Source of the DNA: Gemmatimonadota bacterium | Lineage (GTDB): Bacteria; Gemmatimonadota; Gemmatimonadetes; Palauibacterales; Palauibacteraceae | Direction: 5' to 3' | Length of the DNA: 64,000 nucleotides | Assembly: GCA_039587395.1 (NCBI GenBank) | Contig: JBDHIQ010000003.1 | Span: 22,582 to 86,581 of the forward strand | Part shown: piece after piece, positions 1 through 64,000 of the stretch | Layout of the letters: every line of letters starts with the position of its first letter | How positions within the stretch are numbered: the first letter of the stretch is position 1 | Translations under genes and position numbers: made by a program | The notes under the pieces: model-generated | Database searches by the model: none | Seen by the model: only the letters and a program-made list of their open reading frames with translations | What the model was told of the DNA's origin: nothing

Positions 1-3000
1 CATCCTTGATGTACGCCTGCTTCTTGTCATCGTAGGCGAACATCTTCTTGTTGATGTTGAGGCACTCGTCGCACGAAGTGCAGAGCTCGGTGTCGATGTA
101 GGGCTCCAGCTCAAGCCCTTCGTCGTCCTCTGCCTCGACTTCGTCCGCCACGGCCGGCGCCTCCACCACAGCCGCCGGCGCCTCCACCACGACCGCCGTC
201 GCCGAGGTGGCAACCTGCGCGGCCAGCGGCGCACCCGTTGCCGTCAGCTCGGCCACGGTCCCCGGGTCCATCGTGATTGGGGCCAGACCCGGCGTGGACG
301 CCGCCTTGTTCAACAGATCGGCCACGGTCGACTGCCCGTTGGACCGTATCAGACCCTCCGCCAGGCGGCGGGCCACCAGCGGCGGGAAGCTCGCCTTCAG
401 CCCGGCCAGCTTGGCCTCGTACTCCTGCCGCAGCGCCTCGAGCTTCGCTTCGAGCTCGGCCTCCAGCTGCTCTTCCACCGTCTCCCGGGCCGACTGGGAC
501 ACCCGCAGACCCGCCAGCTCTTTGAGCTGGTGCCAGTGGAGAATCCGGTCCTCCGCCAGCACGACGATCTCATCGGACACGGACAGCCGGTCCAGCTTCT
601 TCTGATCGTCGAGCACGTAGATGAACGGCGTCATCCCCGATCGCTCGTCGTCCGCGGCCTGCATGTACTCGTGGAACGGCATCAGGTCGCCGTTCCAGTC
701 CTCTCGCGGGATCCGCCGGAACTGTTTCTTGAACCGCCCCTCGGTGGCGGCCCAGTCGGCGATGGTCATCGGCAGCTCCAGCGTCAGCGACTCGCCTTCG
801 TCGGAAACGTACTGGAGCTCGTACGATGGCCACGTCTCCTCGACCTCGGGATTGGACGCCAGGTCCAGGCACTCGGCGAACGTTCTGCCCTGGTCCGGAT
901 CGAACACCAGGTGCGGAAAGGCCCGACTCTCGACGGCCATTTTGGCCGCGTGCGGTGCCCATTCATCCGCCAGCCCGTGCTCTACGGGGCACGGCGTGTA
1001 GACACTGAACACCGCCGGCCGGTGCGACTGCAGCCCCTTGAGAACTCCGGCTATCAGGTGCGAAGGGTTGGCCTGCGACGTCTGCAGCACGTAGGCGCCC
1101 CGGTGCGCCATCGCGATCAGCGCCAGCTCCTTCCGGGTCTCCTGCTTGCCGTGCTGGGCCTTGCCGTAAGGCGCCATGTCGGATACCTGGCCGGTGAATC
1201 CGCTTGTGCACGCCTGGCCACCCGTGTTCGAGTAAACCTGGGTGTCGAGCACGATCACACGGATCGGTTTCCCGGAAGCCAGGAGCCGTGAGAGGTTCTG
1301 GAAGCCGATGTCCAGCATGGCGCCGTCGCCGCCCATCGCGATGACCGGCGGGCACATGAGGAACTCATCGTGTGAGAAGTCCTTCCAGCTGAATCTCTGG
1401 AACTCCGGCTCGTGGATATCACGGTCGTACTCATCATCGGCCAGCAGTTTCGCGCGGCGAACCGCCACGAACCCGTCAGCCATCTTCCGCATCTGCCCCT
1501 CAAACACGCCAATCGCGATGGACGGAGCGTCCTGGAAGAGATGGTTCACCCATGGATACGGATACGGGTTGTAGGGATACGTGCTGCCCCACACCGACGA
1601 GCACCCGGTGCTGTTCGCGATGGACATGTTGGCCCGGCCCTGGCCGCTCGGACCCTGCACGTACCGCCAGCGCAGATCCTGTAGCGCCTCGAGGGCCCGC
1701 GTGTACTGCTCGAGCAGGGCCTTCTTCTCGTCGTCCAGCTTGAGGTCCACCTCGCCGGAGGTGACGCTCGCGAGATCGAGGTCCGCGTCGCCCGCCAGGA
1801 GCCCGCGCGCTTTCGCGTCCAACCCGGCGATCAACTGGTCGAGGTGTTCCACGAACTCCTTGACCTTCGGCTGCATCATCGCCTCGATGGTCGAGACAAT
1901 CAGGTGCACGGCGGTCTTCTCCCCGCACCCCATGCAGGCGCCGTCGCCGCCAGCCATCGACTGGTAGATCTCCTTCTTGAGCAGAAGGGTCGGCAGCACG
2001 CCGATGCCCTCCTCGAGATCGGTGATGTTCAGGTAGCGATCGTCCGTATCCGGGAGTTCCTGCCACACCTCCCAGTTGCGGCGCAGCCGGTCGACAATCT
2101 CGTCATCCTGCCGAACCGTCACGAGCGCTTCTTCAGGACATACATCAACACAGATGTTGCAACCCTTACAGGCATAGGGGCTTACGGTGATAGACAGAAG
2201 CCCCCCGCTTCCCTTCTCCGTCCGCTCGGGCACGTCGAAGAACGGGACCGTCTTGGCCAGCGGGAACTCCTCGAGCACCGAGTAGACCGCCGCGAACTCC
2301 TGGTCCAGCGCACGCATGCGCTCCGGATCCCAATTCAGCTTGCCGGACAGGTTCTTGTATGCGCTGGACAGGATATCCCCGAACGTCGTGAACGGGACGC
2401 CCTTGAGCAGCTTGTGGGATTCCTTTGCCAGGTTCTTCTTGACCTGCTTGATCCGGTCCAGCGGTCGACCGTTCGTTGCCGCCCGGATGGCCGTGTCCAG
2501 GACCTGCTCGACCGAGTTCACCACTCCCGGAATGGCCGCGTCGGGACACTGGGTCCAGCACTGCGCGCAGCCGGTGCACAGGTCGGGGATGAAGTCGGGG
2601 ACCTCGAAGCGGATGTCCGTCATGTCGCGGAACGTGCTGGTGGCCGCCGGGATGGCGCTGATGGCGGCAAACGGGTCGGCAATCGGGTCCTGTCCGACCG
2701 CGCAGAGCCCGCACACCTGCTCCCAGAAACGACCCGGGTTCCCGATTCCCTGCAGCGCTTCCGGATGATCGAGCAGGCGCGGGATCGCGCCGACCACGAC
2801 ATCGCCGACCTCTTCGCCGGTCTTCTCGTCGTAGCTCTCGTAGTCCACCTTGGCTATCTCATCGTAACCGCGGCGGATCACCCGCAAGTTGTCCTCCACG
2901 ACGCGCTCGCCCAGGTGGCCGAACTTCTTGTCCAGCTGCGCCCGGATTCCCTCGAACAGCTGATCACGGTCCAGCCCTGCCTCCTCGACCAGCGGAGAGG

Positions 3001-4966
3001 TGGCGAAGAACGCGCCCATGAACGCCGTTCCCTGCATGCGGTACCGCAGGTCCGGATCGCTGGCCTCCTCCGTGGCGATCTTGAAGGCGTCCAACCCGTA
3101 CACCCTGATCCCGCGCTCGCGGATGGTGCGGCGGGCGTCGGCCGGGAACGACTGCCACAGGGCCTGCGGGTCGTCATCCGTCTGGATGATGAACCGGCCA
3201 CCTTCGGACAGCCCGGCCAGGGGGTCGGAGTTGCCGAACACGTTCGGATCGGGTGACAGCACGACGTCCACGTGCTTGAGCTCGGCGTTGAGCAGGATGG
3301 GCTCGCGCGCCAGTGTCGCGTAGAACGTGGTGGGCTGTCCCTTCTTCTCGGAGCCGTACTTGGGGTTCGCCTTGATCTCGAGCCCGAACAACTCGAAAGC
3401 GGTGAGGGCGACGTTCTTGCCCATCGTGATGGCGCCCCACCCGCCAACGGAGTGAATGCGGATCGATATGGAGCCCTTCGGCATCAGGTTGATGTCACCC
3501 GCCGAGGGCAGCGACAGGTGCACCAGGTCCGGGTATTTCTCGACCAGCTCATCCTGCCAGATCTGGAGCTTCGGCAGATCGGTGCCTTCCAAGATGAAGT
3601 CGATCCCCAGGTAGTACTGGCGGCGCCGGCCGCCATCCTCCAGCATATTCTCGACCGCGGCGATCATGTCGCCCGGCTGCAGGTCGCGGCTGCCGAACCC
3701 GAAGCCGCCGGAGAAGAAGTCCGGGACCTCATCGGGGGAGATGGCCTCGATGCCGGGGAACGGGATTTTGCCGTTCTTCCCGTTGCGGGCCGCTTTCCGC
3801 GCCCTCCAGTTCTCCTGGCCCTGGGAGATGGCCGCGCGGACCTCGCGCAGGATCGGCGGATCCACGGCCAGCGGCTGATCGCAGCGTTCCAGAATGGTGA
3901 CGGCCTTCTTGCCGCGCAGCAGCCGGCTGACCAGGTCCGTCGGGAACGGGCGGAACATGACCAGGTCCATCACGCCAATCTTCAGGCCGCGGGTCTCCCT
4001 CAGGTGGTCCGCCACAACCATCGCGTTTCCGACCACCGTGCCCTGTCCCATGATTACGTACTCGGCGTCTTCCAGCCGGTAGCCCATGGCGCGCGCGTAT
4101 TGCCGACCCGTGAGCTCGGCGTATTCCGCCATAGCCTGGTCCGCCAGGTCCTGCACATGGTCAAAGTAGAAGGGACGCTGGGCCGCCACGCCCTGGGCGT
4201 AACTGTCCTGGTTCTGCACGGATCCCAGGAGGGCCGGGTAGTCCACGTCGAACAGCTCGGGGATCCGGCGCCGCGTATCGCCGAACACCAGCCGCTGCGC
4301 CGGGGTGGGCGTTTCGATGATGTCCGCCGGATCGCCCAGGAACTCCTTCAGCATCTGGGGCTCGGGAAGCTGGAACGACTCGATGACATGGCTGGTGAGG
4401 AAACCGTCCTGGGCCACCGCCCCGGGGTTCAGGGACAGCTCTGCTACGCGGTGTGCAATAGCCGTGAGGTCCGCCGTTTGCTGCACATCTCGCCCGAACA
4501 GCAGGAAGAACCCGGTGTCGTCGATGGCGTGGTAGTCATCGTGCCCCGCGTGCACGTTGAGCGCGTGCTTGGTCATCGCTCGCGCCGCGATGTTCAGCAC
4601 GTAGGTGAGACGCTTGCCCGCCGCCGCGTACAGCGACTCCGCCATGTAGGCAATCCCCTGCCCGCTCGAAAAATTCGTGGCACGGAGCCCGGTCATGCTC
4701 ATTCCCGCGGTCACCGCGGCCGCCGCGTGCTCTCCCTCCGGCTCGAAGAACAGGAGTGGTCTGCCGTTGACGTTGATCTTTCCCTTGGCCACCGCCGCGG
4801 CCCACCCCTCACCCATCTGCGTCGATGGCGTGATGGGATACGCACCAGCGCCCTCGCTCACGGACGTCTCCACGTGGACTACGGCCTCGCTGCCATCGGT
4901 CGCGGTCCTGACGCCAGGGTACTTAGGGGACACCTGCGGCTCTTCGTTTCTGCGTCTAGTCATCAT
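1..4966 (-). CDS. por: Pyruvate:ferredoxin(flavodoxin) oxidoreductase, single-chain PFOR (NifJ/Por-type), C-terminus beyond window edge; carries a non-canonical C-terminal extension
   Basis: Minus-strand frame is open from the ATG at 4966-4964 down to position 1. There is no stop codon inside the window, which is why the ORF track omits it. Manual translation gives MMTRRRNEEPQ...TDGSEAVVHVE (domain I), two CxxCxxCxxxCP ferredoxin motifs, the post-ferredoxin GDGACMGCGEKT motif, and the TPP motif GGDGAMLDIGFQ...VLDTQVYSNTGGQ. The upstream in-frame stop is at 4997-4999. That is at least 1655 codons, versus about 1170-1230 for classic PFOR. Confidence 0.85.
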   Translation of the reverse strand, partial: MMTRRRNEEPQVSPKYPGVRTATDGSEAVVHVETSVSEGAGAYPITPSTQMGEGWAAAVAKGKINVNGRPLLFFEPEGEHAAAAVTAGMSMTGLRATNFSSGQGIAYMAESLYAAAGKRLTYVLNIAARAMTKHALNVHAGHDDYHAIDDTGFFLLFGRDVQQTADLTAIAHRVAELSLNPGAVAQDGFLTSHVIESFQLPEPQMLKEFLGDPADIIETPTPAQRLVFGDTRRRIPELFDVDYPALLGSVQNQDSYAQGVAAQRPFYFDHVQDLADQAMAEYAELTGRQYARAMGYRLEDAEYVIMGQGTVVGNAMVVADHLRETRGLKIGVMDLVMFRPFPTDLVSRLLRGKKAVTILERCDQPLAVDPPILREVRAAISQGQENWRARKAARNGKNGKIPFPGIEAISPDEVPDFFSGGFGFGSRDLQPGDMIAAVENMLEDGGRRRQYYLGIDFILEGTDLPKLQIWQDELVEKYPDLVHLSLPSAGDINLMPKGSISIRIHSVGGWGAITMGKNVALTAFELFGLEIKANPKYGSEKKGQPTTFYATLAREPILLNAELKHVDVVLSPDPNVFGNSDPLAGLSEGGRFIIQTDDDPQALWQSFPADARRTIRERGIRVYGLDAFKIATEEASDPDLRYRMQGTAFMGAFFATSPLVEEAGLDRDQLFEGIRAQLDKKFGHLGERVVEDNLRVIRRGYDEIAKVDYESYDEKTGEEVGDVVVGAIPRLLDHPEALQGIGNPGRFWEQVCGLCAVGQDPIADPFAAISAIPAATSTFRDMTDIRFEVPDFIPDLCTGCAQCWTQCPDAAIPGVVNSVEQVLDTAIRAATNGRPLDRIKQVKKNLAKESHKLLKGVPFTTFGDILSSAYKNLSGKLNWDPERMRALDQEFAAVYSVLEEFPLAKTVPFFDVPERTEKGSGGLLSITVSPYACKGCNICVDVCPEEALVTVRQDDEIVDRLRRNWEVWQELPDTDDRYLNITDLEEGIGVLPTLLLKKEIYQSMAGGDGACMGCGEKTAVHLIVSTIEAMMQPKVKEFVEHLDQLIAGLDAKARGLLAGDADLDLASVTSGEVDLKLDDEKKALLEQYTRALEALQDLRWRYVQGPSGQGRANMSIANSTGCSSVWGSTYPYNPYPYPWVNHLFQDAPSIAIGVFEGQMRKMADGFVAVRRAKLLADDEYDRDIHEPEFQRFSWKDFSHDEFLMCPPVIAMGGDGAMLDIGFQNLSRLLASGKPIRVIVLDTQVYSNTGGQACTSGFTGQVSDMAPYGKAQHGKQETRKELALIAMAHRGAYVLQTSQANPSHLIAGVLKGLQSHRPAVFSVYTPCPVEHGLADEWAPHAAKMAVESRAFPHLVFDPDQGRTFAECLDLASNPEVEETWPSYELQYVSDEGESLTLELPMTIADWAATEGRFKKQFRRIPREDWNGDLMPFHEYMQAADDERSGMTPFIYVLDDQKKLDRLSVSDEIVVLAEDRILHWHQLKELAGLRVSQSARETVEEQLEAELEAKLEALRQEYEAKLAGLKASFPPLVARRLAEGLIRSNGQSTVADLLNKAASTPGLAPITMDPGTVAELTATGAPLAAQVATSATAVVVEAPAAVVEAPAVADEVEAEDDEGLELEPYIDTELCTSCDECLNINKKMFAYDDKKQAYIKD

Positions 4967-4999
4967 CTTCCGTCGCTCTATGTCTTCGTATGCGCTCTA

Positions 5000-5872
5000 C
5001 TACGCGCTCATCCGCTCGCCAGTCTGCACAGCCCCTTCCGAATCCGCAGATCCGACCGTGAACTGTGCGCCCTCCACCCACACGATTGCATTGGTAGGAC
5101 ACCTTGCGGTCGCCGCCGGATCGGCCAGCTCGTTCTTCGAGTAGTCAATCACGGGCAGTCCGTCCACCATTTCGATCAGACCGGGCGCCGCATCCACCGC
5201 GCACCGGCCACAGGCGTTGCAGGCGACGCGGCACACCATCTCCGCCTCGTCACCCTCCAGCATGGTCCTGCACTGGACGATCAGCTGTTGCTCCAGCGGC
5301 ATCAACACGAACAGGTCAAGCGGGCACGCCTCGACACAGTCGTTACAGCCCGTGCACAGCTCGGGGTCCACCACCGGCAGCTCGACGGCGTTCATGCGGA
5401 TGGCGTCGAAATCGCAGACCACGGCACAGTCCGCCAGACCCACACATCCCCAGGCACAGCCCTTTCCGCCGCCACTGACCGCTACGGCGGCGCCGCAGCT
5501 GCCGATCCCGTGGTAATTCGCCTTCCGCGTGGCTACATCCGAGCCGCCCGCGCACAGCAGGCGCGCCACCTTCTTGTTTGCCTCGCCCGCATCCACACCC
5601 AAGAAGCCGGCGATGATGTGGACGTCCGCCTCTCCCAGCACGGTGCATTCGGCGGGCGCCACGTCGCCGCTCACCGCCAGCTCGGCGAACGCGCGGCAAC
5701 CGGCCTGCCCGCAGGCCCCGCAATTGGCCCCTGGCAGCAGATCCGAAACCGTATCGATCCGCGGATCCTCCCACACCTTCAGCTTGCTGTTGGCCAGGGC
5801 AATCAGTGTGCCGAACGTCAGACCGACCCCGCCCAGAATGGCGACTGAAACCAGGATGCCGTCGAGTTCCAT
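5000..5872 (-). CDS. RnfB-like membrane-anchored iron-sulfur protein (orphan; no other rnf genes in window)
   Basis: 290 aa. It has an N-terminal TM helix, the LPGANCGACGQAGC cluster motif typical of RnfB, and two 4Fe-4S ferredoxin-type Cys motifs (CTGCNDCVEACP, CNACGRCAVDAAP). It sits 28 nt upstream of the PFOR start on the same strand. Confidence 0.75.
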   Translation of the reverse strand: MELDGILVSVAILGGVGLTFGTLIALANSKLKVWEDPRIDTVSDLLPGANCGACGQAGCRAFAELAVSGDVAPAECTVLGEADVHIIAGFLGVDAGEANKKVARLLCAGGSDVATRKANYHGIGSCGAAVAVSGGGKGCAWGCVGLADCAVVCDFDAIRMNAVELPVVDPELCTGCNDCVEACPLDLFVLMPLEQQLIVQCRTMLEGDEAEMVCRVACNACGRCAVDAAPGLIEMVDGLPVIDYSKNELADPAATARCPTNAIVWVEGAQFTVGSADSEGAVQTGERMSA

Positions 5873-5884
5873 GGAGATCCCCGG

Positions 5885-7048
5885 CTACAGGTCGCTAAGG
5901 TCCGCTTGCTGGATCAGCCAGGCCGCCAGCAGATCCACGTCGGAGGCCGGCCCGGCCGGAGGCGCCGCGGGTGCTGCCGCGGTCGGTCCTGCCGAGGCGG
6001 CCGCGAGGGCGGTGAGCATCTTCAGCTCCTGCTGCTGCTGAAACGCCGTGACCGATCCCAGATCCCGTCTGGGTGCTTCATCCGGCAGGAAGCTGACCTC
6101 CAGCCGCCCGAGTGCCTCATCGCCACCGGGCTCGTGCACGAACCGGCCGGCCGTCTCCGGCAGGACCGCGGCGATGGCCGGTCCCGCCTGCTCAGCCATG
6201 GCACGCACGTCATTCGGATCGCCGGTCTGCATGACGAATACGCCCGGCGTGATGAGCCGGACCAGCGGCGCCGGGGGCGCCTGGCCGCTCACCGCGAGGG
6301 CGATCTTCTGTCCGCCATCCAGGAACTCCGCCAGGCCGCCCGCATGCAGGTCGGCCCCATTGACTTCCACGACCAGCGGCGGGGCGATCTCTCTCTCTTT
6401 CCCATTCCAGCGGTGGAACGGGAACGCCTCCATCATCGGCTCGTGCTGCTCGGCCACGTAGCGGCCGGATCGCGCGAGCTCGAAAACCCTGGCGGCACCG
6501 AAGATCCGCCCGCACTCGGCCAGGGCGGCTGCCACCTGCCCTTGCAGGTCACCGCCGGCCGGTACCTGCACCCGGTGCACCTCGGCTCCCCTGGCCATGA
6601 CCGCCGACAGCGTCTCGAACGCCCGGCGCATCGGGACCAGCTCCGCCTCACTGATCGACTCGCTGTCCCCGATGATCTCCGTCAGCCGGGCAACGTCGAT
6701 CCTGCCGGCTGCAAACGGGCCGAGCTCGCTCGCCATCCGCCCCGAACCGTCATCGTCCCGGGTCTCGTGCGCCTCCAGGTAGCCCCGCACCTGGTCCACG
6801 GTCACGGCCAGGCTGGAGTGGAACGCTTCACGCGACGGCGCCAGCGCCTCGAGCAGCGCGTCGACCGCCTCTGGACCTGCCTTGCCCTCCTCGGAAGCTG
6901 TGGCGGCGGCTGTCTCCCCCCCGGCCGTCTCCGTGGACTCCCCGGTGGCCTCTTCCTGCGCCGTATCCACGGCAGCGTCCTCGACGGCGGTCGCGACCTC
7001 GGCCGCGTCCCCCGGAGCCTCGCGGGGCTCGTCGGGCTCAGACTGCAT
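5885..7048 (-). CDS. Conserved hypothetical protein (acidic disordered N-terminus, Ala/Pro-rich C-terminus), no recognisable domain
   Basis: 387-aa ORF. Its composition looks protein-like, unlike the R-rich antisense ORF 5906..7336. It is wedged between korB and the rnfB-like gene with small gaps and overlaps the korB stop by 11 nt. The start is uncertain; internal Met codons could serve. Confidence 0.55.
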   Translation of the reverse strand: MQSEPDEPREAPGDAAEVATAVEDAAVDTAQEEATGESTETAGGETAAATASEEGKAGPEAVDALLEALAPSREAFHSSLAVTVDQVRGYLEAHETRDDDGSGRMASELGPFAAGRIDVARLTEIIGDSESISEAELVPMRRAFETLSAVMARGAEVHRVQVPAGGDLQGQVAAALAECGRIFGAARVFELARSGRYVAEQHEPMMEAFPFHRWNGKEREIAPPLVVEVNGADLHAGGLAEFLDGGQKIALAVSGQAPPAPLVRLITPGVFVMQTGDPNDVRAMAEQAGPAIAAVLPETAGRFVHEPGGDEALGRLEVSFLPDEAPRRDLGSVTAFQQQQELKMLTALAAASAGPTAAAPAAPPAGPASDVDLLAAWLIQQADLSDL

Positions 7049-7991
7049 AGCGGTCGAACTCCTGATTCAGGATGTCGATCTTCTCTTGCGCGGTATACGC
7101 CGGCAGGCCGCGCGTCTCTTCGTACCTCGGATTCGCTTCGTCGCGGAAGAAGACACCCAGACGAATCCGCTCGTCCGGCTCGGCATACCGCCGGGCCGCA
7201 TCGATGTCTTTGGGATCGTGCCGTCTCCGGTTCGTATAGATCTTCTCGAGCGCCGGCACGACGATACCCTGCTCGTGCTCCAGCAACTCGACCAGGTCCG
7301 GGTCACGCATGTAGTTCAGGAACACGTCGTCCGTGAACTTCGGACAGCGCTGGAGAATCCGGACGAACGCGAATCCGCGGTGCGCGTACGCGGCCTCTAG
7401 GGTCGCGTACAGATGCGCCGGGATCCACTCGGCCGTCTGGGCCACGAAGGACGCGTTCGTCACGCCCAGCGTAGCCTCCAGCGGGTTCAGCGCGGGGAGA
7501 TAGCTCCCGTACGGCTGCGTGTTAGTCGAATGGCCTTGCGGCGTCGTCGGCGACGTCTGGTTCTTCGTCAGGCCGTATACGGCGTTGTCCAGCATCAGCG
7601 CGACCATGTCCACGTTGTAGCGGATGGCGTGAATCCAGTGGCCGGCTCCGATCGAAACGCAGTCCCCATCGCCCATCACTGCAAAGACGTTCAGATCCGG
7701 TCGGTTCAGCTTGACCCCCGTCGCTACGGGCAACGCACGGCCGTGCAGGCCGTGGAAGCCATACGCGTTCACGTAGTGCGGGAATCGGCTCGAGCATCCG
7801 ATGCCGGACACGAACACGGTGTTCTCCGGAGTGAGTCCCTGGGAGACCATCAGCCGTTGCACGGAGGCCAGAACCGAGTGGTCGCCGCAGCCGGGACACC
7901 AGCGAGCCTGCGCCTTCTCGAAGTCCGCCATGCTGTAGTCCCGCTCCTCCTCCTGGGACATCCAGAGAAGCGAGCAGCCGCTCGCGCTCAT
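7038..7991 (-). CDS. korB: 2-oxoacid:ferredoxin oxidoreductase beta subunit (TPP-binding), KorB/OorB type
   Basis: 317 aa. It has the WCPGCGDHSV motif, the TPP-binding GDGD region and C-terminal homology to KorB/PorB. The start overlaps the korA stop (ATGA coupling). Confidence 0.9.
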   Translation of the reverse strand: MSASGCSLLWMSQEEERDYSMADFEKAQARWCPGCGDHSVLASVQRLMVSQGLTPENTVFVSGIGCSSRFPHYVNAYGFHGLHGRALPVATGVKLNRPDLNVFAVMGDGDCVSIGAGHWIHAIRYNVDMVALMLDNAVYGLTKNQTSPTTPQGHSTNTQPYGSYLPALNPLEATLGVTNASFVAQTAEWIPAHLYATLEAAYAHRGFAFVRILQRCPKFTDDVFLNYMRDPDLVELLEHEQGIVVPALEKIYTNRRRHDPKDIDAARRYAEPDERIRLGVFFRDEANPRYEETRGLPAYTAQEKIDILNQEFDRYAV

Positions 7992-9895
7992 CGGGCACCT
8001 CCTTCGGGCATATTGGCTCGAATCACGTCGTGTATGACCCCGGGCCGGAGGGGCTCGCCGAGCACACGCGTCCAGCAGTCAATGTCCACCAGCGTATGGG
8101 CTCTGAGCAGCCACGCCAGTTGCCCACGGCGCCGGTTCTCATCCGTGATGAACGGGGAGCTCGGGTCGTCGCTGTAATTGATCTCCACCGTCATCACCTT
8201 CTTGAACCGCTTGAAGATCTCCTTGAGTCCGGGCTCGAGCGGAGAGAGGAAGGTCAGGTGCAACGAGGAAACCGAGTGACCTTCCGCCCGCGCTCTGTCC
8301 ACCGCCTCTTCGATCGCACCCCTGGTGCTTCCCCACCCCACGACGAGCAGGTCGCCTGATTCGTCACCCTTCACCGTCGGGGGTCGGAGCGTCTGCTGAA
8401 GCACGGCAATCTTCCGGCTCCGCATGTCCGCGCCCCGTTGGTTGATGTCCGAAGCATACGCGACTTTGCTCCATTCGTCATGGGCCAGACCGGTCGCGGT
8501 GAACTGGCCGCCGGGCTGCCCCGGAATGAAGCGCTGCGACAGGCCCGTTTGCTCATCCCAATCGTACGGCGGCTTGTCCTCTGACACCGGGCTGAGGTCG
8601 GGCGCCGGAGCGTGCCACGACGCGTCCGCCTCGGGCCGCGGGAATGGCGTCACGCCGGTGGCCAGGTTGGCATCGGACAGCACGATCACCACGGTGCGGA
8701 ACGTTTCCGCTATCCGCCGTGCGGTGATCATGATGTGGAAGCACTCCTCGATGGTCGCCGGCGCCACCACGACGTGAGGCGCGTCTCCCGGCTGCCCGAA
8801 GATGGCCGCCAGTAGATCCGACTGCTCCACTTTGGTCGGCAAGCCGGTGCTGGGACCTCCGCGCTGGACGTCGATGACGACCAGCGGGACCTCGATCATG
8901 ATGGCCAGACCCAGAAACTCGGTCTTCAGCGCCATCCCCGGCCCGGAGGTGATGGTGAACGCCGTCTTGCCGGAATAGGAGGCTCCGATCGACACGCCTG
9001 CGGCCGCGATCTCATCCTCCGCCTGGTGCACGACTCCGCCGTACCGCTCGAATACTTCTCCCAGGTGGTGGGATACCGAGGTGGCCGGCGTGATGGGGTA
9101 CATCGCGGCCAACTCCATCCCGGCGGCGATGGCCCCGAGCGCCACGGCCTGGTTGCCGTTCATGACGACCATGTCCTGGGCGGCGGGCTTGCGCGGCACC
9201 TGGACGCGAAAGTCCAGGTTCTCTTCCGCCCACCGCACCCCCAGCTCCAGAAGCGCCACGTTGATCTCCGTGACCTTCGGCGCCTTTCGCCGGAACGCGT
9301 GCGCGATCTGCTCGCGCACCAGGTCCAGGTCCAGGTCGTGGAGGTGGGCCAGGAGCCCCAGCACGAACATGTTCTTCCCGCGCTGCGGGTCATCCACGAT
9401 GGCCAGGCACTCCTCCTCCATCGGAACTTCTATGATCCGGTAGTCGAAGCCCGACAGCTCCTCCATGACCTCGCGCCACTCCTGCTGGATGGACTCGTCG
9501 TCGTGGGTCTTCCACTTGTTCTCCAGCAGGATGATGGCGTCGGGCTCCAACGCGTCCAGCTGGTGCCGCATGGACAGAACCTGCTCGTTGAACGCCACGC
9601 TCAGGTTTGTGCGATCGCCCCAGTTGGTGACCGGCTCCGTGCCGATCCGGATCCGGTTGCCGCTGGCCCCGGCCGGCAACCGCGCCGGCGGCTGAATCTC
9701 GGCAGGGATGATCTCCACCGTCCACACGCCGTTGCCCATCTTGGCGCACACGGCCCCGAAGATCTGGCTGCACTTCTGCGCGCCCTCTCCGGAGTCCGAC
9801 ACGACCTCCACCGTCCACAGGTCCCGCTTGACTGTCCGGGGCGCCTTGCCGCGCGTCTCTGGAGCTGCCGCCGGTGTCCTGGTTTTTGTCGCCAT
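7988..9895 (-). CDS. korA: 2-oxoacid:ferredoxin oxidoreductase alpha subunit with fused N-terminal gamma domain (KorA of two-subunit KorAB type)
   Basis: 635 aa. The N-terminal gamma-type motif is VVSDSGEGAQKC...; the alpha-subunit core follows (YPITPATS, GVVHQAEDEIAAAG). True ATG at 9895-9893. Confidence 0.9.
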   Translation of the reverse strand: MATKTRTPAAAPETRGKAPRTVKRDLWTVEVVSDSGEGAQKCSQIFGAVCAKMGNGVWTVEIIPAEIQPPARLPAGASGNRIRIGTEPVTNWGDRTNLSVAFNEQVLSMRHQLDALEPDAIILLENKWKTHDDESIQQEWREVMEELSGFDYRIIEVPMEEECLAIVDDPQRGKNMFVLGLLAHLHDLDLDLVREQIAHAFRRKAPKVTEINVALLELGVRWAEENLDFRVQVPRKPAAQDMVVMNGNQAVALGAIAAGMELAAMYPITPATSVSHHLGEVFERYGGVVHQAEDEIAAAGVSIGASYSGKTAFTITSGPGMALKTEFLGLAIMIEVPLVVIDVQRGGPSTGLPTKVEQSDLLAAIFGQPGDAPHVVVAPATIEECFHIMITARRIAETFRTVVIVLSDANLATGVTPFPRPEADASWHAPAPDLSPVSEDKPPYDWDEQTGLSQRFIPGQPGGQFTATGLAHDEWSKVAYASDINQRGADMRSRKIAVLQQTLRPPTVKGDESGDLLVVGWGSTRGAIEEAVDRARAEGHSVSSLHLTFLSPLEPGLKEIFKRFKKVMTVEINYSDDPSSPFITDENRRRGQLAWLLRAHTLVDIDCWTRVLGEPLRPGVIHDVIRANMPEGGAR

Positions 9896-9964
9896 TTCCC
9901 GTTCTCTCGGCCGTTATTTCGAATCGCCGTTAGAATTTACCGTCTTGCCGTTCTGGCGTCTGTC

Positions 9965-9988
9965 GGGCGATATCGCCCACCCACAGTG
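9965..9988. promoter_or_regulatory. Dyad-symmetric elements in the kor operon upstream region (GGGCGATATCGCCC 14-bp perfect palindrome followed by CCCACAGTGGG)
   Basis: Seen directly in the 170-bp gap between the upstream gene's stop and the korA start. A CCACAG...CTGTGG inverted repeat also lies at about 9981-10016. Confidence 0.3.
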
Positions 9989-10066
9989 GGGAGAAGCCGG
10001 GCCATTCTGTGGGGAACTACCCTACACCGCACCCACCTGCCGGATCGCCCTCCGCACGGCCCTCCC

Positions 10067-12745
10067 TCAGCCACCCGAACGTGCCCGCTCCAGCAGGGCA
10101 TCCAGGGCGCGATACCTGGTCTCCATCTCGCGGGCGACAACCTCCTCGCTCGGGTCCGAATCGGCGAGGCCGAGGAGCTGGCCGGCCCCGCTCGCGGGCG
10201 TCTCGCAGTGTGTGGCGTCGGCCACCATCGCCCGGCCCGACTCCGTGTCCCCCTCGCTCAGACCGGACTCTTCCCCCTCGTAGGGTCGCACCATGTCCAC
10301 CGCCGTGGCGAAGGACGCCATGGCCTGTTCCGGCCGGCCGCTCTTCCAGGCGATGTACCCGACCAGAAAGTGCGCCTCGCTGCTCTGCGGGTTCGACCGG
10401 AGGACCGTACTCAGATACTCCTCGGCCTCTGCCATCCGCCCGCGCAGCAGCGCCACCTGGCCCAGCCACAGCAACGAACCCGTCTCTTCCTGGTTGATCT
10501 CCAGGGCCCGTCCGAACTCCGCGGCGGCGCGTTGCGGGTCGAACAGCTGACCTCCCACGCACGTGTGAATCACTCCTACCTGGCGGTGTACGCGGGCGTC
10601 CCGGGGGTTGATCGTCAGGAGACGCTCCCAGGCCAGCGCCGCACCCGGCTGATCGCCCAGGTCGAACCGCATGTTGCCCAGCCAGTACAGCGTGTTCTCG
10701 TGCTCCGGATCGAGTTCGAGCGCCGCTTCGTAGTCCGCCGCCGCCGCACCCGTCCGCCCTTCGATGCGGTGCCGCGTGGCGCTCCGGTACAGCTCCCAGA
10801 ACCGGAGCACGGTCTCGCGGTCGGCCGACGCCGTCCCACCCTCAACCCGGGGGGCACCGGAAGCCCGCAAGGCACCGGGCACTGCGCCGGCCAGCGCCGC
10901 CTGGCCAGGCAGCGGTCCGGCCTCCGCCCGCACGATCCCCTCGCCTTCCACCAGGTCGATGGTCTGGTTGGGGGCAATCCCCGTGAACGCCTCGCGCCGG
11001 CCGCCGGGCCAGAACACTTCCAGCGTGTCCACCGGCTCGTCCACGCCGGCCAGGCCCCCGAGACCGAAGTGCTCAACGGAGCTGTTCTGGGACAGGTAGG
11101 ACCCCTGCGCACCCGCGTACCGCGACTGAACCTGCCCGCCGGCGACCAGGCGGAGCCGTGCCCCGACCGGATCCGTCCCGCCGTCCTGGGGACTCAACCG
11201 CACTTTCAGCCATGCGTTCCGGTTCCCGCCATCGTTGCGCAGAAGGACTCCGGGACCGCCGTTGTTGACGATGAAGACATCCACATCTCCATCGTTGTCG
11301 TAGTCTCCGAACGCGGCGCCGCGCCCGACCAGCGTGCGTGCGAAGTGCTCGCCGCTGGCGCTGGACACGTCGAAGAAGCCGTCTTCGGCGCCGCGGTTCC
11401 AGAACAGCTTGTCGGGCATTGCCACCAGCCGCTCGGGCTCCTCCGGTTCCTGGAAAGTGCTCCCGTTGACTACCAGCAGGTCCAGCTTGCCGTCATTATC
11501 GTAGTCGAAGAACGAGGTCCCCCACCCGATGTAGTCCAGCGCGATCTGACCCAGCCCGTGCCGGTCGGCCTCGTCCATGAACTGGAGTTGGCTCGAGGCG
11601 GGGCGGCCCAGCTCTTCCAGCCGTGACCGCATGCTGCTGAACAGCGCGTTCTCCTGGGCAATCCAGTGGGTGACGAAGATGTCCGGATCCTCATCGCCAT
11701 CCCAGTCGCCGACGGCCAGGCCCATCGCTCCCCGGTAGTCGGACACCAGCGCGGCGTGGCTCACGTCGCGGAACGTCCCGTCCCCGAGGTTGCGGTAGAG
11801 GGCGTTGTCGGACACGTCGTTGGCCACGTACAGGTCCAGCAGCCCGTCGCCGTCAAAGTCTGCCCACGAGACGCCCAGGCTGCGTCCCTCGCGGCCGTCC
11901 ACGCCGCTCTCCCGGGCCACTTCCTGGAACGTCCCGTCCCCGCGGTTCCGGAACAGAAGGTTGCGCTCGGGTCGGAAGGACGAAGGGTTGAGGCTGGCCG
12001 GCACTTCCACGTCGTACTGCAGCGAGGTCGGGCCTCCCGCTCCGGGCGAGTACTTCACGTACCCCGCCACGTACAGGTCCAGGTCGCCGTCCTGGTCGTA
12101 GTCGGCCCACGCGGCGCCGGCCCAGTAGCCCACGTGGCCGGCGATGCCGGACGCACGCGTCACATCTTCGAACGATCCATCGCCGGTGTTCCGGTACAGC
12201 CGGTTCTCCCCGTACGCCGACACGAACAGGTCCCGCCACCCGTCGCCGTCGTAGTCTCCCCAGGCGCCGGCCATGTCCAAGCCGCGGAACCTCACGCCGG
12301 CCCCATCGCTCACTTCGGTGAACGTCCCGTCACCCTGGTTGTGGTACAGGGCGCTGTGGACCGGCGCCGCCTGCAGTTCCTCCGTCGACAGCGTGAGAGG
12401 GCCTGCCAGGTTCGCCACGAATAGATCCGGCCAACCGTCGTTGTCGTAGTCTCCCCACGCGGCGCCCGACCCCATGTCCTCCGGAAGCTGGCTGCTGCGC
12501 GAGCCGGAAAAGTGACGGAACTCGATGCCTGCCTGAGCGGTCACGTCCGTGAACGTCACCCGTGGATAGTCGTCCGGCAGCGCACGGTCCAGCCCACGGG
12601 TGAGGCCCTCTATCTCCTCGCCCGGCCGGTACACGTCGCCTGGCCGCACGACGAGCCATACAGCCAGGACCGACGCCACCGTGAACAGGAGTCCGGCGCC
12701 GGCCGTGATGGCCAGATTGCGCTTGCGTCGCGGCAGATTTCTCAT
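10067..12745 (-). CDS. CRTAC1/ASPIC-UnbV family FG-GAP/VCBS-repeat protein with C-terminal TPR repeats, N-terminal signal anchor
   Basis: 892 aa. It has repeated GDYDNDGWPDLFV and WADYDQDGDLDLYV FG-GAP motifs, an UnbV/ASPIC-like middle region, and a C-terminal TPR region (YEAALELDPEHENTLYWLGN...). ATG at 12745. Confidence 0.8.
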   Translation of the reverse strand: MRNLPRRKRNLAITAGAGLLFTVASVLAVWLVVRPGDVYRPGEEIEGLTRGLDRALPDDYPRVTFTDVTAQAGIEFRHFSGSRSSQLPEDMGSGAAWGDYDNDGWPDLFVANLAGPLTLSTEELQAAPVHSALYHNQGDGTFTEVSDGAGVRFRGLDMAGAWGDYDGDGWRDLFVSAYGENRLYRNTGDGSFEDVTRASGIAGHVGYWAGAAWADYDQDGDLDLYVAGYVKYSPGAGGPTSLQYDVEVPASLNPSSFRPERNLLFRNRGDGTFQEVARESGVDGREGRSLGVSWADFDGDGLLDLYVANDVSDNALYRNLGDGTFRDVSHAALVSDYRGAMGLAVGDWDGDEDPDIFVTHWIAQENALFSSMRSRLEELGRPASSQLQFMDEADRHGLGQIALDYIGWGTSFFDYDNDGKLDLLVVNGSTFQEPEEPERLVAMPDKLFWNRGAEDGFFDVSSASGEHFARTLVGRGAAFGDYDNDGDVDVFIVNNGGPGVLLRNDGGNRNAWLKVRLSPQDGGTDPVGARLRLVAGGQVQSRYAGAQGSYLSQNSSVEHFGLGGLAGVDEPVDTLEVFWPGGRREAFTGIAPNQTIDLVEGEGIVRAEAGPLPGQAALAGAVPGALRASGAPRVEGGTASADRETVLRFWELYRSATRHRIEGRTGAAAADYEAALELDPEHENTLYWLGNMRFDLGDQPGAALAWERLLTINPRDARVHRQVGVIHTCVGGQLFDPQRAAAEFGRALEINQEETGSLLWLGQVALLRGRMAEAEEYLSTVLRSNPQSSEAHFLVGYIAWKSGRPEQAMASFATAVDMVRPYEGEESGLSEGDTESGRAMVADATHCETPASGAGQLLGLADSDPSEEVVAREMETRYRALDALLERARSGG

Positions 12746-12779
12746 GGTCCGGCCGGTGTGCTCTCGCTACCGGATCCGC

Positions 12780-14090
12780 TTACGCCGCCGGACCGTCAAT
12801 CTCGAGCACCATCACGTGCTGCACGTCCAGCTCGTCACCCCAGACGCCGTAGATCCTGGTGCCCTGGAACAGAAGCGGCATGAACCGGGGCGGCGTCGTC
12901 ACTACGCCCAGAAACCGGCCTTCCGCATCAAACACATCCCAGTCCGACCCGCCGATGGACAGCAGCGGATTGTAGTCTTCCAGCTCTTCGGCGCTGAGGG
13001 AGCTGGGAGCGACCATTTGCTGGACCCAGATCGACCCCTCCGGCCCGGCCAGGAACCGCATGTAGACCGGGAAAAACTCGGCAAAACTCACGCGCGATCG
13101 GATAGTCGGGATGGCGCTTTCCGGGACTCCCGCGTTCAGCCAGGCCTCTTCCAGGATGTCCATGAACACGCCCTCATCGGCATCCGTGACCGGCATGCGC
13201 TCGGCCGGCATGCGGATGATCCGCTCCAACTCGCCGGTCGGCCCGTACACGTTGATGGAGTACTGATCGTTGACGCCGAACAGCAGCTTGTCATTGCCCG
13301 CCAGCGCCCAGGTAGGCTCGGCCACGAAGAACGTCGCCGTGCCTGCCTGGAGATCCAGGGTCTTTCCCGACTCCATCTTCAGGAGAGTGTCCAGGGGAGC
13401 GCCTTCGGCATCGCGTGCTACGATGGCATCCATCTGTGCGGACACGTCAATCGTGTCGGCACCCGGCTGATTCGGCAGCACGAACGGGCGGATCTGGTTG
13501 ACGATCTGCCCGGACGGACGCGCCGCCCAGGCGGCAGGCAGCCCGCCCTCCAGGGACAGCCGGTAGCTGCCGGCGGGGGTCCCGTCCGGCGCGTAGCGGT
13601 TCACGCGCTGGTTGGCCAGGTCCGGCACGAACACCGTATCGCCCCGCCCGATGAGCACGGGGGCCGCCTGCGGGCTCAGCTCGCCCGGCCCGGAGCCCGG
13701 GCCCCCAAACGAACCGAGGTGACTCCCGTCTGGCCCGAACAGGCGCAGCTCCTGCGCCTGCTGGTCCAGGACGAAGATCCGCTCGTCCGACGTAACGCCG
13801 ATTCCGATGATCTGGCCGAACATGTAGGCGGGCTCGGCCTCGATGGCTCCAATCCGCAGCACTTCCCTGAGAGACCAGCGCTCGCCCGCCGTCCACATCT
13901 CCTCACGCTGGTTGCTGACGATCGTGATGCCGGCGCTGTCTCCCACCGTGCCCGTCCACGCGCCTCCCGACTCTTCCCCGCTGCAGCCGAGCGGGGCGAT
14001 AGCCAGGGTGGCGGCAGCCAGTCCGCCGAACAGTGTCACCGCCACTTTGCGGCTCTTCGAGGCCGCAGGTCCCTCTTCACTCACCATCAT
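12780..14090 (-). CDS. Beta-propeller (NHL-like repeat) lipoprotein, hypothetical
   Basis: The ORF runs to 14129, but the signal peptide with lipobox (...LAIAPLGCSG) follows the internal Met pair at about 14090. Repeated ...GxGxGPGE.../...RIYV... blades are visible. Function unknown. Confidence 0.65.
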   Translation of the reverse strand: MMVSEEGPAASKSRKVAVTLFGGLAAATLAIAPLGCSGEESGGAWTGTVGDSAGITIVSNQREEMWTAGERWSLREVLRIGAIEAEPAYMFGQIIGIGVTSDERIFVLDQQAQELRLFGPDGSHLGSFGGPGSGPGELSPQAAPVLIGRGDTVFVPDLANQRVNRYAPDGTPAGSYRLSLEGGLPAAWAARPSGQIVNQIRPFVLPNQPGADTIDVSAQMDAIVARDAEGAPLDTLLKMESGKTLDLQAGTATFFVAEPTWALAGNDKLLFGVNDQYSINVYGPTGELERIIRMPAERMPVTDADEGVFMDILEEAWLNAGVPESAIPTIRSRVSFAEFFPVYMRFLAGPEGSIWVQQMVAPSSLSAEELEDYNPLLSIGGSDWDVFDAEGRFLGVVTTPPRFMPLLFQGTRIYGVWGDELDVQHVMVLEIDGPAA

Positions 14091-14168
14091 TATCCCGTTG
14101 TCCCATCTATATAGAGTATTGGTCACCATGCTTCGGCTTCCGGTTCCCCTCTCTGCTCTCCTCCCGCC

Positions 14169-16307
14169 TCAGCGTCCGGAGGCGGGTGCCTCCGTTGTCT
14201 GGCCGACCGCGATGGTCGCCTCGGCCTCCGACATCACCGTGACCGGAGCCGTCAGACCCGAGTCCTCTCCAAACAGGAAATTCAGGAGGAACTGGTCGAA
14301 CTTCCGGTACAGGAGGCGGGCTTCCACGTGCAGCTGCGTAGCCGATCCCGCCGGCGCTTCGACGCCGAACTCTTGCTCGGTCTGGAACCCCTCACCGGCC
14401 GACTCGCCCCCCAGCATCGTGGCCGGACAGATGAATGCAAACTCGGCCTGATCCGAGAACCCGGGGAACATCGCGCGCCGGTACCGTACGCCGACCATCT
14501 CCCACAGGTTGTGGCGATCGATGAGGTTGCCGTACTGGTCTACGGGCTCCGCCTTGAAGATGAACGAGCCGGGCTCGATGAAGTGCCGCTCGTCGCGCTG
14601 CCCTGACTCGAATACCACGTTGCCCGCTTCATCGGTCACGACCAGCTCCACCCAGGCCTGGATGATATCGAGCGGTCCGGTCGGAAAGTCGTGGCCCACC
14701 TTGTTGTTCGTAATCGATACCTGGATGTCGATCGCATCGCCCGGCTGGACTCTCTCGGGCGCGATGATCTCGATCGGCACCGCCGGACCTGCCTGCCACT
14801 TGTGCGCGATCTCCGGGATCTCCAGCTCGCCGCGCAGCCACTGCCTGGTCAGGCTCACCTGCTCCTCGGCTCCCGGTAGCTGCAGCGCCACCGGCATGAA
14901 CTGATTGGCAGCCAGGAACCGGTGGCTGCGGTGCTTCCCATCGCCCGGCGAGCGGTTGTAATCCAGATCATCTCCACTCGCCGCGTCGTCCGAGTCCTGG
15001 AGCGGCATGTGGCACTCCCGGCACTCGACGGTCTTTTCCGGGTCGCCGGGGTGGTTCCAGCGGCTCTTGCGCCAGTTGTCGTACTGGTTCTGGAGCTGCA
15101 CCCAGCCCACCTGGTTGATCTCCTCGTCGATGAACTGCTTGTGGCAGGCGGCGCAGAATTCAGGGCTCTTGAACAGCGTGTGCTGCAACGTCGAGACATG
15201 GTGCCTGGGATACGCGCGGATCAGGAAATCGCTGATCCATTTTTCCCGCTCGCCCTCTCGCAGCTCGTACATGTAACGGTCCGGCTGGGTCATCACGTAG
15301 TTGGCGTTGCCCGCGATGTCCGTCTCCTTGATGGCATGGCACGCGACGCACGAGATCCCTTCCTGGTATCCGATGAGTCCCGTCAGATCGTCGGTGAACA
15401 CGTTCTTGGTGCCCGAGAACAGCGAGATGGGATCGTGGCAGCCACCGCAATAACGAGTCGACTCCGCCCCGTTCTGCTCCGCCATCACGGACTGGACCTT
15501 CTGGAAACCGGCATCCATCGCGGACCAGCGATGGGCGCTCACCTCCCACTCCTTCTTGATCTGCTCGTGGCAGCCGGCGCTGCCGCATGCCTCGGAGCCG
15601 CCCAGGGCGCGCGAGTCGAACGCGCCTCCCGTGCTCGTGTTCGCGAGGCTGGGTGCGAACGGCCGGTCCTCTCCGTACAGCCAGCTGTAGTCCTCCGGGA
15701 ACTGGTCGTTGAGCTGGGGCTCCTGGTACCGCCAGGTGAGGGCGGCCACCACCGCCAGCAAGCCGACGGTGACGATCCCGGTGCCGAGGCCGAACCGCCG
15801 TTCGGCTCCCAGGACCACCGCCGCCTTTTCGGTCCTTTTCGCCCGGACGGTCCGCAGGATCAGCGTCCCGAGGTGCGGGAGAACCGACACGACGATGGCG
15901 ACCGTGCTGACGATGTGGACGACATCCCAGGTGTAGCTGATCCGGAGTCCCCACACGGCCTGATAGGTCAGCACCAGCCCCGACACGATGGCGACCAGCG
16001 TGGCGACCAGGGCGAAGTACCCCGTCAGCACGACGTGGGACATTTGCATGCGCCGGTAGATGGCCCAGTGCCGCGCGGCGTACCAGAAGAACGGCAGCAG
16101 GAAGACCAGACCGATGGCCGTGTGCAGGAGAACCATGATCTGGTTGGAGACGCTGAACGGCAGCAGCCAAATGGACAGGCCGGTCAAGGTCTCGAAGGTC
16201 AGCAGTCCACCGACCAGGATCAGCAGCTTCCGTTTCCACTCGTCCGCGCGCGCGTACGGGTCTTTGCGCTCGGTTGAAGCTTCCATCTTCGCGTTCACGG
16301 TGTTCAT
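14169..16307 (-). CDS. Membrane-anchored multiheme c-type cytochrome (five CxxCH) fused to an N-terminal 5-TM domain containing 4 His (putative dihaem b)
   Basis: 712 aa. Five N-terminal hydrophobic helices carry His residues in LLHTAIG, ARHW, VVHIVS and LPHLG. The haem-c motifs are CGSAGCH, CGGCH, CVACH, CAACH and CRECH. A C-terminal domain of about 250 aa has no haem motif. The strong RBS GGGGAGGA lies directly before the ATG. Confidence 0.8.
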   Translation of the reverse strand: MNTVNAKMEASTERKDPYARADEWKRKLLILVGGLLTFETLTGLSIWLLPFSVSNQIMVLLHTAIGLVFLLPFFWYAARHWAIYRRMQMSHVVLTGYFALVATLVAIVSGLVLTYQAVWGLRISYTWDVVHIVSTVAIVVSVLPHLGTLILRTVRAKRTEKAAVVLGAERRFGLGTGIVTVGLLAVVAALTWRYQEPQLNDQFPEDYSWLYGEDRPFAPSLANTSTGGAFDSRALGGSEACGSAGCHEQIKKEWEVSAHRWSAMDAGFQKVQSVMAEQNGAESTRYCGGCHDPISLFSGTKNVFTDDLTGLIGYQEGISCVACHAIKETDIAGNANYVMTQPDRYMYELREGEREKWISDFLIRAYPRHHVSTLQHTLFKSPEFCAACHKQFIDEEINQVGWVQLQNQYDNWRKSRWNHPGDPEKTVECRECHMPLQDSDDAASGDDLDYNRSPGDGKHRSHRFLAANQFMPVALQLPGAEEQVSLTRQWLRGELEIPEIAHKWQAGPAVPIEIIAPERVQPGDAIDIQVSITNNKVGHDFPTGPLDIIQAWVELVVTDEAGNVVFESGQRDERHFIEPGSFIFKAEPVDQYGNLIDRHNLWEMVGVRYRRAMFPGFSDQAEFAFICPATMLGGESAGEGFQTEQEFGVEAPAGSATQLHVEARLLYRKFDQFLLNFLFGEDSGLTAPVTVMSEAEATIAVGQTTEAPASGR

Positions 16308-16376
16308 TCCTCCCCGGCGGCCTGGCCGTCGGAATCAGTACCGGTTGTCTTCCCTCTGCACCTCACGGCTCCTGCT

Positions 16377-17399
16377 TCACGGCGTGATCACCCACCGGAC
16401 TCCTTCCCCCCGCCGCAGGAGATCGAACCCGTCGTTGATGTCGTCAAGCGGCACCGATCCGCTGACCACAGGGTCCAGGCGAAGCCGTCCGGATTCTACC
16501 AGGCCCAGGATCTCCGGGTACTGGCCGCCTCCGCATCCCAGGCTGCCCACCACCTCGAGCTCGTAGTACATGAGCCGGGCCGCCGACAACGAGACCGGCG
16601 CGCCGGAGTATCCAATGACACAGAGGCGCCCGCCCTTCCGGATGAGCGCAAAGGCAAGCTCGATGGTGTCCGGCTTGCCGATGACCTCGAATGCCACGTC
16701 CACGCCTCCGTCCGTCAGCTTCCGGATCTCCTTGTCCGGGCGATCGTGCTCGCTCGGGTCCAGCGTCGCCTGGGCCCCCAGCTCACGAGCCAGCTCGAGC
16801 CGCTCCCTGCTGACATCGATGGCGATCACCTTGCCCCCTGCGATGGAGGCGCACTGCACCACGTTCAGACCGACCCCACCGCACCCCACCACCGCCACGA
16901 CGTCACCGGGCCGTACCCGCCCGCGGTTCTTCACGGCGTGGTAGGGGGTGGATACGGCGTCGGCTATGACGCAGGCCTTTTCGAGCGGGAGGTCCGCCGG
17001 GACCGGCACGAGCTCGGCGGCCGGGACTTTGATGAACTCGGCGTAGGCGCCGTCCATGTCGTTCCCCGGCATCACCATGTGCTCGCAGAGGTTCTCTCGT
17101 CCGGCGCGACAGTAGCGGCACCGTCCGCAGGACAGGACCGCCGGGATCAGCACCCGATCTCCGGGAACGGCCGTTTCGACTCCCTCTCCCACGGTGTGGA
17201 CGACGCCCGCAGCCTCGTGCCCCAGGATCAGCGGCGGTGGCTTGAACGTGCGCACTCCGTGATCCAGATAGTGCAGATCCGTATGGCACATTCCGCAGCC
17301 CGCTACCCTCACGAGCGCCTCGCCCGTCCCCGGCCTGGGCGTTTCGACCTCCGTGACCTCCAGCGGCTTCCCGGAGCCATGAAACACGGCTGCTTTCAT
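16377..17399 (-). CDS. Zn-dependent medium-chain dehydrogenase/reductase (alcohol dehydrogenase family); Had-like by context
   Basis: ATG at 17399 (MKAAVFHGSGKPLEV...). It has the GCGMCHTDLH zinc motif and the GCGGVGLNVVQ Rossmann motif. The ORF track start further upstream is a non-ATG extension. Confidence 0.85.
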   Translation of the reverse strand: MKAAVFHGSGKPLEVTEVETPRPGTGEALVRVAGCGMCHTDLHYLDHGVRTFKPPPLILGHEAAGVVHTVGEGVETAVPGDRVLIPAVLSCGRCRYCRAGRENLCEHMVMPGNDMDGAYAEFIKVPAAELVPVPADLPLEKACVIADAVSTPYHAVKNRGRVRPGDVVAVVGCGGVGLNVVQCASIAGGKVIAIDVSRERLELARELGAQATLDPSEHDRPDKEIRKLTDGGVDVAFEVIGKPDTIELAFALIRKGGRLCVIGYSGAPVSLSAARLMYYELEVVGSLGCGGGQYPEILGLVESGRLRLDPVVSGSVPLDDINDGFDLLRRGEGVRWVITP

Positions 17400-17620
17400 C
17401 TTGGTTTCCTTGTGTAGATGACGCGAAACAGGGTCGTCGCGGCCGCACACGATTCGCAGAATTCCTGCAGATCATCCGCAGACGGTGGCTCGAGCCGGAC
17501 TTCCAGACCCAGCGACTCGTACAGCTCCACTGCTTCCTGCAGTCGTGGTGGCGCGCCGACGAATCGCCGCGTCCAGCCCTGGTCGTCCGGTCCATCGGGT
17601 GATAACCCGTTCCCCGGCAT
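17396..17620 (-). CDS. Small hypothetical protein (74-82 aa) between the second ATPase gene and the dehydrogenase gene
   Basis: ORF 17396..17644. The internal ATG at 17620 is preceded by GGAAGGG with a 6-nt spacer. The stop overlaps the dehydrogenase start (ATGA). Composition is protein-like, but there is no recognisable domain and only 3 Cys. Confidence 0.35.
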   Translation of the reverse strand: MPGNGLSPDGPDDQGWTRRFVGAPPRLQEAVELYESLGLEVRLEPPSADDLQEFCESCAAATTLFRVIYTRKPR

Positions 17621-17654
17621 GATCCGCCCTTCCACTATGCCCATGCCGCTTGCC

Positions 17655-18479
17655 CTACGCCGCTTCGAGGATTTCGAGCCGTCGCCGCGCCAGCACGGCG
17701 GCTCCGATCGCGCCGCTGAACTGCACCAACTCGCCGGGAGGCACGTTGACGCCCCCGTGCAGGTGCTCGCGCAGCAGCATCACCATGGTGGGGAAACGGT
17801 TGATGCCTCCGACAAGGGTGAATTCCGGCTCCATCTTGACCCGCTTCATGAGGCGAACCGACTTCTCGATCAGCGACTCCATGGCCCCCCGCATGATCTC
17901 CCCGGGTGCACGCTCCTGGCTCACGTGATTGATGACCTCGGACTCGGCGAACACCGCGCACACCCCTGAGATAGGCACGGACTCCTCGCACTCTTCCACC
18001 AGGGTGCCGATCTCTTCCGTCCCGTACCCCAGGTAGCGAGCTGTCTTCTCCAGGAAGGCGCCTGTGCCGGCCGCGCACTTGTCGTTCAAACGGAAGGTGC
18101 GAACCCGCCCCCGCCCGTCCAGGCGCATGGCCTTCATGGTCTGTCCGCCCACGTCCAGCACGGTGCGCGTGCCGGGGAAGAACGCCCGCGCGCCCCACGC
18201 GTGCGCCGTCAGATCCGTGACCTGGATGTCCCGGAACGACACCCGGTGACGCCCGTAGCCCGTGGTGGCCAGGTACACGATATCCGAACGCTCTGCCGTC
18301 GAGCCGGTCAGAGCCTGGTCCAGTGCCTGGCTGGCTGCCTCCTCCAGGCGATAGCCCGTCGGACACATGCCCGTCGCCAGCAACTCGCCGGATTCCCCTA
18401 GCAGGGCCGCCTTGGTGTACGTGGAGCCGACATCGATGCCGGCCGTGAGGTGTCCGTCGCCACGGTTGGTCCGACTCAT
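17655..18479 (-). CDS. BadF/BadG/BcrA/BcrD/HgdC-family ATPase, second paralog (BcrD/BadG-like), 274 aa
   Basis: Internal ATG ([27 protein letters not shown]) overlaps the stop of the upstream ATPase gene. It has the ASKHA-fold signature DVGSTxTK and the cluster-ligand region [10 protein letters not shown]. The upstream part of the 381-aa track ORF is an R/G-rich artefact. Confidence 0.85.
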
Positions 18480-19294
18480 GCCTCCTCCTTCCCCACCGCC
18501 GCGGGCTGACCCGCACCCTTCGCCCGCTCGAGAGCGAACAAGGCCGCACCGAGCGCCCCCATGAAATGGGATTCCTCGCTCACGTTCAGTTCCGTTCCGA
18601 CTATCTCGTTCATGACGTCCACCATTGCCTGGTTCTTTGCCACACCACCGGTGAACGTCGTTTCGCCTTCGATTCCCACACGCCGCAACAGACCGAAGGA
18701 GCGGCTCCCGATGGAGCGGTGCACTCCCAGCAGTATGTCTTCCACCGATTTGCCACGGGCCAGCCACGACAGCACTTCGGACTCCGCGAACACCGTGCAC
18801 GTCGTGCTGATCACCACCGGCGTCTTTCCGCGCTGTGTCGTTGGCCCGAGCTCATCCAGTTCCAGCCCGAGCGCGGCGGCGGCAGACTGAAGGAAGCGGC
18901 CTGTCCCCGCTGCGCATTTGTCGTTCATGCAGAAGTCGAGGACCTGCCCACCCTTCTCGATGCTGATGGCCTTCGTGTCCTGTCCCCCCATGTCCAGCAC
19001 GGTGCGCGTGTCCGGGAACATCCGGGCCGCGCCCCTGGCGTGGCAGACAATCTCCGTCACCTGGGCATCCCCGAACTCGACCTTGTAGCGGCCGTAGCCG
19101 GTCCCGATGACGAAGCCCACATCCGACGTCCGGATCCCCCCGTCCTCCAGCGCTGCCTGAAACGCGTTCTCGGCAGCCGCCACGACGTTGGCGCCGGTAT
19201 CGATCAGGTCTCGCCCTACGATCGCTCCGGACTCATCGACTATCACGGCCTTGGTCTGCGTGGATCCGACGTCCACTCCGCCGGCATACACCAT
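18476..19294 (-). CDS. BadF/BadG/BcrA/BcrD/HgdC-family ATPase, first paralog (BcrA/BadF-position but short), about 272 aa
   Basis: ATG at 19294 ([17 protein letters not shown]) is preceded by GAGGAGGA with a 5-6-nt spacer. It has the [10 protein letters not shown] motif. The track ORF starts at a GTG at 19315. Confidence 0.85.
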
Positions 19295-19326
19295 CGCATC
19301 CTCCTCGAGCTGCACCTGCGTTCTGC

Positions 19327-20691
19327 CTATGATTCGGCGGCGGCGGAGCGGTTCTTCCGCAGCTTTCGCGATTGGAGGCCCTCGAAGAACGCATCAATGC
19401 GGTTCTTGAGCTGCGCCTCGGAGACCACACGCTTGTCCATCATGTCGGACTCGATGTAGAGCGCCGCCACATCCCGGGCCTCGAGCACCACGCGCCGGCT
19501 GGCGGCCAGACCCGTCGACACGGTCCGGCAGGACTTCACCGGGTGGTATACCACCCCTTCCACATCGTAGTCATCGATCGCCTGGAGCAGGGCCCGGTCC
19601 GGGAACATGAGGCTGTCCGTGGCCTCGATGACTCCGCGCAGCACCCCTTCGGCCAGGCTCTCGATCGGCCGGTCCAGATCGTACTCGAAGTCCAGGTTGA
19701 GCCCGCCGGAGGCGAACCAGGTGTAGGTGGACGTCGCGAACGTGCCACCCCACTCAGAGAACAACTCGTAGAACCTCCGGAAGATCGGGTAGCAGGGCAC
19801 TCCGACGAATACCAGGCGGTGGGACTCGCCCCCCGAACCGTGCGGCCCCATCCCTGCGGCAACCCGCGCCTCCATCTCCTCCACGAGATCCTCGAAGTAG
19901 CGTGCGCCCTCCTCCGTGCCGCGGAGCGCGTTGGCCACTCCCAGGTAGATGGTCCCCTCCAGCATTGCATCGAACGGCGCCGGGCTGTTCCGGTTGAGCT
20001 CCAGCAGCGCTCTCCACGCTCTCCCCATCTGGTTGGTCAGGCGCAGAACCTCACGGCACCGGTCTATGTCGAAAGACACTCCGCTGACCTGCTCACACAC
20101 ACCGATGAGCTCCCGGATCTGACCTTCCACGTAGGTGCGGTCTGCCTCGAACCGGGCCGAGTCGCCAATTGTCCGGACCGCATCGGCAACCTCCGTGTGT
20201 GCACCGTTGGGGCCGATCAACGGCACCGGCACCCTTGATCCCGGCACGTCCATCGTGAACACCGGGTCCTGGTACATGCGGCCCCAGATTTCCGCCCATT
20301 TCACGTAGGTGCTGCAAGCGTTGGTGAGAACCGACAGGCCGGGCGGCGGGATCCGACCCATCGGGTGATCCCCGTTCCGGAGTTGCACGGCGTAGTCGGC
20401 CTTCACATAGCCGCAGACGTCCGGCGAGAAACCGTGATCTTCCGCCAGGTTGAGATAGTCGTCGGAGACTTTGCGCACCGCGGTCTGGAGCGAGTTGATC
20501 TCCGGGAACACGATGTTGAAGTCGAAGCAACGCAGCAGCTCCACCAGGCTCCCCATGACGAAGACATAGGCAGCCTTCTCGCCCCGTTCGGCAGCGGATG
20601 TGAGGTCGGCAAACCACTCCTGGAACAGGCGACGGCCTTCGTCTGCCCCGCGGCCATGCACGCCGGACGCCGCGGCCTTCAGTTCGGTCAT
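19327..20691 (-). CDS. 2-hydroxyacyl-CoA dehydratase / benzoyl-CoA reductase family subunit (HgdB/BcrB/BadE-like), about 454 aa
   Basis: The chosen start [10 protein letters not shown] overlaps the stop of the upstream gene. The N-terminal 70 codons of the track ORF are an R/G-rich artefact. Family assignment rests on length and on conserved blocks ([20 protein letters not shown]). Confidence 0.85.
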
Positions 20692-21914
20692 CACCACTGA
20701 CCCCCCTTCGTCACGAGCAACGGCCTGGCATCCTCGTCGGAGGGCCACGCGAACAGGACGTTCTCGACGAATGTCTCCAGCTGGATCTGCAGGTGCGTGA
20801 AGCTGGTCATCTTCTCTTCGAACTCCGTTTCGAAGTACGGAATGCCCTTCTGCTCGAGCTCCTGGGAGTAGGCCACCTGCTCGTCCAGGCCCGGCTCGCA
20901 CATCTTGGCCGCCGAGATGATTGCCGCCTCCGCATCGGAGCCCCGGATCCGCTCCAGCAGCATCTCTTCCTTCGGCTTGCGCAAATCGTGCTGCACGGGG
21001 CTGTACGAGGAGTTGTTCAGATAGGCATCGGCCAGGTTCCGCAGGGGCGGGCCCTCCAGCGGGACGTCATCGATGATCCAGCGGAGGCCGATCAGGAGAT
21101 CGTCGTCCACCACGTAGCAGAACTCTGAGATGGCCTGGAGCAGATCCAGCGGCGGCTGTTCACAGAACCCGCCTTCGAAGACGACGCGCATCTTGTCCTG
21201 TGCGTGCGCCTCGCGCATCCGGATCTGCGGCAGGAGTCTCTCCAGCAGTTCGTTGTGCTCGTCCCGCTGGATGAGGCCACCGATAGCCACCAGGGCATAG
21301 GCTTCGTCAGCCGCGATCAGCCACGGCTCGTCACGCTTGATCGCGTAGAGCTCGGCAAGGAGCTGGCGGTTGCGGTTGAACACGGCCATGGAACGCCGCA
21401 GCTCCTGGTCTGTCACGCGCCTTCCGGCAATCTCCTCTATCTCCTCCAGCACGGCGCGGTACTCCCCTTCCAGGTAGTCCAGCGCGTGGCTCGAGTTGGG
21501 ATTCTGCGGGAAGTAGAGAATGCGGGCCGGCTGCGGGAGGTTTCGCGCCCAGATCCCGGCCAGGTTGCGCGCCGCGTCGCAGATCGCGTGGGTCACGAAC
21601 AGGTCGATCACCAGACGTTCCGTGAGTGCCAGCTCGAGCGAGCTCTGGAGAATCGAGCAGATGTACGATCCGAAGTGCGAGTCGGCCTCGCGCCGCTCGA
21701 CAGCCCCGCCGCGCACCTTCACGGGCAGGAGACCCGCCGCGTGCGCCAGCTCCTCCGGGAAGTAGACCTGGAAGTGGCCCACCACTTTGCCGCCGCCCTC
21801 GCGCCACTTGCGCACCGTGGGAAACTCCACGTCCTGGACCACCTGGCGGCAGATCTTCAGGGACTCCTCCAGGTCACTGTGAGCCGGGAGGTCCAGCAGT
21901 CGATCGGGCTTCAT
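20691..21914 (-). CDS. 2-hydroxyacyl-CoA dehydratase / benzoyl-CoA reductase family subunit (HgdA/BcrC/BadD-like), 407 aa
   Basis: ATG at 21914 (MKPDRLLDL...). It carries the family-typical KVVGHFQVYFPEELAHAAGLLPV N-terminal block. Confidence 0.85.
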   Translation of the reverse strand: MKPDRLLDLPAHSDLEESLKICRQVVQDVEFPTVRKWREGGGKVVGHFQVYFPEELAHAAGLLPVKVRGGAVERREADSHFGSYICSILQSSLELALTERLVIDLFVTHAICDAARNLAGIWARNLPQPARILYFPQNPNSSHALDYLEGEYRAVLEEIEEIAGRRVTDQELRRSMAVFNRNRQLLAELYAIKRDEPWLIAADEAYALVAIGGLIQRDEHNELLERLLPQIRMREAHAQDKMRVVFEGGFCEQPPLDLLQAISEFCYVVDDDLLIGLRWIIDDVPLEGPPLRNLADAYLNNSSYSPVQHDLRKPKEEMLLERIRGSDAEAAIISAAKMCEPGLDEQVAYSQELEQKGIPYFETEFEEKMTSFTHLQIQLETFVENVLFAWPSDEDARPLLVTKGGQW

Positions 21915-21945
21915 GTCTTCAGAGTCTCCCTGCTCCCGGTGTTAC

Positions 21946-22713
21946 TCACGCGTCGCTCCAGACCGGTTCGCGCTTCTCCATGAACGCCGCCAGGCCCTCC
22001 CGGGCATCGGCGAGTCCCATGAGCTCCTCGAGATAGATCCGCTCCGCTTCGGCCAGCGCCTGTTCCAGCGGCAGACCGGCGCCCTGGACGGTCGCCCGCT
22101 TGGCAAGGGCTACAACCGGTCGGCTGAGGGAGGCCAGGTTGTTGGCGTATTCCGACACGCCTGCCTCGAACTCGTCCGCTGGAAGCAGGCGGGTGCACAG
22201 CCCACTGGCAGTCGCCTCCTCACCGGTCAGCACGCGACCGGACAGGATCAGGTCGAGGGCCCGCTGCAGACCTATCCGCCGGGGGAGAAGCGCGGCGGCA
22301 ACCGGCGGGAGGGCACCGAGCCGGATCTCGGGCTGGCCTATCTTGGCATCGGCACGCACCAGCACGATGTCGCACGCGATAGCCAGCTCACAGCCACCAC
22401 CGAGCGCCGCGCCGTTCACGGCTGCAACGACGGGCACCCGGAGTGACAGCAGCCGGCGGATCGCGCCATGAAACAGCTCAAGCATGCGCTCCACGCGGTC
22501 CGGAGTGTGATCGGCCACGTCCACGCCGGCACAGAAGGCCCTGCCCTCTCCCGTCACCACCAGGACACGGGCGTCCGCATCGTCCGCTACCTGCCCGACG
22601 GCCGCATTCAGTTCCTCCAGCATCGGGATGTGGAGGACGTTGAGCGGGGGGCGACAGAGAACGAGCCGGCGGATCCCGGCGTCGCAGTCGACTCTCAGGA
22701 ACTCGCCGCTCAC
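21946..22713 (-). CDS. Enoyl-CoA hydratase/isomerase (crotonase) about 255 aa; Dch-like by size and context
   Basis: GTG start (VSGEFLRVDCDAGIRRLVL...) overlaps the upstream stop as GTGA. It has the crotonase signature FCAGVDV...GGGCELA. The longer track ORF upstream is an R/G-rich overlap artefact. Confidence 0.8.
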   Translation of the reverse strand: MSGEFLRVDCDAGIRRLVLCRPPLNVLHIPMLEELNAAVGQVADDADARVLVVTGEGRAFCAGVDVADHTPDRVERMLELFHGAIRRLLSLRVPVVAAVNGAALGGGCELAIACDIVLVRADAKIGQPEIRLGALPPVAAALLPRRIGLQRALDLILSGRVLTGEEATASGLCTRLLPADEFEAGVSEYANNLASLSRPVVALAKRATVQGAGLPLEQALAEAERIYLEELMGLADAREGLAAFMEKREPVWSDA

Positions 22714-23813
22714 CTGGGCTCTCCCGAGCTGGCCGGCTCCCCGCTGAGGGCGGCCCCACACGCTCCGCAGTACTCGAAGCCGGCCGGTAGCCCCGGCGCG
22801 CCGCAGGCCGGACACGTGCCGACTCCCGGCCCCCACATCAGCTCGCTGGACTGTCCGGCCGCGGCCCGCTCCCGGAGCAGCCCGTAGTCCGGAGCGCGTT
22901 TCTCCACGAAAGCCTGCATGCCCTCCAGCGGCTCCCAGCAGGCGTAGTGCAGCGACAGCCAGTCCTGCGCGTGCCGGACCGTTGAATTCCAGGCCAGGTC
23001 CTTCAGGAAGTTCACCTGCTGCTTGGTGTATCGCGTGCACTCCGGGAAGGAGGCCAGGAGCTTCCCGCACAGGTCGTCCACATGCCCATCCAGCCGTGAC
23101 AGGTCGATGGCGTACCCATCCACTCCCTTCTGCGCCTTCTTGATCTGCTCCGCCGTCGCCTCTTCGACCCATTCATCCGCATGCCGAACCGACGGGACAA
23201 CCCAGTTCACCAGCCCCCAGTCGAGCGCCTTCACGGCCGGAATCGGCTCGTTCAGAAACAGGATCTCCCGGGCGCGCTTGTCACCCACGACCAGGGGAAG
23301 CCACTGGGTGGATCCGCCGCACGCTACGGAGCCCACGTGCGTGCCCACCTGCTTGATGTACGTGTGCTGCGCCATAACCGAGAGATCGCATGCCAGCTGA
23401 CTCTCGTTCCCTCCTCCCACGGCCATCCCGTTGAGGCGGGCGACGACGGGCTTGCCCGTGTTGAGGATGCTCTCGATGTATGCCCGAAACAGCGCCATGT
23501 ACTTCCAGTAGTCGCGCGGGGTCTGTACGTAGAGGTCCGCGTACTCCTTGACGTCGCCGCCGGTACAGAACGCTCTGTCCCCCGCCCCGGTGTAAATGAT
23601 CACTCCCACGCGGTCGTCAAACGACGCATCGCGAAACGCCGTCGCCAACTCCTCCAGAGCCGGAGTTGAATAGGCGTTGTAGTTATGGGGTCGGTTCAGG
23701 GTGACCCGGGCCACTCCGTCGCCCTTCTCGTACAGAATGGCCTCGAACTCGAAATCAGCGGCGGCTCGAGAGCCGAAAGCGCGCTGGTCGGATCCGTTGT
23801 CTGCCGTGTTCAT
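22710..23813 (-). CDS. Extended crotonase-fold protein (367-388 aa) with C-terminal CxxC...CxxC zinc-ribbon; Oah/BamA-like by size and context
   Basis: ATG at 23813 (MNTADNGSDQ...) lies 1 nt after the tetR stop. The track start GTG at 23876 would overlap tetR. The crotonase core is AFCTGGDVKEY...AVGGGNESQLACD. The C-terminus is CPACGAPGLPAGFEYCGACGAAL. Confidence 0.8.
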   Translation of the reverse strand: MNTADNGSDQRAFGSRAAADFEFEAILYEKGDGVARVTLNRPHNYNAYSTPALEELATAFRDASFDDRVGVIIYTGAGDRAFCTGGDVKEYADLYVQTPRDYWKYMALFRAYIESILNTGKPVVARLNGMAVGGGNESQLACDLSVMAQHTYIKQVGTHVGSVACGGSTQWLPLVVGDKRAREILFLNEPIPAVKALDWGLVNWVVPSVRHADEWVEEATAEQIKKAQKGVDGYAIDLSRLDGHVDDLCGKLLASFPECTRYTKQQVNFLKDLAWNSTVRHAQDWLSLHYACWEPLEGMQAFVEKRAPDYGLLRERAAAGQSSELMWGPGVGTCPACGAPGLPAGFEYCGACGAALSGEPASSGEPR

Positions 23814-23814
23814 G

Positions 23815-24486
23815 TCACTCACCGGTTTGAGTTGGCGGTTCGTCTTCGTAAAGGTGTGCCTGGCCCAGGAGTCCACCGATCAGGTGCTCCACGAACTCGG
23901 CTCCCAGCTCGGGCGAGCCCATGGCGCCCTCCGGATCGTACCAGCGAGCGATCCAGTTGATGGCCCCCAGAACGGCGAAGCTGGCGATCTTGGGGTCCAC
24001 GCTGCGGAACTCGCCGTCGGCCACGCCCTGCGCGATGATCTCGCGCAGCCTTCTCTCGTACCTGTCGCGCTCCTGGACGACCTCTGCCTGCCGCTCGGGG
24101 GAGAGAGCGGTCACCTCCAGGGCCAACGGCGAGCCCTCGAGCACTTCCGTCATCACTCGAACGTGCTCGCGGATCACGTGGGACAGCCGGTCGCTGGCCG
24201 TCTCGAAGCGGGCGTAGGTCTCCTCCATCACCCGCGCCAGTTCGTCCAGAGAAATCCGGTGGCACTCGAAAAGGATGGCCTCCTTGTCCGGGAAGTAGTA
24301 ATAGAGCGCCGTCTTCCGCAGGCCGAGGTTGCTGGCGATCTCCTCCAGCGTGGTCCCGTAGAAGCCCTTCTCGCGAAACGTGCGCAGCGCGGAGCCCAGG
24401 ATTTCGTCCCGGCGCCGGCGTCGCTTCTTGCGAACGTGTGGCGACGACTCTTTCAGCCGGGCCGGTTTCAAACCGCTGGATGCCAT
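23815..24486 (-). CDS. TetR/AcrR family transcriptional regulator, first gene of the operon
   Basis: ATG at 24486 (MASSGLKPARLK...). It has the HTH block GFYGTTLEEIASNLGLRKTALYYYF. Confidence 0.85.
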   Translation of the reverse strand: MASSGLKPARLKESSPHVRKKRRRRRDEILGSALRTFREKGFYGTTLEEIASNLGLRKTALYYYFPDKEAILFECHRISLDELARVMEETYARFETASDRLSHVIREHVRVMTEVLEGSPLALEVTALSPERQAEVVQERDRYERRLREIIAQGVADGEFRSVDPKIASFAVLGAINWIARWYDPEGAMGSPELGAEFVEHLIGGLLGQAHLYEDEPPTQTGE

Positions 24487-24695
24487 CGCGTGCTGTCTCC
24501 TGCGTAGAAATTTGAACGACGGGTAGAACTTTTCCTGTTGGCGGCTCCCTGTCAACACGTGGCTGCACAGAGGTCGTCTGCGCGCCCCCTGGGAAGCGCG
24601 GACGCCAATTCAAGGGGGGGGCGTCACGGGGTGTTTCGGAGTCGCGGATCTGCAACTCCCCTTCAACCGCTCGGACCGCTAGTTTGTGGCGCACT

Positions 24696-25145
24696 ATGCT
24701 CTATTCCGGAAGCTGCGAATACGCGATCCGGGCGCTCACCTTCCTGGCACAGCGCCCGACGGGCAAACTGACGTTGCTGGGCGACATCGCCGAGGCGGAG
24801 GCGATCCCGCGTGCCTTTCTGGCAAAGGTGCTCCAGGACCTGGTCCGCAAAGGGCTGCTGCGCTCGGCCCGTGGACCCACGGGCGGATACGCGCTTGCTG
24901 ACGCACCCGACAGAATCACGCTGTACGACATTCGCGACGCCGTGGACGGGACCGAGGATCTATTCCAGTGCGCGGTTGGACTGGATCCCTGCTCGGACGA
25001 AACGCCGTGCCCGCTGCACGAGACTTTCAAGCCCCTGCGGGCAGCGATAGAGCGATACCTGCGGGACACCACGATTGCTGACCTGGCTCGCGGGATGTGG
25101 GAGAAACGCGCCCTCATCGCGCAGCGTAGCCTACGGGACGGCTGA
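24696..25145 (+). CDS. Rrf2 family transcriptional regulator (BadM-like), divergent from the operon
   Basis: ATG at 24696 (MLYSGSCEYAIRALTFLA...). A C-terminal Cys triad region (CAVGLDPCSDETPCPLH) suggests Fe-S ligation. Confidence 0.85.
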   Translation: MLYSGSCEYAIRALTFLAQRPTGKLTLLGDIAEAEAIPRAFLAKVLQDLVRKGLLRSARGPTGGYALADAPDRITLYDIRDAVDGTEDLFQCAVGLDPCSDETPCPLHETFKPLRAAIERYLRDTTIADLARGMWEKRALIAQRSLRDG

Positions 25146-25253
25146 CCCCATCTAACTGCCCGGCAAGCTGTTTCTGAGCCGTGCCCCGGGACCCCTTGTA
25201 GTTCTACTCGCCCCTTTTTACGATATCTTCATGAACAACTCTGACTTAGTGTC

Positions 25254-25673
25254 GTGATATCTCAGACGGCCGAGTACGCGCTAAGAGCCGTGCTCCACCT
25301 GGCACAGCACGCCGACGACATACCGGTCTCCGTCGATGCCGTGGCGGAAGCGCTGGAGATCCCGCGCAACTATCTCTCCAAGATCCTCCACACGTTGGCC
25401 AAGAGCGGTGTGCTGACTTCGCATCGTGGACCGCGCGGTGGATTCAACCTGTCGGTCCCGTCGGCCGAGCTCTGCCTGCTTGACGTGATCAACCCGTTCG
25501 ATCGCGTGAGTGAGCGCCGGCTGTGCCTGCTGGGCCGCAAGGAGTGCAGCGACGCGACACCGTGTCCGGCCCACCACCGCTGGCGGGCGGTGAGCGACCA
25601 GGTGAGCGATTTCTTCAGCGACACGACCATCGAGCAGTTCCTCGCAGAAGGCATGGGCAAGGAAGCCAACTGA
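25254..25673 (+). CDS. Rrf2 family transcriptional regulator, second tandem copy
   Basis: GTG start (ISQTAEYALRAVLHLA...). Cys residues are at CLLGRKECSDATPCPAH. Confidence 0.8.
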   Translation: MISQTAEYALRAVLHLAQHADDIPVSVDAVAEALEIPRNYLSKILHTLAKSGVLTSHRGPRGGFNLSVPSAELCLLDVINPFDRVSERRLCLLGRKECSDATPCPAHHRWRAVSDQVSDFFSDTTIEQFLAEGMGKEAN

Positions 25674-25758
25674 CGAGAGTGACGCGCAACCACCGAGACG
25701 ATATTTTCCTGCCGTAACCGCATGACGTTCCGGACCGTCACCCAGACCGGTCAGAGCC

Positions 25759-26886
25759 ATGCTGCGAGCCGATCAGATCGTTCTGCGCGAGATTCAGCTT
25801 CCGCTTCGAGAGCCGTTCAAGATCTCATCCGGGGTCACCACGGAGCGTCGGATCGTTCTCCTCGAGCTGGTGCACCCCGACGGTGTCTCGGCGTGGTCCG
25901 AATGCGTGGCCGGCGAGCTTCCGAACTACTTCCCCGACACCACGGACACGGCCTGGTTCGCCATCCGAGAGTGGCTGGCACCCCGAGTACTGGGCCGCCC
26001 GCTGGACTCTCCCGGCAACGTCGCCGCCATCCTGGCCGAGGATATCCGCGGCCACCAGATGGCAAAGGGTGCGGTGGAGATGGGATTCTGGGGACTGTCG
26101 GCGGAGCTGCGGGGCGAATCCCTGTCGCAGGGGATAGGTGGCACGCGAGATCGAGTCGCCACGGGAATCTCTCTCGGCATCCAGCAGACGCCCGAACTCC
26201 TCATCGAAAAGGCGGAAGAAGCGTTCGCTCTGGGATACCGCAAGGTCAAAATGAAGATCAAGCCGGGACAGGATGTCGGGTTCGTCGCGGCTGTTAGAGA
26301 CGCCGTCGGTCCCGATGCTCCGCTCGCGGTGGATGCGAACGCGGCCTACACGCTGGATACGGCCGATGCAATCCTGGCCCTGGACGAATTGAACCTGATC
26401 ATGATCGAGCAGCCGCTGGCGGGCGGCGACCTTGTGCGGCACGCGACGCTGCAGGCCCGGCTGCAGACGCCCATCTGTCTGGACGAGTCCATCACCGGGC
26501 CCGCAAACGCGGAGGACATGATTGCGCTGGGGAGCGGCCGCATAGCGAACATCAAACCGGGGCGCGTGGCCGGCTTCAGCTCCTCGATCCGGATCCACGA
26601 CCTCTGCCGCGACGCCGGCGTGGGTGTGTGGTGCGGGGGCATGCTCGAAACCGGGATCGGACGTGCGTACAATGTCGCTCTGGCCTCCTTGCCGAACTTC
26701 CTGTACCCGGGCGACCTGTCACCCAGCCGGCGGTACTGGGAGCGAGACATCGTGACGCCGGAGTGGGAGATGGGGGAGGATGGCATGGTGGACGTTCCGG
26801 TCCGCCGGACCGGGATAGGGGTGGAGGTTGACCGCGACCGGATCGATGATCTCACGGTACGGATGGAGCGGCTCACCACTGGCTGA
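25759..26886 (+). CDS. Enolase-superfamily enzyme, o-succinylbenzoate synthase / N-succinylamino-acid racemase (MenC/NSAR) subgroup
   Basis: 375 aa. It has the KVKMKIKPG motif and metal ligands in DANAAY / IEQP / DES blocks. ATG at 25759. Confidence 0.85.
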   Translation: MLRADQIVLREIQLPLREPFKISSGVTTERRIVLLELVHPDGVSAWSECVAGELPNYFPDTTDTAWFAIREWLAPRVLGRPLDSPGNVAAILAEDIRGHQMAKGAVEMGFWGLSAELRGESLSQGIGGTRDRVATGISLGIQQTPELLIEKAEEAFALGYRKVKMKIKPGQDVGFVAAVRDAVGPDAPLAVDANAAYTLDTADAILALDELNLIMIEQPLAGGDLVRHATLQARLQTPICLDESITGPANAEDMIALGSGRIANIKPGRVAGFSSSIRIHDLCRDAGVGVWCGGMLETGIGRAYNVALASLPNFLYPGDLSPSRRYWERDIVTPEWEMGEDGMVDVPVRRTGIGVEVDRDRIDDLTVRMERLTTG

Positions 26887-26903
26887 AGGAGCGTGAGGAA
26901 CCC

Positions 26904-27752
26904 ATGACCGAGAGAGCGCCGACTCCTGGGGATGACCTGCAGGTCACGCTTCGCCACGTGGAAGGCCTGGCAGAGCTGCAGGCGTGCCAAGATCTGGAGG
27001 CGGAAACCTGGGGCTCGGATTTCGACCAGCTGGTCCCCGCATCGATTCTGCTGATATGTCAGAAGATTGGCGGCCTGGTCGCCGGCGCGTTTGACCAGGA
27101 CAACAGGCTGCTCGGGTTCGTGTACGGCCTGGATGGCCACATGGGTGGTCAGCGGATCCAATGGTCCCACATGCTGGCCGTGCGCCCAGGCTTGCGGGGA
27201 CTCGGGCTGGGCCGGCGGCTCAAGCTGTATCAGCGCGAGCAGGCGCTCGCGCAGGGCATCGAATCCATCTACTGGACCTACGACCCGCTGGTGGCCCGCA
27301 ACGCCCACCTGAACCTGAACCGCCTTGGAGCCGACGTCGCCGACTACCTGAAGAACGTGTACGGTGTCGGCACGGCCAGCCCGCTGCACGGCAACACGGA
27401 GACGGACCGCTTCCTGCTCCGCTGGGATCTGCGAGGCTCGCGTACGGCGTGGGCTATCGACGGCGATACCGTCGCGGCCCCGAGCCTGGCGTTACGCGAC
27501 ACTCCGGTGATCCGGCCAGTCATGGAACTGGGCATTCCACCCGACACGTTCGACCTGCCGGAAGAGGAGACGGTGCGGGTAGAGATTCCGAATGACATCG
27601 TCGCCGTGATAGCTCATTCGCTGGACGAAGCACGGGGTTGGCGCGCGACGACGCGTCGTGCCTTTGAGTACTACCTCCGGCACGGCTATCACGTCGCGAG
27701 CTTCTTCCGCGAGGCCAGCACCGGACGCTGCTATTACGTCCTCACCCGCTAG
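26904..27752 (+). CDS. GNAT-family N-acyltransferase (two-lobed, about 280 aa)
   Basis: 282 aa. It has the GNAT core RPGLRGLGLGRRLK. It starts 18 nt after the MenC/NSAR stop. Confidence 0.7.
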   Translation: MTERAPTPGDDLQVTLRHVEGLAELQACQDLEAETWGSDFDQLVPASILLICQKIGGLVAGAFDQDNRLLGFVYGLDGHMGGQRIQWSHMLAVRPGLRGLGLGRRLKLYQREQALAQGIESIYWTYDPLVARNAHLNLNRLGADVADYLKNVYGVGTASPLHGNTETDRFLLRWDLRGSRTAWAIDGDTVAAPSLALRDTPVIRPVMELGIPPDTFDLPEEETVRVEIPNDIVAVIAHSLDEARGWRATTRRAFEYYLRHGYHVASFFREASTGRCYYVLTR

Positions 27753-27850
27753 ATGGCCTACCTGATTGCCCGGCAGGCCCCGTTCGGCGCATCTGCCGCT
27801 CGAGCGGGGCGGACCCCTGGCGAGCGCCGCCTTCAACCCGCGAGAATGAC

Positions 27851-30082
27851 ATGACGACCCGACCGACCCGCGCCCCGGAACGACTCTACCGGCTGTCCCG
27901 CCCCCCGCTCTACCGCCTGGTATGGCAGAGTGCGCTCATTGGCTGCACCCTCGTGGCCATGCCGATTCTTGGCGCCCAATCTACCCTGGCCCAGGAATCG
28001 TTCACCCTCGAGCAAGTGATGAGCTCGCCCTTCCCTTCCGATCTGGTTTCGGCCCCGGACGCCGGGATCATCGCATGGGTCCAGAACGCGGAAGGCGTGC
28101 GCAACATCTGGGTGGCGGAACAGCCTGACTTCCTGGGTCGACAGTTGACGGGGTTCACCGAGGACGACGGGCAGACTGTGTCGGACCTTGGCCTGACGAC
28201 GGACGGCCGGCGCGTGGTATTCGTTTACGGGGACGGCCCGAACCGTCAGGGCGATGTGCCGAACCCACGCAGCAACCCGGAGGGACGGGAGCAGGCCATC
28301 TGGGTCGTCGATGTAGGGGGTCCGGCGGCAGGAATGCCGCGCCGGCTCGGCACCGGGAGCTCACCCGTCATCTCCCCGTCGGGAGACCGGATCGCGTTTC
28401 TCGCGCGGGGACAGGTCTGGACGGTAGACCTCGAGCCGGCTACGGCCGGACGCGCGGAGCCGGATCAGGTCGGGGAGGACCAGCCGGCGGCAGACGCGAA
28501 ACCCGAACAGCTGTTCGAGATCCGCGGAAGCGCCAGCTCACCGCGCTGGTCACCGGACGGATCGCGGCTGGCGTTTGTCAGCAACCGCGGCGACCACTCG
28601 TTCGTGGGCGTCTTCCACCTGGAGACGGAGACCCTGCGGTATCTGGATCCCAGCCTCGATCGCGACGTAGCGCCGACCTGGTCGCCGAACGGGTCACAGC
28701 TGGCCTTCGGACGCATCCCCACCGAGCGTCAGCAACTTCCGTTCGCTCCTCGAAGGGCCGGTCTGCCGTGGTCGCTGCGCGCCGTAGACGTCGCATCGGG
28801 TGAGGCCCGGGAGGTCTGGAAGGCCGCGGAGGGTCCGGGTAGCGTGTTCCGTGGCATCGAGTCCGACACTCCACTGTGGTGGGCCGAGGGCAACCGCCTG
28901 GTCTTCCCCTGGGAGCGGGATGGCTGGACCCATATGTACTCGGTGCCGGCCGGCGGCGGTGACGCCCTTCTCCTCACGCCGGGTGAGTTCGAGGTGGAGC
29001 ACGTGAGCCTGTCGCCTGAGGGCACTCACGTCGTGTACTCGTCAAATCAGGACGACATCGATCGCCGTCATCTGTGGCGCGTGCCGGTTACCGGTGGGGC
29101 AGCCACGCCGCTCACGGCGGGTACGGGCATCGAATGGTCCCCTGTCACGGCGGGCGACGACGCGGTCGCGTTCCTGGCTTCCGATGCCCGCACACCGGCG
29201 CACGCGGCAATTCTGCTCGGGCCCGGGGAGCGACGAGCCGTGGCGCCCGGCTCCCTGCCGCCGGATTTCCCGATTGAGGACCTGGTCGAGCCCCGGCAGG
29301 TTGTCTTCCCGGCGGCCGACGGGATGCTGATCCACGGCCAGCTGTTCCTGCCGAACGACCTCGGGCCCGGAGAGCGACGTCCCGCCGCGGTCTTCTTCCA
29401 CGGGGGCTCACGCCGGCAGATGCTGCTGGGCTGGCACTACCGCGGGTACTACCACAACGCGTATGCGCTGAACCAGTACCTGGCCAGCCGCGGCTATGTA
29501 GTGCTGTCCGTCAACTACCGCAGCGGCACCGGCTACGGGATGGAGTTCCGCGAGGCGATTGATTACGGAGCGCGCGGCGCGAGCGAGTTCAACGATGTGC
29601 TCGGCGCCGGCCTGTATCTTCGCAGTCGACCCGACGTGGACCCGGAGCGTATAGGACTGTGGGGCGGCTCCTACGGCGGCTACCTGACGGCGTTAGGGCT
29701 GGCTCGGGCGTCCGACCTGTTCGCGGCCGGCGTAGACCTGCACGGCGTGCACGACTGGAACGTCGTCATCCGCAACTTCGTCCCCTCCTACGATCCGGAG
29801 GCGCACGCGGAAGCGGCGCGGGTAGCATTCCAGGCCTCGCCGATGGCGTACATCGACAGCTGGCGCTCTCCCGTACTCCTTATTCATGGGGATGACGATC
29901 GCAACGTTCCGTTCTCGGAATCGGTAAGCCTGCTCGAATCGTTGCGGAAGCAAGGAGTGGAAGTGGAGCAGCTGGTGTTCCCGGACGAGGTGCACGGGTT
30001 CCTGCTCCACGAGAACTGGCTGGCCGCCTACCGGGCGGCCGCGGACTTCTTCCAGCGCCAGCTCGAGGGAGGCGGGTCGTGA
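27851..30082 (+). CDS. S9 family serine peptidase (prolyl oligopeptidase/acylaminoacyl-peptidase type) with N-terminal beta-propeller, secreted
   Basis: 743 aa. It has a signal peptide, propeller WSPDG repeats, and a C-terminal alpha/beta hydrolase with the GGSYGGY nucleophile elbow and a HGDDDRNVP block. Confidence 0.85.
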   Translation: MTTRPTRAPERLYRLSRPPLYRLVWQSALIGCTLVAMPILGAQSTLAQESFTLEQVMSSPFPSDLVSAPDAGIIAWVQNAEGVRNIWVAEQPDFLGRQLTGFTEDDGQTVSDLGLTTDGRRVVFVYGDGPNRQGDVPNPRSNPEGREQAIWVVDVGGPAAGMPRRLGTGSSPVISPSGDRIAFLARGQVWTVDLEPATAGRAEPDQVGEDQPAADAKPEQLFEIRGSASSPRWSPDGSRLAFVSNRGDHSFVGVFHLETETLRYLDPSLDRDVAPTWSPNGSQLAFGRIPTERQQLPFAPRRAGLPWSLRAVDVASGEAREVWKAAEGPGSVFRGIESDTPLWWAEGNRLVFPWERDGWTHMYSVPAGGGDALLLTPGEFEVEHVSLSPEGTHVVYSSNQDDIDRRHLWRVPVTGGAATPLTAGTGIEWSPVTAGDDAVAFLASDARTPAHAAILLGPGERRAVAPGSLPPDFPIEDLVEPRQVVFPAADGMLIHGQLFLPNDLGPGERRPAAVFFHGGSRRQMLLGWHYRGYYHNAYALNQYLASRGYVVLSVNYRSGTGYGMEFREAIDYGARGASEFNDVLGAGLYLRSRPDVDPERIGLWGGSYGGYLTALGLARASDLFAAGVDLHGVHDWNVVIRNFVPSYDPEAHAEAARVAFQASPMAYIDSWRSPVLLIHGDDDRNVPFSESVSLLESLRKQGVEVEQLVFPDEVHGFLLHENWLAAYRAAADFFQRQLEGGGS

Positions 30083-30088
30083 GGCCGC

Positions 30089-30119
30089 GGACCGGCTTCG
30101 GCGTCGGGGTGGCCGGTCC
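30089..30119. terminator. GC-rich hairpin (GGACCGGC-N15-GCCGGTCC) between convergent stops, putative bidirectional terminator
   Basis: Seen in sequence between the S9 peptidase stop at 30082 and the DUF2892 stop at 30120. No U-tract. Confidence 0.35.
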
Positions 30120-30326
30120 TCAGTCGGCAGAGTGGCAGGTGTTGATGCCGAACAGCGAGTTGGCGGGACAGAACCGGATCAGCCCCGTCACGATGGCGAT
30201 GGCCGCTACGACCCATGCGATGGTGGCGAGCGTGCCGCTGAGGATCCCGAACAGGTTCAGAGCGATGAGGGCGACTCCGACTATCAGGCGGCCGACGCGG
30301 TCGGCTCCACCGACGTTGTAATGCAT
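30120..30326 (-). CDS. DUF2892 (YgaP-like) small membrane protein, 68 aa
   Basis: Only the C-terminal 68 codons of track ORF 30120..31262 look real (MHYNVGGADRVGRLIVGVALIALNLFGILSG...CPANSLFGINTC). The remainder is antisense to the SDR gene. Confidence 0.65.
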   Translation of the reverse strand: MHYNVGGADRVGRLIVGVALIALNLFGILSGTLATIAWVVAAIAIVTGLIRFCPANSLFGINTCHSAD

Positions 30327-30455
30327 GCGACTCTCCTTTGAGAACGGGGTCCGGAAAGACGACCGGAGTACAATCGTCGGCCAACGGCCGGCCGATACGG
30401 TAATCACCAAACCGGGCGGACGCGAGCCACCCGGTTCAAAACACGAGGTCAGGCG

Positions 30456-31232
30456 ATGAGTCGGATAGAGGCCAGATGGGCGCTGGTCACGGGAGCCAGC
30501 TCCGGAATCGGCCAGGCGTGCGCACGCCGGTTTGCCGCCGAGGGAGCGAACCTGATCCTCTGGGCGCGGCGGGCGGAACGCCTCAAGGAGCTGGCGGCAG
30601 AGCTCAGCGGCGAGCACGGAGTCCAGGTAGAGTGGGCGCCGGTGGATGTGCGGGACCGGCGAGCTGTGGACGATAGCGCGGCCGATCTGATCGACCGGGG
30701 ACGGGTCCCCGGGATCCTCCTCAACAACGCCGGCCTGGCCGCCGGCCTGGCGCCGGTGCAGACGGGTGATCCGGTGGACTGGGACCGGATGATCGACACC
30801 AACGTGAAGGGCCTGCTCAACGTCACCCGGGCGCTGCTGTCGGCGATGATCGAGCGCGGTGAGGGACACGTCGTGAACATCGGCAGCACGGCCGGCCACC
30901 AGGTATACCCGAACGGCAACGTGTACAACGCGACCAAGTTTGCGGTGCGGGCCCTGTCGGAAGGAATGAACCTGGATGTGGCCGGGACGCCGCTCCGCGT
31001 GTCCAGCGTCGACCCGGGCTTCGTGAGGACCGAGTTCTCCAACGTGCGGTTTCACGGGGACGACCAGAAGGCCGACGCCGTGTACACCGGCTTCCTGCCG
31101 CTGGAAGCCGAGGATGTGGCGGACGCCGTCTTCTATGTCGTCAACGCACCGGCCCACGTGAACGTGGCCGATCTCGTCCTGCTGCCGACGGCGCAGCGCA
31201 ACGTATACATCGTGGACCGTTCGGAATCCTGA
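30456..31232 (+). CDS. SDR family NAD(P)-dependent oxidoreductase (YdfG-like)
   Basis: 258 aa. It has TGASSGIGQA and YNATKFAV catalytic motifs. Confidence 0.9.
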   Translation: MSRIEARWALVTGASSGIGQACARRFAAEGANLILWARRAERLKELAAELSGEHGVQVEWAPVDVRDRRAVDDSAADLIDRGRVPGILLNNAGLAAGLAPVQTGDPVDWDRMIDTNVKGLLNVTRALLSAMIERGEGHVVNIGSTAGHQVYPNGNVYNATKFAVRALSEGMNLDVAGTPLRVSSVDPGFVRTEFSNVRFHGDDQKADAVYTGFLPLEAEDVADAVFYVVNAPAHVNVADLVLLPTAQRNVYIVDRSES

Positions 31233-31469
31233 CCTGCGGCCTGCGGTGGAACGCCGGGACACCTCCGGCAGCCACGGCCAGGCCCGCGGGAACTCTCCAG
31301 ACCCGAGGGAACTCTCCGGGTCGGCAGGTCGTTATGGAATCAGCACCACCCCCCAAAGCCCCGTCCGTCGGCTTGCCGCGGGCGGGGCGCCCTTAGCTGC
31401 CTCCAGCGCTGTTCTGACGTTGCGCATCAGGGCGCTACGCGCGACACCCACGCCAGCTCGCCGACATAC

Positions 31470-31530
31470 TTAACGATATATCTTGACAGGTCGCCGATAT
31501 ATCGTTAACCTCGGGATACCGATATATCGG
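31470..31530. promoter_or_regulatory. Putative PadR operator: 13-bp perfect inverted repeat TTAACGATATATC / GATATATCGTTAA flanking a TTGACA -35-like hexamer, plus a CCGATATATCGG palindrome
   Basis: Seen directly 30-90 bp upstream of the padR ATG. This stretch is AT-rich relative to its surroundings. Confidence 0.5.
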
Positions 31531-31558
31531 AACGAGTCTCAAGCGGGGCGAGGGAGCG

Positions 31559-32134
31559 ATGTTCTCACAGCGAGATTGGGGATACGGAGCCTGGGCTGCA
31601 TGCGCCGGCCCGCGGTTCATCGGCTTTGGCCGGCCTGCCGGTCGGAGTCGTGTATTTGGCCGTGGCGATCTCAAGTACGTGATCCTCGGTCTGCTGGCCG
31701 ACCGACCCATGCACGGTTACGAGATCATCCGCACGCTGGAGGACGGTTCCGGCGGCACGTACTCGCCCAGTCCCGGCTCGGTCTACCCTACCCTGCAGAT
31801 GCTCGAAGACCGTGGGCTGGTGGTCTCCGAGGCCGCGGATGGGAAGAAGGTGTATCGGATCACCGATGAGGGCCGGGCATTCTTGAAGAAGCACAACACC
31901 CGGGCCGACGACATCCTCGACAAATTCGTGAACCTGGGCGAGCGGTTCTCGGGGTCGGACATGAAGTCCCTTACCCGCTCGTTCATGAGACTCGCACAGA
32001 TCAGTTTCGAGCGAGCGATGTCACAGACGGCGGATCCCGAGGCCATGGCGCGGCTGAAGGAGATTTTGGACCAGGCGACCCGGGAGATGGAGAAGGACTG
32101 GCCAGCTCCCGAGGGCGCGCCCAGCGAGGGATAG
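31559..32134 (+). CDS. PadR family transcriptional regulator
   Basis: 191 aa. ATG with a GAGGGAG RBS. It has the PadR winged-helix block YVILGLLADRPMHGYEIIRTLE...SPGSVYPTLQMLEDRGLV. Confidence 0.85.
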   Translation: MFSQRDWGYGAWAACAGPRFIGFGRPAGRSRVFGRGDLKYVILGLLADRPMHGYEIIRTLEDGSGGTYSPSPGSVYPTLQMLEDRGLVVSEAADGKKVYRITDEGRAFLKKHNTRADDILDKFVNLGERFSGSDMKSLTRSFMRLAQISFERAMSQTADPEAMARLKEILDQATREMEKDWPAPEGAPSEG

Positions 32135-32138
32135 AACC

Positions 32139-32555
32139 ATGGGTGAGTGGATTATCCTCGTCGTGGCCGCGTGGTACCTGACGCGGCGCTTTGACGTTCG
32201 CGAGTGGGGGCGGCGGTCCAGGGACGCCATGCTGCAGAGTCCGCTGCTGCGGCCGGGTGGCCGATTGCGCCTCGAGAACCTGCTACACGGCGCCTGGCGC
32301 GACGTACTCGAACTGGCCCGGGACGCGGCCTCGTTGACCGACTCGGCAGTCCGGCAGTTTCGCGCCTACCGTTCCGGACAGCAATCCGTCTCGATTCCCG
32401 GACCGGCCACCGAGGCCCTGTCGGCCCTGGAACGGTCCATGACGTCGGCGACCACGGCTACCAGAGATCGGCCCGAGCCCGATACCTCACCCCACGCACG
32501 TCGCGCAGCTCGGAGCTCAGGGTCCACACCTCCGCTCCGAAGCGTCTCGCCGTAG
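32139..32555 (+). CDS. Hypothetical small membrane protein downstream of padR (extent uncertain)
   Basis: It starts 4 nt after the padR stop with an N-terminal TM helix (MGEWIILVVAAWYL). The 3' third overlaps the convergent vapC and looks like antisense composition. Confidence 0.35.
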   Translation: MGEWIILVVAAWYLTRRFDVREWGRRSRDAMLQSPLLRPGGRLRLENLLHGAWRDVLELARDAASLTDSAVRQFRAYRSGQQSVSIPGPATEALSALERSMTSATTATRDRPEPDTSPHARRAARSSGSTPPLRSVSP

Positions 32556-32841
32556 CCAGAACCACGGAGCTCTCGCGACCGACGGCTTGGAGCATGGAAA
32601 TGCGCCCGGCCTCGAGGGCCAGCGTCGTATCCAATTCCACAACCAGACCCTGCTGCATCGCGGCGGCGGTCTGGAGCGCGTCACCCTCACCGCCGGTGTC
32701 GAAGATAGCCCTCACCACTTCCTGAATGGTCAGGGTGGGCACCAGCAGCTCATCCACTTCCTGGAGCGTCTGCGCGAAGAAGGCGGCATCCGGTCCATCG
32801 CCCAGGTATTCCAACCAGCCTGAAGAATCGACGACGTTCAC
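32458..32841 (-). CDS. vapC: Type II toxin VapC (PIN domain)
   Basis: GTG start (VNVVDSSGWLEYL...) overlaps the vapB stop as GTGA. The PIN acidic residues lie in the DSS / E / D blocks. The track ORF is longer upstream. Confidence 0.75.
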   Translation of the reverse strand: MNVVDSSGWLEYLGDGPDAAFFAQTLQEVDELLVPTLTIQEVVRAIFDTGGEGDALQTAAAMQQGLVVELDTTLALEAGRISMLQAVGRESSVVLATARRFGAEVWTLSSELRDVRGVRYRARADLW

Positions 32842-33149
32842 GGCCGTACCCCTCCCGATCCCGGGCGAACCGGTGGGACCTGACCCTGTCCGGGACGAAG
32901 CGGCGGTGCCTGACCCTGCCACACCCTTCCCGGAGGGGCCTGACCGGGCCCCGACCGACCCGCCGCATCAACGCCGCGCAGGAAGCCTCGCATGGCTTTC
33001 ATCGGCTTCACGGGAATGAACTCGATCCGGTCCTGGTACTGGAGAGCCTGAACTTTTTGACCGGGCAGCAGTCCCATCGATTCCCGTATGGCGCGAGGAA
33101 TCACCACCTGGAATTTGGGAGAGATGGTCACAACGGTCGAGCGCGTCAT
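32838..33149 (-). CDS. vapB: AbrB/MazE/SpoVT-type antitoxin VapB with unusual Pro/Gly/Gln-rich C-terminal tail
   Basis: MTRSTVVTISPKFQVVIPRAIRESMGLLPGQKV... is a swapped-hairpin domain. The tail PGQAPPGRVWQGQAPPLRPGQGQVPPVRPGSGGVRP is encoded by imperfect tandem CCTGACCCTG-type DNA repeats. Confidence 0.7.
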   Translation of the reverse strand: MTRSTVVTISPKFQVVIPRAIRESMGLLPGQKVQALQYQDRIEFIPVKPMKAMRGFLRGVDAAGRSGPGQAPPGRVWQGQAPPLRPGQGQVPPVRPGSGGVRP

Positions 33150-33158
33150 ACGTTTTTC

Positions 33159-33168
33159 CTATCGATAG
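33159..33168. promoter_or_regulatory. CTATCGATAG perfect palindrome immediately upstream of vapB (candidate VapB autoregulatory operator)
   Basis: Seen in sequence 10 nt upstream of the vapB start codon. Confidence 0.3.
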
Positions 33169-33331
33169 CCGTCCGCACATACTATGGGACGAACGAATCT
33201 ACATTTGTTTTACGCTCGCGAAAGACCCTCTTCGAGTGCGTCCGGCCGGGGTGCCGCGACTCAGCCTTTCTGTGCCCGTCCGCTGCCCGTTAAGTTCAGC
33301 GCCTGACGGTTAGTCCTGATCGTGCGTTCTG

Positions 33332-35824
33332 ATGGATCAGCAGCGTAACTCTCCAACGCGAGCGAAATACATGTCAGCGACAAGCAAGGTCTCTTCCCTT
33401 CCCCCGGACCAGCTGGGACGGCAGTGCGACCCTGAGCAGTTCGACTTCGAGACCACCGATGACCTGCCCGATCTGACGGAGATCATCGGTCAGCCGCGGG
33501 CCTCAAAGGCGGTGGAATTCGGACTGGGAATCCGCGGAAAGGGATTTCACATCTACGCGCTCGGACCCGAGGCCACGGACAAGCAGAGTCTGGTGCGCCA
33601 TTTTGTCGAAGCACGGGCTTCCGAAGAGGCGCCACCGTTCGACCTGTGTTACGTCCACAACTTCGTCGAGTCCCATCGACCGTGCGCTCTCCAGCTGCCG
33701 CCTGGAACCGGTCGGGAATTGGCGGACGACATGGATCACTGCCTGGACGAGCTCAAGGTCGAGCTCGAGGCGGCGTTCGAGAGCGAAGAGTACCAGACGC
33801 GACGTCAGGGTGTGCAGGAGGCGGCGGGCGAGCAGCACCAGGAATCTCTCGACGAGTTGGCGGAGCAGGCCAAGGAGCGTGGACTGGCCCTGCTGAGGAC
33901 TCCTCTCGGTTTCGTCTTCGCGCCCGTGCGCGAGGGCGAGGTCATCCCGCCTGAGGAGCTCGAGAAGCTTGGCGAGGAGGACAAGGAGCAACTGGAGGAA
34001 GGGATCAAGGGTCTCCAGGAGCAATTACAGGGGATCCTGCGCCAGATTCCCCGGCAGCAGCGGGAGGTGCGGGATCAGCTCCGGGACTTGAACAGCGAGG
34101 TGGCCCGGTTCGCCGCGCACGATCTTCTGGAAGAACTCCGGAAGAAGTACTCGGAGTACCCTGAAGTGGTCGCTCACCTGGACGCGGTGGAGAAGGACGT
34201 GGTGGAGAACGTCCGGCAGCTGCTGACCCCTGTTGCGGACAGCGAACAGGAGAAGCCACCGGCCGCCAGCGGTCCCGGGCCGGAGAGCCCCGCCGGCCAT
34301 CCGTCCCAGCGCTATCGCGTGAACGTGCTGGTGGATCACACGGAGTCGGGCAGCGCGCCCATCGTCTACGAGGAGAACCCGACGTACCAGAACCTGCTGG
34401 GGCGCATCGAATACCTCTCGGTGATGGGGACGCTTGTCACCGACTTCACGATGATCAAGCCCGGAGCGCTCCATCGCGCGAACGGCGGCTACCTCATCCT
34501 CGATGCGCGTCGCGTGCTTCTGACTCCCTTCGCCTGGGAGGGGCTGAAGCGAGCGCTGCAGTCGCGTGAGCTCCGTACGGAATCCCCCGGCGAGTCGCTC
34601 GGTCTGATGACGGTGTCCCTGGATCCGGAGCCGATGCCGCTGGACCTCAAGGTCGTGCTGTTCGGCAGCCGCATGCTCTACTACCTGCTGTCTCAGCATG
34701 ACCCGGATTTCCAGGACCTGTTCAAGGTGGCCGCCGACTTCGCGGATGAGATCGACAGATCGCCGGAGAGCGAGGCGCTCTATGCCAGAATGATCGCCAC
34801 GCTGGCCAGACAGGAGAGCCTGCGCCCGTTCGATCGCACGGGCGTAGCCGCCGTGGTAGACCGGAGCGCCCGCATGGTCGGCGATTCGGAGAAGCTGTCG
34901 GTCCGTACGCGAGGGGTGGTGGACCTTCTTCGCGAGGCAAGCTACTGGGCAGGAGAGGACGGCGTGGATGCCGTGACGGGTACGCACGTCGCCCGTGCGG
35001 TAGACGAGTGGACGTATCGTTCGGACCGGATGCGTGAACTCAGTCAGGAGCAGATTCTCCGCGAGACGGTCTACATCGATACGGAGGGAGAGCGGATCGG
35101 GCAGATCAACGGACTCTCCGTCCTCCAGCTTGGAGGCTTCGCCTTCGGCCGACCCAGCCGAATCACGGCCCGCGTCCGGCTCGGCTCGGGTCACGTGATC
35201 GACATCGAGCGAGAGGTTGAGCTGGGAGGGCCGATTCACTCCAAGGGCGTGTTCATTCTCTCCGGCTTCCTGGGAGGACGGTACGGGAGCGAGCGGCCTC
35301 TGTCGCTGTCGGCCAGCCTGGTGTTCGAGCAGTCGTACGGGGGAATCGATGGCGACAGCGCATCATCGGCCGAGCTGTACGCCCTGCTGTCGGCCATCTC
35401 GGGAGTCCCATTGGCCCAGTCCATTGCCGTCACTGGCTCGGTCAACCAGCACGGCCAGGTACAGCCCATTGGCGGGGTCAACGAGAAGATCGAGGGCTTC
35501 TTCGACGTCTGCCGGGCGCGCGGACTGACGGGCCACCAGGGCGTGATGATACCGGCGTCCAACGTCAAGCATCTCATGGTGCGCGATGATATCCGGGAAG
35601 CCGTGGCCGCGGGTCAGTTCAACATCTGGCCCGTGCGCTCAGTGGACCAGGGCATCGAGGTGCTCACCGGCATTCCGATGGGGGCGCGCGACGAGGATGG
35701 GCAGTATCCGCAGGGCACCATCAACCAACGCGTAGAGGCTCGCTTGACGGAGCTGGCGGAGAAACGGAAGGAGTTCGCGACTGGCGACGGGGCGGATCGC
35801 GAGAGCCCGGAGGATGGATCGTGA
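33332..35824 (+). CDS. Lon-related putative ATP-dependent protease (COG1067-like) with intact Ser-Lys protease domain but degenerate Walker A
   Basis: 830 aa. The C-terminal Lon protease domain has GGIDGDSASSAELYALLSA...PIGGVNEKIEGFF (catalytic S and K present). The N-terminal P-loop position reads ALGPEATDKQS instead of GPPGTGKT. A coiled-coil Glu-rich middle is present. Alternative ATG at 33371. Confidence 0.85.
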   Translation: MDQQRNSPTRAKYMSATSKVSSLPPDQLGRQCDPEQFDFETTDDLPDLTEIIGQPRASKAVEFGLGIRGKGFHIYALGPEATDKQSLVRHFVEARASEEAPPFDLCYVHNFVESHRPCALQLPPGTGRELADDMDHCLDELKVELEAAFESEEYQTRRQGVQEAAGEQHQESLDELAEQAKERGLALLRTPLGFVFAPVREGEVIPPEELEKLGEEDKEQLEEGIKGLQEQLQGILRQIPRQQREVRDQLRDLNSEVARFAAHDLLEELRKKYSEYPEVVAHLDAVEKDVVENVRQLLTPVADSEQEKPPAASGPGPESPAGHPSQRYRVNVLVDHTESGSAPIVYEENPTYQNLLGRIEYLSVMGTLVTDFTMIKPGALHRANGGYLILDARRVLLTPFAWEGLKRALQSRELRTESPGESLGLMTVSLDPEPMPLDLKVVLFGSRMLYYLLSQHDPDFQDLFKVAADFADEIDRSPESEALYARMIATLARQESLRPFDRTGVAAVVDRSARMVGDSEKLSVRTRGVVDLLREASYWAGEDGVDAVTGTHVARAVDEWTYRSDRMRELSQEQILRETVYIDTEGERIGQINGLSVLQLGGFAFGRPSRITARVRLGSGHVIDIEREVELGGPIHSKGVFILSGFLGGRYGSERPLSLSASLVFEQSYGGIDGDSASSAELYALLSAISGVPLAQSIAVTGSVNQHGQVQPIGGVNEKIEGFFDVCRARGLTGHQGVMIPASNVKHLMVRDDIREAVAAGQFNIWPVRSVDQGIEVLTGIPMGARDEDGQYPQGTINQRVEARLTELAEKRKEFATGDGADRESPEDGS

Positions 35825-36687
35825 ACCAACCGACCACCGACACCCCGGACACCGAGCGAGCCATCCGGCGCATCCTTGTCGCCCTTGATGCATCGGCACA
35901 CAGCCTGGCCGCGGTCGAGGCCGCCGCCCGGCTCGCGGAGGAGGTGGATGCGGAGCTCGAGGGCCTGTTCATCGAGGACGTGAGCCTCATCCGGCTCGCA
36001 AGGCTGGGGCTGACCCGAGAGATCGACGTCCTGTCCGCCCGCCTCCGTGATCTGGAGAGCCGCCCGCTGGAGCGCCAGCTCCGCCAGCAGGGGGCGCGCG
36101 CCCACCGTCAGCTGAAGGAGTCCGCTGGAGAGCGACGACTGGTCTGGAAGTTCCGACGGGTTCGGGGCCGGGTGATCCCGGAGCTGCAGGAAGCCGCCCA
36201 GGCGGCCGACCTGGTGATTCTGGGCGTCCGCGGCTGGTCACCCGGCCGCGGCCCGGGCTCGACCGTGCGCGCATTGCTGCAGAAGCCCGAGACGCCGGTC
36301 ATGGTGCTTGGCCGCTCCTCGCGGCTGGGCAAATCCGTATTCGCGGTGTTCGGCGGCTCTCCCGACGGACGCCGGGCCCTGCAGCTGGCCGGCTCGCTCG
36401 CCAGCAGCAAAGGGGCATCGCTCACCGTGCTACTGGTGCCGGAGGAAGGGGCAGAAGCGGAAGCGCTGGAGCTGGCCGCGGCACAGATCCTCGGTCCGCT
36501 CGAAATCGATGTCGAGTTCCGACGCCTCGTTCCCGGCCAGGGCGCCCGCCTGGCGCACGTGGTCAGGGCGGAAGGCTGCGGGTTGTTCGTGGTCCCCCGA
36601 CCTCCGCTCGAGGCGGAAGGCCAGGAAGGCGAGTCGGTCCGCGACATGCTGGCCGAGCTGGATTGCCCGGTGCTGATGGTGGGCTAG
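35821..36687 (+). CDS. Universal stress protein, tandem UspA domains
   Basis: 288 aa. GTG start overlaps the stop of the preceding gene. Two USP-like halves (ILVALDAS..., VFAVFGGS...). Confidence 0.85.
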   Translation: MNQPTTDTPDTERAIRRILVALDASAHSLAAVEAAARLAEEVDAELEGLFIEDVSLIRLARLGLTREIDVLSARLRDLESRPLERQLRQQGARAHRQLKESAGERRLVWKFRRVRGRVIPELQEAAQAADLVILGVRGWSPGRGPGSTVRALLQKPETPVMVLGRSSRLGKSVFAVFGGSPDGRRALQLAGSLASSKGASLTVLLVPEEGAEAEALELAAAQILGPLEIDVEFRRLVPGQGARLAHVVRAEGCGLFVVPRPPLEAEGQEGESVRDMLAELDCPVLMVG

Positions 36688-36847
36688 CGCTCCAGCGGTT
36701 CGCGCCGGAGCGACTGCGACCGCCTCGAGGCCGCGCGCTCCCGCTTCCGGAGATTGCGAAAGCGCCAGTTGTCCTTAGTATGGACGCCACCGGATCCGAC
36801 GCTTGCGCGTCGCCATCGCCACGTGTCTCAGGAGGCAATTCCCAGGA

Positions 36848-38974
36848 ATGAGCGAGAAATCCGCGGCCGAGTCGTTCGTGCGCTTCGAGCCGGATCTACC
36901 GGAGCGCATCGCCAGACTCCGGGAAATGGCCCTCGACATCTCCTGGAGCTGGAGTCGTGAGGCCCGCGCCGTGTTCCGCCAACTGGACTTCACGCTGTGG
37001 CGGCTGACCCGGCACAACCCGATCGCCCTGCTGAAGCGCATCGATCCCGATCGACTGGAGTACTGCTCTACGGCTCCCGAGTTCTTGCAGCTGTACGATC
37101 GGGCCGTTCACCGGTTTGAGTGGGAGACCTGGCACGAGCAAACCTGGTACGCCAGAAGCTACCCCGAGCTGCGGGAGCGCCCGATAGCCTATTTCTGCGC
37201 CGAGTTCGGATTGCACAGCACGGTACCCATCTACTCCGGGGGCCTGGGAGTGCTGGCCGGAGACCACTGCAAGGCCGCCTCGGACATCGGCGTGCCCCTG
37301 GTCGGAGTCGGACAGGAAGATGCCGACGAGACGTTTGACCTCTCCCTTACCCCGCTGGAGCTGATCCCCAACCGCAAAGGCAAACCCTATCTGACGTGGG
37401 TCTACTCCTCGGGACGGCGGGTCTACATTGCGGCGTGGCGCATGCGGGTGGGCCGCGTGACAGTCTACCTCCTGGACACGGATCTGGAGCAGAACGATCC
37501 GGCGGACCGCGAGTTGTCCCACAAACTTTACGCCGGCGGCGCGAACCACCGGCTTCGCCAGGAGGGACTTCTCGGCATCGGCGGCGTCCGTGTCCTGCGG
37601 GCTCTCGGGATTGAGCCGGCCGCCTGGCATGCCAACGAGGGGCACGCGGCCTTCATGCTCGTGGAGCGAGTGCGCGAGCTGACCGGTGCGGGAGCGCCAC
37701 TGGATGAGGCCGTGCGGCAGGTTCGTGCGACCAGCGTCTTCACTACACACACGCCCGTCCCGGCGGGTCACGACATCTTCACCAGCGAGCAGATCAAGGA
37801 ATGGGTCGGCACCTACTGGAAGAAGATCGGACACCGGGAAGAACTGCTGCAACTCGGTTCGCATCCCGTGATGGACGAGGGTCGGTTCCATATGACCGCG
37901 GCGGCCATCCGGCTTTCAAGCCGGGTGAACGGTGTGTCGGAGCGCCACGGGCAGGTCACGCGCAAGATCTGGAAGGACCTGTGGAAGAACCGCAGTACTA
38001 AGGAGATCCCGATCGGACACGTCACGAACGGCGTGCATCTCGCCTCCTGGATGAACGACGAGATCATGGAGCTGTTCGATCGGCATCTGGGATCGGACTG
38101 GGGCAAGCACCGGAACAACGAGGGATTCTGGGAGGGCGTGCTGTGGCTGCGCGACGTGGACCTGTGGTCGGTCCACACTATGCTCAAGGTGAGCATGCTG
38201 GACTTCGTGCGCGAGGAGGCGCGCCGGCACTGGCGCGATCACTGGGAGGAAGCATCGCACCTGGTCGGCGCCGGCACCCTGCTGGACCCGCGTGCGTTCA
38301 CGCTCGGCTTTGCCCGGCGCTTCGCATCGTACAAGCGGGCGGATCTCATCTTCCACGACCGCGAGCGGCTGCGCAAACTGCTCATGAACCCGTGGCGTCC
38401 CGTGCAGATTGTGTTTGCCGGCAAGGCCCATCCCAGGGACGAGTTCGGCAAGAAGGTCCTGCAAAAGGTCTACTCCTACACCCGGGATCCGGAGTTCGCA
38501 GGCCGCATTGCATTCATCGAGGACTACAACATGCACCTGGCCCACCGCCTGGTCGAAGGCGTGGACCTGTGGGTCAACCTCCCGCGGCCGCCGCTGGAAG
38601 CCTCGGGGACCAGCGGCATGAAGGCGGCGCTCAACGGCGTCCCCCAGATCGCGACCGATGACGGCTGGTGGTCAGAAGCATACACCGGCAAGAACGGCTG
38701 GATCCTGCCGTACGCCGAGGGGAACGACGTCGAGGAGCAGGACGCCCTGGACGCCGAGCGGTTCTACGATCTCCTCGAGAGCGAGATCACTCCGCTTTAC
38801 TACCGCACCGACAAGCGCGGCATCCCGGTGGGCTGGGTCGAGCGGATGAAGCACTCGATCAAGGTCGCGGGCCAGCACTTCACGGCCAGGCGCATGCTGC
38901 AGGAGTACGTGAACGATTGCTACGTTCCGGCGGTCCGGGCCGACCTGGAAGGGGACGACCCGCCCGACCTATGA
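36848..38974 (+). CDS. glgP: Alpha-glucan phosphorylase (GlgP, DUF3417-type N-terminus)
   Basis: ATG at 36848 (MSEKSAAESF...). It has the NLSWSWSREA-type N-terminus and a pyridoxal-phosphate region TSGMKAALNGVPQI. The track ORF starts at an upstream TTG. Confidence 0.9.
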   Translation: MSEKSAAESFVRFEPDLPERIARLREMALDISWSWSREARAVFRQLDFTLWRLTRHNPIALLKRIDPDRLEYCSTAPEFLQLYDRAVHRFEWETWHEQTWYARSYPELRERPIAYFCAEFGLHSTVPIYSGGLGVLAGDHCKAASDIGVPLVGVGQEDADETFDLSLTPLELIPNRKGKPYLTWVYSSGRRVYIAAWRMRVGRVTVYLLDTDLEQNDPADRELSHKLYAGGANHRLRQEGLLGIGGVRVLRALGIEPAAWHANEGHAAFMLVERVRELTGAGAPLDEAVRQVRATSVFTTHTPVPAGHDIFTSEQIKEWVGTYWKKIGHREELLQLGSHPVMDEGRFHMTAAAIRLSSRVNGVSERHGQVTRKIWKDLWKNRSTKEIPIGHVTNGVHLASWMNDEIMELFDRHLGSDWGKHRNNEGFWEGVLWLRDVDLWSVHTMLKVSMLDFVREEARRHWRDHWEEASHLVGAGTLLDPRAFTLGFARRFASYKRADLIFHDRERLRKLLMNPWRPVQIVFAGKAHPRDEFGKKVLQKVYSYTRDPEFAGRIAFIEDYNMHLAHRLVEGVDLWVNLPRPPLEASGTSGMKAALNGVPQIATDDGWWSEAYTGKNGWILPYAEGNDVEEQDALDAERFYDLLESEITPLYYRTDKRGIPVGWVERMKHSIKVAGQHFTARRMLQEYVNDCYVPAVRADLEGDDPPDL

Positions 38975-38994
38975 CCGGGCCGGGCCCGCCCCCA

Positions 38995-41358
38995 TCAGAC
39001 GCGCTTCAGGTAGAGCACGGACAGCGGAGACAACGACAGGGTGAGCGAGCAATCCTTCCCGTGCGCAACCGCAGCGGCCGTCTGATAGTGAACCTCCTGC
39101 CTGTCCTCCGACCCCGGCGGGTTGGCCCGGCTGGCTGATCCAGTGAAGACCGGGTCCTCCGTGTCGAAAATCACTCGATACTCCCCCTCGAAAGGCACGC
39201 CCACACGGTAGTCCTCCAGGCGCCGGGCGGAGAAGTTGGCGACTACGACGACAAAGTCGTGCCAGTCCGTGGCTCGACGCAGGAAGGCGATGACGCTGTT
39301 CTTCGCGTCCGTGTGGTCGATCCACTCGAAGCCCTCTGGAGCGAGGGCCAGTTCGTGCAGGGCCGCGTCGCTCCGGTACAGTAAGTTGAGCGCGCGGACC
39401 ATCTCCTGGATGCCCGCGTGGTCGGGCTCGCTGAGCCGATCCCACTCTATCTGGGAATCGTGGTTCCACTCCGCCAGCTGACCCAGCTCACCTCCCATGA
39501 AGAGCAGCTTCCGGCCCGGATGTGCCCACATGTAGCCGAACAGAAGACGGAGATTGGCCATCTGCTGGGTCCGAGTCCCGGGCATCTTGGTCAGCAGCGA
39601 CCGCTTCAGGTGGACCACCTCGTCGTGCGACAGGGGGAGCAGGTGTCGCTCCTGGAAGGTGTACATGATCGAGAAGGTGAGCTTGTCGTGCAGCTCCGAC
39701 CGGCGCTCCGGCTCCGTCTGCATCACCGAGAGCGTGTCGTTCATCCACCCCATCTTCCACTTCATGTCGAACCCGAGCCCGCCGTCGGCAGGTGCGTGGG
39801 TGACCTTCGGCCACGCCGTGGACTCCTCGGCGAAGATCAGCGCGTCGGGCACGGCCGTGTGCACGTGCTCGTTCAAGCGGCGCAGAAACGCGATCGCTTC
39901 CAGGTTCTCCCGGCCGCCAAACTCGTTCGGCAGCCACTCCCCTTTCTCGCGGGCGTAGTCCAGGTACAGCATCGAGGCCACGGCGTCCACGCGAAGCCCG
40001 TCGACGTGGTACTCCTCCAGCCAGAAGAGCGCGCTCGACACCAGGAATGAACGAACCTCCGCCCGTCCATAATCGTAGATCTGCGTTCCCCACTCCGGGT
40101 GCGAACCGCGGCGCGGATCCTCGTGGTCGTACAGGTGCGTCCCATCAAACTGGGCCAGACCATGCGGATCCCGCGGGAAATGCGCCGGTACCCAATCCAG
40201 GATCACGCCCAGGCCGAGCCGGTGAGCGGAGTCCACCAGGTACTTGAAATCGTCGGGCGAGCCGAACCGGGAGGTGGGGGCGAAGTAGCCGACCGTCTGG
40301 TATCCCCAGCTTGCGTCCAGCGGATGCTCGGTGACCGGCAACAGCTCCACGTGCGTGAAGCCCAGGTCCTTTACGTAGGGCAGCAGCTGTTCCGCCAGCT
40401 CGCGGTAGCTGAGCCAGCCGGCCGGGTCCCCGTCCGCCATCCCCGGACGTCGCCGCCACGAGCCCAGATGCACCTCGTAGATGGACAGCGCGGCATCGGA
40501 AGCATGGACGGCCGGCCGTTGGGCCATCCAGTCCACGTCTTCCCAGGCAAACCCCTCCAGGTCCCAGACTTTCGAGGCTGTCGCGGGTCTCACCTCGGCC
40601 GCGAAGCCGACCGGGTCCGCCTTGGCCAGTCGCTCGGGCTTCTGCCGGATCGGTCTCTTCCTGCCGGCTCGGCCGGTCCGTCCCCTGACCTTACCCCGCT
40701 TACCTTTCCCGGTGGTCGTTTCCACGGGCGCAGCCTCCGCGGCCGCATCGGGGTCCGTCAGGACCTCGTACTTGTACAGAGCTCCCGTCTCCACGCCCGG
40801 CACGAAGAGCTCCCATACTCCGGACTCGCCGCGCCGCCGCATGGGGTGCACCCGGGCATCCCAGCCGTTGAACTCGCCCATGAGCCCCACGCTCGCGGCG
40901 CCAGGAGCCCAGACGGCAAAGCACGTGCCCGCCACGCCCTGGTGCACCAGCGTGCGGGCACCCAGGAACTCGTGGACTCTGGGCAGGCCCGAATCCGAGA
41001 ACTCATCCAGGATCTCCTGCGCGGTCACGGGTCCGAACCGGTACGGGTCGTCCACGATCTCCGTGTGGCCTCCAGGCCAGTCCAGCTCGAACCGGTAGTC
41101 CGGAAGAGGCCCGTCTTCAAGACCTCGGCACACGTCCTCTGGCAGGACCACCTCGAATATCCCCTCGCTATCGCACAGGGACATCTCGAGACGCGACTCG
41201 CCGGCCAGCAGGGTCATCGCTTCGGCATGCGGGCGGAACGCCCGCACCACGCATCCGGCCCCGCCCGGACCGGAACGCTGCACACCGAGCACTCGGAAGG
41301 GCTCTTCGCAGCAACCGGTCACGATGGCGCGCAGTTGGCCGTTACTCTCTGTCCGCAT
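38995..41358 (-). CDS. glgB: 1,4-alpha-glucan branching enzyme GlgB (GH13) with a Lys/Arg-rich insertion in the N-terminal region
   Basis: 787 aa. It has GH13 catalytic blocks (GVILDWVPAHF, DGLRVDAV, EESTAWP). The insertion is TTGKGKRGKVRGRTGRAGRKRPIRQKPERLAKADP. Confidence 0.9.
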   Translation of the reverse strand: MRTESNGQLRAIVTGCCEEPFRVLGVQRSGPGGAGCVVRAFRPHAEAMTLLAGESRLEMSLCDSEGIFEVVLPEDVCRGLEDGPLPDYRFELDWPGGHTEIVDDPYRFGPVTAQEILDEFSDSGLPRVHEFLGARTLVHQGVAGTCFAVWAPGAASVGLMGEFNGWDARVHPMRRRGESGVWELFVPGVETGALYKYEVLTDPDAAAEAAPVETTTGKGKRGKVRGRTGRAGRKRPIRQKPERLAKADPVGFAAEVRPATASKVWDLEGFAWEDVDWMAQRPAVHASDAALSIYEVHLGSWRRRPGMADGDPAGWLSYRELAEQLLPYVKDLGFTHVELLPVTEHPLDASWGYQTVGYFAPTSRFGSPDDFKYLVDSAHRLGLGVILDWVPAHFPRDPHGLAQFDGTHLYDHEDPRRGSHPEWGTQIYDYGRAEVRSFLVSSALFWLEEYHVDGLRVDAVASMLYLDYAREKGEWLPNEFGGRENLEAIAFLRRLNEHVHTAVPDALIFAEESTAWPKVTHAPADGGLGFDMKWKMGWMNDTLSVMQTEPERRSELHDKLTFSIMYTFQERHLLPLSHDEVVHLKRSLLTKMPGTRTQQMANLRLLFGYMWAHPGRKLLFMGGELGQLAEWNHDSQIEWDRLSEPDHAGIQEMVRALNLLYRSDAALHELALAPEGFEWIDHTDAKNSVIAFLRRATDWHDFVVVVANFSARRLEDYRVGVPFEGEYRVIFDTEDPVFTGSASRANPPGSEDRQEVHYQTAAAVAHGKDCSLTLSLSPLSVLYLKRV

Positions 41359-41586
41359 TTATCCCTTCGATCCACCGGCGCACCGGGGAGCGCCGACCGT
41401 GTGAAAACTGACGCTACGCGCTGCTGATCCGGCGTTGCAGATCATGCCGAACGCGCCCTACTTTCTCAACGCCCTGACACTGCTCAGCGACAGGTCGTCG
41501 CGCCGGTCCAGGGCCATGACTTTCGAAGACTCGGACATAACTATGCAGCCTGAGCACAGGGTGGCGCGAGTCACCGTCTTGAGCCT

Positions 41587-43110
41587 GTGAGCGACTTTCA
41601 GCCGTTTGTCCCGTCCGAGTCGGGGAGCGACCTCTGGGATGTCCCCTCCCGGGAGCAGCTGTCGGTCGTTCACCTGGTCGCCGAGTACTGGCCGTTTGCA
41701 CGCACCGGCGGGCTGGCGGAGGCGGTCCGCGGCATCGCGACGTTTCAGGCCGCTTCGGGCACGCCGGTGACCATCTTCCTGCCGCTGTACGACCTGATCC
41801 GCCGGGACCACCTGGACCTGGAGCTCATCTGGGGCCCCTATTCCGTGCAGGTTGGTCCGCGCAGCGAGGAGGCACGGCTCTATGCGCTTCCCGGCCCTCA
41901 GTCCAACCCGCGGGTCCTGTTCGTGGACCACCCGGAGTATTTCCTGCGACCGGGTCTGTACGGTGACCCGCTGGCCGGAGACTACGTCGATAACGCGCAA
42001 CGATTCGCCTTCTTCAACATGGCCGCCATCACGGCCCTGGGGGAGATGGTGGATCCGCCGGTCGTCGTCCACGCGCACGATTGGCACACGGCGCTGGCGC
42101 CCATCTACCTGCGCAACGTCTTCTCGGACAGGGAGCCATACCGCCGCATGGCGACTGTGCTGTCCGTGCACAACGCGGCCTTCCAGGGCCACCACCGGCC
42201 CGAGATACTCGCCGACCTGGGACTCCCGGACGAGCTGTACGACTGGCGACTGCTGGAATGGTACGGCCAGGTCAACCTGTTGAAGGGCGGACTCGCGTTT
42301 AGTGACTTTGCGACCACGGTCAGCCCGACGCACGCCCACGAGCTTCGCACCCGGGCCGGAGGTTTTGGTCTCCACGATGCGTTCTGCGACATGCAGGACC
42401 GGTTCCTGGGCATTCGGAACGGCATCGACCTCAACGTCTGGGACCCGGCCACGGATCCGGAGATCGCCGCGCACTACTCCAGTGAGGACCTGTCTGGGAA
42501 GGCCGAGTGCAAGACGGCCGTGCAGCAGGAATGGGGTCTCCCTGTCGCACCCGATGTGCCCGTATTCGGGATGACGGCCCGGATGGTGGCACAGAAGGGG
42601 ATTGACATCATCCTCGCCGACGACATGCTGCTCCGGCACCGGGCCCAGTTCCTGTTTCTGGGATCCGGCGAGCCGCAGTACGAGCAGGCGCTCGCCAGAA
42701 TGGCGCAGACGGCTCCCGACAGAATCGTGCTCGACTCCGATTTCCAGGAGAGCAAAGAGCACCGGCTCATGGCCGGCAGTGACATCCTGCTGATGCCCTC
42801 TCAGTACGAGCCCTGCGGGCTCACGCAGATGCGGGCCCAGATCTACGGCGCCCTTCCCGTCGCGCGGCGAGTGGGAGGGCTTGCCGACACCATCGACGAC
42901 CAGGTGACGGGTTTTCTGTTCGACGCCTACGGCCCGGAAGGACTGGAGCGCGGCATCGCGCGCGCCATCAGCCTGTACGTGGGGCCGCGCAAGGTCTGGG
43001 AGGCTCACATGCGGGAGGCTATGAGCCGGGATTTCGGGTGGCACAGTCCGGCGCAACGGTACCTGGACGTCTACCTCGAAGCGCTCGAAGTGCACTCGCG
43101 CGCGAATTGA
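41587..43110 (+). CDS. glgA: Glycogen synthase GlgA (GT5)
   Basis: 507 aa. GTG start. It has the GT5 motifs EYWPFARTGGLAE and SQYEPCGLTQM. Confidence 0.85.
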   Translation: MSDFQPFVPSESGSDLWDVPSREQLSVVHLVAEYWPFARTGGLAEAVRGIATFQAASGTPVTIFLPLYDLIRRDHLDLELIWGPYSVQVGPRSEEARLYALPGPQSNPRVLFVDHPEYFLRPGLYGDPLAGDYVDNAQRFAFFNMAAITALGEMVDPPVVVHAHDWHTALAPIYLRNVFSDREPYRRMATVLSVHNAAFQGHHRPEILADLGLPDELYDWRLLEWYGQVNLLKGGLAFSDFATTVSPTHAHELRTRAGGFGLHDAFCDMQDRFLGIRNGIDLNVWDPATDPEIAAHYSSEDLSGKAECKTAVQQEWGLPVAPDVPVFGMTARMVAQKGIDIILADDMLLRHRAQFLFLGSGEPQYEQALARMAQTAPDRIVLDSDFQESKEHRLMAGSDILLMPSQYEPCGLTQMRAQIYGALPVARRVGGLADTIDDQVTGFLFDAYGPEGLERGIARAISLYVGPRKVWEAHMREAMSRDFGWHSPAQRYLDVYLEALEVHSRAN

Positions 43111-43153
43111 CGCGGCACTCAATGGCCTGGCCCCGGGTCGGCAAGCCACCGTC

Positions 43154-44599
43154 ATGACCGGCGTGAACCGTTCGGTTGTCATTCACGGCCACTTCTACCA
43201 GCCGCCGCGCGAAGACCCATGGACCGATCAGGTTCCGGTCGAAGAGAACGCGGCACCGTTCCACGACTGGAACGAGCGCATCGAGCAGGAATGCTACCGG
43301 CCCATCACGCGGGTTCGCGTTCTGGACCAGGCGGGGCGAACCGTTCGCCGTGTCAACGCACTCGAGCACATGAGCTTCAATTTCGGTCCCACGCTGCTTC
43401 GCTGGATGGAGCGGCACGCACCCGACACGTACGACGCGGTGCTCGCCGCCGATCGCCGGAGCCGCACCCGGTTGGACGGCTGTGGCAACGCGCTCGCCAT
43501 GCCGTACCATCACCTGATCCTCCCCCTTGCCTCGAGACGCGACAAGCAGACCGAGGTCCGCTGGGGGATAGCGGATTTCAGGCGCCGGTTCGGCCGCGAC
43601 CCGCTCGGCATGTGGCTTCCCGAAACGGCCGTCGACCGGGAGACGCTGGACGTGCTGGGCGCCGAAGGGATCGTCTTCACGGTGCTGGCTCCCGTCCAGG
43701 TGGAGACACCGCCGGCGGGAGGGCGGCCGGGGATCCACAGGACGGAGAGTGGGCGGCAGATAGCCGTGTACGTGTACGACGGCGAGTTGTCCCACGGGGT
43801 GGCGTTTGGCGCGCTGCTCAAGGACACGGCCGCATGGGAAACGGCTGTCGTCGAGGCGCTGGGTGCGCCGGCTGCCGACTCCCCCGCCCTGGTCTCCCTT
43901 GCAGCGGACGGCGAGACGTTCGGACACCACCACAAGTTCGCCGAGATGGCGCTCGCGGCTGTCCTCGAGCGGCTCCATGAAAGACCGGACGTGCAGCTGG
44001 ACAACTTCGAGTCATTCCTGTCGCGACACCCGCCGGTGGAAGAGATCCGCTTGATCGAGCCGAGTTCCTGGAGCTGCAGCCATGGCGTGGAGCGCTGGAG
44101 GTCAGATTGCGGCTGCAAGATGGCTCCGGAGCGGGAAAGCCAGCAGGAGTGGCGGGCGCCACTGCGGGACTCGCTCGAGTGGTTGGCCTCGGAGCTCCAC
44201 ACGATCTTCGAAACGGAAGGCAGCGGGCTGTTCCAGGACCCCTGGTCCGTGCGCGACGAGTTGGGGGCCATCGGCCGGAGTGATGAAGAGATGGAAGCGT
44301 TTCTCCAGCGGCACCTGGGCGCGCCGGGGGACGGAAACAAGATGCGGCAGGCGCGCCGCCTCCTGGAGATGGAATGGGATGCGCTCAGGATGTTCACGTC
44401 CTGCGGGTGGTTCTTTGATGATCTCTCGGGTCTGGAGCCCATCCAGGTGCTCCGGTACGCGGCCCACGCTATCGATTTGGCGGGCCCCGCCGGCCCGCGA
44501 CTGACGGAGGGCCTGCTGGAGAGATTGGCGCTTGCGCCGGCCAACGACCCGGAGGTCGGCGACGCCGCCCGCCTGTACCGCGAACGGATCGCCTCATGA
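43154..44599 (+). CDS. Glycoside hydrolase family 57 protein (DUF3536-type)
   Basis: 481 aa. It has the GH57 N-terminal HGHFYQPPRE motif. Confidence 0.85.
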   Translation: MTGVNRSVVIHGHFYQPPREDPWTDQVPVEENAAPFHDWNERIEQECYRPITRVRVLDQAGRTVRRVNALEHMSFNFGPTLLRWMERHAPDTYDAVLAADRRSRTRLDGCGNALAMPYHHLILPLASRRDKQTEVRWGIADFRRRFGRDPLGMWLPETAVDRETLDVLGAEGIVFTVLAPVQVETPPAGGRPGIHRTESGRQIAVYVYDGELSHGVAFGALLKDTAAWETAVVEALGAPAADSPALVSLAADGETFGHHHKFAEMALAAVLERLHERPDVQLDNFESFLSRHPPVEEIRLIEPSSWSCSHGVERWRSDCGCKMAPERESQQEWRAPLRDSLEWLASELHTIFETEGSGLFQDPWSVRDELGAIGRSDEEMEAFLQRHLGAPGDGNKMRQARRLLEMEWDALRMFTSCGWFFDDLSGLEPIQVLRYAAHAIDLAGPAGPRLTEGLLERLALAPANDPEVGDAARLYRERIAS

Positions 44600-46533
44600 C
44601 GGGCCGGCCGCTTCGCTACGCGTTTGCGGCCCACGTCCACCAACCGGTCGGCAATTTCTCGCACATCTTCGAAGACCACGTGCGCGACGTCTATCTGCCG
44701 TTCCTGACGCACATGGCGGAGTCGGAACTGCTCCCCATCTCGCTGCACGTGTCCGGCCCCATCTTCGAGTGGTTGGAGGAAAACGGGTCCATCGGCCACG
44801 AGTACCTGGACCTGATCGGGCGCCTGGTGGCCAATCACCGGCTGGAGCTTCTGGCGGGCGGCTTCTACGAGCCCGTCCTGGTTTCGCTTCCTCCGGAGGA
44901 CCGGGCCGAGCAGATACTCTGGATGCGCGAGTACCTGGAGCGACGATTCGGGTATCAGGCCCAGGGATTGTGGCTGACGGAGAGGGTGTGGGAACCGTGC
45001 CTGGCAGCCGACCTGGCGGAGGCCGGCATGTCGTTCGCGCTTGTGGACGACCGGCATTTTCTGGTCAACGGCTTTGAGCGCGACAGGCTGCACGCACCGT
45101 ATCGAACCGAAGCGGACGGCAGGCCCATCGCCCTGTTCCCGATCGACGAGAAGCTGCGGTACATGATCCCGTTCCGTCCCCCCCGGGAGATTGTGGACTA
45201 CCTGGCCGGTTTGCGGACAGACGGGCAGCCCATGGCAGTGTTCGGCGACGACGGCGAGAAGTTCGGAGGCTGGCCGGGCACCCGGCGCTGGGTGTACGGA
45301 AAGGACTGGCTGGGCCGGTACACGCGGGCCCTGGCCGGCATGGTCCAGGACGGCGAGCTGATGCCGACCACGTTTGCCGAGGCGCTACGCGAAGTGCCCA
45401 GCGCGGGCCTCGCGTATCTGCCCTCCGCCTCATACCGGGAGATGGAAGGCTGGTCGCTCTTCCCCGTCGCGACCCGTCGTCTGGCTCGGCTGGAGAGGGA
45501 CCTGGGAGAGGAACGGATGTCGGGCCCGGACGGACGCCTGGTGCGGGGCGGTCACTGGAGGAACTTCCTCGCCAAGTACCCCGAGTCGAATCGGATGCAC
45601 AAGAAGATGCTCGCGCTGTCGCGTCTCTGCAGGGAGCGGGGGGATCCGCCGGAGGCGCGGCGCGCCATCGCCAGGGCGCAGTGCAATGACCCGTATTGGC
45701 ACGGCGTGTTCGGCGGTTTGTACCTCCCCCACCTCCGCCACGCCACCTGGCGGAACCTGGCCCTGGCCGAGCGTGACCTGCGAGCGGGAGAGGAACTCAC
45801 GTTCGAGGTGGTGGACTTCGACGCCGATGGGCACCCGGAGATCTGGATCCATTCCAGCGCCTTTTCGGCCATCGTCAGCCCCGCGCACGGGGGAGTCGTC
45901 GAAGAGCACACGTTGTTCAATCTCGGCGTCAACTGCGTGGATGTGCTCACCCGAAGGCGGGAGGCCTACCATATCGTGGAACCGCCGGGAGAGGCCGGCG
46001 CCGACAGCCAGGATGTCGAGGACGCGCTGCTCCTGAGCACGCTGCCTCCCGTCGACGCGGAAGCCAGGGCCCTGTTCGTGGATCGTGTCCTGCCGGGCGA
46101 TCTTACCAGGAGGCAGTACGCCGGCGGGGCCTACGAGCCGGTGTTCTCATGGGCCGCCACCGCAGCGCACGTGGATGCGCGATCGGCCCAGGAGCACGTG
46201 ACGCTCGTCATGCGGCTCGAAGCGGACGACGACAGCGGGATGTGGCTCGAAAAAGAGATGGAGTTCCAGAGGCAGGGCGGCGTGGTGGTGACCTACCGGT
46301 GGGACCCGGACGCCTTCCCCTCCTTTTCCTTCTTCGCTCCCGAACTCTCCGTGGCGCATGATGTCGAGCTGCAGTGTGAGCCCGAAGCGGAAATCTGGAA
46401 GTACCCCATCACGACTGTCGGCCGCTCCGAGACCGGTCTAGAGGAGACCGTGCAGGGCATCTCGGTCACGCCGCGCTGGTCCACCTCGCTGGGCGAGGCG
46501 CGGGTCCGGCCGCTGCTCCCCTGTAAGCTCTGA
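44596..46533 (+). CDS. Glycoside hydrolase family 57 protein (alpha-amylase/4-alpha-glucanotransferase/branching type)
   Basis: 645 aa. It has AFAAHVHQPVGNF and the WLTERVWEP GH57 core. ATG overlaps the preceding stop (ATGA). Confidence 0.85.
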   Translation: MTGRPLRYAFAAHVHQPVGNFSHIFEDHVRDVYLPFLTHMAESELLPISLHVSGPIFEWLEENGSIGHEYLDLIGRLVANHRLELLAGGFYEPVLVSLPPEDRAEQILWMREYLERRFGYQAQGLWLTERVWEPCLAADLAEAGMSFALVDDRHFLVNGFERDRLHAPYRTEADGRPIALFPIDEKLRYMIPFRPPREIVDYLAGLRTDGQPMAVFGDDGEKFGGWPGTRRWVYGKDWLGRYTRALAGMVQDGELMPTTFAEALREVPSAGLAYLPSASYREMEGWSLFPVATRRLARLERDLGEERMSGPDGRLVRGGHWRNFLAKYPESNRMHKKMLALSRLCRERGDPPEARRAIARAQCNDPYWHGVFGGLYLPHLRHATWRNLALAERDLRAGEELTFEVVDFDADGHPEIWIHSSAFSAIVSPAHGGVVEEHTLFNLGVNCVDVLTRRREAYHIVEPPGEAGADSQDVEDALLLSTLPPVDAEARALFVDRVLPGDLTRRQYAGGAYEPVFSWAATAAHVDARSAQEHVTLVMRLEADDDSGMWLEKEMEFQRQGGVVVTYRWDPDAFPSFSFFAPELSVAHDVELQCEPEAEIWKYPITTVGRSETGLEETVQGISVTPRWSTSLGEARVRPLLPCKL

Positions 46534-46558
46534 TCCCCGCGGCCGGGCCGCCGTTCCG

Positions 46559-47647
46559 TCAGCCGTCCAGTCGCGCGACCACCATGGCACCCATGTCGGT
46601 CGTGGAGATGCCGCTGCGCGCGTCGGCGGATGGTACGTCCCCGCTGCGCAACAGCTCCGCCACCGCGTCGTCCACGCGCTCTGCCGCCGCGGTCTCGCCC
46701 AGGAAGTCCAGCATCATGCCCGTCGCCGAGATGGCGCCAAGCGGGCACGCCACGTTCTTGCCCGCGTACTTGGGGGCCGAACCATGAATGGGTTCGAACA
46801 TGGACGTCCGTCCGGGGTGAATGTTGCCGGAGGCCGCGATCCCCATTCCTCCCTGGAGCATGGCTCCCAGGTCCGTGATGATGTCGCCAAACATGTTCGT
46901 GGTGACAATCACATCGAACCAGTCGGGGTTCTTCACCATCCACATGCAGCACGCGTCCACGTAGGCGTGGTCCGGCTCCACATCCGGGTACTCGTCTGCG
47001 ACGTGCGCGAAGGCGCGGGTCCAGACGTCGTGCGGGCGAACCGCGTTGGCCTTGTCCACGAGTGTGACCCGGGCCGGCCGTGACGTATCACCGCGTCGTT
47101 CCCTGTCCGCCACCCGGCGGCGGGCCAGGTCGAAGGCATACCGCGATGCCCTCTCGCACCCCTTCCACGTGTAGATGCCGTTTACGATGGCAACCTCATC
47201 GGGCGTGTCCTTCTTGAAGTGGCCGCCCACCTGCGAGTAAAGGCCCTCCGTATTCTCCCGGACGACCACGAACTCCAGATCCTCGGGACCCACGTCTTTG
47301 AGAGGACAAAGATGCTCTGCGTATAACTTTATAGGACGTAAGTTAATGTATTGATCGAGGCCGAATCGCAGTCCGAGAATGACGGATCGCTCGACCAGGC
47401 CGGTCTCGACTTCCGGGTGGCCAATCGCACCCAGGAGCACGGCATCGAGAGTACGCCACTCGTCTATCACCTCCTCGGTGACGAGCTCTCCCGTCTTTAG
47501 ATAGTGCTCCCCACTGTGCGGATAGTCGATCAGCTCGTAGTCCACCGCTTCCAGCACGGCGACCTTCTCCAGAACCTTCAGCCCTTCCAGCGCTACCTCA
47601 GGGCCGATCCCGTCGCCCCCGAGCACACCGATCTTGTATGTCGACAT
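46559..47647 (-). CDS. Isocitrate/isopropylmalate dehydrogenase family protein (LeuB or tartrate-dehydrogenase-like)
   Basis: ATG at 47647 ([18 protein letters not shown]...). It has the [25 protein letters not shown] signature. The track ORF has a 48-codon artefactual extension. Confidence 0.85.
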
Positions 47648-47843
47648 GAGTACCCTCCCTGGCTGCAAACAGTGTGAGCCGAGAGGGGCGGGATGGGCAA
47701 TAGGGAGATCGTGCTGCGTAGCCAGGCCCCTGGGGGGTGGCCCCCGGGCGGGTGGTCTCTGCGGGGCGGAGTCGAGCGGGCGGCGAACCACCGGTTACCG
47801 GCGGAGCGCCGCCCTCCCCTGTCGGGTCATGCTGCGGGATTGA

Positions 47844-48518
47844 CTACTCGTCGTGGTTCCAGCTCCTCTCCCAGCGCACCTCGCGGCCGCAAATCGTGCC
47901 TTCCACCACCTTGTTCATCGCATCGGGGTGACGCACCGAGGTCAGGTCAAAGCGGCACGCGCCGTGGCGCTCAGTCTCCAGTATCCGCCACTCGAACCCG
48001 CCGCGGACGTGAGTGGTCTGGGGGCCGATGGGCACTCCGTTGACCAGCTTGCGCGCTGCTTCCAGCTGAAACCTGCCGTCGAGCTGTAACGCGTTGTCCC
48101 CGCGCGAAAGCCGGCACTCCACGATGCCGCCGTTTCCCTTCGCGAAGTACTTGACGGCGCCCTCGCCTTGCGGCTCGGCGACGATCCGGCCTCGGGCACC
48201 GACCCAGCCGCCTTCGGGGCAGCGGCGCCGGCGTGCGAACGGGCGACCATCCTGGCCTTCCTCGTCGAGCGCCAGCAACAGGCCATCCGCGTCTTCCTCG
48301 CTTCGCTCACCACCCCGCGTCATGCCCGGCGGCGCCAGTTCATCGAACAGCATCACGCCCAGCGAAACGTCCGTATCGAGGGCGATGGCCTCCGCGTCCG
48401 CCTGGTTCAGGTCGAGTCCCGGATCATCGGCGGGAGCCGTGGTCCGGTCGTCGCTACAGGCAGCCAGCCCGACGGCAGCTATCGTCACAAATGCCGAAAG
48501 CGCAGCTTGTTTTCGCAT
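47844..48518 (-). CDS. Hypothetical lipoprotein
   Basis: ATG at 48518 (MRKQAALSAFVTIAAVGLAACSDD). A lipobox is present. No recognisable domain. Confidence 0.55.
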   Translation of the reverse strand: MRKQAALSAFVTIAAVGLAACSDDRTTAPADDPGLDLNQADAEAIALDTDVSLGVMLFDELAPPGMTRGGERSEEDADGLLLALDEEGQDGRPFARRRRCPEGGWVGARGRIVAEPQGEGAVKYFAKGNGGIVECRLSRGDNALQLDGRFQLEAARKLVNGVPIGPQTTHVRGGFEWRILETERHGACRFDLTSVRHPDAMNKVVEGTICGREVRWERSWNHDE

Positions 48519-48676
48519 GCTATCCGCTCCTTGCTCAACGCCGCCCTGTCTCGCACCCGATCGGTTCTTGTACATCGCTGGGGACGTCGGCTGATGCGGA
48601 TCTGTTAAACGAGAGAGCAGCAGCGAACCCGCAATCCGGGCCTCAAAGCGTTGAGGGATAAAAGCTTACAGGCCTG

Positions 48677-49378
48677 CTAGTACGCCACGCCAATCGCGTT
48701 GCACAGAAACTTCTGCAAACCGGTTCCCGCCTTGCAGAGCGCCGTAAACTCCGCTGGCAGATCGGGGCCGGTTACCAGCTTGTGCGTCAGGCGCCGGACA
48801 CCGATGAAGTCCTTGCGTCGCAGGTCTTCGATCAACGGGTGCTCCGGGTCGAACCCGCGAGGATGAGTTTTCAGTGAGTCGCCCTCGAGCTCGAAATTCT
48901 CCTTGAAGCGCTTCCCGTTCCGCACCCGCTTCCACTTTGCGGGATCCTCCACAATTGCCTCCCGGATCTTGAGCAGCGACCTGGAGTCCGGGCGCCAGAT
49001 TCCACAGCCCATGAATACCTCGCCCGGCTGGAGGTGCAGATAGTAGCCCGGAGTATGCGCGTCCTTGCTGGCTTCGTGGCGGAACTGGATTCCAGTGTGC
49101 GTCTTGTACGGGCTCTTGTCCCGGGAGAACCGGGTATCGCGGTGGATGCGGAACAGCGAGCGCGGCGTCGCCATGAAGTGCGGGCTGATCTTCGTGAGTA
49201 ACGGATCCACGTCTTCGATGAACCGGAACGCCGGCGCCTTCACATGCTTCTCGTACCGATCCTTGTTCTCGTGAAACCAGGCTCGGCTGTTGTTCTCCTT
49301 GAGATCCGTCAGGAACCGAAAGGTCTGCGGCGTGAAGTAGCGTCGTGCGCCCATCGCTCGAGCCTCCCTTGTGCTCAT
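48677..49378 (-). CDS. DUF2461 (TIGR02453) family protein
   Basis: 233 aa. It has FRFLTDLKENNSRAWFHENKDRYEK...RIHRDTRFS family blocks. Confidence 0.8.
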   Translation of the reverse strand: MSTREARAMGARRYFTPQTFRFLTDLKENNSRAWFHENKDRYEKHVKAPAFRFIEDVDPLLTKISPHFMATPRSLFRIHRDTRFSRDKSPYKTHTGIQFRHEASKDAHTPGYYLHLQPGEVFMGCGIWRPDSRSLLKIREAIVEDPAKWKRVRNGKRFKENFELEGDSLKTHPRGFDPEHPLIEDLRRKDFIGVRRLTHKLVTGPDLPAEFTALCKAGTGLQKFLCNAIGVAY

Positions 49379-49420
49379 CCGTCTGTTGTGGTCATGGGTC
49401 CTGTTGCGGGTTTGCGCGAG

Positions 49421-49434
49421 GCGCCGATCGGCGC
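49421..49434. repeat. GCGCCGATCGGCGC perfect palindrome plus a 9-bp inverted repeat AATATCCAG/CTGGATATT (49466-49514) in the gap between the ABC operon end and the DUF2461 start
   Basis: Seen in sequence. It may be a terminator-like hairpin and/or an operator. No U-tract. Confidence 0.3.
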
Positions 49435-49545
49435 CCGGTCTGCCAACCAGTGATGCGGGCTGTGAAATATCCAGGGTGGAGCCCGGGGAATCCAGGAATC
49501 CGTGTCTGGATATTACTCCAGACTTTCACCCCGCTATCAACCGCC

Positions 49546-50382
49546 CTACAGATCACGGCGCCGGAACCATAGGAACGATCCGACGACGAAGAAGGCCAGC
49601 CAGGCTACCGCCGTGATCAGCAGCGTGCCGCCGTCCCAGATCTCGGGCGGAGTGCGCTCCGCCTCGATCGCCCTCTCGGTCGCTCGCTGGAGCGCCACGG
49701 GATCCCATTGCAGGTAGTTGGCCAGTCCCCCCTGCACCGTGCTGAACGGCGCGAAGCGCAATGCCGGGCGGATCCACTCGCCCAGTTGTGACAGACCTCC
49801 CAGGAGAAGACGCTCCCCGAAGCCGATATAGAAGAACCAGACGGCCATCGCGGGACCCTGGCTGCGGATGGCCATGGCCGCGGCGAATCCCATGGAGGCC
49901 AGAAGCATGAATCCCAGCATCAGGCCTCCGATCGCCGCCCATTGGGTTGCCCCCATCAGCGGTCCGCTCACGGCGCTCGCGTCGGTGCCCAGATACGCAA
50001 AGAAGCCACCCACGACGGTCAGCTCTCCGATGAATACGACCGCCAGCATCGGGATGAGGATCGTCTTGGCCCAGTACCAGCGGCCCTTGGAGAGCCCGTC
50101 GATCACATTCTGGCGCGCGGTGCGCCAGCTGAATTCGCCGGCCACCATGAGGATCAGCAGCACAGTACCGAAGACAAGGCCAACAAACGCACCGTCGCCG
50201 AAGATCTTCGGCCAGGCGTCGGGTAGCGCGAAGGTCCGCTCCGGATCCTTGCGCGCGCCCAGGTACTCATCGCCAAAGTTCATGAAGACGATGAACGAGA
50301 ACAGTCCAAGCGTAACCCAGGTGGCAAGCCGCTTGAACGTCTTGAGCATTTCGTTCCTGAACAGCGCGACGGGGCGGCTCAT
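49546..50382 (-). CDS. ABC-2 type transporter permease
   Basis: 278 aa with 6 predicted TM helices. It overlaps the ATPase gene stop. Confidence 0.85.
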   Translation of the reverse strand: MSRPVALFRNEMLKTFKRLATWVTLGLFSFIVFMNFGDEYLGARKDPERTFALPDAWPKIFGDGAFVGLVFGTVLLILMVAGEFSWRTARQNVIDGLSKGRWYWAKTILIPMLAVVFIGELTVVGGFFAYLGTDASAVSGPLMGATQWAAIGGLMLGFMLLASMGFAAAMAIRSQGPAMAVWFFYIGFGERLLLGGLSQLGEWIRPALRFAPFSTVQGGLANYLQWDPVALQRATERAIEAERTPPEIWDGGTLLITAVAWLAFFVVGSFLWFRRRDL

Positions 50383-51299
50383 GCGACCTCCCCCATGCCA
50401 TCGTCCGCGGCACCGGTGAGCTCCATGAACACGTCCTCCAGCGTGAGTTGCTGGAGGGCCAGGTGCGACACGTACACGCCGCGGTCCGCCAGGTAATGGT
50501 TCAGGCCAGCCAGGTCCTCTTCCGCCAGCTCCGCCACGACCGTGTCTTCCGCGACGCGCGCCGAAACGGTGCCAGGGAACGATTCCACCATGCGGCGCAG
50601 CGCAGGCAAGTCATCAGACCGGAGGCCGGCCAGGATGGTTTCGGCGGTGATCTCCTTGACGCTGTCCTGCCGGATGATCTCCCCTTCCTTGATGATCGCC
50701 ACGTGCGTGCAGGTGCGCTCGACTTCCCAGAGAAGGTGGCTGGAGAGGAAGATGGTCTTGCCTCGCTCGGCGAGCTCCTGGATGACGTGCCGGACCTCGC
50801 GCATGCCTTCCGGGTCCAGCCCGTTGGCCGGCTCATCCAGGATGATCAGTTCGGGGTCGCCCAGCATCGTGGCCGCCAGTGCCAGCCGCTGCTTCATCCC
50901 CAGAGAGAACGCCTTGAACTTCGTCCTCTTTCGCTTTGCGAGGCCCACGATGTCCAGGACCTCCTCCATCTCCTTCTTCGTCTTCCCCTTCACGTTGGCG
51001 ACGATGCGGAGGTTGTCCCAGCCCGACAGGTAGGGGTAGAAATTTGGAGTCTCGAGCGTGGCACCGATCCGCTGCCGGGCCGCGTGCAGCTCGGCCGCTC
51101 CGCTCCCGCCGAACAGGCTCACGCTCCCGCGTGTCGGGGTAATGATCCCGAGCAGCATGCCGATCGTCGTAGTCTTGCCGCTCCCGTTAGGGCCCAGGAA
51201 GCCGAAGATCTGGCCCTCTTCGACTTCGAAAGAGATGCCGTTGACGGCGCGGGTCTTCCGGAAGTGCTTGGTTAGGTCCGTGGTCTGGATGACGGGCAT
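50379..51299 (-). CDS. ABC transporter ATP-binding protein
   Basis: 306 aa. Walker A GPNGSGKTT, signature LSLGMKQRL, Walker B ILDEP. Confidence 0.9.
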   Translation of the reverse strand: MPVIQTTDLTKHFRKTRAVNGISFEVEEGQIFGFLGPNGSGKTTTIGMLLGIITPTRGSVSLFGGSGAAELHAARQRIGATLETPNFYPYLSGWDNLRIVANVKGKTKKEMEEVLDIVGLAKRKRTKFKAFSLGMKQRLALAATMLGDPELIILDEPANGLDPEGMREVRHVIQELAERGKTIFLSSHLLWEVERTCTHVAIIKEGEIIRQDSVKEITAETILAGLRSDDLPALRRMVESFPGTVSARVAEDTVVAELAEEDLAGLNHYLADRGVYVSHLALQQLTLEDVFMELTGAADDGMGEVA

Positions 51300-51583
51300 C
51301 AGCCCTCCTGCTCAGTGCCGACGGCCTCACCCGCTTCCAGGCGACGCCGGAACAGTTCTGCATCGACGAGCTGATCGATCTGACGATTCTGGTCCAGGAG
51401 CATCTCCTCGACCCGGGACAGTCGGCGCTCCAGGCTCTCCTCTTCGTTCTGGCGATCACCTTTGATGGCGCCCGTCAGGTCCCGAATCAGCGGTCGCAGC
51501 ACGAAGTGCGCGGCCACGGACATGATTGGCACGCCGATGATGAAGAAGATCCCGAGAAGCGGAATGAGCAGGGCAAAGTCCAT
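51299..51583 (-). CDS. Small PspB-like single-pass membrane protein with coiled-coil tail, first gene of the ABC operon
   Basis: 94 aa. It has an N-terminal TM (LLIPLLGIFFIIGVPIM), then RLSRVEEMLLDQNRQIDQLV resembling PspB architecture. The stop overlaps the ATPase start. Confidence 0.5.
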   Translation of the reverse strand: MDFALLIPLLGIFFIIGVPIMSVAAHFVLRPLIRDLTGAIKGDRQNEEESLERRLSRVEEMLLDQNRQIDQLVDAELFRRRLEAGEAVGTEQEG

Positions 51584-51919
51584 GGTTCACCCTTCGCGTG
51601 CTGGGTTTATTCCGGACCAATTGGACGGATATACGGACGCGGAACCGGCGCTGGAGGTTTCACCGGCCGGACCTCCGGCCCGGCGCTCGAGGCTTCAGAA
51701 GAGCGGACCGGGCTCGTGCGGGCAAGCCCGCCAGCGGAACAGCGGCCCACTTACGGAGGCCGACGCGTGGTTGGCTCGCGAGCTGACGAAGCGGGCACGC
51801 GGTGTGCAGCCTGACAGGTAACCGGCTTGTGCAAGGCTCGTATGAGGAACTAGGGTCACCCGAGCCCGCAGTACGGCCGGTTGCGGGTGACTGATGGGTT
51901 AGATGACAGGAGGGCAGAC

Positions 51920-52348
51920 ATGCGCATCTACGTGGCCGGAGCCCTGTTGGGTGCCTCGGATCTCGAGGAGGCCTGCGCCAGATACTGGGAACTGGGCAAC
52001 AACCTGCGTGAACGGGGTTTCGACATATACCTGCCGCAGGAACACACGCACCCCAACGGGACAAAAGAGCTGCGCGCCCGAGAGGTGTTCGACCGTGGTG
52101 TCCGGGAGCTGAAGAAATCGACGGTGCTGCTGGCGCTGCTGGACGAACCGTCGCTCGGGACGGGAGCCGAGATCGCACTCGCCCTCGAGGAAGGCATGAC
52201 CGTGATCGGAGCCCACCGGTTCGGCACTCCGGTGTCCCGGTTTGTCGTGGGTCTCCTCGAGTCTGTTCCCAACACGCAGATGATCGTGTACGAGACCCTG
52301 CCTGAGCTGGCGGCCAGAGTGCAAGAGGTCCTGGCAAAGAGATCCTGA
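51920..52348 (+). CDS. Nucleoside 2-deoxyribosyltransferase-like (NDT/PF05014-fold) small protein
   Basis: ATG at 51920 (MRIYVAGALLG...). The LLDEPSLGTGAEIALALEEGMTVIG block has the catalytic-Glu context typical of the NDT family. The track ORF starts at an upstream TTG. Confidence 0.6.
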   Translation: MRIYVAGALLGASDLEEACARYWELGNNLRERGFDIYLPQEHTHPNGTKELRAREVFDRGVRELKKSTVLLALLDEPSLGTGAEIALALEEGMTVIGAHRFGTPVSRFVVGLLESVPNTQMIVYETLPELAARVQEVLAKRS

Positions 52349-52391
52349 CCGTCAGAGGGGAGCGACTCGTCCCCCCATTTCGCCAGCCGGC

Positions 52392-53750
52392 TCAGCCGAC
52401 CGGCATCGTCCAGCCGTTGTGGTATGTGGCGGCGAGCATCGCGTTGGCCTCGTCGTCGCCCGAAAACTCTCCGCGTACTTCATCCCAGTACAGCTTGCGG
52501 CCGGTCTTGAACGCGATGTTCCCCAGGTGTGCGTTGACGGCTGCCAGGTAGCCGGCTTCGATCCCGCAGTGGGTCAGCGAGGGGTCCCCGGCCTTGATGG
52601 CCTCGACGAAGTTCTTCGTGTGCACGTTCAGATATCCGCCTCGTTGCGGCTGACTCGGAAGCGACATCGACTTGAAGATCCTGAGGTCTCCCAGCCAGTC
52701 CGTTTCCGGCACGACCCACCATGATTCGCGATTTACCACCAGCGTCCCGTTGCTGCCGATGAACGCGATCCCTTCCGTCCGGTCGTACGGCCCGCCGTCG
52801 ATTCCGGTGGCGTGCTCCCAGAGCATGGTGAAGTCGTCGTACTCGTAGATGGCCTGCAGCGTGTCCGGCGTCTCCGAGGCGTCTTCGGCGGCCGTGTATC
52901 CCAACTTGCCACCGGTGGCCATCACGGAGCGCGGCGCGGTGGCTCCCATGGCCCACAGCACGACGTCGATCTCGTGCACGCCCCAGTCGGTCATCAGCCC
53001 GCCGGCATAGTCCCAGAACCAGCGGAAGTTGAAGTGGAACCGATTGGGATTGAACGGGCGGGCGGGGGCCGGTCCCAGCCACATCGCGTAGTCCACCCCC
53101 TCCGGGGCATCCGCATCCGGTTCGGGTGGAATCGGTTTCATCCACCCCTGGTAGGACCACGCTTTCACCAGGCGGATCTTCCCCATCTCGCCGGAGTTCA
53201 GGTGAGCCAGTGCCTGATCGTAGTGCATTCCGCTGCGCTGCCACTGCCCCACTTGGACCACCTTGCCGGACCGCTCCGCGGCGGCCCGCATCGCGTCGCA
53301 CTCCGCCACCGAATTGGCCAGCGGTTTCTCCACGTAGACGTGCTTGCCGGACGACAGAGCATCCACAGTGATCAGACAGTGCCAATGATCGGGTGTACCC
53401 ACGACGACTGCGTCGATGTCATCGTCCTCCAGGAGCCGCCGGTAGTCCATGTACTGCTGCGGTCGGGTGCCGCGCAGCTCTTCCACGTTGCCGGCAACCT
53501 CGTCCAGTACGCTCTGATCGACATCGCACACGGCAACGCAATCCACTTCGTCCAGTGTCAGCAGAGATTGCATGTCGGACCAACCCATGCCGTTACAGCC
53601 AATCACGCCGCAACGCAGCATGTCGCTGGGGGGAACCTGCTTAGCTGGCGCCTCCTGCCCTTCCGCGTCGGTGGGCGCCACGGCGGCCAGTCCGGCACCG
53701 GCAAGCGCGGTGGACGAGGTCTTAAGAAACTCCCTGCGTGACGTGGTCAT
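52392..53750 (-). CDS. Gfo/Idh/MocA family oxidoreductase with Tat signal peptide
   Basis: ATG at 53750 (MTTSRREFLKTSSTALAGAG...). It has the Rossmann GVIGCNGMG motif and the EKPLANS motif. Confidence 0.85.
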   Translation of the reverse strand: MTTSRREFLKTSSTALAGAGLAAVAPTDAEGQEAPAKQVPPSDMLRCGVIGCNGMGWSDMQSLLTLDEVDCVAVCDVDQSVLDEVAGNVEELRGTRPQQYMDYRRLLEDDDIDAVVVGTPDHWHCLITVDALSSGKHVYVEKPLANSVAECDAMRAAAERSGKVVQVGQWQRSGMHYDQALAHLNSGEMGKIRLVKAWSYQGWMKPIPPEPDADAPEGVDYAMWLGPAPARPFNPNRFHFNFRWFWDYAGGLMTDWGVHEIDVVLWAMGATAPRSVMATGGKLGYTAAEDASETPDTLQAIYEYDDFTMLWEHATGIDGGPYDRTEGIAFIGSNGTLVVNRESWWVVPETDWLGDLRIFKSMSLPSQPQRGGYLNVHTKNFVEAIKAGDPSLTHCGIEAGYLAAVNAHLGNIAFKTGRKLYWDEVRGEFSGDDEANAMLAATYHNGWTMPVG

Positions 53751-53886
53751 GCGGCAGACTCCGGTCTGAGGATCCTGCGGATGTAGAGAATCCGTTGGCT
53801 CAGATCGAATCTGCACCGGACGGGGCCGGCCGTCGAGGCCGGCGCGGAGAATGGGGCGCCGGCGCGTGCCGGGGGCCCTGCCGGAT

Positions 53887-55986
53887 CTAGCGGGAGCCGT
53901 CCCGTTGCCGGGAGATGAGCCCGCGGCCGTAAGTGTTGTTGGCCCGGTTCGCATCCGGAAGGCGCGCCAGGGGATCTATCTGGACGTGCCGGACCGGGCG
54001 ATCCGCAGTCACGATGTACGTGCTGTTGTCCCGCCAGATGTCCACGGGCCAGTGCTGCGTCTCTTCCGACCCGTCGGAGAAGATCAGGCGAACCTCCAGA
54101 GGCATGACCAGGTCACCCTGATTCTGGATGGTCACGTTGGTGGTGCACGCCTCCTGCGTCTGCGTGGACAGATCCGCCTCCCGGCAATCAGACTCGACGT
54201 TCGTGACGGCCTGATCCAGCAGGCCGGTTGTGTAGATCCAGCCCTCGAAGAACCACCCCAGGTCTTGCCCGGACACGTCTTCCATGGTGCGGAAGAAATC
54301 GGCCGGCTGCGGGTGCTTGTACGCCCAGCGCCGGATGTACTCCCGGAAGGCCTCGTCGAACACCTCCGGCTTCAGGACGGCTTCGCGCAGCATGACCAGG
54401 ACCGCCGCCGGCTTGTTGTACGCCAGGAAGCCCAGAGCGAACTCGGAGACGCTGTCAGGGACTGTGAAGATGGGCTGCTCCGAGTAGTCGCCGCGCATCC
54501 CGCTGGCGATCTGGAGCGGCTCCATCTGGGCAGCCAGGATGGGCTCGCCGCCGGAGAACGCCATGGACGAGTAGTAGTTCATGAACGTGTTGAACCCCTC
54601 GTCCATCCACGCGTAATTCCGCTCGTCGGATCCGACGATCATCGGGAACCACGTGTGACCGATCTCGTGGTCGGTCACGGCGAACAGGAATCCCCCTCGT
54701 GCCTGGTGCGAGCAGAACACGATCATCGGGTACTCCATGCCCAGCGCGAGGCCTCCCACGTTGATGGCCACGGGGTACGGGTAGCGGAACCACTGCTCCG
54801 AGTAGTACTGGACCGAGTGCCTGAGGTATTCCGTGGAGCGCTCCCAGCCGGTGAACCCCTGAAAGCCGATGCTCTCCTCCGGATACACCGACATGATCAG
54901 AACATCTTCCCAGCCCGCCGCGTCCCACACGAACGCCTTCGAGGCGGCCCACGCGAAGTCGCGCACGTCTTCGGCCCGGTACTTCCAGGTCAGCGGACCG
55001 TCGCCGTCGGGCCGGGAGCTGCCCTCTCCCACCTCGTCGCGCGAGATGATCATGACGGTTTCGGCACTGCCCCGCGCCTGTTGCAGGCGCTCCTGCTGCT
55101 GAGCGGTGAGGACTTCCTCCGGGTTCAGGAGCTCACCGGTCGCCACGACGATCATGTCTCGCGGAACCGTGATCTCTACCTCGAAATCTCCGTATTCCAG
55201 GTACCATTCGCCCTGCCCCAGGTACGGCGTGGGGTTCCAGCCATCCAGGTCATCGTACGTGAACACCCTGGGATACCACTGCGCCAGCTCGTAGACGACG
55301 CCCTTCTTCGCGTCCAGCATGCCCATGCGGTCCGCGCCGGTCTCGGGAATCTCGAAGGTGAAGTCCAGCGTCAACTCCAGGTTGCCCCCTTCGGCCGCGA
55401 GCGGCTCGGGCAAGAACACTTCCAGCATCGTGTCTTCGACCTGGAACTCGGTCGCGTACGTCTCCCCGCCCTGCTCCACCGTCATGGCCGAGACGTCCAC
55501 GCCCCCGCCTCCAAAGAATCCGGCATGCCTCTGGGCACCGGTCTCCTTGGCCCGTTCGGCCCCGTAGCTGTCGTTGCGGAACAGGTTCTGGTCCAGCTGA
55601 AGCCACAGGCTGGTGAGCTCGTCCGGGCTGTTGTTGGTGTAGGTAATGGTCTCGGTGCCGGTGATGCGGTCTCCTTCCAGGCTGACCTTGATGGCGTAGT
55701 CCACATCCTGCTGCCAGTACGCGTCGCCGGGAGCCCCCGCCGCCGTCCGGAACTCGTTCGGCTCCGGCACATCGGGCGAGGCGAAGGGGTCGCGCGAGGC
55801 CGCCTGGTCTCCCGTCTCCTCTGCCCCGTCGGCTGCAGGGCCATCGGAGGACGCCGACTCCGCCGCCACGTTCGGATCATCCGATTCCTGGGCGCGCAGG
55901 CCGGACACACCGGGCCACACGGGGACGGCTTGCAGGGACACGGCAGCGGCACATACGGCCAGCAGAACACGCAGCGACGCTTTCAT
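53887..55986 (-). CDS. M1 family metallopeptidase (aminopeptidase N-like), secreted
   Basis: Signal peptide begins at the ATG at 55986 (MKASLRVLLAVCAAAVS). It has the zinc motif HEIGHTWF with downstream E and a GMEYP exopeptidase motif. Confidence 0.9.
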   Translation of the reverse strand: MKASLRVLLAVCAAAVSLQAVPVWPGVSGLRAQESDDPNVAAESASSDGPAADGAEETGDQAASRDPFASPDVPEPNEFRTAAGAPGDAYWQQDVDYAIKVSLEGDRITGTETITYTNNSPDELTSLWLQLDQNLFRNDSYGAERAKETGAQRHAGFFGGGGVDVSAMTVEQGGETYATEFQVEDTMLEVFLPEPLAAEGGNLELTLDFTFEIPETGADRMGMLDAKKGVVYELAQWYPRVFTYDDLDGWNPTPYLGQGEWYLEYGDFEVEITVPRDMIVVATGELLNPEEVLTAQQQERLQQARGSAETVMIISRDEVGEGSSRPDGDGPLTWKYRAEDVRDFAWAASKAFVWDAAGWEDVLIMSVYPEESIGFQGFTGWERSTEYLRHSVQYYSEQWFRYPYPVAINVGGLALGMEYPMIVFCSHQARGGFLFAVTDHEIGHTWFPMIVGSDERNYAWMDEGFNTFMNYYSSMAFSGGEPILAAQMEPLQIASGMRGDYSEQPIFTVPDSVSEFALGFLAYNKPAAVLVMLREAVLKPEVFDEAFREYIRRWAYKHPQPADFFRTMEDVSGQDLGWFFEGWIYTTGLLDQAVTNVESDCREADLSTQTQEACTTNVTIQNQGDLVMPLEVRLIFSDGSEETQHWPVDIWRDNSTYIVTADRPVRHVQIDPLARLPDANRANNTYGRGLISRQRDGSR

Positions 55987-56145
55987 TCTAGGCAGACTCA
56001 CCTTAGCGGAGTGCATTCACAATTGATCTCCCAGCTATGTAAACTCTCCGGGCGAAGAAAAGTTCAGTTGAGGGTTCCATCGGATATGGAGCGGGGCTGC
56101 GATGGGTGAAGACGGGGTGCAGGACAGGCTGTCTACTCCGACTGC

Positions 56146-56787
56146 TTACTCCGACCCGGCCTCAGGGTCGGGCTCCTCCACCAATCGGAACAGGAGCCCG
56201 CTGGTGCTCACGCGCAGCTCGTACGTGCCCTCCGCCGGTACGAAGGAGGCGGATCCGTACTCCGCGTCCACGACCGGAAGCAGCACAGGCCGGTTTCGCG
56301 CGACGTCGAAGAGGTCAAACGGCTTGCGCCGGGCGATGGAGTATACGGTACGGGGGCTGGTCTGCTCATCCTCCAGATCCGCGTAGCGACCGGCAACGCG
56401 ATCCAGTTCGTACTCCGTGTGAAGCCCCAGGAAGTTCACCCACGGCTTCCACTTGAGGATGTGCGCGTCCACGTAAAGCTCATCGCCCAGCAGCGTGACC
56501 GATAGGGTGTCGCCCTCAGGGAACTGGAAGTGGGCGCGGAATCTCTCGTCATCGATCCGCTCGGTGTGGACTATGGCCGCCACTTCCTCCTGCGTGAGCG
56601 CCCGGTAGCCCTGTGTTCCGATGGCCAGCACGCCTGCGAGCAGTCCCGTCATCAGCAGGAACGCGCCGAGAACCATACCCAAGAAGACGCTGCTTCCCGA
56701 CTTCCAGCGCGAACCGAGCGCCGCCACGAGAAAGCACACGAAGGCAAGGGTCAGCGAACCCAGCGCGACCTGAGATAGAAGGCTCAT
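56146..56787 (-). CDS. Hypothetical membrane protein
   Basis: 213 aa with two N-terminal TM helices. No recognisable domain. Confidence 0.5.
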   Translation of the reverse strand: MSLLSQVALGSLTLAFVCFLVAALGSRWKSGSSVFLGMVLGAFLLMTGLLAGVLAIGTQGYRALTQEEVAAIVHTERIDDERFRAHFQFPEGDTLSVTLLGDELYVDAHILKWKPWVNFLGLHTEYELDRVAGRYADLEDEQTSPRTVYSIARRKPFDLFDVARNRPVLLPVVDAEYGSASFVPAEGTYELRVSTSGLLFRLVEEPDPEAGSE

Positions 56788-56832
56788 GCCGTTAACAATC
56801 GCACGGATCTCGATCCGCGTAAAGGCACGGCC

Positions 56833-59622
56833 TCAATCCGCCTGCCGGTCGGAAAGGACCACATTGTAGCCGGTGTCCGGGTCGAACACCGTGATTTCGT
56901 ATAGCCCGGGCCGTCGTACCCTGGGCTCGAACGAGCGTCCCCGAATCCGGATCGTGTAGACTATCTGACCGGTGCCGCTGTCGCTCACCTGGATCACCGG
57001 ATCCTCGATCTCGGATTCGATCAACCCCAGACTGGGGCCACCGTACGGGAAACCGTTGTCCAGCTGGTTGATGGTGATGGGCCACCCGGCGTACGGCTCC
57101 CCACCCTGGGCCGGATCCACCCAGCGAGGCCAGGCGGCCAGGTTGATCTGCCGGCTCTCTCTGTCGAACCTCGCGATGCCGTAGCCCGGAGCGCGGTGCG
57201 TGATGGCCGTGGGCTCCACGTCGTGGGCGGCGGGATTGGCCACCGCGTGCACGGTCATCCGGTTGCCGAACCCGTCCAGATACTCCCCGGTGTAGGGGGC
57301 CCTCCCGGCCACATGATTGCCTCCCGGTTCTGGAGGAAACCAGCGGCGTGGCCAGATGTTGGCCACCGAAGGCACGCACAACGCCCACCCGGCGTCGTTC
57401 CACTCCTCGATCCCGTATTGAATGGTGCTGGCCAGGTGCTGATCGCCCGCCAGGTGCACCGCAAACGCCTTCCGCATCTTCCGCACCGCGTCATCGCGCG
57501 GCGTCTGCGGCCAACCGTTCGAGTCGTGATCGGACACCGGCCGCTCACCGATCGCATACTCGCCCGGAGCTGGCACCGGGAGGCTCGGAATGATGGCCCC
57601 GGAGGTAGCGCCGGCCGGCAACGTCGCCACGTTGGCAAAGATGGTCTGCGAGATCACAGCCTTCATCCACGCCCCACCGCTCCAGTCGGCCGCCCAGTGC
57701 TCCAGGAACTCCAGCTGACGTTCACCCAGAAGAACCGCACCGTCCACATCGCCCTGCGTGGCAGCCACGTAGTCCGGGTTCTGCGACCAACCGTTCACGA
57801 TATCCGCAGCGGGCACGGCCACCGTGGGAGACGACTTCCACTTGCGGTCCTCCAGCACGGCGAAGCTCACCCCGCCGTACAGAACGTCCGTGTAATAGAC
57901 GGTGATCCCCTGCTCGACCGGCGTCGCGTCGAACGGTTCCGGAAAGTGACTGGTCTGCGTGCGCTGGACCGCGTTCACGAACCGCGGCGCCATGGTGTAG
58001 CCGCCCGCGTCCTGTCCCCGCTGGCCGTACGGCGACGCGGCGCGCCCGCCGGCGCCCCACACGTTGCCGTGGTACACGTCGTGATCGTCGGGAATCGATA
58101 CGGAGGGGATGTCCTTCAGCAGCTCCCGATACTCCCAGCCGAACAGATACCACTTGCGCAGGTAGTCCAGGATCGCGGTGTCCGTGGGCTCGCGCTGGAT
58201 CCCGTATTCCCCCACCCGCTCGTAGATGTTGTCGCCGGTGTAGGCCAGGAAGTCGGGCTGGTGCCAGCGGACGCTCCGCACGATGTCGGCGTGCGGGAAG
58301 CCCAGATCGTTGTTGCCGGTGAATGCCGCGACTATCAGCTCGGGCTTGTCGACGGGATCGCGGCGGATGGTCCCCGAGTACGCGTGGCGGACCGTCCGGC
58401 CGGCACCGTCCGGCATCTCGTAGATCACGCGGTACGGAGTGTCCCGGGTATCGTCCCATTCAGGCACGCGGAAACGGGCCGTGCGGGCGTCGGGATCGAT
58501 TGCCGACTCCCCCGCCCTGCGCCAGCCTTCCTGGCTGGCCTGTGCCGCCGCCCGCCCCGGGTCCGTGTCGTCCGCGATCTCCAGCCACACGGCGCGCGGC
58601 GCGTTCCCGACCGGCGCCATCTGCGCCGTCAGATTGAGCGTTCCGCGGCTCAGCGTGTGAAGCGTGAACAGAATGGGGCCGTAGGCGCGCTCCGGGTGGG
58701 CCGCCACGCTGGAGCCCGAGACTTTCCAGTCGCGGAACCAGAAGCGCACCGTGCCGCCGCGCTGCGTTCCCGGCTTGCCCGTCCAGCCCGTCTCGCGGAT
58801 TTCCTGCTCCGGCAGCGGTGTATTCTCCACCGGGCCGGAGTGAGAAACGAGCGCCAGGCCGCCCACGAGCCATCCGGCGGGCACCTGGCGGGTGAGGACA
58901 GCGCGCTCGTCCCCGGCCGGCGTGAGGACGGCAAGCCTGACCTGGTAGCGATCTGCGGCTTCGGTCTCGGTCTCCGCGCTCCGCGCATCCACGGGCTCGG
59001 CGTCCAGGCGCAACTCTACATCACCCGGAATCCCGCCGACCAGGGGCCCGGCCAGTGAGTCGGGATTGCCTATGAACAGCCGTCCGTCCGTGAGCAGGCC
59101 TGCGTTGAGTCCCACTCCGCGAACCGCGCTGTCCCGGTAGTCGTCAAAGGAGCCCCGGATTCCGACGCGAAAGCCGACGAATCCTTCCTGGAGCGAATCC
59201 GCGTCCTCCTCAAGCCGGCCCAGATCCTCCTCGAGCCGGCCGAGGCGCACGCGCAGGTGAAGGTCGCCGCCGTTTCCCGACACTTCCCGGGTCAGCAGAA
59301 ACACGTTGCGATCGCCGCCGGCCGCCACGTTCTCGATACGCCCGACTCGCAACCGCCAGTCCTGCATCGGATTGGACCAGTATTCCGGACCGATCCAGAC
59401 GCGGTCCGCCTCGCTGGAGAAGCGGCTCTGGAAATCCTCGCCGAACTGGCTATCGCAGGCCGCGGGCAGGAGCAGCGTCGCCAAGAGCGAGAGCGCCAGG
59501 AGCGGAGACGCCGGGCCCGGGGACCTACGCCTCCGGCTCAGCCTCTCCGGACGCGCGCGCTTGCGCACGCCGGCTAGCCGTCGGCCAGTGGCTCGAGCGT
59601 GGTAAAGCACCACGGCCACCAT
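56833..59622 (-). CDS. PhoD-like alkaline phosphatase / metallophosphatase, secreted (start uncertain)
   Basis: It has the PhoD-family calcineurin-like core (DFLAYTGDNIYE, GDQHLAS). The signal-like segment is SPLLALSLLATLLLPAAC. The 5' end of the ORF overlaps the neighbouring gene, so the true start is probably internal or non-ATG. Confidence 0.8.
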   Translation of the reverse strand: MVAVVLYHARATGRRLAGVRKRARPERLSRRRRSPGPASPLLALSLLATLLLPAACDSQFGEDFQSRFSSEADRVWIGPEYWSNPMQDWRLRVGRIENVAAGGDRNVFLLTREVSGNGGDLHLRVRLGRLEEDLGRLEEDADSLQEGFVGFRVGIRGSFDDYRDSAVRGVGLNAGLLTDGRLFIGNPDSLAGPLVGGIPGDVELRLDAEPVDARSAETETEAADRYQVRLAVLTPAGDERAVLTRQVPAGWLVGGLALVSHSGPVENTPLPEQEIRETGWTGKPGTQRGGTVRFWFRDWKVSGSSVAAHPERAYGPILFTLHTLSRGTLNLTAQMAPVGNAPRAVWLEIADDTDPGRAAAQASQEGWRRAGESAIDPDARTARFRVPEWDDTRDTPYRVIYEMPDGAGRTVRHAYSGTIRRDPVDKPELIVAAFTGNNDLGFPHADIVRSVRWHQPDFLAYTGDNIYERVGEYGIQREPTDTAILDYLRKWYLFGWEYRELLKDIPSVSIPDDHDVYHGNVWGAGGRAASPYGQRGQDAGGYTMAPRFVNAVQRTQTSHFPEPFDATPVEQGITVYYTDVLYGGVSFAVLEDRKWKSSPTVAVPAADIVNGWSQNPDYVAATQGDVDGAVLLGERQLEFLEHWAADWSGGAWMKAVISQTIFANVATLPAGATSGAIIPSLPVPAPGEYAIGERPVSDHDSNGWPQTPRDDAVRKMRKAFAVHLAGDQHLASTIQYGIEEWNDAGWALCVPSVANIWPRRWFPPEPGGNHVAGRAPYTGEYLDGFGNRMTVHAVANPAAHDVEPTAITHRAPGYGIARFDRESRQINLAAWPRWVDPAQGGEPYAGWPITINQLDNGFPYGGPSLGLIESEIEDPVIQVSDSGTGQIVYTIRIRGRSFEPRVRRPGLYEITVFDPDTGYNVVLSDRQAD

Positions 59623-60137
59623 GTCTGGCTGGGCCAGGCGCGGCCGAACTCCGTGCCGTCGGCCAGTCTTACGCGAAACGGTTGCCAGGACTGCGTCATG
59701 TCGCTGACAGCCGTCTCGTCTCCCTGGAAGGCCTCTCCGACCCGGTAGCCGGCCGTGACCGTTTCGCCGGCCTGAACGCCCGGAACGCTGCGCAGCGCCA
59801 GCGTGCAGAGTCGCTCACCCTGGCTGTCGCGGAGGTGCACCAGCCCCTCGAACCCGGCCAGTCCCCGGGCGCTGAGGTCCGTGATGGCCAGGCGGATCAC
59901 GTCCCCCGTCTTCTCTAGCACTTCCACGGTGAGCAGCGCCTCCATCTGCTCCATCAGCTCCGACCGCCGCGACCGTGCCTCGCGGATCCCGGTGATCCAC
60001 TTCTCCTCCGCCTCCGCCGCCGACAGCGCGGTCGCGTCCGGGGTGGGGGAAGCGGGCCCGGCACGCGTTCGCCAGACGCCGGCTACGATGACGACTGCCA
60101 CGACCAACAGTAGAACCAGCTTTTGCAGGGTACTCAT
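59574..60137 (-). CDS. Hypothetical secreted/anchored protein
   Basis: 187 aa. It has an N-terminal hydrophobic helix. No recognisable domain. Confidence 0.45.
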   Translation of the reverse strand: MSTLQKLVLLLVVAVVIVAGVWRTRAGPASPTPDATALSAAEAEEKWITGIREARSRRSELMEQMEALLTVEVLEKTGDVIRLAITDLSARGLAGFEGLVHLRDSQGERLCTLALRSVPGVQAGETVTAGYRVGEAFQGDETAVSDMTQSWQPFRVRLADGTEFGRAWPSQTWWPWCFTTLEPLADG

Positions 60138-60173
60138 AGCGCGCTCTCCCGGGGTGCCTGAGGGAAGTGGACC

Positions 60174-60611
60174 CTATGCGGCCTTCTTGCGGCCACCAAG
60201 CAAGACTCCCACGGCCCCGATGACCGGGTTGAGGAGGGCCATCCAGACCGGTTGGATCGCCTCCTGCATCGCTTCCATGCCTCCCAGGCCATCGCACGCC
60301 ACGGCGGACGCCTCGCCGGGACCGGTGAACACAGGGATCGCGAACACCAGCCCGAGGACGATGACCAGTCCAGCCAGGGCCTGTACCGTGCCGCGCGTCT
60401 TCCCCACGGCCAGACAGACCTTGCCGCCCAGCAAGGCGGCCACGAAACCAAGCACAATGCTCGCGATGATCCACGCAGCGGACACATCGCAGGAACCCGC
60501 CTGGAAGGATCTTCCAGGCCCGAGCAGGAGATAGGTAGTCGAGAACAGGATGAATACACCTGCAAACATGGTGACGTAGCCAAGAACGACGGCGCCGATC
60601 TTCCTGCCCAT
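60174..60611 (-). CDS. Hypothetical polytopic membrane protein
   Basis: Internal ATG (MGRKIGAVVLGYVTMFAGVFILF...) is followed by 4 predicted TM helices. The track ORF extends further upstream. Confidence 0.5.
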   Translation of the reverse strand: MGRKIGAVVLGYVTMFAGVFILFSTTYLLLGPGRSFQAGSCDVSAAWIIASIVLGFVAALLGGKVCLAVGKTRGTVQALAGLVIVLGLVFAIPVFTGPGEASAVACDGLGGMEAMQEAIQPVWMALLNPVIGAVGVLLGGRKKAA

Positions 60612-60818
60612 GTGACTTCTCCGCGTGCCAGGGTGATCCAAGGATAGGGCGAACTCATGAACGATGGTCTGGTTGCCGGAACTTGGCAAAGGGTGGCGAC
60701 AGAGTGGCTGTGGGGTGGCGGCTTGTACGGGTCCGGGTTTGCGGGCAGATTGCCCCTCTCTGAGATGACCGAGCCGTACGCCACCAGCGCGCGATCAACA
60801 AACACCCGGAGACCTCAC

Positions 60819-63050
60819 ATGACCGGAAGCTGCACCACCATTCGATTCCCGGCGATGGCGCTTGCCGCCATGCTGTCCCTGACCGTCGTTCCGTGTGTAG
60901 CCGTCGGCCTTCTCCCGGGAGGCTTGCACGCCCAGCAGAGCGCCCGCGCAGGAGATGAGGCGGCCGACCGCTGGACGCCCGCGCTGTCGATGGAGTACCG
61001 CGCCATCCAGGGCACTGCCATCGCGCCGGACGGCCAGCGCGTTGCGTACATCGTCCGCGAGCCGTTGATGGATGGCGACGAGTCCAGCTACCTGAGCCAC
61101 ATCTGGGTCGCCTCGGCCGACGGCTCGAGCAATCGGCAGTACACCCAGGGAGAGAAGTCCGCCGGCAGCCCCCGCTTCTCGCCGGACGGAAACTGGCTGG
61201 CGTTCAGCACATCGCGCTCGGACAAGAGCCAGGTGTGGCTGCTCCCGATGCGGGGAGGCGAGGCGGTCCAGGCCACCGACGCCGAATCCGGCGTCGGTTC
61301 GTTCCGCTGGTCTCCCGACGGGACACGGATCGCCCTCCTGATGCGAGACCCCGAGACGAAGGAAGAGAAGAAAGCCAAACAGGAAAAGCGCGACGTCATC
61401 CTGGTCGACCAGGAGTTCAAGTACTCGCACCTGTACGTGGCGGAGATCGAGCCTGGAACGGATGAGCCCGCGAAGGCGATCCGCCTGACTGCCGGGGACT
61501 TCCACATCACCGGCTTTGACTGGTCGCCCGACGGATCCGCGATCGTCTTCTCTCACCAGGCGGACCCGCGCATCAACACCGCCCGCCTGGTCGGCGATAT
61601 CTCGGTCGTGACCGTGCCATCCAGCGAGGAGGCCAGGGCGGCCCTCGAGGCGAAGGCCGAGAAGGAAGCGGGTGAGACGAAGGACGACGAGGCAGAGGGC
61701 GAGGACGGCCCGGAAGCCGAAGAGCAGGCGGATGAGCCCCAGGCGCTGGGCGTCGTGACTCCGCTCATTACCGGCGCGGGCGTCGAGGGGAGCCCCCGCT
61801 GGTCTCCCGACGGCCGCTGGATAGCCTACGTATCCACTGGCAGCCAGCCTGAGCCGATCGGGTTGGGCGACGTGTTCATCGTGCCGGCGGGCGGAGGCGA
61901 CGCATACATGCTGGCCGAGACGCCCAATCGCAGCGCCAACATTCTTGGCTGGGCGGCCGACAGCCGGGAGCTGTACCTGGGCGAGGTGATGGGCACCACG
62001 GTTCAGGTCGTCGCTCTGCCCATCGATGGAGAAGCTGTGCGTCCAGTGACCTCCGGACAGGGGGTATTCGGGTCGGTGTCGATGACCCCGGACACGGACC
62101 GGATGGCGTTCACCTGGCAGACCCCGGATCAGCCCTGGGACGTCTACGTATCGGATACGGATGCGTTCGCCCCGCAGCGCGTGACCGACATCCATGCCGA
62201 CGTCGCGCGTCCAGCGATGGGGCGCACGGAACTACTCTCGTGGACGGCGCCGGACGGAACCCCGGTAGAGGGGCTGCTCACCTACCCGGTCGACTACGAA
62301 GAAGGCCGTCAGGTGCCGCTCATCCTGAACGTGCACGGCGGACCGGCCGGCGTGTACACCCAGGGCTTCACCGGGAGCGCCAGTATCTACATGCTCCAGT
62401 ACTTCGCGCAGGAAGGCTTCGCGGTGCTGAGGCCGAATCCGCGCGGCAGCACGGGCTACGGGAAAGACTTTCGCTACGCCAACTTCAGGGACTGGGGATA
62501 CGGTGATCTGAGCGACCTCATGTCAGGGGTCGATCACGTGATCGAGATGGGCGTCGCACACCCCGACAGCCTGCTGCTCATGGGTTGGAGCTATGGTGGG
62601 TACATGACCTCCTTTGCGGTCACGCAGACGGACCGCTTCCGGGCTGCCAGCATGGGCGCCGGGCTGCCGAACCTGGTCAGCATGACCACCACTACCGATA
62701 TCGGCGACTATCTGGTCGGCCACATGGGCGCCGAGTACTGGGAGGATTACGAGACGTACGAGAAGCACTCCGCCGTCTATCACATCGCCAACGTGGTGAC
62801 GCCCACCCAGGTGATCCACGGGGCAAACGATCTGCGGGTGCCGTTCACGCAGGGGCAGGAATTCTACCGGTCGCTGCTGCGGCTCGGAGTGCCGACGGAG
62901 ATGATAGTCTACCCGCGGACCCCGCACGGACCCAGAGAGCCCAAGTTCGTGATGGATGTCTCGGAGCGCATCCTGACGTGGTTCAACAAACACCTGGGCA
63001 AGGACCCGGATGAGCAGGACGTCACGGCCAGCGCCGGCGGAGCCGAGTAA
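60819..63050 (+). CDS. S9 family serine peptidase (acylaminoacyl-peptidase/dipeptidyl-peptidase type), secreted
   Basis: The internal Met begins a signal peptide (MTGSCTTIRFPAMALAAMLSLTVVP). It has propeller WSPDG repeats, a GWSYGGYMT nucleophile elbow and a HGANDLRVP block. Confidence 0.9.
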   Translation: MTGSCTTIRFPAMALAAMLSLTVVPCVAVGLLPGGLHAQQSARAGDEAADRWTPALSMEYRAIQGTAIAPDGQRVAYIVREPLMDGDESSYLSHIWVASADGSSNRQYTQGEKSAGSPRFSPDGNWLAFSTSRSDKSQVWLLPMRGGEAVQATDAESGVGSFRWSPDGTRIALLMRDPETKEEKKAKQEKRDVILVDQEFKYSHLYVAEIEPGTDEPAKAIRLTAGDFHITGFDWSPDGSAIVFSHQADPRINTARLVGDISVVTVPSSEEARAALEAKAEKEAGETKDDEAEGEDGPEAEEQADEPQALGVVTPLITGAGVEGSPRWSPDGRWIAYVSTGSQPEPIGLGDVFIVPAGGGDAYMLAETPNRSANILGWAADSRELYLGEVMGTTVQVVALPIDGEAVRPVTSGQGVFGSVSMTPDTDRMAFTWQTPDQPWDVYVSDTDAFAPQRVTDIHADVARPAMGRTELLSWTAPDGTPVEGLLTYPVDYEEGRQVPLILNVHGGPAGVYTQGFTGSASIYMLQYFAQEGFAVLRPNPRGSTGYGKDFRYANFRDWGYGDLSDLMSGVDHVIEMGVAHPDSLLLMGWSYGGYMTSFAVTQTDRFRAASMGAGLPNLVSMTTTTDIGDYLVGHMGAEYWEDYETYEKHSAVYHIANVVTPTQVIHGANDLRVPFTQGQEFYRSLLRLGVPTEMIVYPRTPHGPREPKFVMDVSERILTWFNKHLGKDPDEQDVTASAGGAE

Positions 63051-63174
63051 GCGCAGGCCAGCTCAGGCGGACCGCGGCAGATAGAGTCAGCAAGAGAGGA
63101 TTTCGAGATGGTGCAGTGGAAGACGGCCCGGCGCAGCAAGAACGGTCGAGGACCGGAGAGGACAGCGCCGCGCC

Positions 63175-63969
63175 ATGGGGCGGATGCCCGGCGGCCGCAT
63201 GGGGGGTGGGATCGGCGGCCTCATTCTGATCCTGCTCATCGGGTACTGCATGGGGGCGGATCCCTCGATGCTCCTGCAGATGGCCAGCGAATCCGGCGCC
63301 GGTCCGGCGACACAGATCGGAACGCCGGAGAGGACGCCGGGCGGGTCCACCGAGATCCCCGAGGACGACGTCCACGCCAACTTCATCTCCGCGATCCTGG
63401 CCAGCACCGAGGACGTGTGGGGCGCGATGTTCGCGCAGGCGGGAAGCCGCTACGAAGCGCCCACGCTGGTGCTGTTCGACAGCTCCGTGAGCTCTGCCTG
63501 CGGCATGAACACCGCGGCTACGGGACCGTTTTACTGCCCGGCTGACCGGCAGGTTTACATGGACTTGAGCTTCTTCCGTGAGCTGGCCCGCTTGGGAGGC
63601 CCCGGGGACTTCGCCCAGGCGTACGTGGTCGGACACGAGGTCGGTCACCATCTCCAGAATCTCATGGGCACGTCCAGCGAGGTGCATGCCGCTCAGCGCG
63701 GACTCGGGCGAGCCGAGGCGAACCAGCTCTCGGTCATGCTGGAGCTGCAGGCGGATTGTTACGCCGGCGTGTGGGCGCACTACCTCAACCGGGCACAGGG
63801 TCCAAGCGGGGTGCGGCTGGATCCGGGAGACGTGGAGGAAGGTCTGGCGGCGGCAGCGGCGATCGGCGACGACCGGCTGATGAGCCGCGCCGGGCGTGCC
63901 GCCACGCCCGATGCGTTCACGCACGGATCGTCCGATCAGAGGGCCTACTGGCTCAAGCGAGGCATATAG
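63175..63969 (+). CDS. YpfJ-family (COG2321) neutral zinc metallopeptidase; N-terminus disrupted by an apparent frameshift
   Basis: HEVGHH zinc motif and a TM helix after a Gly-rich stretch. The canonical N-terminus M.QWK.ARRSKN|VEDRRG is split between frame 0 (ATG at 63108) and frame 1 at about 63144. Confidence 0.75.
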   Translation: MGRMPGGRMGGGIGGLILILLIGYCMGADPSMLLQMASESGAGPATQIGTPERTPGGSTEIPEDDVHANFISAILASTEDVWGAMFAQAGSRYEAPTLVLFDSSVSSACGMNTAATGPFYCPADRQVYMDLSFFRELARLGGPGDFAQAYVVGHEVGHHLQNLMGTSSEVHAAQRGLGRAEANQLSVMLELQADCYAGVWAHYLNRAQGPSGVRLDPGDVEEGLAAAAAIGDDRLMSRAGRAATPDAFTHGSSDQRAYWLKRGI

Positions 63970-64000
63970 AACGGGTCCGTGGAGGCTTGCGACACGTTCT

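Follow-up and report, generated by a model that had tools for sequence, protein, structure and literature searches.

A conserved kor-por-rnf gene cluster of Gemmatimonadota and its position beside a benzoyl-CoA-reductase-like operon

In Thauera aromatica, the genes for benzoyl-CoA reductase lie in a bcrCBAD-fdx-korAB cluster (Dorner & Boll 2002, as cited in PMC9973337), and, by the outline given in PMC9973337, KorAB supplies the reductase. Some R. palustris strains also carry korAB inside their benzoate cluster (PMC9973337). For the membrane complex Rnf, operons of the Chlorobi/Bacteroidetes lineage are reported to run rnfBCDGEA (PMC4014512). We analyzed a 64,000-nt stretch of a Gemmatimonadota genome (the window), in which a KorAB that appears to be of the same ferredoxin-reducing type (fused gamma-alpha plus beta) is encoded near genes for a putative ATP-dependent, class I benzoyl-CoA-reductase-like (BCR-like) reductase. 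A sequence-only reading of this DNA had proposed that korAB and the genes behind it form an electron-supply unit dedicated to that reductase.

Five co-directional genes fill positions 1–9895 of the window on the minus strand, all of them named in that reading and all in open frames with a coding-type GC3 of 0.81–0.87. From korA to por, the gene of a pyruvate:ferredoxin oxidoreductase (PFOR)-like protein, the intergenic gaps range from −11 to +33 nt. Contig L006 (also L004), which is 100% identical to window positions 1–14816, runs on into rnfC-D-G-E-A, starting ~170 nt past the window edge and 31 nt after the PFOR stop codon. The full gene order is korA-korB-X-rnfB-por-rnfC-rnfD-rnfG-rnfE-rnfA over ~14.3 kb, and window positions 1–9895 are the 5' two-thirds of this cluster with operon-like packing. 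The ten genes are predicted to encode two 2-oxoacid:ferredoxin oxidoreductases, a protein X, and a complete Rnf membrane complex. RnfC, RnfD, and RnfE scored above their NCBIfam cut-offs (504 vs 246, 307 vs 207, and 233 vs 213, respectively), and RnfA and RnfG fell just below theirs (224 vs 229 and 99.5 vs 102). Because rnfC-D-G-E-A begin just past the window edge, RnfB is not the orphan it was taken for; it is part of a complete rnfBCDGEA-type operon interrupted by the PFOR gene. The module had also been placed upstream of the reductase operon, but since all genes are on the minus strand, kor-to-por lies 3' (transcriptionally downstream) of it.

The korA gene (7988..9895, minus strand) encodes a 635-aa protein that matches the fused gamma-alpha subunit of two-subunit 2-oxoacid:ferredoxin oxidoreductases, with the Pfam domain order POR (gamma, 36–220), POR_N (alpha, 254–474), and PFOR_II (515–577) and a TIGR03710 score of 531 bits (cut-off 483). 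Orthologues with 68–82% identity were found at 80 loci, and the nearest solved structure was the Magnetococcus 2-oxoglutarate oxidoreductase (6N2N_A, E 1e-77). The start of korB (7038..7991, minus strand) overlaps the korA stop by 4 nt. Its 317-aa product, the predicted beta subunit with thiamine diphosphate and a [4Fe-4S] cluster, has TPP_enzyme_C and PFO_beta_C domains (Pfam) and a TIGR02177 score of 244 bits, slightly below the cut-off of 262. In the alignment to the Sulfolobus OFOR beta subunit 5B46_B (E 7e-53), the thiamine-diphosphate motif GDGD and the four cluster cysteines in WCPGCGD, GIGCS, and QRCP were all kept. This fused gamma-alpha plus beta architecture bears out the suggested likeness to the two-subunit Thauera enzyme.

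The gene of protein X (5885..7048, minus strand; 387 aa, conserved core ~330 aa) overlaps korB by 11 nt. As had been noted, this is an unknown protein: neither X nor 42 homologues had a Pfam or NCBIfam match. A profile search against 1.84 billion representatives gave 613 hits at E ≤ 0.001, and the best 150 of these 613 matches were 320–457 aa long, mostly 325–375 aa. At its N-terminus the protein is acidic and of low complexity; it also has a linker rich in Ala and Pro, and its C-terminal helix, which carries the motif KLAAWLLxQADLSD, is conserved. Its AlphaFold2 model (mean pLDDT 84, core >95) predicts a helical bundle and an alpha/beta domain, and a Foldseek search of the model against the PDB returned no match at E ≤ 0.001. 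With a confidently predicted fold and no known relative, X is one of the unusual parts of the cluster. Its single cysteine is not conserved, and X accompanies both oxidoreductases even in the loci without rnfB. Most likely X would serve the two oxidoreductases as a structural or assembly partner without a redox role; this assignment is a guess, because X has no recognizable function.

The conservation of the cluster was examined in 80 species-level korA loci, nearly all from Gemmatimonadota, with each gene counted only among loci long enough to show it. The order korA-korB-X-rnfB-por-rnfC-rnfD was kept in essentially every such locus (KorB 77/77, X 70/70, RnfB 64/66, PFOR 54/54, RnfC 43/45). 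The exceptions were L025 and L066, where rnfB was missing, and L058, which had no rnfC after PFOR; in L009 an assembly gap hides the region after PFOR. On two long contigs, genes called independently stood in the same order with different neighbors (a nos cluster on one, a peptidase M20 on the other). The cluster is thus a standard feature of Gemmatimonadota genomes.

The position beside the BCR-like operon is, in contrast, specific to the lineage of the window and its close relative L008. In the window, korA and the had-like gene of the operon are 6.5 kb apart on the same strand, in agreement with the ~7 kb given earlier. No classical 2[4Fe-4S] ferredoxin gene was found within the operon, and near it no ferredoxin-type electron source other than kor-to-por can be seen. 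In L008, 310 nt separate the end of the had-like gene from korA, both on one strand as in the window, and in L073 a different BCR-like operon (33–48% identity) lies divergently beside korA. These arrangements, together with the Thauera and R. palustris precedents, would fit a unit of KorAB, X, RnfB, and PFOR that regenerates low-potential ferredoxin for an ATP-dependent aryl-CoA reductase. Synteny largely refutes such a dedicated supply. BCR-like genes occurred within 10 kb upstream of the cluster in only two of 43 loci, and none was found upstream in the other 41, each with >9 kb of upstream sequence; conversely, in a sample of 13 orthologous BCR-like operons from elsewhere, the kor-rnf cluster adjoined none. 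The five genes are the front of a cluster found throughout Gemmatimonadota and so no private source of electrons for the neighboring ring reductase, and RnfB is one subunit of a complete Rnf complex. Unlike in Thauera, korAB here is embedded in a phylum-wide kor-X-rnfB-por-rnf cluster nearly always without a BCR-like neighbor, no fdx gene accompanies the reductase, and three unrelated genes and a separate regulator stand between reductase and korAB. The BCR-like operon is equipped with a TetR regulator of its own (PaaX in other genomes). The three genes code for extracytoplasmic proteins, namely a membrane tetrahaem cytochrome, an NHL-like lipoprotein, and an FG-GAP/ASPIC/TPR protein, and a gap of 171 nt separates them from korA. 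We consider a dedicated unit very improbable.

L132 shows the form that a dedicated kor takes in this BCR-like operon family; like the window, it has KorA- and KorB-like genes near a BCR-like operon. There, a kor set directly follows an orthologous BCR-like operon and is truly attached to it, but it is a different paralogue (KorA 29% and KorB 37% identical to the window proteins), is preceded by an Fe-S flavoprotein of its own (Fer4_20/Pyr_redox_2), and comes with no X, rnfB, or giant PFOR. We take this set to resemble the three-component 2-oxoglutarate:NADP+ oxidoreductase reported for Azoarcus.

The 171-nt intergenic region (9896..10066, minus strand) is possibly the promoter or leader of the cluster. 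It contains GCCCGACAGACG at 9968–9957, which is common to korA upstream regions of other Gemmatimonadota; with at most one mismatch, the motif was present in six of the 80 upstream regions, against ~0.1 expected. Neither a sigma-70 consensus nor a terminator nor an unusual RNA structure was found in the korA upstream region. The 171 nt before korA contrast with the −11 to +33 nt within the kor-to-por run.

The adjacency might also be an accident of genome rearrangement, with the reductase drawing its electrons from an unlinked system. The close relatives L010, L011, and L012 (KorA 79–81% identity) have no BCR-like gene in the 4–6 kb upstream, the three intervening genes are unrelated, and BCR-like operons elsewhere adjoin hemerythrin, cytochrome bd, amidases, and similar genes. 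However, BCR-like genes stand beside korA in two seemingly independent arrangements (the window with L008; L073), which by a rough estimate exceeds chance placement in genomes of several Mb. Moreover, the reductase needs reduced ferredoxin, and the kor-rnf cluster would be its obvious producer. We regard the lack of any functional tie as rather doubtful.

Judged from the encoded proteins, the cluster is probably a general module for 2-oxoacid oxidation via ferredoxin-type clusters, with electrons passing to NAD+ through Rnf, and is not dedicated to the reductase. KorAB and the 1700-aa PFOR would convert 2-oxoacids, 2-oxoglutarate and pyruvate being the likeliest, to acyl-CoA by oxidative decarboxylation. 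Electrons would leave through the Fe-S chains of both enzymes, in PFOR also by way of an additional ferredoxin domain attached through a flexible Ala/Pro-rich linker, and enter RnfB; the Rnf complex would then reduce NAD+ while translocating ions, yielding NADH and extra ion-motive force. The established part of this reading comprises the gene content and order, their conservation across species, the intact cofactor motifs, and the complete Rnf complex, whereas the substrates, the translocated ion, and which way the electrons flow are inferred from family membership. The ferredoxin-linked redox module proposed earlier was thus recovered, with a two-subunit KorAB, a second 2-oxoacid oxidoreductase, and a membrane Fe-S protein all found, while the terms "dedicated", "orphan", and "upstream" did not hold. 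The module may supply reduced ferredoxin to the ring reductase too, as one consumer among several; given the two juxtapositions, this link may be stronger than that.

Enzymes of the Rnf and 2-oxoacid:ferredoxin oxidoreductase classes can run in both directions, and the kor-por-Rnf system would in principle be reversible. Rnf could thus spend the ion gradient and NADH on reducing ferredoxin-type carriers, with KorAB and PFOR acting as 2-oxoglutarate and pyruvate synthases (reductive carboxylation/anaplerosis), or with the reduced carrier serving further low-potential consumers, among them the BCR-like reductase, which would then receive electrons from NADH via reverse Rnf. Magnetococcus, the source of 6N2N, is a reductive-TCA organism, and both carboxylating enzymes alongside Rnf would suit a ferredoxin-demanding pathway. 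Yet neither ATP-citrate lyase nor another reductive-TCA marker was found within the window, where glycogen genes and the gene of an isocitrate-dehydrogenase-family enzyme suggest heterotrophy. The direction is not fixed by anything in the sequence, and we think a reverse mode unlikely.

Compared with Chlorobi/Bacteroidetes rnf operons (PMC4014512), the cluster has the same six subunits in the same order, but a 5.1-kb PFOR gene lies between rnfB and rnfC, and korAB and X are joined to the operon front. The product of rnfB (5000..5872, minus strand; 290 aa, 20 Cys), a predicted membrane-anchored polyferredoxin subunit, has a hydrophobic N-terminus, MELDGILVSVAILGGVGLTFGTLIALA, that would form a membrane helix, followed by PF04060 FeS and Fer4 domains (Pfam), and scored 74.8 against TIGR01944 (cut-off 68.7). 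It is of the same long polyferredoxin type as in the solved Rnf complexes, aligning almost end to end with the cryo-EM chains 9ERI_B (E 1e-53) and 7ZC6_B (E 1e-49), which confirms its earlier description as RnfB-like.

The por gene (1..4966, minus strand, continuing past the window start) encodes a giant PFOR-like protein and lies in a frame open from 4996 to the window edge. The PFOR named in the earlier reading is present, but the window cuts it: the protein has 1700 aa from the ATG at 4966, of which the first 1655 codons fall inside the window and the remaining 45, with the stop, beyond position 1. Its domains follow the canonical order (POR_N, PFOR_II, POR, 2x Fer4, TPP_enzyme_C). The TIGR02176 score was only 395 bits (cut-off 911), and KorB likewise fell below its curated TIGR02177 cut-off; both low scores count against the reading of the cluster. 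The best-listed 120 clusters of relatives were 1638–1743 aa long with 65–77% identity, in addition to the identical P0001. The homodimeric PFORs of Desulfovibrio africanus (1B0P) and Moorella thermoacetica (6CIN; TIGR02176) share with it the I-II-III-(IV)-V-VI domain order, the thiamine-diphosphate motif, both CxxCxxCxxxCP motifs, the proximal-cluster motif, and the conserved YPITPS and AAR substrate-site segments. They have ~1170–1230 aa. The giant protein carries the motif GDGACMGCGE. Relative to 6CIN, to which it aligned in five blocks, the protein has three insertions of roughly 90–100 aa each (~387–478, ~814–917, and ~1025–1112) and a ~340-aa C-terminal extension. In the extension, a confidently modeled novel domain and a long helix are followed by a low-confidence, presumably flexible Ala/Pro/Glu linker and a fourth, single-cluster ferredoxin domain (Fer4_13/Fer4_15, residues 1623–1677) with a CxxCxxC...C motif. 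As modeled, this extra ferredoxin domain on a flexible linker is another unusual part of the cluster. The 2-oxoacid dehydrogenase complexes have swinging-arm carrier domains on linkers, and by analogy, not homology, PFOR would likewise hold a small carrier on a long Ala/Pro-rich linker of a 2-oxoacid-oxidizing enzyme, although the predicted carrier would be a ferredoxin domain of [4Fe-4S] type in place of a lipoyl domain.

From position 1 to ~24600 of the window, all real genes were on the minus strand, with GC3 values of 0.79–0.87 and GC1 higher than GC2, as usual. The five genes named in the sequence-only reading were all found there: korA (9895–7988), encoding a gamma-alpha fusion subunit; korB (7991–7038), encoding the beta subunit; the gene of a 387-aa protein, here called X, without a Pfam or NCBIfam family (7048–5885); rnfB (5872–5000), encoding Rnf subunit B; and por, a giant PFOR-like frame with an ATG at 4966 that continues past the window start. 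The intergenic gaps from korA to por ranged from −11 to +33 nt, compared to 171 nt ahead of korA. Given the minus-strand orientation of all genes, the module is located 3′ of the benzoyl-CoA-reductase-like (BCR-like) operon (16377–24558, minus strand), and not upstream of it as had been stated.

The rest of the cluster was read on contigs that carry the JGI protein P0001, of which L006 was 100% identical to window positions 1–14816 and three sister contigs were at least 99.987% identical. The PFOR stop codon was found 136 nt outside window position 1, and rnfC starts after a 31-nt gap 3′ of it, followed on the identical contigs by rnfD, rnfG, rnfE, and rnfA. The NCBIfam bit scores of RnfC (442 aa), RnfD (335 aa), RnfG (221 aa), RnfE (250 aa), and RnfA (192 aa) were 504, 307, 99.5, 233, and 224, against family cut-offs of 246, 207, 102, 213, and 229, respectively. 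With rnfB in the window and rnfC/D/G/E/A on the 100%-identical contig, all six Rnf subunits are encoded. RnfB itself has a membrane anchor, a PF04060 Fe-S domain, and polyferredoxin domains. Because rnfCDGEA directly follow the PFOR gene, the TIGR01944 cut-off was passed (74.8 vs 68.7 bits), and the protein aligned near-full-length with the cryo-EM RnfB chains 9ERI_B and 7ZC6_B, it belongs to a complete Rnf complex and is not the orphan RnfB-like polyferredoxin previously supposed.

KorA contains the POR (residues 36–220), POR_N (254–474), and PFOR_II (515–577) domains, with gamma N-terminal to alpha in one fused chain, and passed TIGR03710 with 531 bits (cut-off 483). Among solved structures, the Magnetococcus 2-oxoglutarate enzyme 6N2N is closest to it, in a family that also includes broad-specificity enzymes (5B46). 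Aligned with 5B46_B, KorB retains the GDGD motif for thiamine diphosphate/Mg, the WCPGCGD, GIGCS, and QRCP motifs, and all four cysteines for a single [4Fe-4S] cluster; its TIGR02177 score was marginally under the cut-off (244 vs 262 bits). No gene for a delta-type (ferredoxin) subunit was found in the cluster. KorAB thus shows the features examined for the two-subunit KorAB/OAFO subfamily, namely the gamma-alpha fusion, the beta motifs, and the lack of a delta subunit. As a separate observation, korB of the sister contig L004 (6870–7779; sample 3300041075) lacks ~40–44 nt compared to window 7586–7625 and is thereby divided into two ORFs (141 and 135 aa); the cause is an assembly error or else a population variant whose korB is broken.

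The PFOR is a single polypeptide with three [4Fe-4S] motifs and with domains I–VI in the canonical order, but its TIGR02176 score was 395 bits, against a required 911. Its YPITPS and AAR segments, which bind the 2-oxoacid carboxylate, are conserved, although this does not identify the 2-oxoacid. The JGI protein P0001 (1650 aa) is identical to the window PFOR, but its call begins 50 codons too late (window 4816–4966, minus strand): the trimmed start loses the conserved N-terminus, including part of YPITPS, which homologues of 1680–1715 aa span fully. Translation from the ATG at 4966 gives 1700 aa, the typical length of the family. For the last 345 residues, AlphaFold2 predicted a beta-rich domain and a long helix with confidence, while an Ala/Pro/Glu-rich stretch of ~70 residues had very low confidence, as expected for a flexible linker. 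The C-terminus is a CxxCxxC...C single-cluster ferredoxin domain (Pfam Fer4_13/Fer4_15), which was modelled at low confidence. A Foldseek search of the C-terminal extension against the PDB returned no significant match, and databases give the protein generic names only.

To examine the conservation of the cluster, KorA was used as a query with one genome per species, yielding 80 loci with 68–82% identity, of which ~70 were labelled Gemmatimonadota, Gemmatimonadales, or Longimicrobiales. We then counted syntenic genes by tblastn with all window proteins, taking as the denominator the loci long enough for each gene. KorB was found in 77/77 loci, RnfB in 64/66, PFOR in 54/54, and RnfC in 43/45, and X was located between the two oxidoreductases at every locus long enough (70/70). 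Gene order and strand were uniform across the KorA-containing loci. Independent gene calling on contigs of 4.7 Mb and 2.1 Mb recovered the same ten genes, korA-korB-X-rnfB-por-rnfC-rnfD-rnfG-rnfE-rnfA, with different upstream neighbours (a nos cluster vs a peptidase M20). Among the deviating loci, rnfC was absent 3′ of por in L058, and an assembly gap falls within por in L009. Two loci binned as Chloroflexota (Anaerolineaceae and Tepidiformaceae), L025:1745–10835 and L066:2116–7703, have korAB-X-por without rnfB between X and por; these may be contaminated bins or reflect transfer of the unit between phyla.

The latter two loci also bear on the role of X, since its retention with korAB and por where rnfB is absent favours a partnership with the oxidoreductases over one with Rnf. 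Scans of all 43 aligned members of the X family at E ≤ 1 gave no match in Pfam or NCBIfam, and the best Foldseek match of X in the PDB had only E = 0.34. The family is compact: the best 150 of 613 representative matches among 1.84 billion proteins were stand-alone proteins of 320–457 aa, mostly 325–375 aa. The structural model (mean pLDDT 84, core > 95) predicts a helical bundle and an alpha/beta domain, together with an Ala/Pro linker and a terminal helix that is conserved. X has no conserved cysteine, suggesting that it is not a redox carrier.

We next asked whether the cluster is dedicated to the reductase, as the sequence-only reading had suggested for KorAB, X, RnfB, and PFOR. Of the 43 loci whose sequence extends more than 9 kb upstream of the cluster, only 2 have BCR-like genes there. 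One is L008, the closest relative, where the BCR-like operon is on the same strand and 310 nt separate the end of its had-like gene from korA; the other is L073, where a BCR-like operon with 33–48% identity and another gene order is divergent from korA. No BCR-like genes were present within 4–6 kb in the further close relatives L010–L012 (KorA identity 79–81%). From the reductase side, we examined 13 orthologous BCR-like operons with usable flanks (L088, L091, L094, L095, L103, L104, L106, and L130–L135), and kor-X-rnfB-por adjoined none of them (0/13). Their flanks contained genes for hemerythrin, cytochrome bd, amidases, LigD/Ku, radical-SAM enzymes, and similar genes. In one metagenome contig (L132:16171–21052), the operon is followed by hemerythrin, a 608-aa Fer4_20/Pyr_redox_2 Fe-S flavoprotein, and then a KorA/KorB pair. 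This kor set is genuinely attached to a BCR-like operon, but is a different paralogue of a different type, with 29% (KorA) and 37% (KorB) identity to the window proteins.

The rare or absent adjacency from both sides indicates that kor-X-rnfB-por is no dedicated electron supply of the reductase. As phylum-wide housekeeping genes, kor, rnfB, and por next to the BCR-like operon are no basis for inferring the electron supply of the ring reductase; the dedicated reading was attractive but wrong, and is corrected here. By our rough estimate, two independent-looking juxtapositions in ~44 lineages exceed random placement in genomes of several Mb. Together with the lack of a classical ferredoxin gene in the BCR-like operon, this makes a looser functional link plausible, through a common pool of low-potential electrons.

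The BCR-like operon consists of TetR (24558–23815), Oah-like, Dch-like, BcrC/B/A/D-like, small ORF, and Had-like genes, the last ending at 16377. All its subunits scored well under the NCBIfam equivalog cut-offs. BcrC-like orthologues at 70–76% identity were numerous, those with names coming from Gemmatimonadota. The operon begins with a regulator of its own, which is TetR in the window and PaaX in other genomes; this and the 171-nt gap with its shared motif ahead of korA bear only indirectly on co-regulation of module and operon. The reductase operon has no classical 2[4Fe-4S] ferredoxin, and within the 64-kb window, RnfB and PFOR are the only proteins with a CxxCxxCxxxC motif. The 82-aa small ORF between the bcrD-like and had-like genes (17396–17644, minus strand; GW.RRFVGAPPRL..ELYESLG.EV.L...C..C...F..IYTR) was considered as such a ferredoxin and ruled out because it has only a CxxC pair. 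Orthologues of 87–93 aa occupy the same position in L130, L132, L133, and L135 without a Pfam match, and the ORF may encode an unrecognised accessory subunit of the BCR-like system. Recent horizontal insertion of the operon was also rejected, as the base composition is uniform (~0.64–0.69 GC over 1–26 kb). Between the had-like gene and korA, three minus-strand genes (10067–16307) encode extracytoplasmic proteins: a 712-aa membrane tetrahaem cytochrome with four CxxCH motifs and a membrane helix, a 449-aa NHL-like lipoprotein, and an 892-aa FG-GAP/ASPIC/TPR protein. All three are missing at this position in L008, suggesting an insertion in the window lineage. Elsewhere, the window contains a glycogen metabolism block (36779–46530; phosphorylase-like, GlgB, GlgA-like, and two GH57 enzymes) and an isocitrate/isopropylmalate dehydrogenase family gene (46562–47794), an ordinary heterotrophic context in which no further aromatic catabolism genes were found (36779–47794). 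No CoA ligase was found within the 64-kb window.

A consensus scan of 4800–17600, uninformative for this phylum, found no sigma-70-like site or terminator in the relevant gaps, and RNA folding of the sequence ahead of korA gave no structured leader (z = 0.36). K-mer enrichment in the 80 korA upstream regions yielded no Rex-type or other clear operator, and only one patchy motif, the 12-mer CCCCGACAGACG, which occurred with at most one mismatch in 6/80 regions including the window (~0.1 expected) and exactly in L010, L011, L012, L070, and L071. The related window sequence GCCCGACAGACG (9957–9968, minus strand) lies in the gap ahead of korA, 73 nt upstream of the ATG, and adjoins the palindrome GGGCGATATCGCCC. 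This element may be a promoter or leader element.

In the mechanism we consider most likely, KorAB and PFOR would oxidise 2-oxoacids and reduce ferredoxin-type clusters, the electrons from both oxidoreductases would pass to RnfB, and Rnf would reduce NAD+ with ion translocation. The net output would be the products of 2-oxoacid dehydrogenase complexes plus an ion-motive force. That the gene for the tethered ferredoxin domain lies between rnfB and rnfC points to electrons passing straight from PFOR to RnfB, which would make the system an energy-conserving alternative to these complexes. The flow could also run in reverse, with Rnf driving the reduction of ferredoxin that carboxylation or consumers such as the reductase would then use, although we regard this as unlikely. 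For the forward direction, a bolder and rather doubtful extension is a membrane-bound supercomplex of KorAB, X, PFOR, and Rnf, in which the tethered domain docks on RnfB, no soluble ferredoxin is needed, and X, through its linker and conserved C-terminal helix, acts as a scaffold. Such a phylum-wide, ion-pumping 2-oxoacid:NAD+ oxidoreductase would take over the role of the pyruvate and 2-oxoglutarate dehydrogenase complexes and conserve additional energy in doing so. The cluster was found in a Gemmatimonas sp. MAG (L070), and cultured Gemmatimonas, if cluster-bearing, would be a tractable system for ferredoxin-free coupling to Rnf.

Gemmatimonadota are an abundant phylum of soil and sediment. 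Our full-text searches for an Rnf/PFOR cluster or BCR in this phylum did not find the arrangement described. Two 2-oxoacid:ferredoxin oxidoreductases built into an Rnf operon constitute a wiring of central metabolism that is conserved in Gemmatimonadota and apparently undescribed. That KorAB supplies the Thauera reductase, as stated in PMC9973337 with reference to Dorner & Boll 2002, holds as background but does not transfer to the window. In the Thauera type (bcr + fdx + korAB), kor genes are co-located with the reductase genes and a ferredoxin gene (fdx) is part of the reductase cluster, whereas the window cluster lacks such consistent co-location and its BCR-like operon has no ferredoxin gene. 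Compared to the rnfBCDGEA order described for the Chlorobi/Bacteroidetes lineage (PMC4014512), the rnf operon in the loci examined is interrupted by the 5.1-kb por between rnfB and rnfC. Typical homodimeric PFORs (TIGR02176, NifJ/Por type) have ~1170–1230 aa, and compared to the Moorella PFOR, the window protein has inserts at ~387–478, 814–917 (within the ferredoxin domain), and 1025–1112, and a C-terminal extension of ~340 residues. Each component of the cluster with a recognised family is a known enzyme class; what is unusual is the insertion of por in rnfBCDGEA, the joining of korAB-X to the front of the operon, the 1700-aa PFOR with a fourth, tethered cluster domain, and protein X.

Follow-up and report, generated by a model that had tools for sequence, protein, structure and literature searches.

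A widespread membrane-anchored pentahaem cytochrome fusion with a constant propeller/TPR partner gene: a candidate subunit of a quinone-coupled enzyme

Large parts of the nitrogen, sulfur, and metal cycles are driven by multihaem enzymes through which the quinone pool is linked to periplasmic chemistry. Among the described systems closest to the locus studied here, the cytochrome c554 of Nitrosomonas has a five-coordinate haem II, and the Geobacter protein CbcL reportedly combines a nine-haem c domain with a dihaem b domain of the HydC/FdnI type. The pentahaem cytochrome c552 of Thermochromatium tepidum (PDB entry 5ZE8), for which our literature search returned no function, is called a low-potential cytochrome in the title of its paper. 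MccSep of Geobacter sulfurreducens (= ExtKL, GSU2937-2936) was reported in 2026 to be a multihaem selenoprotein polysulfide reductase (PMC13510729; PDB entries 9wt8 and 9wt9). It is built of a cap and an Ig-like stem; haems 1, 3, 4, and 5 are bis-His, haem 2 is catalytic, and the family is defined by a conserved Sec/Cys (PMC13510729). Elsewhere, clusters for hydrazine-synthase-like haem proteins flank an FG-GAP gene of the CRTAC1 family (PMC12758564).

The window, a stretch of 64,000 nucleotides from a Gemmatimonadota bacterium, encodes in one polypeptide a His-bearing membrane domain of five helices, a pentahaem periplasmic domain, and a haem-free domain (Table 1), an architecture noticed in an initial sequence-only reading and borne out by both the ORF and the structure model. 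Homologues are so numerous and so conserved (more than 3400 in one database, 2986 clusters at 50% identity in another) that a chance origin is excluded, and the fusion ORF is a genuine, very widely conserved gene. Translation probably starts at the GTG at 16298, three codons into the ORF, giving a protein of 709 aa; this codon is better spaced from a GGAGGA Shine-Dalgarno sequence and is the start used in the database copy of the protein (P0001, 709 aa). The gene belongs to a family that has neither a published description nor a curated model, and literature searches on FG-GAP/CRTAC1 proteins with cytochromes, on b/c fusions in Gemmatimonadetes, and on multihaem proteins of Marinobacter found nothing about it. 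We favor, with moderate confidence, the view that the gene product is the membrane subunit of a quinone-coupled, respiratory-type enzyme, as yet uncharacterised, that works with a propeller/TPR partner.

Table 1. Features of the cytochrome locus and its surroundings (window coordinates; residue numbers refer to the 712-aa ORF)
Feature	Position	Strand	Description
FG-GAP/TPR partner protein	10067..12745	-	892 aa; N-terminal membrane anchor, seven-blade FG-GAP Ca-binding propeller, UnbV_ASPIC, C-terminal TPR
Predicted lipoprotein	12780..14129	-	Called gene 436 aa; lipobox (LGC), weak NHL/ScyF-like propeller match
Cytochrome b/pentahaem c/Ig-like fusion ORF	14169..16307	-	712 aa; stop codon 14169-14171
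Ig/CARDB-like beta-sandwich, aa 501-712	14172..14807	-	About 210 aa, no haem motif
Periplasmic pentahaem cap, aa 236-500	14808..15602	-	Five haem c sites; conserved distal His H259, H370, H462
Linker after TM5, aa 196-235	15603..15722	-	Conserved, non-helical; motif DYSxLYGxDRPFAPSLAxTxTG; high model confidence
N-terminal membrane domain, aa 1-195	15723..16307	-	5 TM, N-in/C-out; putative dihaem cytochrome b
Zn-dependent dehydrogenase, Had-like (below NCBIfam cut-off)	16377..17450	-	Last gene of the Bcr-like cluster
Bcr/HGD-type reductase-like genes	17655..21914	-	Two BcrAD_BadFG ATPases and two HGD-D subunits

A first AlphaFold run with 46 close orthologues modelled the haem domain poorly (pLDDT 55); the addition of distant relatives improved it, and the model of the fusion protein has a pLDDT of 91.7 and a pTM of 0.88. 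The only significant Foldseek match in the PDB is 5ZE8 (E = 1.6e-11, probability 1.00, target-normalised TM score 0.68), on which the cap and the Ig-like stem superpose. The same entry leads a profile search (7e-17), followed by MccSep (9wt8/9wt9, about 4e-5) and c554 (1bvb/1ft5, 4e-4). The haem domain has the fold of T. tepidum c552 and MccSep (ExtKL), with a weaker tie to c554. The NrfA/HAO/ONR likeness once read from its motif spacing did not survive this search, in which NrfA chains scored E = 2.2-3.1 and an HAO-like chain E = 5.1, and the fusion protein contains no CxxCK. The ACIII chains (ActA), which we take to be present in the searched copy of the database, are absent among the 60 matches listed of 62 at E ≤ 10.

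In the N-terminal domain, hydrophobic segments at aa 28-49, 51-78, 89-121, 125-154, and 171-194 and AlphaFold helices at 27-48, 53-84, 91-118, 125-155, and 160-193 agree on the five transmembrane helices already suggested, and the positive charges of the loops indicate a cytoplasmic N terminus and a periplasmic haem c domain. Of the five His residues in this part, H62, H80, H131, and H145 are invariant in the 46 close orthologues; across 79-88 relatives with identities of 24-58%, each remains either invariant or conserved to at least 90%. H91 is not conserved. Because the four survive alignment with distant homologues, the idea of a simple anchor did not displace the proposed His-bearing module. 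TM2 and TM4 each contribute one His to a pair near their periplasmic ends (H62/H131) and one to a pair near their cytoplasmic ends (H80/H145), a four-His arrangement of the PF01292 type that would be able to ligate two b haems at opposite membrane faces. From this conservation we infer that the two pairs bind two putative b haems stacked across the membrane. Family searches point weakly in the same direction: among the membrane domains of 25 diverse relatives, 12 gave weak matches to DUF4405 (PF14358) and 9 to PF01292 (best 2.7e-5). The window protein itself matches DUF4405 alone, below the cut-off (E = 0.0076), and reaches the Pfam cut-off of no cytochrome b family, the gathering threshold of PF01292 included. 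In the profile search, Dcytb (5zle) is a weak match (E = 3e-4) and FdnI is not significant (E = 0.42), and a profile of the membrane domain alone returned no b-type cytochrome from the PDB, giving spurious hits to MprF and other membrane proteins.

The five haem sites claimed for the periplasmic part are confirmed, four of them as CxxCH (287-291, 320-324, 385-389, and 429-433); the first is a CX4CH (C241-C246-H247, aa 241-247) and not the fifth CxxCH that had been counted. It is a genuine haem site, since many distant relatives carry a canonical CxxCH at this position and none of 88 sequences lacks either Cys or the His. All five sites, like the four membrane His, are kept down to 24% identity, while conserved distal His number only four for the five haems (H259, H370, H462, and H539). 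With these residues on their distal sides, haems 1, 3, 4, and 5 would accordingly be bis-His. No His, Cys, or Met is conserved as a distal ligand for haem 2, a situation that parallels the five-coordinate haem II of c554. Judging from the sequences, haem 2 probably lies open between cap and Ig domain, where it would face the Gln-rich motif GWVQLQNQYDNW, bind the substrate, and serve as the catalytic haem, although a sixth ligand could come from M434 (about 92% conserved) or Q406, in which case all five haems would be six-coordinate.

Four bis-His haems and one special haem 2 recall MccSep, and the question arises whether the protein is a membrane-anchored MccSep/ExtKL polysulfide (or selenite) reductase in which quinol electrons reduce polysulfide at haem 2. 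The pentahaem cap, the Ig-like stem, and the GHxxPxG loop are shared with that enzyme (PMC13510729), and relatives of the window protein are found in sediments, habitats with abundant sulfur cycling. Both residues essential in MccSep are nevertheless gone. The Gln-rich segment GWVQLQNQYDNW (aa 401-412) occupies the position of Cys239, the haem-2 ligand of MccSep, which aligns with L405/Q406; the alignment around C239 scores very low and is held in register solely by the motifs of haems 4 and 5 on either side, and among relatives Cys lies outside the six commonest residues at every position of the segment. In the Ig-like domain, the loop NNKVGHDFPTGP, which corresponds to the loop bearing the catalytic selenocysteine, carries the invariant H539 and has Pro545 in place of Sec325, so that the GHxxPDG-U site of MccSep reads GHDFPTG-P in the window. 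Of 79 relatives, 72 have Thr, Pro, or Ala at position 545, with no Cys among the six commonest residues, and a selenocysteine read-through in the fusion gene is rejected because a Pro codon occupies the place of Sec. With neither Cys nor Sec in place in a family defined by them (PMC13510729), with a membrane anchor, and with an ExtKL score (NF040886) of 24 bits (1.3e-5) against a cut-off of 250, true MccSep identity is rejected and a polysulfide reductase of this kind appears highly improbable. The same loop changes the view of the C-terminal domain: its lack of haem motifs and separate nature were correctly seen, but with an invariant His in the Sec loop of MccSep it is not a passive appendage.

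The fusion family is shared across phyla at 63-75% identity, with at least 585 matches to close orthologues among GTDB species genomes, and the module occurs in hundreds of species of Gemmatimonadota, Bacteroidota, Calditrichota, Marinimicrobia, KSB1, and Latescibacterota; a sister subfamily is found in cultured, aerobic Marinobacter and Alteromonas. In essentially all of the approximately 85 loci with enough flanking sequence, the next gene downstream, on the same strand, encodes an FG-GAP/UnbV_ASPIC(+TPR) protein, frequently with a start/stop overlap. Relatives of about 30% identity have the propeller gene directly upstream and the TPR fused to the cytochrome, and the cytochrome genes of Marinobacter salarius and Alteromonas stellipolaris each adjoin or overlap a gene for an FG-GAP/ASPIC/HEAT protein. 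Conservation reaches at least 95% at 163 residues of the partner, in which no redox-cofactor motif is recognisable. No third gene family was present in more than 17 of 80 loci by greedy ORF clustering of the flanks, a procedure made noisy by the long antisense ORFs of high-GC DNA and used solely to ask whether a third family is widely shared; the example from the 17-locus cluster is an ORF of 1652 aa on the minus strand that overlaps the cytochrome region, and we take it to be a spurious antisense ORF. The lipoprotein gene that sits between cytochrome and partner in the window is not a core part of the module, since it is restricted to the window's species and two other loci. The constant partner of the cytochrome is the FG-GAP/TPR gene and not the ring-reductase genes upstream, and a cytochrome accompanied so faithfully is not the self-contained conduit that had been envisaged.

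That earlier proposal, a self-contained quinol dehydrogenase or conduit analogous to CymA/NapC/NrfH or CbcL, without a catalytic site, passing quinol electrons to soluble acceptors in the periplasm or to extracellular ones, and serving anaerobic respiration on aromatic compounds or CoA esters, draws on the dihaem-b-like membrane domain with its multihaem chain and on the neighborhood in this genome. The short same-strand gap to the dehydrogenase gene was correctly noted (69 nt between ORFs, 78 nt between called genes), the Bcr-like cluster precedes the module, and 2-oxoacid:ferredoxin oxidoreductase genes follow it. A scan of the gap found neither promoter nor terminator, sites being no more frequent than in shuffled sequence, which says little on transcription. 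The order Bcr-ADH-cytochrome recurs in five Gemmatimonadota loci (L014, L016, L020, L022, and L034). The operon link is nonetheless lineage-limited: among 80 loci, those with a Bcr-like cluster upstream belong to the window's species and to five other Gemmatimonadota, none to another phylum, and the genes upstream of the module vary in all other phyla and in most Gemmatimonadota while the propeller/TPR gene is constant. The Bcr-like and dehydrogenase genes are thus lineage-specific neighbors and not conserved parts of the module. Within Gemmatimonadota a local functional link may still exist, because Bcr-like genes adjoin the module in 6-8 of about 49 loci that do not form one tight clade in a neighbor-joining tree of the cytochrome, a star-like and poorly resolved tree with distances of 0.23-0.27. 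Biochemistry also speaks against a role in this pathway, since class I Bcr-type reductases take their electrons from ferredoxin and not from a periplasmic cytochrome. Further points against the conduit are the four conserved distal His for five haems, MccSep, an enzyme, as the nearest characterised relative, the presence of the module in aerobic Marinobacter and Alteromonas, and the outcome of the NapC/NrfH comparison, which gave no similarity to NapC/NirT (PF03264, E = 3.4) and five transmembrane helices where the NapC/NirT/NrfH/CymA type has one. We therefore regard the conduit as unlikely, and the cytochrome does not appear to be dedicated to aromatic catabolism.

Our working model returns to the quinone-coupled enzyme with its propeller/TPR partner. 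The b haems would connect haem c1, whose site is nearest to TM5 in the sequence, with a quinone/quinol site, and by analogy with MccSep electrons would pass along the row of haems 1, 3, and 4, from which branches lead to haems 2 and 5. Haem 2 would bind the substrate where the cap meets the Ig domain, and the membrane-anchored propeller/TPR protein would form a periplasmic complex with the cytochrome, in which it may hold the substrate or serve as a scaffold, a proposal prompted by its lack of a recognisable redox-cofactor motif. More tentatively, at somewhat less than even confidence, we suggest that the cytochrome, the CRTAC1-like propeller, and the TPR/HEAT part make up an unrecognised, widespread complex that has an open haem 2 and carries out an as yet unassigned periplasmic redox reaction coupled to quinone.

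As to direction, the quinol oxidation assumed by the sequence-only reading is one of two conceivable directions, quinone reduction being the other. We lean towards quinol as the donor and a small periplasmic oxidant as the species reduced, the opposite being nearly as likely. A specific form of that opposite is a donor:quinone oxidoreductase working in the direction of FdnI and HyaC, in which a periplasmic substrate would be oxidised at haem 2, the two b haems would carry the electrons across the membrane, and quinone would be reduced on the cytoplasmic side, forming an energy-conserving redox loop. The weak PF01292 matches of the membrane domain fit such an enzyme, the characterised members FdnI, HyaC, and CybB being quinone reducers, as does the need of a redox loop for two membrane-spanning b haems. 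The module is also carried by aerobes that use ubiquinone, and ubiquinol would be a poor donor to c552-type haems of the low potential named in the title of the c552 paper. Set against this, the analysis brought up neither a candidate substrate nor a cofactor to oxidise it, and the oxidation of sulfur or nitrogen compounds is usually the work of haems with special ligands or cross-links (His/Cys, Tyr or Lys cross-links), none of which is conserved here; we consider this specific form rather doubtful. In such an enzyme, the propeller partner would perhaps bind the substrate.

The family is unusually conserved and unusually widespread, extending to aerobic marine heterotrophs, and we know of no multihaem respiration in organisms like Marinobacter and Alteromonas. 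MccSep shows that the fold can be catalytic, and the replacement of its catalytic residues here indicates a different chemistry. The strict tie to a CRTAC1-like propeller/TPR protein is a testable lead, since Marinobacter and Alteromonas hosts are in culture, and the unrecognised complex, if real, would provide a first function for bacterial propellers of the CRTAC1 type. For the annotation of the window, it follows that the cytochrome gene should not be read into the aromatic-ring reductase pathway.

Set beside the known systems, the window protein comes closest to T. tepidum c552, with which the alignment is unbroken over haems 1-3 and reaches the loop of the Ig domain, at about 16% identity; that cytochrome is a soluble protein of 385-435 aa without a membrane domain. 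With MccSep it shares an alpha-helical cap that holds five c haems and precedes an Ig-like beta-sandwich, the W..S.H after haem 1, the CHM at haem 5, and the GHxxPxG loop. The two differ in that MccSep is soluble and has a signal peptide where the window protein has its 5-TM domain, and in the first haem site, which is not CX4CH in MccSep. They also keep different company, MccSep being associated with ExtH (a rhodanese) and ExtI (a porin) and the window cytochrome with propeller and TPR, and they occupy different taxa, Desulfobacterota and Nitrospirota for MccSep and the FCB group and Gammaproteobacteria for the window family. The likeness to N. europaea c554 is confined in the profile to haems 1-2, accompanied by a Pfam Cytochrome_C554 match; c554 is a soluble tetrahaem electron carrier that lacks an Ig or membrane domain. 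The membrane domain resembles the PF01292 (HydC-FdnI-CybB) and DUF4405 families in being a helical bundle with four conserved His at two membrane levels, but it places two His on TM2, two on TM4, and none on TM1, and its fifth helix takes the chain to the periplasm. CbcL follows the same design of a dihaem b domain and a periplasmic multihaem c domain linked to the quinone pool, with nine haems instead of five; to our knowledge, it has no Ig domain of the c552/MccSep type and no propeller/TPR partner. Finally, the only other reported coupling that we found between a periplasmic haem protein and a CRTAC1-type FG-GAP protein is that of the hydrazine-synthase-like clusters (PMC12758564), whose haem proteins are homologues of HZS alpha and beta-gamma in which we saw no homology to the window cytochrome.

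The cytochrome gene is a single ORF of 712 codons on the minus strand, and an identical protein in the database (P0001) is 709 residues long, beginning at a GTG three codons inside this ORF that sits 9 nt after GGAGGA and is more likely the true start. A hydropathy scan detected five hydrophobic segments, and a confident AlphaFold model (pLDDT 91.7, pTM 0.88) places the TM helices at residues 27-48, 53-84, 91-118, 125-155 and 160-193. Since Arg and Lys are enriched in the N-terminus and in loops 2-3 and 4-5, and not in loops 1-2 and 3-4, the topology comes out as N-in, C-out, which puts the residues beyond 195 in the periplasm, the compartment of c-type haem attachment. This part carries four CxxCH motifs (287, 320, 385 and 429) and one CX4CH motif (241-247), with no haem motif within the final ~210 residues. 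Many distant relatives have a canonical CxxCH at the equivalent position, so the fifth haem site, CX4CH here, is real. The architecture described in the sequence-only reading, a five-TM domain fused to a pentahaem cytochrome c, is confirmed with two corrections: the gene is on the minus strand, and its first haem motif is CX4CH and not CxxCH.

One database holds more than 3400 homologues (the best 120 full-length, at 65-75% identity), a second contains 2986 clusters at 50% identity, many of them full-length with 28-45% identity, and close orthologues give at least 585 matches among GTDB species-representative genomes. The 80 loci kept for comparison are mostly from Gemmatimonadota, the rest from Bacteroidota (Rhodothermales, Saprospiraceae, Cytophagia), Calditrichota, KSB1, Marinimicrobia, Fidelibacterota, Latescibacterota and Krumholzibacteriia. 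All 46 close orthologues keep H62, H80, H131, H145 and the five haem sites without exception; in 79-88 relatives with identity down to 24% these positions, together with H259, H370, H462 and H539, are still invariant or at least 90% conserved, a level that H91 does not reach. TM2 and TM4 each bear one conserved His close to the periplasmic end (H62 and H131, respectively) and one close to the cytoplasmic end (H80 and H145), as would be expected if two b haems were stacked in the membrane. Searched by itself, the window protein yields no more than a sub-threshold match to DUF4405; among 25 varied TM domains from the family, 12 match DUF4405 and 9 match PF01292 (prokaryotic cytochrome b561, to which FdnI, HyaC and CybB belong), and the whole-family profile matches Dcytb at E 3e-4. 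To the extent that sequence allows, the dihaem b module suggested earlier is supported by four conserved TM histidines placed at two levels. Domain arrangements vary in the superfamily: forms of 850-960 aa carry TPR on the cytochrome C-terminus (homologues P0173 and P0253; loci L091 and L092), and in soluble forms (P0238, P0247, P0270), several of which finish with a similar 'HVH' motif, a signal peptide replaces the 5-TM domain and TPR stands at the C-terminus.

The single significant PDB match by Foldseek is the pentahaem cytochrome c552 of Thermochromatium tepidum (5ZE8; E 1.6e-11, TM 0.68 on the target), followed by CARDB/Ig domains covering the C-terminal sandwich. The family profile matches 5ZE8 (7e-17), MccSep (9wt8/9wt9; ~4e-5) and Nitrosomonas c554 (4e-4); NrfA and HAO were not significant in this search, and the likeness to them previously ascribed to the haem domain is not upheld. 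The five haems have only four conserved distal His between them, so that haem 2 is most likely left with no distal ligand from the protein. A parallel to this putatively open haem 2 is haem II of c554, which is five-coordinate. MccSep (ExtKL), a Geobacter sulfurreducens selenoprotein whose NCBIfam model weakly matches the window protein, was reported in 2026 to be a soluble polysulfide reductase of the periplasm, consisting of a helical cap that bears five haems and a stem of Ig-like fold; two His ligate each of haems 1, 3, 4 and 5, Cys239 ligates haem 2, and selenocysteine 325 lies in the Ig-domain loop TNHAGHSIPDGU (PMC13510729). The alignment can be read directly, since the PDB numbering in the HMMER output is that of PMC13510729. 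The equivalent loop of the window protein, TNNKVGHDFPTGP, retains H539 but has Pro545 in place of Sec, and Cys239 aligns, weakly at this point, with L405/Q406 inside GWVQLQNQYDNW, the most conserved motif of the cytochrome family. The two proteins thus share a fold, but by this alignment other residues stand in for both MccSep catalytic residues. A polysulfide reductase of the MccSep type would have this fold, but is less likely here, the Cys and Sec being missing.

Among ~89 loci compared, an FG-GAP/ASPIC gene lies directly downstream of the cytochrome gene, on the same strand, at essentially every locus with sufficient flank, its TPR either fused or encoded by a separate next gene; partner identity is 47-66%, and start/stop overlap is frequent. 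No further gene family is common to more than 17 of the 80 loci, and the example of the 17-locus cluster, an ORF of 1652 aa on the minus strand that overlaps the cytochrome region, is taken to be a spurious antisense ORF. In ~30%-identity relatives the FG-GAP gene is directly upstream, and in Marinobacter salarius (L093) and Alteromonas stellipolaris (L094) the gene for a ~1200-aa FG-GAP/ASPIC/HEAT protein abuts or overlaps the cytochrome gene; the coupling of cytochrome and propeller/TPR protein reaches deep into the superfamily. The partner is membrane-anchored at its N-terminus and carries seven blades with a DxDxDG Ca-binding motif. In 71 sequences, 163 positions are conserved at 95% or more, and extreme conservation in the propeller part includes H78, EDMGSGAAWGD (89-99) and THWxAQENA (359-367), which resemble a functional face more than mere scaffold; no conserved Cys or redox-cofactor motif was found in these sequences. 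Giant LVIVD/Big/TSP3 surface proteins (>2400 aa) adjoin the pair in both L093 and L094. Many loci (L007, L009, L011, L033, L036, L042, L045, L047, L055, L058, L059, L062, L067 and others) have a second, divergent FG-GAP/UnbV_ASPIC paralogue, 30-39% identical to the partner, a few kb from the module on either strand. In the window, a lipoprotein gene, present only in this species and at two compared loci, L016 and L022 (55-57% identity), separates the cytochrome gene from its otherwise adjoining partner.

The tie to an aromatic operon proposed earlier is not general: the gene upstream of the cytochrome varies among the ~89 loci, the FG-GAP/ASPIC partner being constant. The Bcr-like cluster and dehydrogenase are upstream only in the window's species and at five other Gemmatimonadota loci, with a bcrC-like gene in opposite orientation at two more; these loci do not form a tight clade, the tree itself being unresolved. 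Because Bcr co-location exceeds random for such rare genes, this synteny is real, and it is lineage-specific, not a property of the cytochrome family. In the 69-78 nt that separate the dehydrogenase and cytochrome genes, a scan detected neither terminator nor promoter. The two HGD-D genes, the two BcrAD genes and the Had-like dehydrogenase all fall well below the NCBIfam equivalog cut-offs (for example, BcrB 215 bits versus 486, Had 266 versus 339), so that benzoyl-CoA is not established as the substrate of the ATP-dependent reductase-like system. Beside the KorAB-like genes, downstream of the module, is an Fe-S/4Fe-4S protein (PF04060 + Fer4), and matching contigs have a 1700-aa fused PFOR downstream of the module. 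They may serve the Bcr-like system as ferredoxin-reducing partners, so that the cytochrome module interrupts what seems to be a single catabolic cluster.

Minus-strand gene order around the cytochrome (1-9) and other located features
Order	Feature	Coordinates (strand)	Remarks
1	TetR regulator
2	Two enoyl-CoA hydratases
3	Two HGD-D and two BcrAD genes (BcrAD_BadFG), Bcr-like	17655-21914 (-)	All under NCBIfam BCR cut-offs
4	82-aa ORF
5	Zn-dehydrogenase, Had-like	16377-17450 (-)	Under NCBIfam cut-off
6	Cytochrome	14169-16307 (-)
7	436-aa lipoprotein	12780-14129 (-)	LGC lipobox, weak NHL/ScyF-like propeller match
8	FG-GAP/UnbV_ASPIC/TPR partner, 892 aa	10067-12745 (-)
9	2-oxoacid:ferredoxin oxidoreductase genes, KorAB-like	5000-9895 (-) and past low end	Range also takes in Fe-S/4Fe-4S protein and fused PFOR (matching contigs)
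	Glycogen-metabolism cluster	36803-46533	Phosphorylase, GlgB-type branching enzyme, GH57 enzyme; unrelated to cytochrome
	L093 (M. salarius) region with propeller partner	L093 6431-12061	HEAT in place of TPR; precedes cytochrome
	L094 (A. stellipolaris) region with propeller partner	L094 2877-8665	HEAT in place of TPR; precedes cytochrome

Our proposal for the window protein is a periplasmic haem enzyme coupled to quinone. In it, a pair of b haems would link a quinone site to haem c1, and the c-haem chain would give electrons to, or take them from, an open haem 2 placed where the cap meets the Ig domain; to judge from translational coupling and domain fusions, the membrane-anchored propeller/TPR protein would be a stoichiometric partner. 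A pure electron conduit from quinol to periplasm, as in the sequence-only reading, is less likely, given the ligand count and a propeller/TPR partner that is constant where the respiratory context is not. As to the direction of the proposed enzyme, we lean slightly towards haem 2 reducing a small oxidant, as this haem would lie open in a Gln-rich pocket and MccSep works as a reductase. Oxidation of a substrate with reduction of quinone is slightly less favoured; on its side, characterised PF01292 members reduce quinone, and the cytochrome module occurs in ubiquinone-using aerobes.

Neither the cytochrome family nor its association with CRTAC1-like proteins is covered by any literature or curated model that we found; the one related report that we found concerns a CRTAC1-family gene with hydrazine-synthase-like haem proteins on its flanks (PMC12758564). 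The family matters through its breadth, conservation and cultured hosts, though with only a proposed function and an aromatic-operon link that is not general. Multihaem oxidoreductases linked to the quinone pool and the c552/MccSep fold are already known; compared with the known proteins of this fold, the membrane fusion, the active-site residues and the partner all differ.

Follow-up and report, generated by a model that had tools for sequence, protein, structure and literature searches.

The closest described system to the locus analysed here is the 3-methylbenzoyl-CoA reductase MbdONQP (the MBR type of class I BCR) with its mbd cluster, known from Thauera chlorobenzoica and Azoarcus (Aromatoleum) sp. 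CIB (PDB 9g87, 9gai). The logic of this cluster, with its TetR repressor, has been described (PMC4424350), as have the mechanism of MBR and BCR enzymes and the three types within class I (PMC11971306). Other systems used for comparison are BcrCBAD with Dch, Had and Oah of Thauera aromatica (BCR type), BadDEFG of Rhodopseudomonas palustris, BzdNOPQ (the BZD type of class I BCR, PDB 8S02) and the 2-hydroxyisocaproyl-CoA dehydratase HadBC with HadI (PDB 3O3M, 4EHT). The 64,000-nucleotide stretch of a Gemmatimonadota genome that was analysed (the window) contains an operon which, read by homology, is complete and tightly packed for oxygen-independent breaking of aromatic rings. Judged by its sequence, it probably codes for a class I (ATP-dependent) aryl-CoA reductase of the MBR type and for three enzymes that take over its product. 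A first-pass annotation had suggested a "new" or "transplanted" system; the operon, a relative of the known 3-methylbenzoyl-CoA reductase pathway, is widespread in uncultured bacteria and so adds a further member to a known system, not a new kind.

Nine co-directional genes lie on the minus strand at 16377-24486, as had been annotated, and their Pfam domains agree with that description. The TetR-family regulator (23815..24486, 223 aa, TetR_N and TetR_C_24) is followed after a spacer of 1 nt by the Oah-position crotonase with a C-terminal extension (22710..23813, 367 aa), which shares a GTGA overlap with the Dch-position crotonase (21946..22713, 255 aa from a GTG start). Next are two HGD-D family reductase subunits joined by a 1-nt overlap (TGATG), namely the MbdN/BcrC-like gamma subunit (20691..21914, 407 aa) and the MbdO/BcrB-like beta subunit (19327..20691, 454 aa). 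Two BcrAD_BadFG ATPases, the MbdQ-like alpha subunit (18476..19315, 279 aa from GTG) and the MbdP-like delta subunit (17655..18479, 274 aa), share an ATGA overlap, and so do the small ORF for a conserved CxxC protein (17396..17644, 74-82 aa) and the Had-position Zn-dependent MDR dehydrogenase (16377..17399, 340 aa). These are the four start/stop overlaps read from the sequence. The remaining intergenic gaps measure 11-34 nt, and a search inside the operon gave neither a convincing terminator nor a convincing promoter consensus. Because the alignment with the first residue of MbdQ begins at residue 8 of alpha, the true start of this subunit is likely the ATG at 19294, giving 272 aa. The JGI call for the Dch-position crotonase is 225 aa long; the 255-aa form is favoured because the NCBIfam Dch model aligns from its residue 9. 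For the small ORF, the start is likely at 17620 (74 aa). Reductase, hydratase, dehydrogenase and ring hydrolase are all represented, so the gene content is indeed that of an upper pathway of the anaerobic benzoyl-CoA type.

Against PDB sequences, each reductase subunit matches its Mbd counterpart: gamma scores 526 bits to MbdN (HadC 140, BzdN 100), beta 460 bits to MbdO (HadB 111, BzdO 72), alpha 365 bits to MbdQ and delta 279 bits to MbdP. Between them, the two ATPases share 41% identity. Beta is approximately 50% identical to MbdO, 33-37% to canonical BcrB representatives and 24% to HadB. In a neighbour-joining tree with bootstraps, constructed for the beta subunit only, it groups with MbdO at 100%, inside a BCR+MBR class I superclade (99%) with the dehydratases outside. 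The operon's clade forms a lineage separate from proteobacterial MBR (80%). Neither of the two dehydratase-family subunits falls among the 2-hydroxyacyl-CoA dehydratases, a placement which the first-pass annotation had asked to be checked: beta is separated by the tree and both match MbdO/MbdN far better. For every enzyme, the best NCBIfam match is a benzoyl-CoA-pathway equivalog, with every equivalog cutoff missed. Genuine MbdO and MbdN score 221 and 230 bits on the BcrB and BcrC models, compared to 216 and 265 for the window proteins, and fall short of these cutoffs about as far, so that missing them is a trait of MBR-type enzymes. The reductase belongs to the MBR type (MbdONQP) of class I ATP-dependent aryl-CoA reductases. 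The Thauera-type benzoyl-CoA pathway proposed earlier is largely right in outline and partly supported: its upper-pathway gene content stands, while the reductase is not of the Thauera aromatica BcrCBAD type. It is also not "atypical": the solved MBR likewise has two ATPases of approximately 270 aa and a gamma subunit with a single cubane.

The cofactor ligands were compared with those of BzdNOPQ. In beta, which is predicted to carry out substrate binding and catalysis, Cys93/126/388 align to BzdO Cys95/128/380, the three-cysteine catalytic cluster, and the P-E motif is kept (Glu64). Where BzdO has His131, which has been proposed as a proton relay, the window protein has Tyr129 and MbdO has Phe; relative to MbdO, beta also carries a 15-residue insertion. 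In gamma, Cys86/112/339 align to BzdN Cys73/100/327, and the double-cubane ligands Cys36/263/293 of BzdN are replaced by Gln49/Leu274/Tyr304, a pattern that makes gamma, by alignment, the single [4Fe-4S] type. FeS cysteine ligands and ATP-binding motifs are intact in both ATPases: alpha has a 14-residue motif (Cys134) and CTVFAESE (Cys173), delta a 14-residue motif (Cys135) and CAVFAESE (Cys174).

The three product-processing enzymes are tied to their namesakes more loosely than the reductase. The Oah-position crotonase, a candidate 6-oxocyclohexenoyl-CoA ring hydrolase, matches TIGR03200 (dearomat_oah) best at 213.6 bits (cutoff 464), followed by MenB (165) and BadI (162). It consists of a MenB/BadI/Oah-like core with an internal insertion and a C-terminal C4 zinc ribbon (Pfam matches DUF7577/DZR); each of the 42 distinct clade homologues that were examined retains the ribbon. 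For the Dch-position crotonase, a candidate cyclic dienoyl-CoA hydratase, TIGR03189 (dienoyl_CoA_hyt) gives 176.7 bits (cutoff 292.5), and the generic enoyl-CoA hydratase model PRK05862 scores equally. The Had-position enzyme, a candidate 6-hydroxycyclohexenoyl-CoA dehydrogenase, reaches 266 bits on TIGR03201 (dearomat_had; cutoff 338.65, next family 220); in single-sequence phmmer searches of the PDB, Had (7quy) gives 180 bits and generic ADHs approximately 200. The Dch and Had assignments thus depend mainly on gene position. The earlier placement of these enzymes holds as far as Oah, Dch and Had are the best NCBIfam models, and both crotonases match benzoyl-CoA-pathway families best; it is weakened by the missed cutoffs, the Dch tie and a Had no closer than ADHs.

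The small ORF has the core GWxRRF...LY...G..V...CxxC...YTR and matched no Pfam or NCBIfam model; its AF2 model (pLDDT 73) has no PDB match by fold or sequence. All 35 homologues are unnamed or hypothetical. Among 68 related loci, 56 have it after delta, and a proteobacterial contig with a beta subunit 78% identical to MbdO carries a homologue (37% identity, E 5e-13) behind its mbdP-like gene. The protein is a candidate accessory of MBR-type reductases or their clusters.

The regulator has a TetR_C_24 ligand domain (112 bits), and its PDB relatives include, besides MbdR (44 bits), the acyl-CoA-responsive KstR2 and FadR. It is a probable CoA-thioester-responsive repressor of the operon, judging by its ligand domain. 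Upstream, at 24503..24560 on the minus strand, a TTGACA hexamer precedes a degenerate inverted repeat; the two form a candidate promoter/operator, a function suggested by their sequence. The repeat, which has the form TTTGAAC-N4-GTTCAAA in relatives, is kept upstream of the TetR genes in loci L007, L010, L011, L065 and L077. Regulators of related loci are either TetR or PaaX-like (236 bits, cutoff 265).

Downstream of the operon, the window encodes two 2-oxoacid:ferredoxin oxidoreductases and an RnfB-like protein, all on the minus strand. The KorAB-like two-subunit enzyme reported earlier was found at 7038..9895 (TIGR03710 OAFO_sf 531 bits, cutoff 483; PorB_KorB subfamily 244, slightly below the cutoff of 262), and it is the probable source of reduced ferredoxin. 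The RnfB-like polyferredoxin (5000..5872, 290 aa, Pfam FeS and Fer4; TIGR01944 74.8 bits, above the cutoff of 68.7) is a candidate electron carrier. In the close relative L011, KorAB-like and RnfB-like genes lie directly downstream of Had. A fused PFOR/NifJ-type oxidoreductase (2..4996, at least 1665 aa, extending past the window edge) was located via its ferredoxin motifs (Pfam POR_N, PFOR_II, POR, Fer4, TPP_enzyme_C). A multihaem cytochrome is present as well. These genes are further hints of a low-potential, anaerobic metabolism, although the rest of the window had earlier been said to give no other hint of an anaerobic aromatic degrader. Within the 64 kb, no aryl-CoA ligase and no small 2[4Fe-4S] ferredoxin were found. 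S9 peptidases are encoded on the flanks of the cluster.

Across 80 species-level loci the gene order is kept for gamma (74/74), alpha (78/78) and delta (72/72), and the neighbouring genes recur as well (Dch 56/70, Oah 40/65, Had 37/58). The same order is seen in dozens of MAGs of Gemmatimonadota, Chloroflexota, Acidobacteriota and others; all of the related genomes that were found are uncultured MAGs. In related Gemmatimonadota MAGs, the cluster recurs with the same flanks (MR_MLE, Rrf2, cytochrome, KorA) at 66-83% identity. GC and GC3 of the operon equal those of the flanks, GC3 being 0.80-0.87 for all larger genes and 0.67 for the small ORF. Because composition matches the flanks and the gene order recurs across MAGs, the cluster is native to the lineage and not transplanted.

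Gene content, homology, conserved cofactor ligands, position in the tree and synteny were established directly; by homology, we infer activity, substrate, electron donor and regulation as follows. The nearby KorAB-like and PFOR-like oxidoreductases would generate reduced ferredoxin, whose electrons the RnfB-like protein may relay. Ferredoxin would reduce the [4Fe-4S] cluster bridging the alpha/delta ATPase heterodimer, and ATP hydrolysis would lower its potential. By way of the [4Fe-4S] cluster of gamma, electrons would then reach beta and its aqua-[4Fe-4S] cluster with three cysteine ligands, where benzoyl-CoA or a substituted analogue would be reduced to a cyclic conjugated dienoyl-CoA. The 255-aa crotonase would hydrate the diene, the Zn-dehydrogenase would oxidize the resulting alcohol, and the 367-aa MenB/Oah-like crotonase would open the ring hydrolytically, giving a 3-hydroxypimelyl-CoA-type product. 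TetR, with its acyl-CoA-type ligand domain, would repress the operon until aryl-CoA appears.

As the sole characterised relative, MbdO, is only approximately 50% identical, substrate specificity is not transferable. The same architecture might act on a substituted or amino-acid-derived aryl-CoA instead of benzoyl-CoA, in aromatic amino-acid catabolism of proteolytic Gemmatimonadota; candidates are benzoyl-CoA with a methyl, hydroxy, amino or halo substituent, or a compound formed in phenylacetyl-CoA metabolism. This is possible, but we consider it rather unlikely. The nearest characterised enzyme is a 3-methylbenzoyl-CoA reductase and not BcrCBAD, S9 peptidases flank the cluster, and the Oah, Dch and Had enzymes all miss the benzoyl-CoA cutoffs. 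Most relatives (36 of 58 loci) have a PaaX-like regulator, a type that senses aryl-CoA, and a tryptophanase/tyrosine phenol-lyase-family gene lies directly downstream in 13 of 53. However, the window itself has neither such a lyase nor PaaX nor a ligase, no substituent pocket can be identified from the sequence, and the MBR of Thauera chlorobenzoica also reduces benzoyl-CoA.

It is improbable that this ATP-dependent BCR/MBR-family enzyme acts on a ring system other than benzoyl or catalyses another reduction (e.g., of a bicyclic aryl-CoA that is already partly reduced, or a reductive dehalogenation or dehydroxylation), with neighbouring enzymes adapted to its product. The identity to MbdO allows a new specificity, and the beta insertion, Tyr129 and the separate clade would fit one, but the hydratase/dehydrogenase/ring-hydrolase trio suits processing of a monocyclic dienoyl-CoA, and the surroundings showed neither a carboxylase nor other genes of polycyclic pathways. 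It is most improbable that the operon encodes a 2-hydroxyacyl-CoA dehydratase with an ATP-dependent activator for amino-acid fermentation, accompanied by ordinary beta-oxidation enzymes. The HGD-D family, the name '2-hydroxyacyl-CoA dehydratase' given to many relatives at NCBI, the detectable HadB/C homologues and the Dch tie with a generic hydratase point that way; against this stand the low HadB identity and the bootstrap split from HAD-like representatives. HAD systems use one homodimeric activator, whereas the operon has two distinct ATPase genes, orthologous to MbdQ and MbdP respectively, and a MenB/Oah-like hydrolase and a Had-like MDR are foreign to known dehydratase pathways.

The preferred reading, an MBR-type aryl-CoA reductase operon, can finally be compared with the known systems. 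Like HadBC with HadI, the locus has the superfamily fold and a BcrAD_BadFG-family ATP-driven activator, but it differs in identity (24%), in its separate clade and in having two different ATPase subunits in line with the catalytic genes. With BzdNOPQ it shares the three-cysteine catalytic cluster and glutamate of beta; scores are only 72-100 bits, three of the six BzdN [8Fe-9S] ligands are absent from gamma, and Tyr replaces His131. BcrCBAD with Dch, Had and Oah provides the pathway logic, the gene content and the best NCBIfam matches, and its subunit order bcrC-B-A-D is the same as here. However, all equivalog cutoffs are missed, identity to BcrB is low, and alpha (272-279 aa) aligns to the C-terminal part only of the 432-position BcrA model. 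The mbd system is closest, with four one-to-one best subunit matches, ATPases of approximately 270 aa, a single-cubane gamma, a small CxxC ORF after delta in an mbd-type contig, regulation by a TetR-family protein and a linked 2-oxoacid:ferredoxin oxidoreductase, korAB being part of the mbd cluster. Unlike it, the window has gamma-beta-alpha-delta instead of O-N-Q-P (beta-gamma-alpha-delta, as in L090), a beta subunit diverged from MbdO, a TetR that is not an MbdR orthologue, no adjacent ligase or transporter genes, and a Gemmatimonadota host.

As described in the first-pass annotation, nine co-directional genes occupy the minus strand at 16377-24486, and ORF listing, translation and Pfam searches returned the same sizes and domains. 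A TetR regulator (TetR_N and TetR_C_24) precedes two ECH_1 crotonases in the Oah and Dch positions, the first with a C-terminal zinc-ribbon-like tail (DUF7577/DZR). These are followed by two HGD-D proteins, gamma (20691-21914) and beta (19327-20691), two BcrAD_BadFG ATPases, alpha (18476-19315) and delta (17655-18479), a small ORF (sORF, 17396-17644) and a zinc-dependent alcohol dehydrogenase (ADH_N and ADH_zinc_N) in the Had position. Read from the sequence, the Oah/Dch, gamma/beta, alpha/delta and sORF/Had junctions overlap as GTGA, TGATG, ATGA and ATGA, respectively, while the TetR and Oah genes are 1 nt apart and the other gaps measure 11-34 nt. A consensus scan inside the operon revealed no convincing internal terminator or promoter. 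Judged by its sequence, the operon encodes a true class I aryl-CoA reductase of the MBR type together with putative ring-processing enzymes, and it is native to its Gemmatimonadota lineage. The predicted activity would be an ATP-dependent two-electron reduction of benzoyl-CoA or a substituted analogue, such as the 3-methyl form, to a dienoyl-CoA.

The gene set is that of the MBR type, with two HGD-D subunits and two different BcrAD_BadFG ATPases, each best matching one subunit of the 3-methylbenzoyl-CoA reductase Mbd (PDB 9g87/9gai). In phmmer searches of the PDB, the pairs were one-to-one and reciprocal in subunit identity, with 460 bits for beta-MbdO, 526 for gamma-MbdN, 365 for alpha-MbdQ and 279 for delta-MbdP. 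The best NCBIfam match of every operon enzyme is a benzoyl-CoA-pathway equivalog (Oah, Dch, BcrC, BcrB, BcrA/BzdQ/BcrD and Had), with all scores under the curated cutoffs. On the BCR-type models TIGR02259-02263, gamma reaches 265 bits (cutoff 421), beta 216 (cutoff 487), alpha 199 (cutoff 578) and delta 133 (cutoff 313). MbdO and MbdN, whose sequences were rebuilt from printed alignments before the scan, obtain 221 and 230 bits on the BcrB and BcrC models, also below cutoff and similar to the 216 and 265 bits of beta and gamma. Because these MBR subunits score alike, falling short of the cutoffs is characteristic of the MBR type and does not speak against reductase function.

An HMMER search run exhaustively over 1.84 billion cluster representatives retrieved 108 proteins at E <= 1e-30. 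A neighbour-joining tree was constructed for the beta subunit alone, rooted on HadB, with the canonical BCR type anchored by P0146 and P0140, two representatives passing the BcrB equivalog cutoff. The beta subunit of the window lies within a Gemmatimonadota core (99% bootstrap), nested in an environmental clade (80%), which joins MbdO in 100 of 100 bootstraps. The BCR type, the MBR type and intermediates together form a superclade (99/100), apart from all representatives resembling 2-hydroxyacyl-CoA dehydratases (HAD). By the test that the first-pass annotation itself set, beta therefore lies outside the dehydratase clades in this tree. Beta is 50.5% identical to MbdO, as against 33-37% for the BcrB type and 24% for HadB.

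Two other identities were weighed for the reductase. A dehydratase of the HAD type would agree with the name '2-hydroxyacyl-CoA dehydratase' that NCBI gives to many relatives of beta, which JGI names 'benzoyl-CoA reductase subunit B'. In the same PDB searches, HadB/HadC reach 111/140 bits against beta/gamma, and the HadB/HadC equivalog models give 131/168 bits with cutoffs of 750/700. This identity is ruled out by the tree (separate clade, 99% bootstrap) and by the presence of two distinct ATPase genes in place of one homodimeric activator. For annotation this is a warning, since true subunits of the MBR type fall short of the NCBIfam BcrB/C cutoffs and many proteins of this clade carry a dehydratase name at NCBI. 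As for a BZD-type enzyme, BzdO/BzdN score 72/100 bits against beta/gamma in the PDB searches, and the bzdN/bzdO NCBIfam models 94/75 bits with cutoffs of about 450. Gamma does share ligand positions with BzdN, its Cys86/112/339 matching BzdN Cys73/100/327, but the remaining three [8Fe-9S] ligand positions (BzdN Cys36/263/293) are Gln49, Leu274 and Tyr304, of which Gln49 and Leu274 are the same in MbdN. With cysteines at only three of the six BzdN positions, gamma cannot carry a BZD-type double cubane, and the prediction for this subunit of the MBR-type enzyme is a single [4Fe-4S] cluster.

The catalytic [4Fe-4S] cluster of BzdO is bound by Cys95/128/380 (PMC11971306), with which beta Cys93/126/388 align; across the family alignment, these residues vary hardly or not at all. 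Glu64 of the P-E motif in beta is conserved and probably equivalent to BzdO Glu65. At the position of BzdO His131, beta carries Tyr129; the environmental clade has Tyr there, and MbdO and the BcrB representatives have Phe. Relative to MbdO, beta also has a 15-residue insertion around residues 152-175 (gene at 19327-20691, minus strand). Either the insertion or Tyr129 could alter proton delivery or substrate range. Both ATPases contain DVGST (the DxGxT motif) and CxVFAESE, and their cysteines are C134/C173 in alpha and C135/C174 in delta. As in the HgdC/BcrAD family, we take these motifs to form the nucleotide site and to supply, from each subunit, the two cysteines for a bridging cluster. Three cysteines in beta, three in gamma, two per ATPase and an ATP-binding motif make up the ligand set of an MBR-type enzyme.

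Downstream of ring reduction, the Oah-like protein finds its best match in TIGR03200 (213.6 bits, cutoff 464), followed by MenB (165) and BadI (162). Its core aligns to MenB, and its PDB matches are MenB-type cores only, leaving the extension and zinc ribbon without a match in the PDB. The C-terminus of this crotonase of 367 aa (22710-22800, minus strand) bears a C4 zinc ribbon, CPACGAPGLPAGFEYCGACG. The ribbon motif CxxCGAxG(I/L)Px3Fx(F/Y)CGxCG is kept in all 42 distinct homologues examined. The Dch-like protein scores 176.7 bits on TIGR03189 (cutoff 292.5), tied with the generic enoyl-CoA hydratase model PRK05862 (176.7). For the Had-like protein, TIGR03201 is the best NCBIfam match (266 bits, cutoff 338.65, next family 220), and by phmmer the solved Had structure 7quy (180 bits) falls below generic alcohol dehydrogenases at about 200. 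Because of these sub-cutoff scores, the Dch tie and a Had-like protein no closer to Had than to ordinary alcohol dehydrogenases, the three putative roles were assigned from family and position. The predicted chemistry is consistent with a hydration, oxidation of the alcohol and opening of the ring by hydrolysis, the last by an enzyme of the MenB/BadI type. MbdW/X/Y were not found in the proteobacterial mbd-like contigs L090-L092, and no aryl-CoA ligase turned up in the window when its larger ORFs were scanned with Pfam.

The 82-aa product of the sORF matches no Pfam or NCBIfam family, and its 35 database homologues are all unnamed or hypothetical. Its invariant residues are Pro25, Arg26, Leu27, Glu29, Tyr34, Leu37, Gly38, Val41, Cys55, Cys58, Tyr69, Thr70 and Arg71. 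A homologue (37% identity over 60 aa, E 5e-13) lies after an mbdP-like gene, on a contig with a beta subunit 78% identical to MbdO. Therefore, the small CxxC protein is regarded as typical of MBR-type clusters at large. The chains of the MBR PDB entries do not include it. The AF2 model shows a small beta-alpha-beta-beta unit (pLDDT 73), for which Foldseek returned nothing below E = 0.75 in the PDB, and a profile search of PDB sequences gave chance-level matches only, including FeoC at E ~0.45. In two Planctomycetota MAGs (L080, 12818-13549, and L088, 12824-13561), the sORF frame runs on into a domain of about 130 aa. By eye, this domain may be of the RidA/YjgF type, and it may reflect a fusion or an ORF-extension artefact.

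With one genome scanned for each GTDB species, 204 loci were confirmed, of which the best 80 were kept. These best 80 of 204 are all MAGs, from Gemmatimonadota, Anaerolineae/Chloroflexota, Blastocatellia/Pyrinomonadaceae, Planctomycetota, Acidimicrobiia, Actinomycetes and Clostridia, with the conserved order [PaaX or TetR]-Oah-Dch-gamma-beta-alpha-delta-sORF-Had. Counted among the best 80 of 204, and limited to loci with flank long enough for the test, gamma (74/74), alpha (78/78) and delta (72/72) are always present, followed by sORF (56/68), Dch (56/70), Oah (40/65), Had (37/58), PaaX (36/58) and TetR (7/58). In 13 of 53 related loci, a gene of the tryptophanase/tyrosine phenol-lyase family (PRK13238, 691 bits; TPL and TnaA equivalogs sub-cutoff) stands right after the operon, as in L005 (14273-17215), L007, L009, L012, L018, L024, L027, L033, L035, L039 and others. 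A hemerythrin gene usually follows the operon there as well, and sometimes one for an unassigned 328-aa protein; none of the three is present in the window. These neighbours suggest a possible connection with the breakdown of aromatic amino acids or with the handling of oxygen.

The first-pass annotation had also considered that the cluster might be transplanted. This idea was abandoned, as its composition equals that of the flanks and its synteny, flanking genes included, is common to related MAGs. The GC content of the operon is about 0.65 and GC3 in the larger genes 0.80-0.87, as in the rest of the window. The nearest relatives of beta (67-79% identity) come almost exclusively from Gemmatimonadota MAGs, and an identical protein occurs on JGI metagenome contigs carrying the same operon. 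A tblastn search of beta against the PLSDB plasmids, aimed at annotated Bcr/Mbd references, gave distant matches only (20-24% identity). The two closest relatives, L010 and L011 (beta 79% identical), have the same flanking MR_MLE, Rrf2, cytochrome and KorA genes. Therefore, the cluster is vertically held in its lineage and not a recent import.

Several genes that might relate to electron supply lie downstream of the operon on the same strand. A KorAB-like 2-oxoacid:ferredoxin oxidoreductase (7038-9895) passes TIGR03710 with 531 bits (cutoff 483), with its KorB-like beta subunit slightly under the family cutoff (244 vs 262), and is followed by an unassigned 387-aa ORF and an RnfB-like polyferredoxin (5000-5872). 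At 2-4996 on the minus strand, a gene for a fused 2-oxoacid:ferredoxin oxidoreductase of the PFOR/NifJ type, with an additional Fer4 region at the C-terminus of its product, covers at least 1665 aa and runs past the left window end. Plus-strand ORFs overlapping this gene (530-5848) have no family matches and are probably spurious. A ferredoxin-motif scan of the window found the RnfB-like and PFOR-like genes only, and no small ferredoxin. In the window, the operon is separated from KorAB by a block of three minus-strand genes, namely one for a multihaem c-type cytochrome of 712 aa whose N-terminal part has membrane helices (14169-16307), beginning 69 nt after the Had-like gene, one for an unassigned 449-aa protein (12780-14129) and one for an FG-GAP/ASPIC/TPR protein (10067-12745). 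This block is absent in L011, where KorA, KorB and the RnfB-like gene directly follow Had. It probably also separates the two in L010, which has a cytochrome homologue and KorA about 5 kb downstream of Had. Thauera has a KorAB/ferredoxin arrangement, which the KorAB-like, RnfB-like and PFOR-type genes of the window parallel.

Regarding regulation, the PDB relatives of the TetR regulator with its TetR_C_24 domain include KstR2 and FadR. Against MbdR (PDB 4UDS), a TetR-family repressor released by 3-methylbenzoyl-CoA (PMC4424350), it scores 44 bits, at about rank 21 among TetR structures, so that it resembles MbdR by functional analogy and not as an orthologue. An inverted repeat, TTTGAAC-N4-GTTCAAA, lies upstream of the TetR genes in five divergent loci (L007, L010, L011, L065 and L077). 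This candidate TetR operator differs from the MbdR site ATAC-N10-GTAT (PMC4424350). The copy in the window is degenerate, with a TTGACA hexamer on one side and the start codon of TetR on the other (24503-24560). Divergent from the operon are two tandem Rrf2-family regulators (24684-25145 and 25248-25664, plus strand), an arrangement that L001-L004 and L010/L011 share. In Rhodopseudomonas palustris, benzoate degradation is under the control of an Rrf2 regulator, BadM.

To our knowledge, work on class I benzoyl-CoA reductases has been confined almost entirely to a few Proteobacteria, either denitrifying or phototrophic. The locus shows a complete MBR-type ring-reduction module native to Gemmatimonadota, whose gene order is repeated across many uncultured phyla. 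Provided that it is active, these abundant lineages of sediment and soil would have a part in the turnover of aromatic carbon under anoxia. Three leads follow from it, i.e. the small CxxC protein with MBR-type reductases, the zinc-ribbon ring hydrolase and the candidate TetR operator. A more far-reaching reading, which seems improbable when taken as a whole, would place the window in a large and wholly uncharacterised lineage that is sister to the proteobacterial MBR and spans several phyla (MAGs of Gemmatimonadota, Chloroflexota, Acidobacteriota, Planctomycetota and Actinomycetota). Its substrate would be an amino-acid-derived aryl-CoA and not benzoate-derived benzoyl-CoA, many members would be linked to a tryptophanase/tyrosine phenol-lyase-like enzyme and hemerythrin, and the CxxC mini-protein, which the solved MBR complexes lack, would be an indispensable fifth component, for example an adaptor for electron entry, an assembly factor or a redox/O2 guard.

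In a 2024 survey, no bcr genes were detected in FCB-superphylum reference genomes, Longimicrobium terrae among them (PMC10936416). Genes of the present kind have already been annotated in metagenome surveys (PMC11704145; bioRxiv 10.1101/2025.11.25.690425). Three types of class I benzoyl-CoA reductase are distinguished, BCR, MBR and BZD (PMC11971306), and the MBR-type reductase described here is a further member of a known enzyme type.
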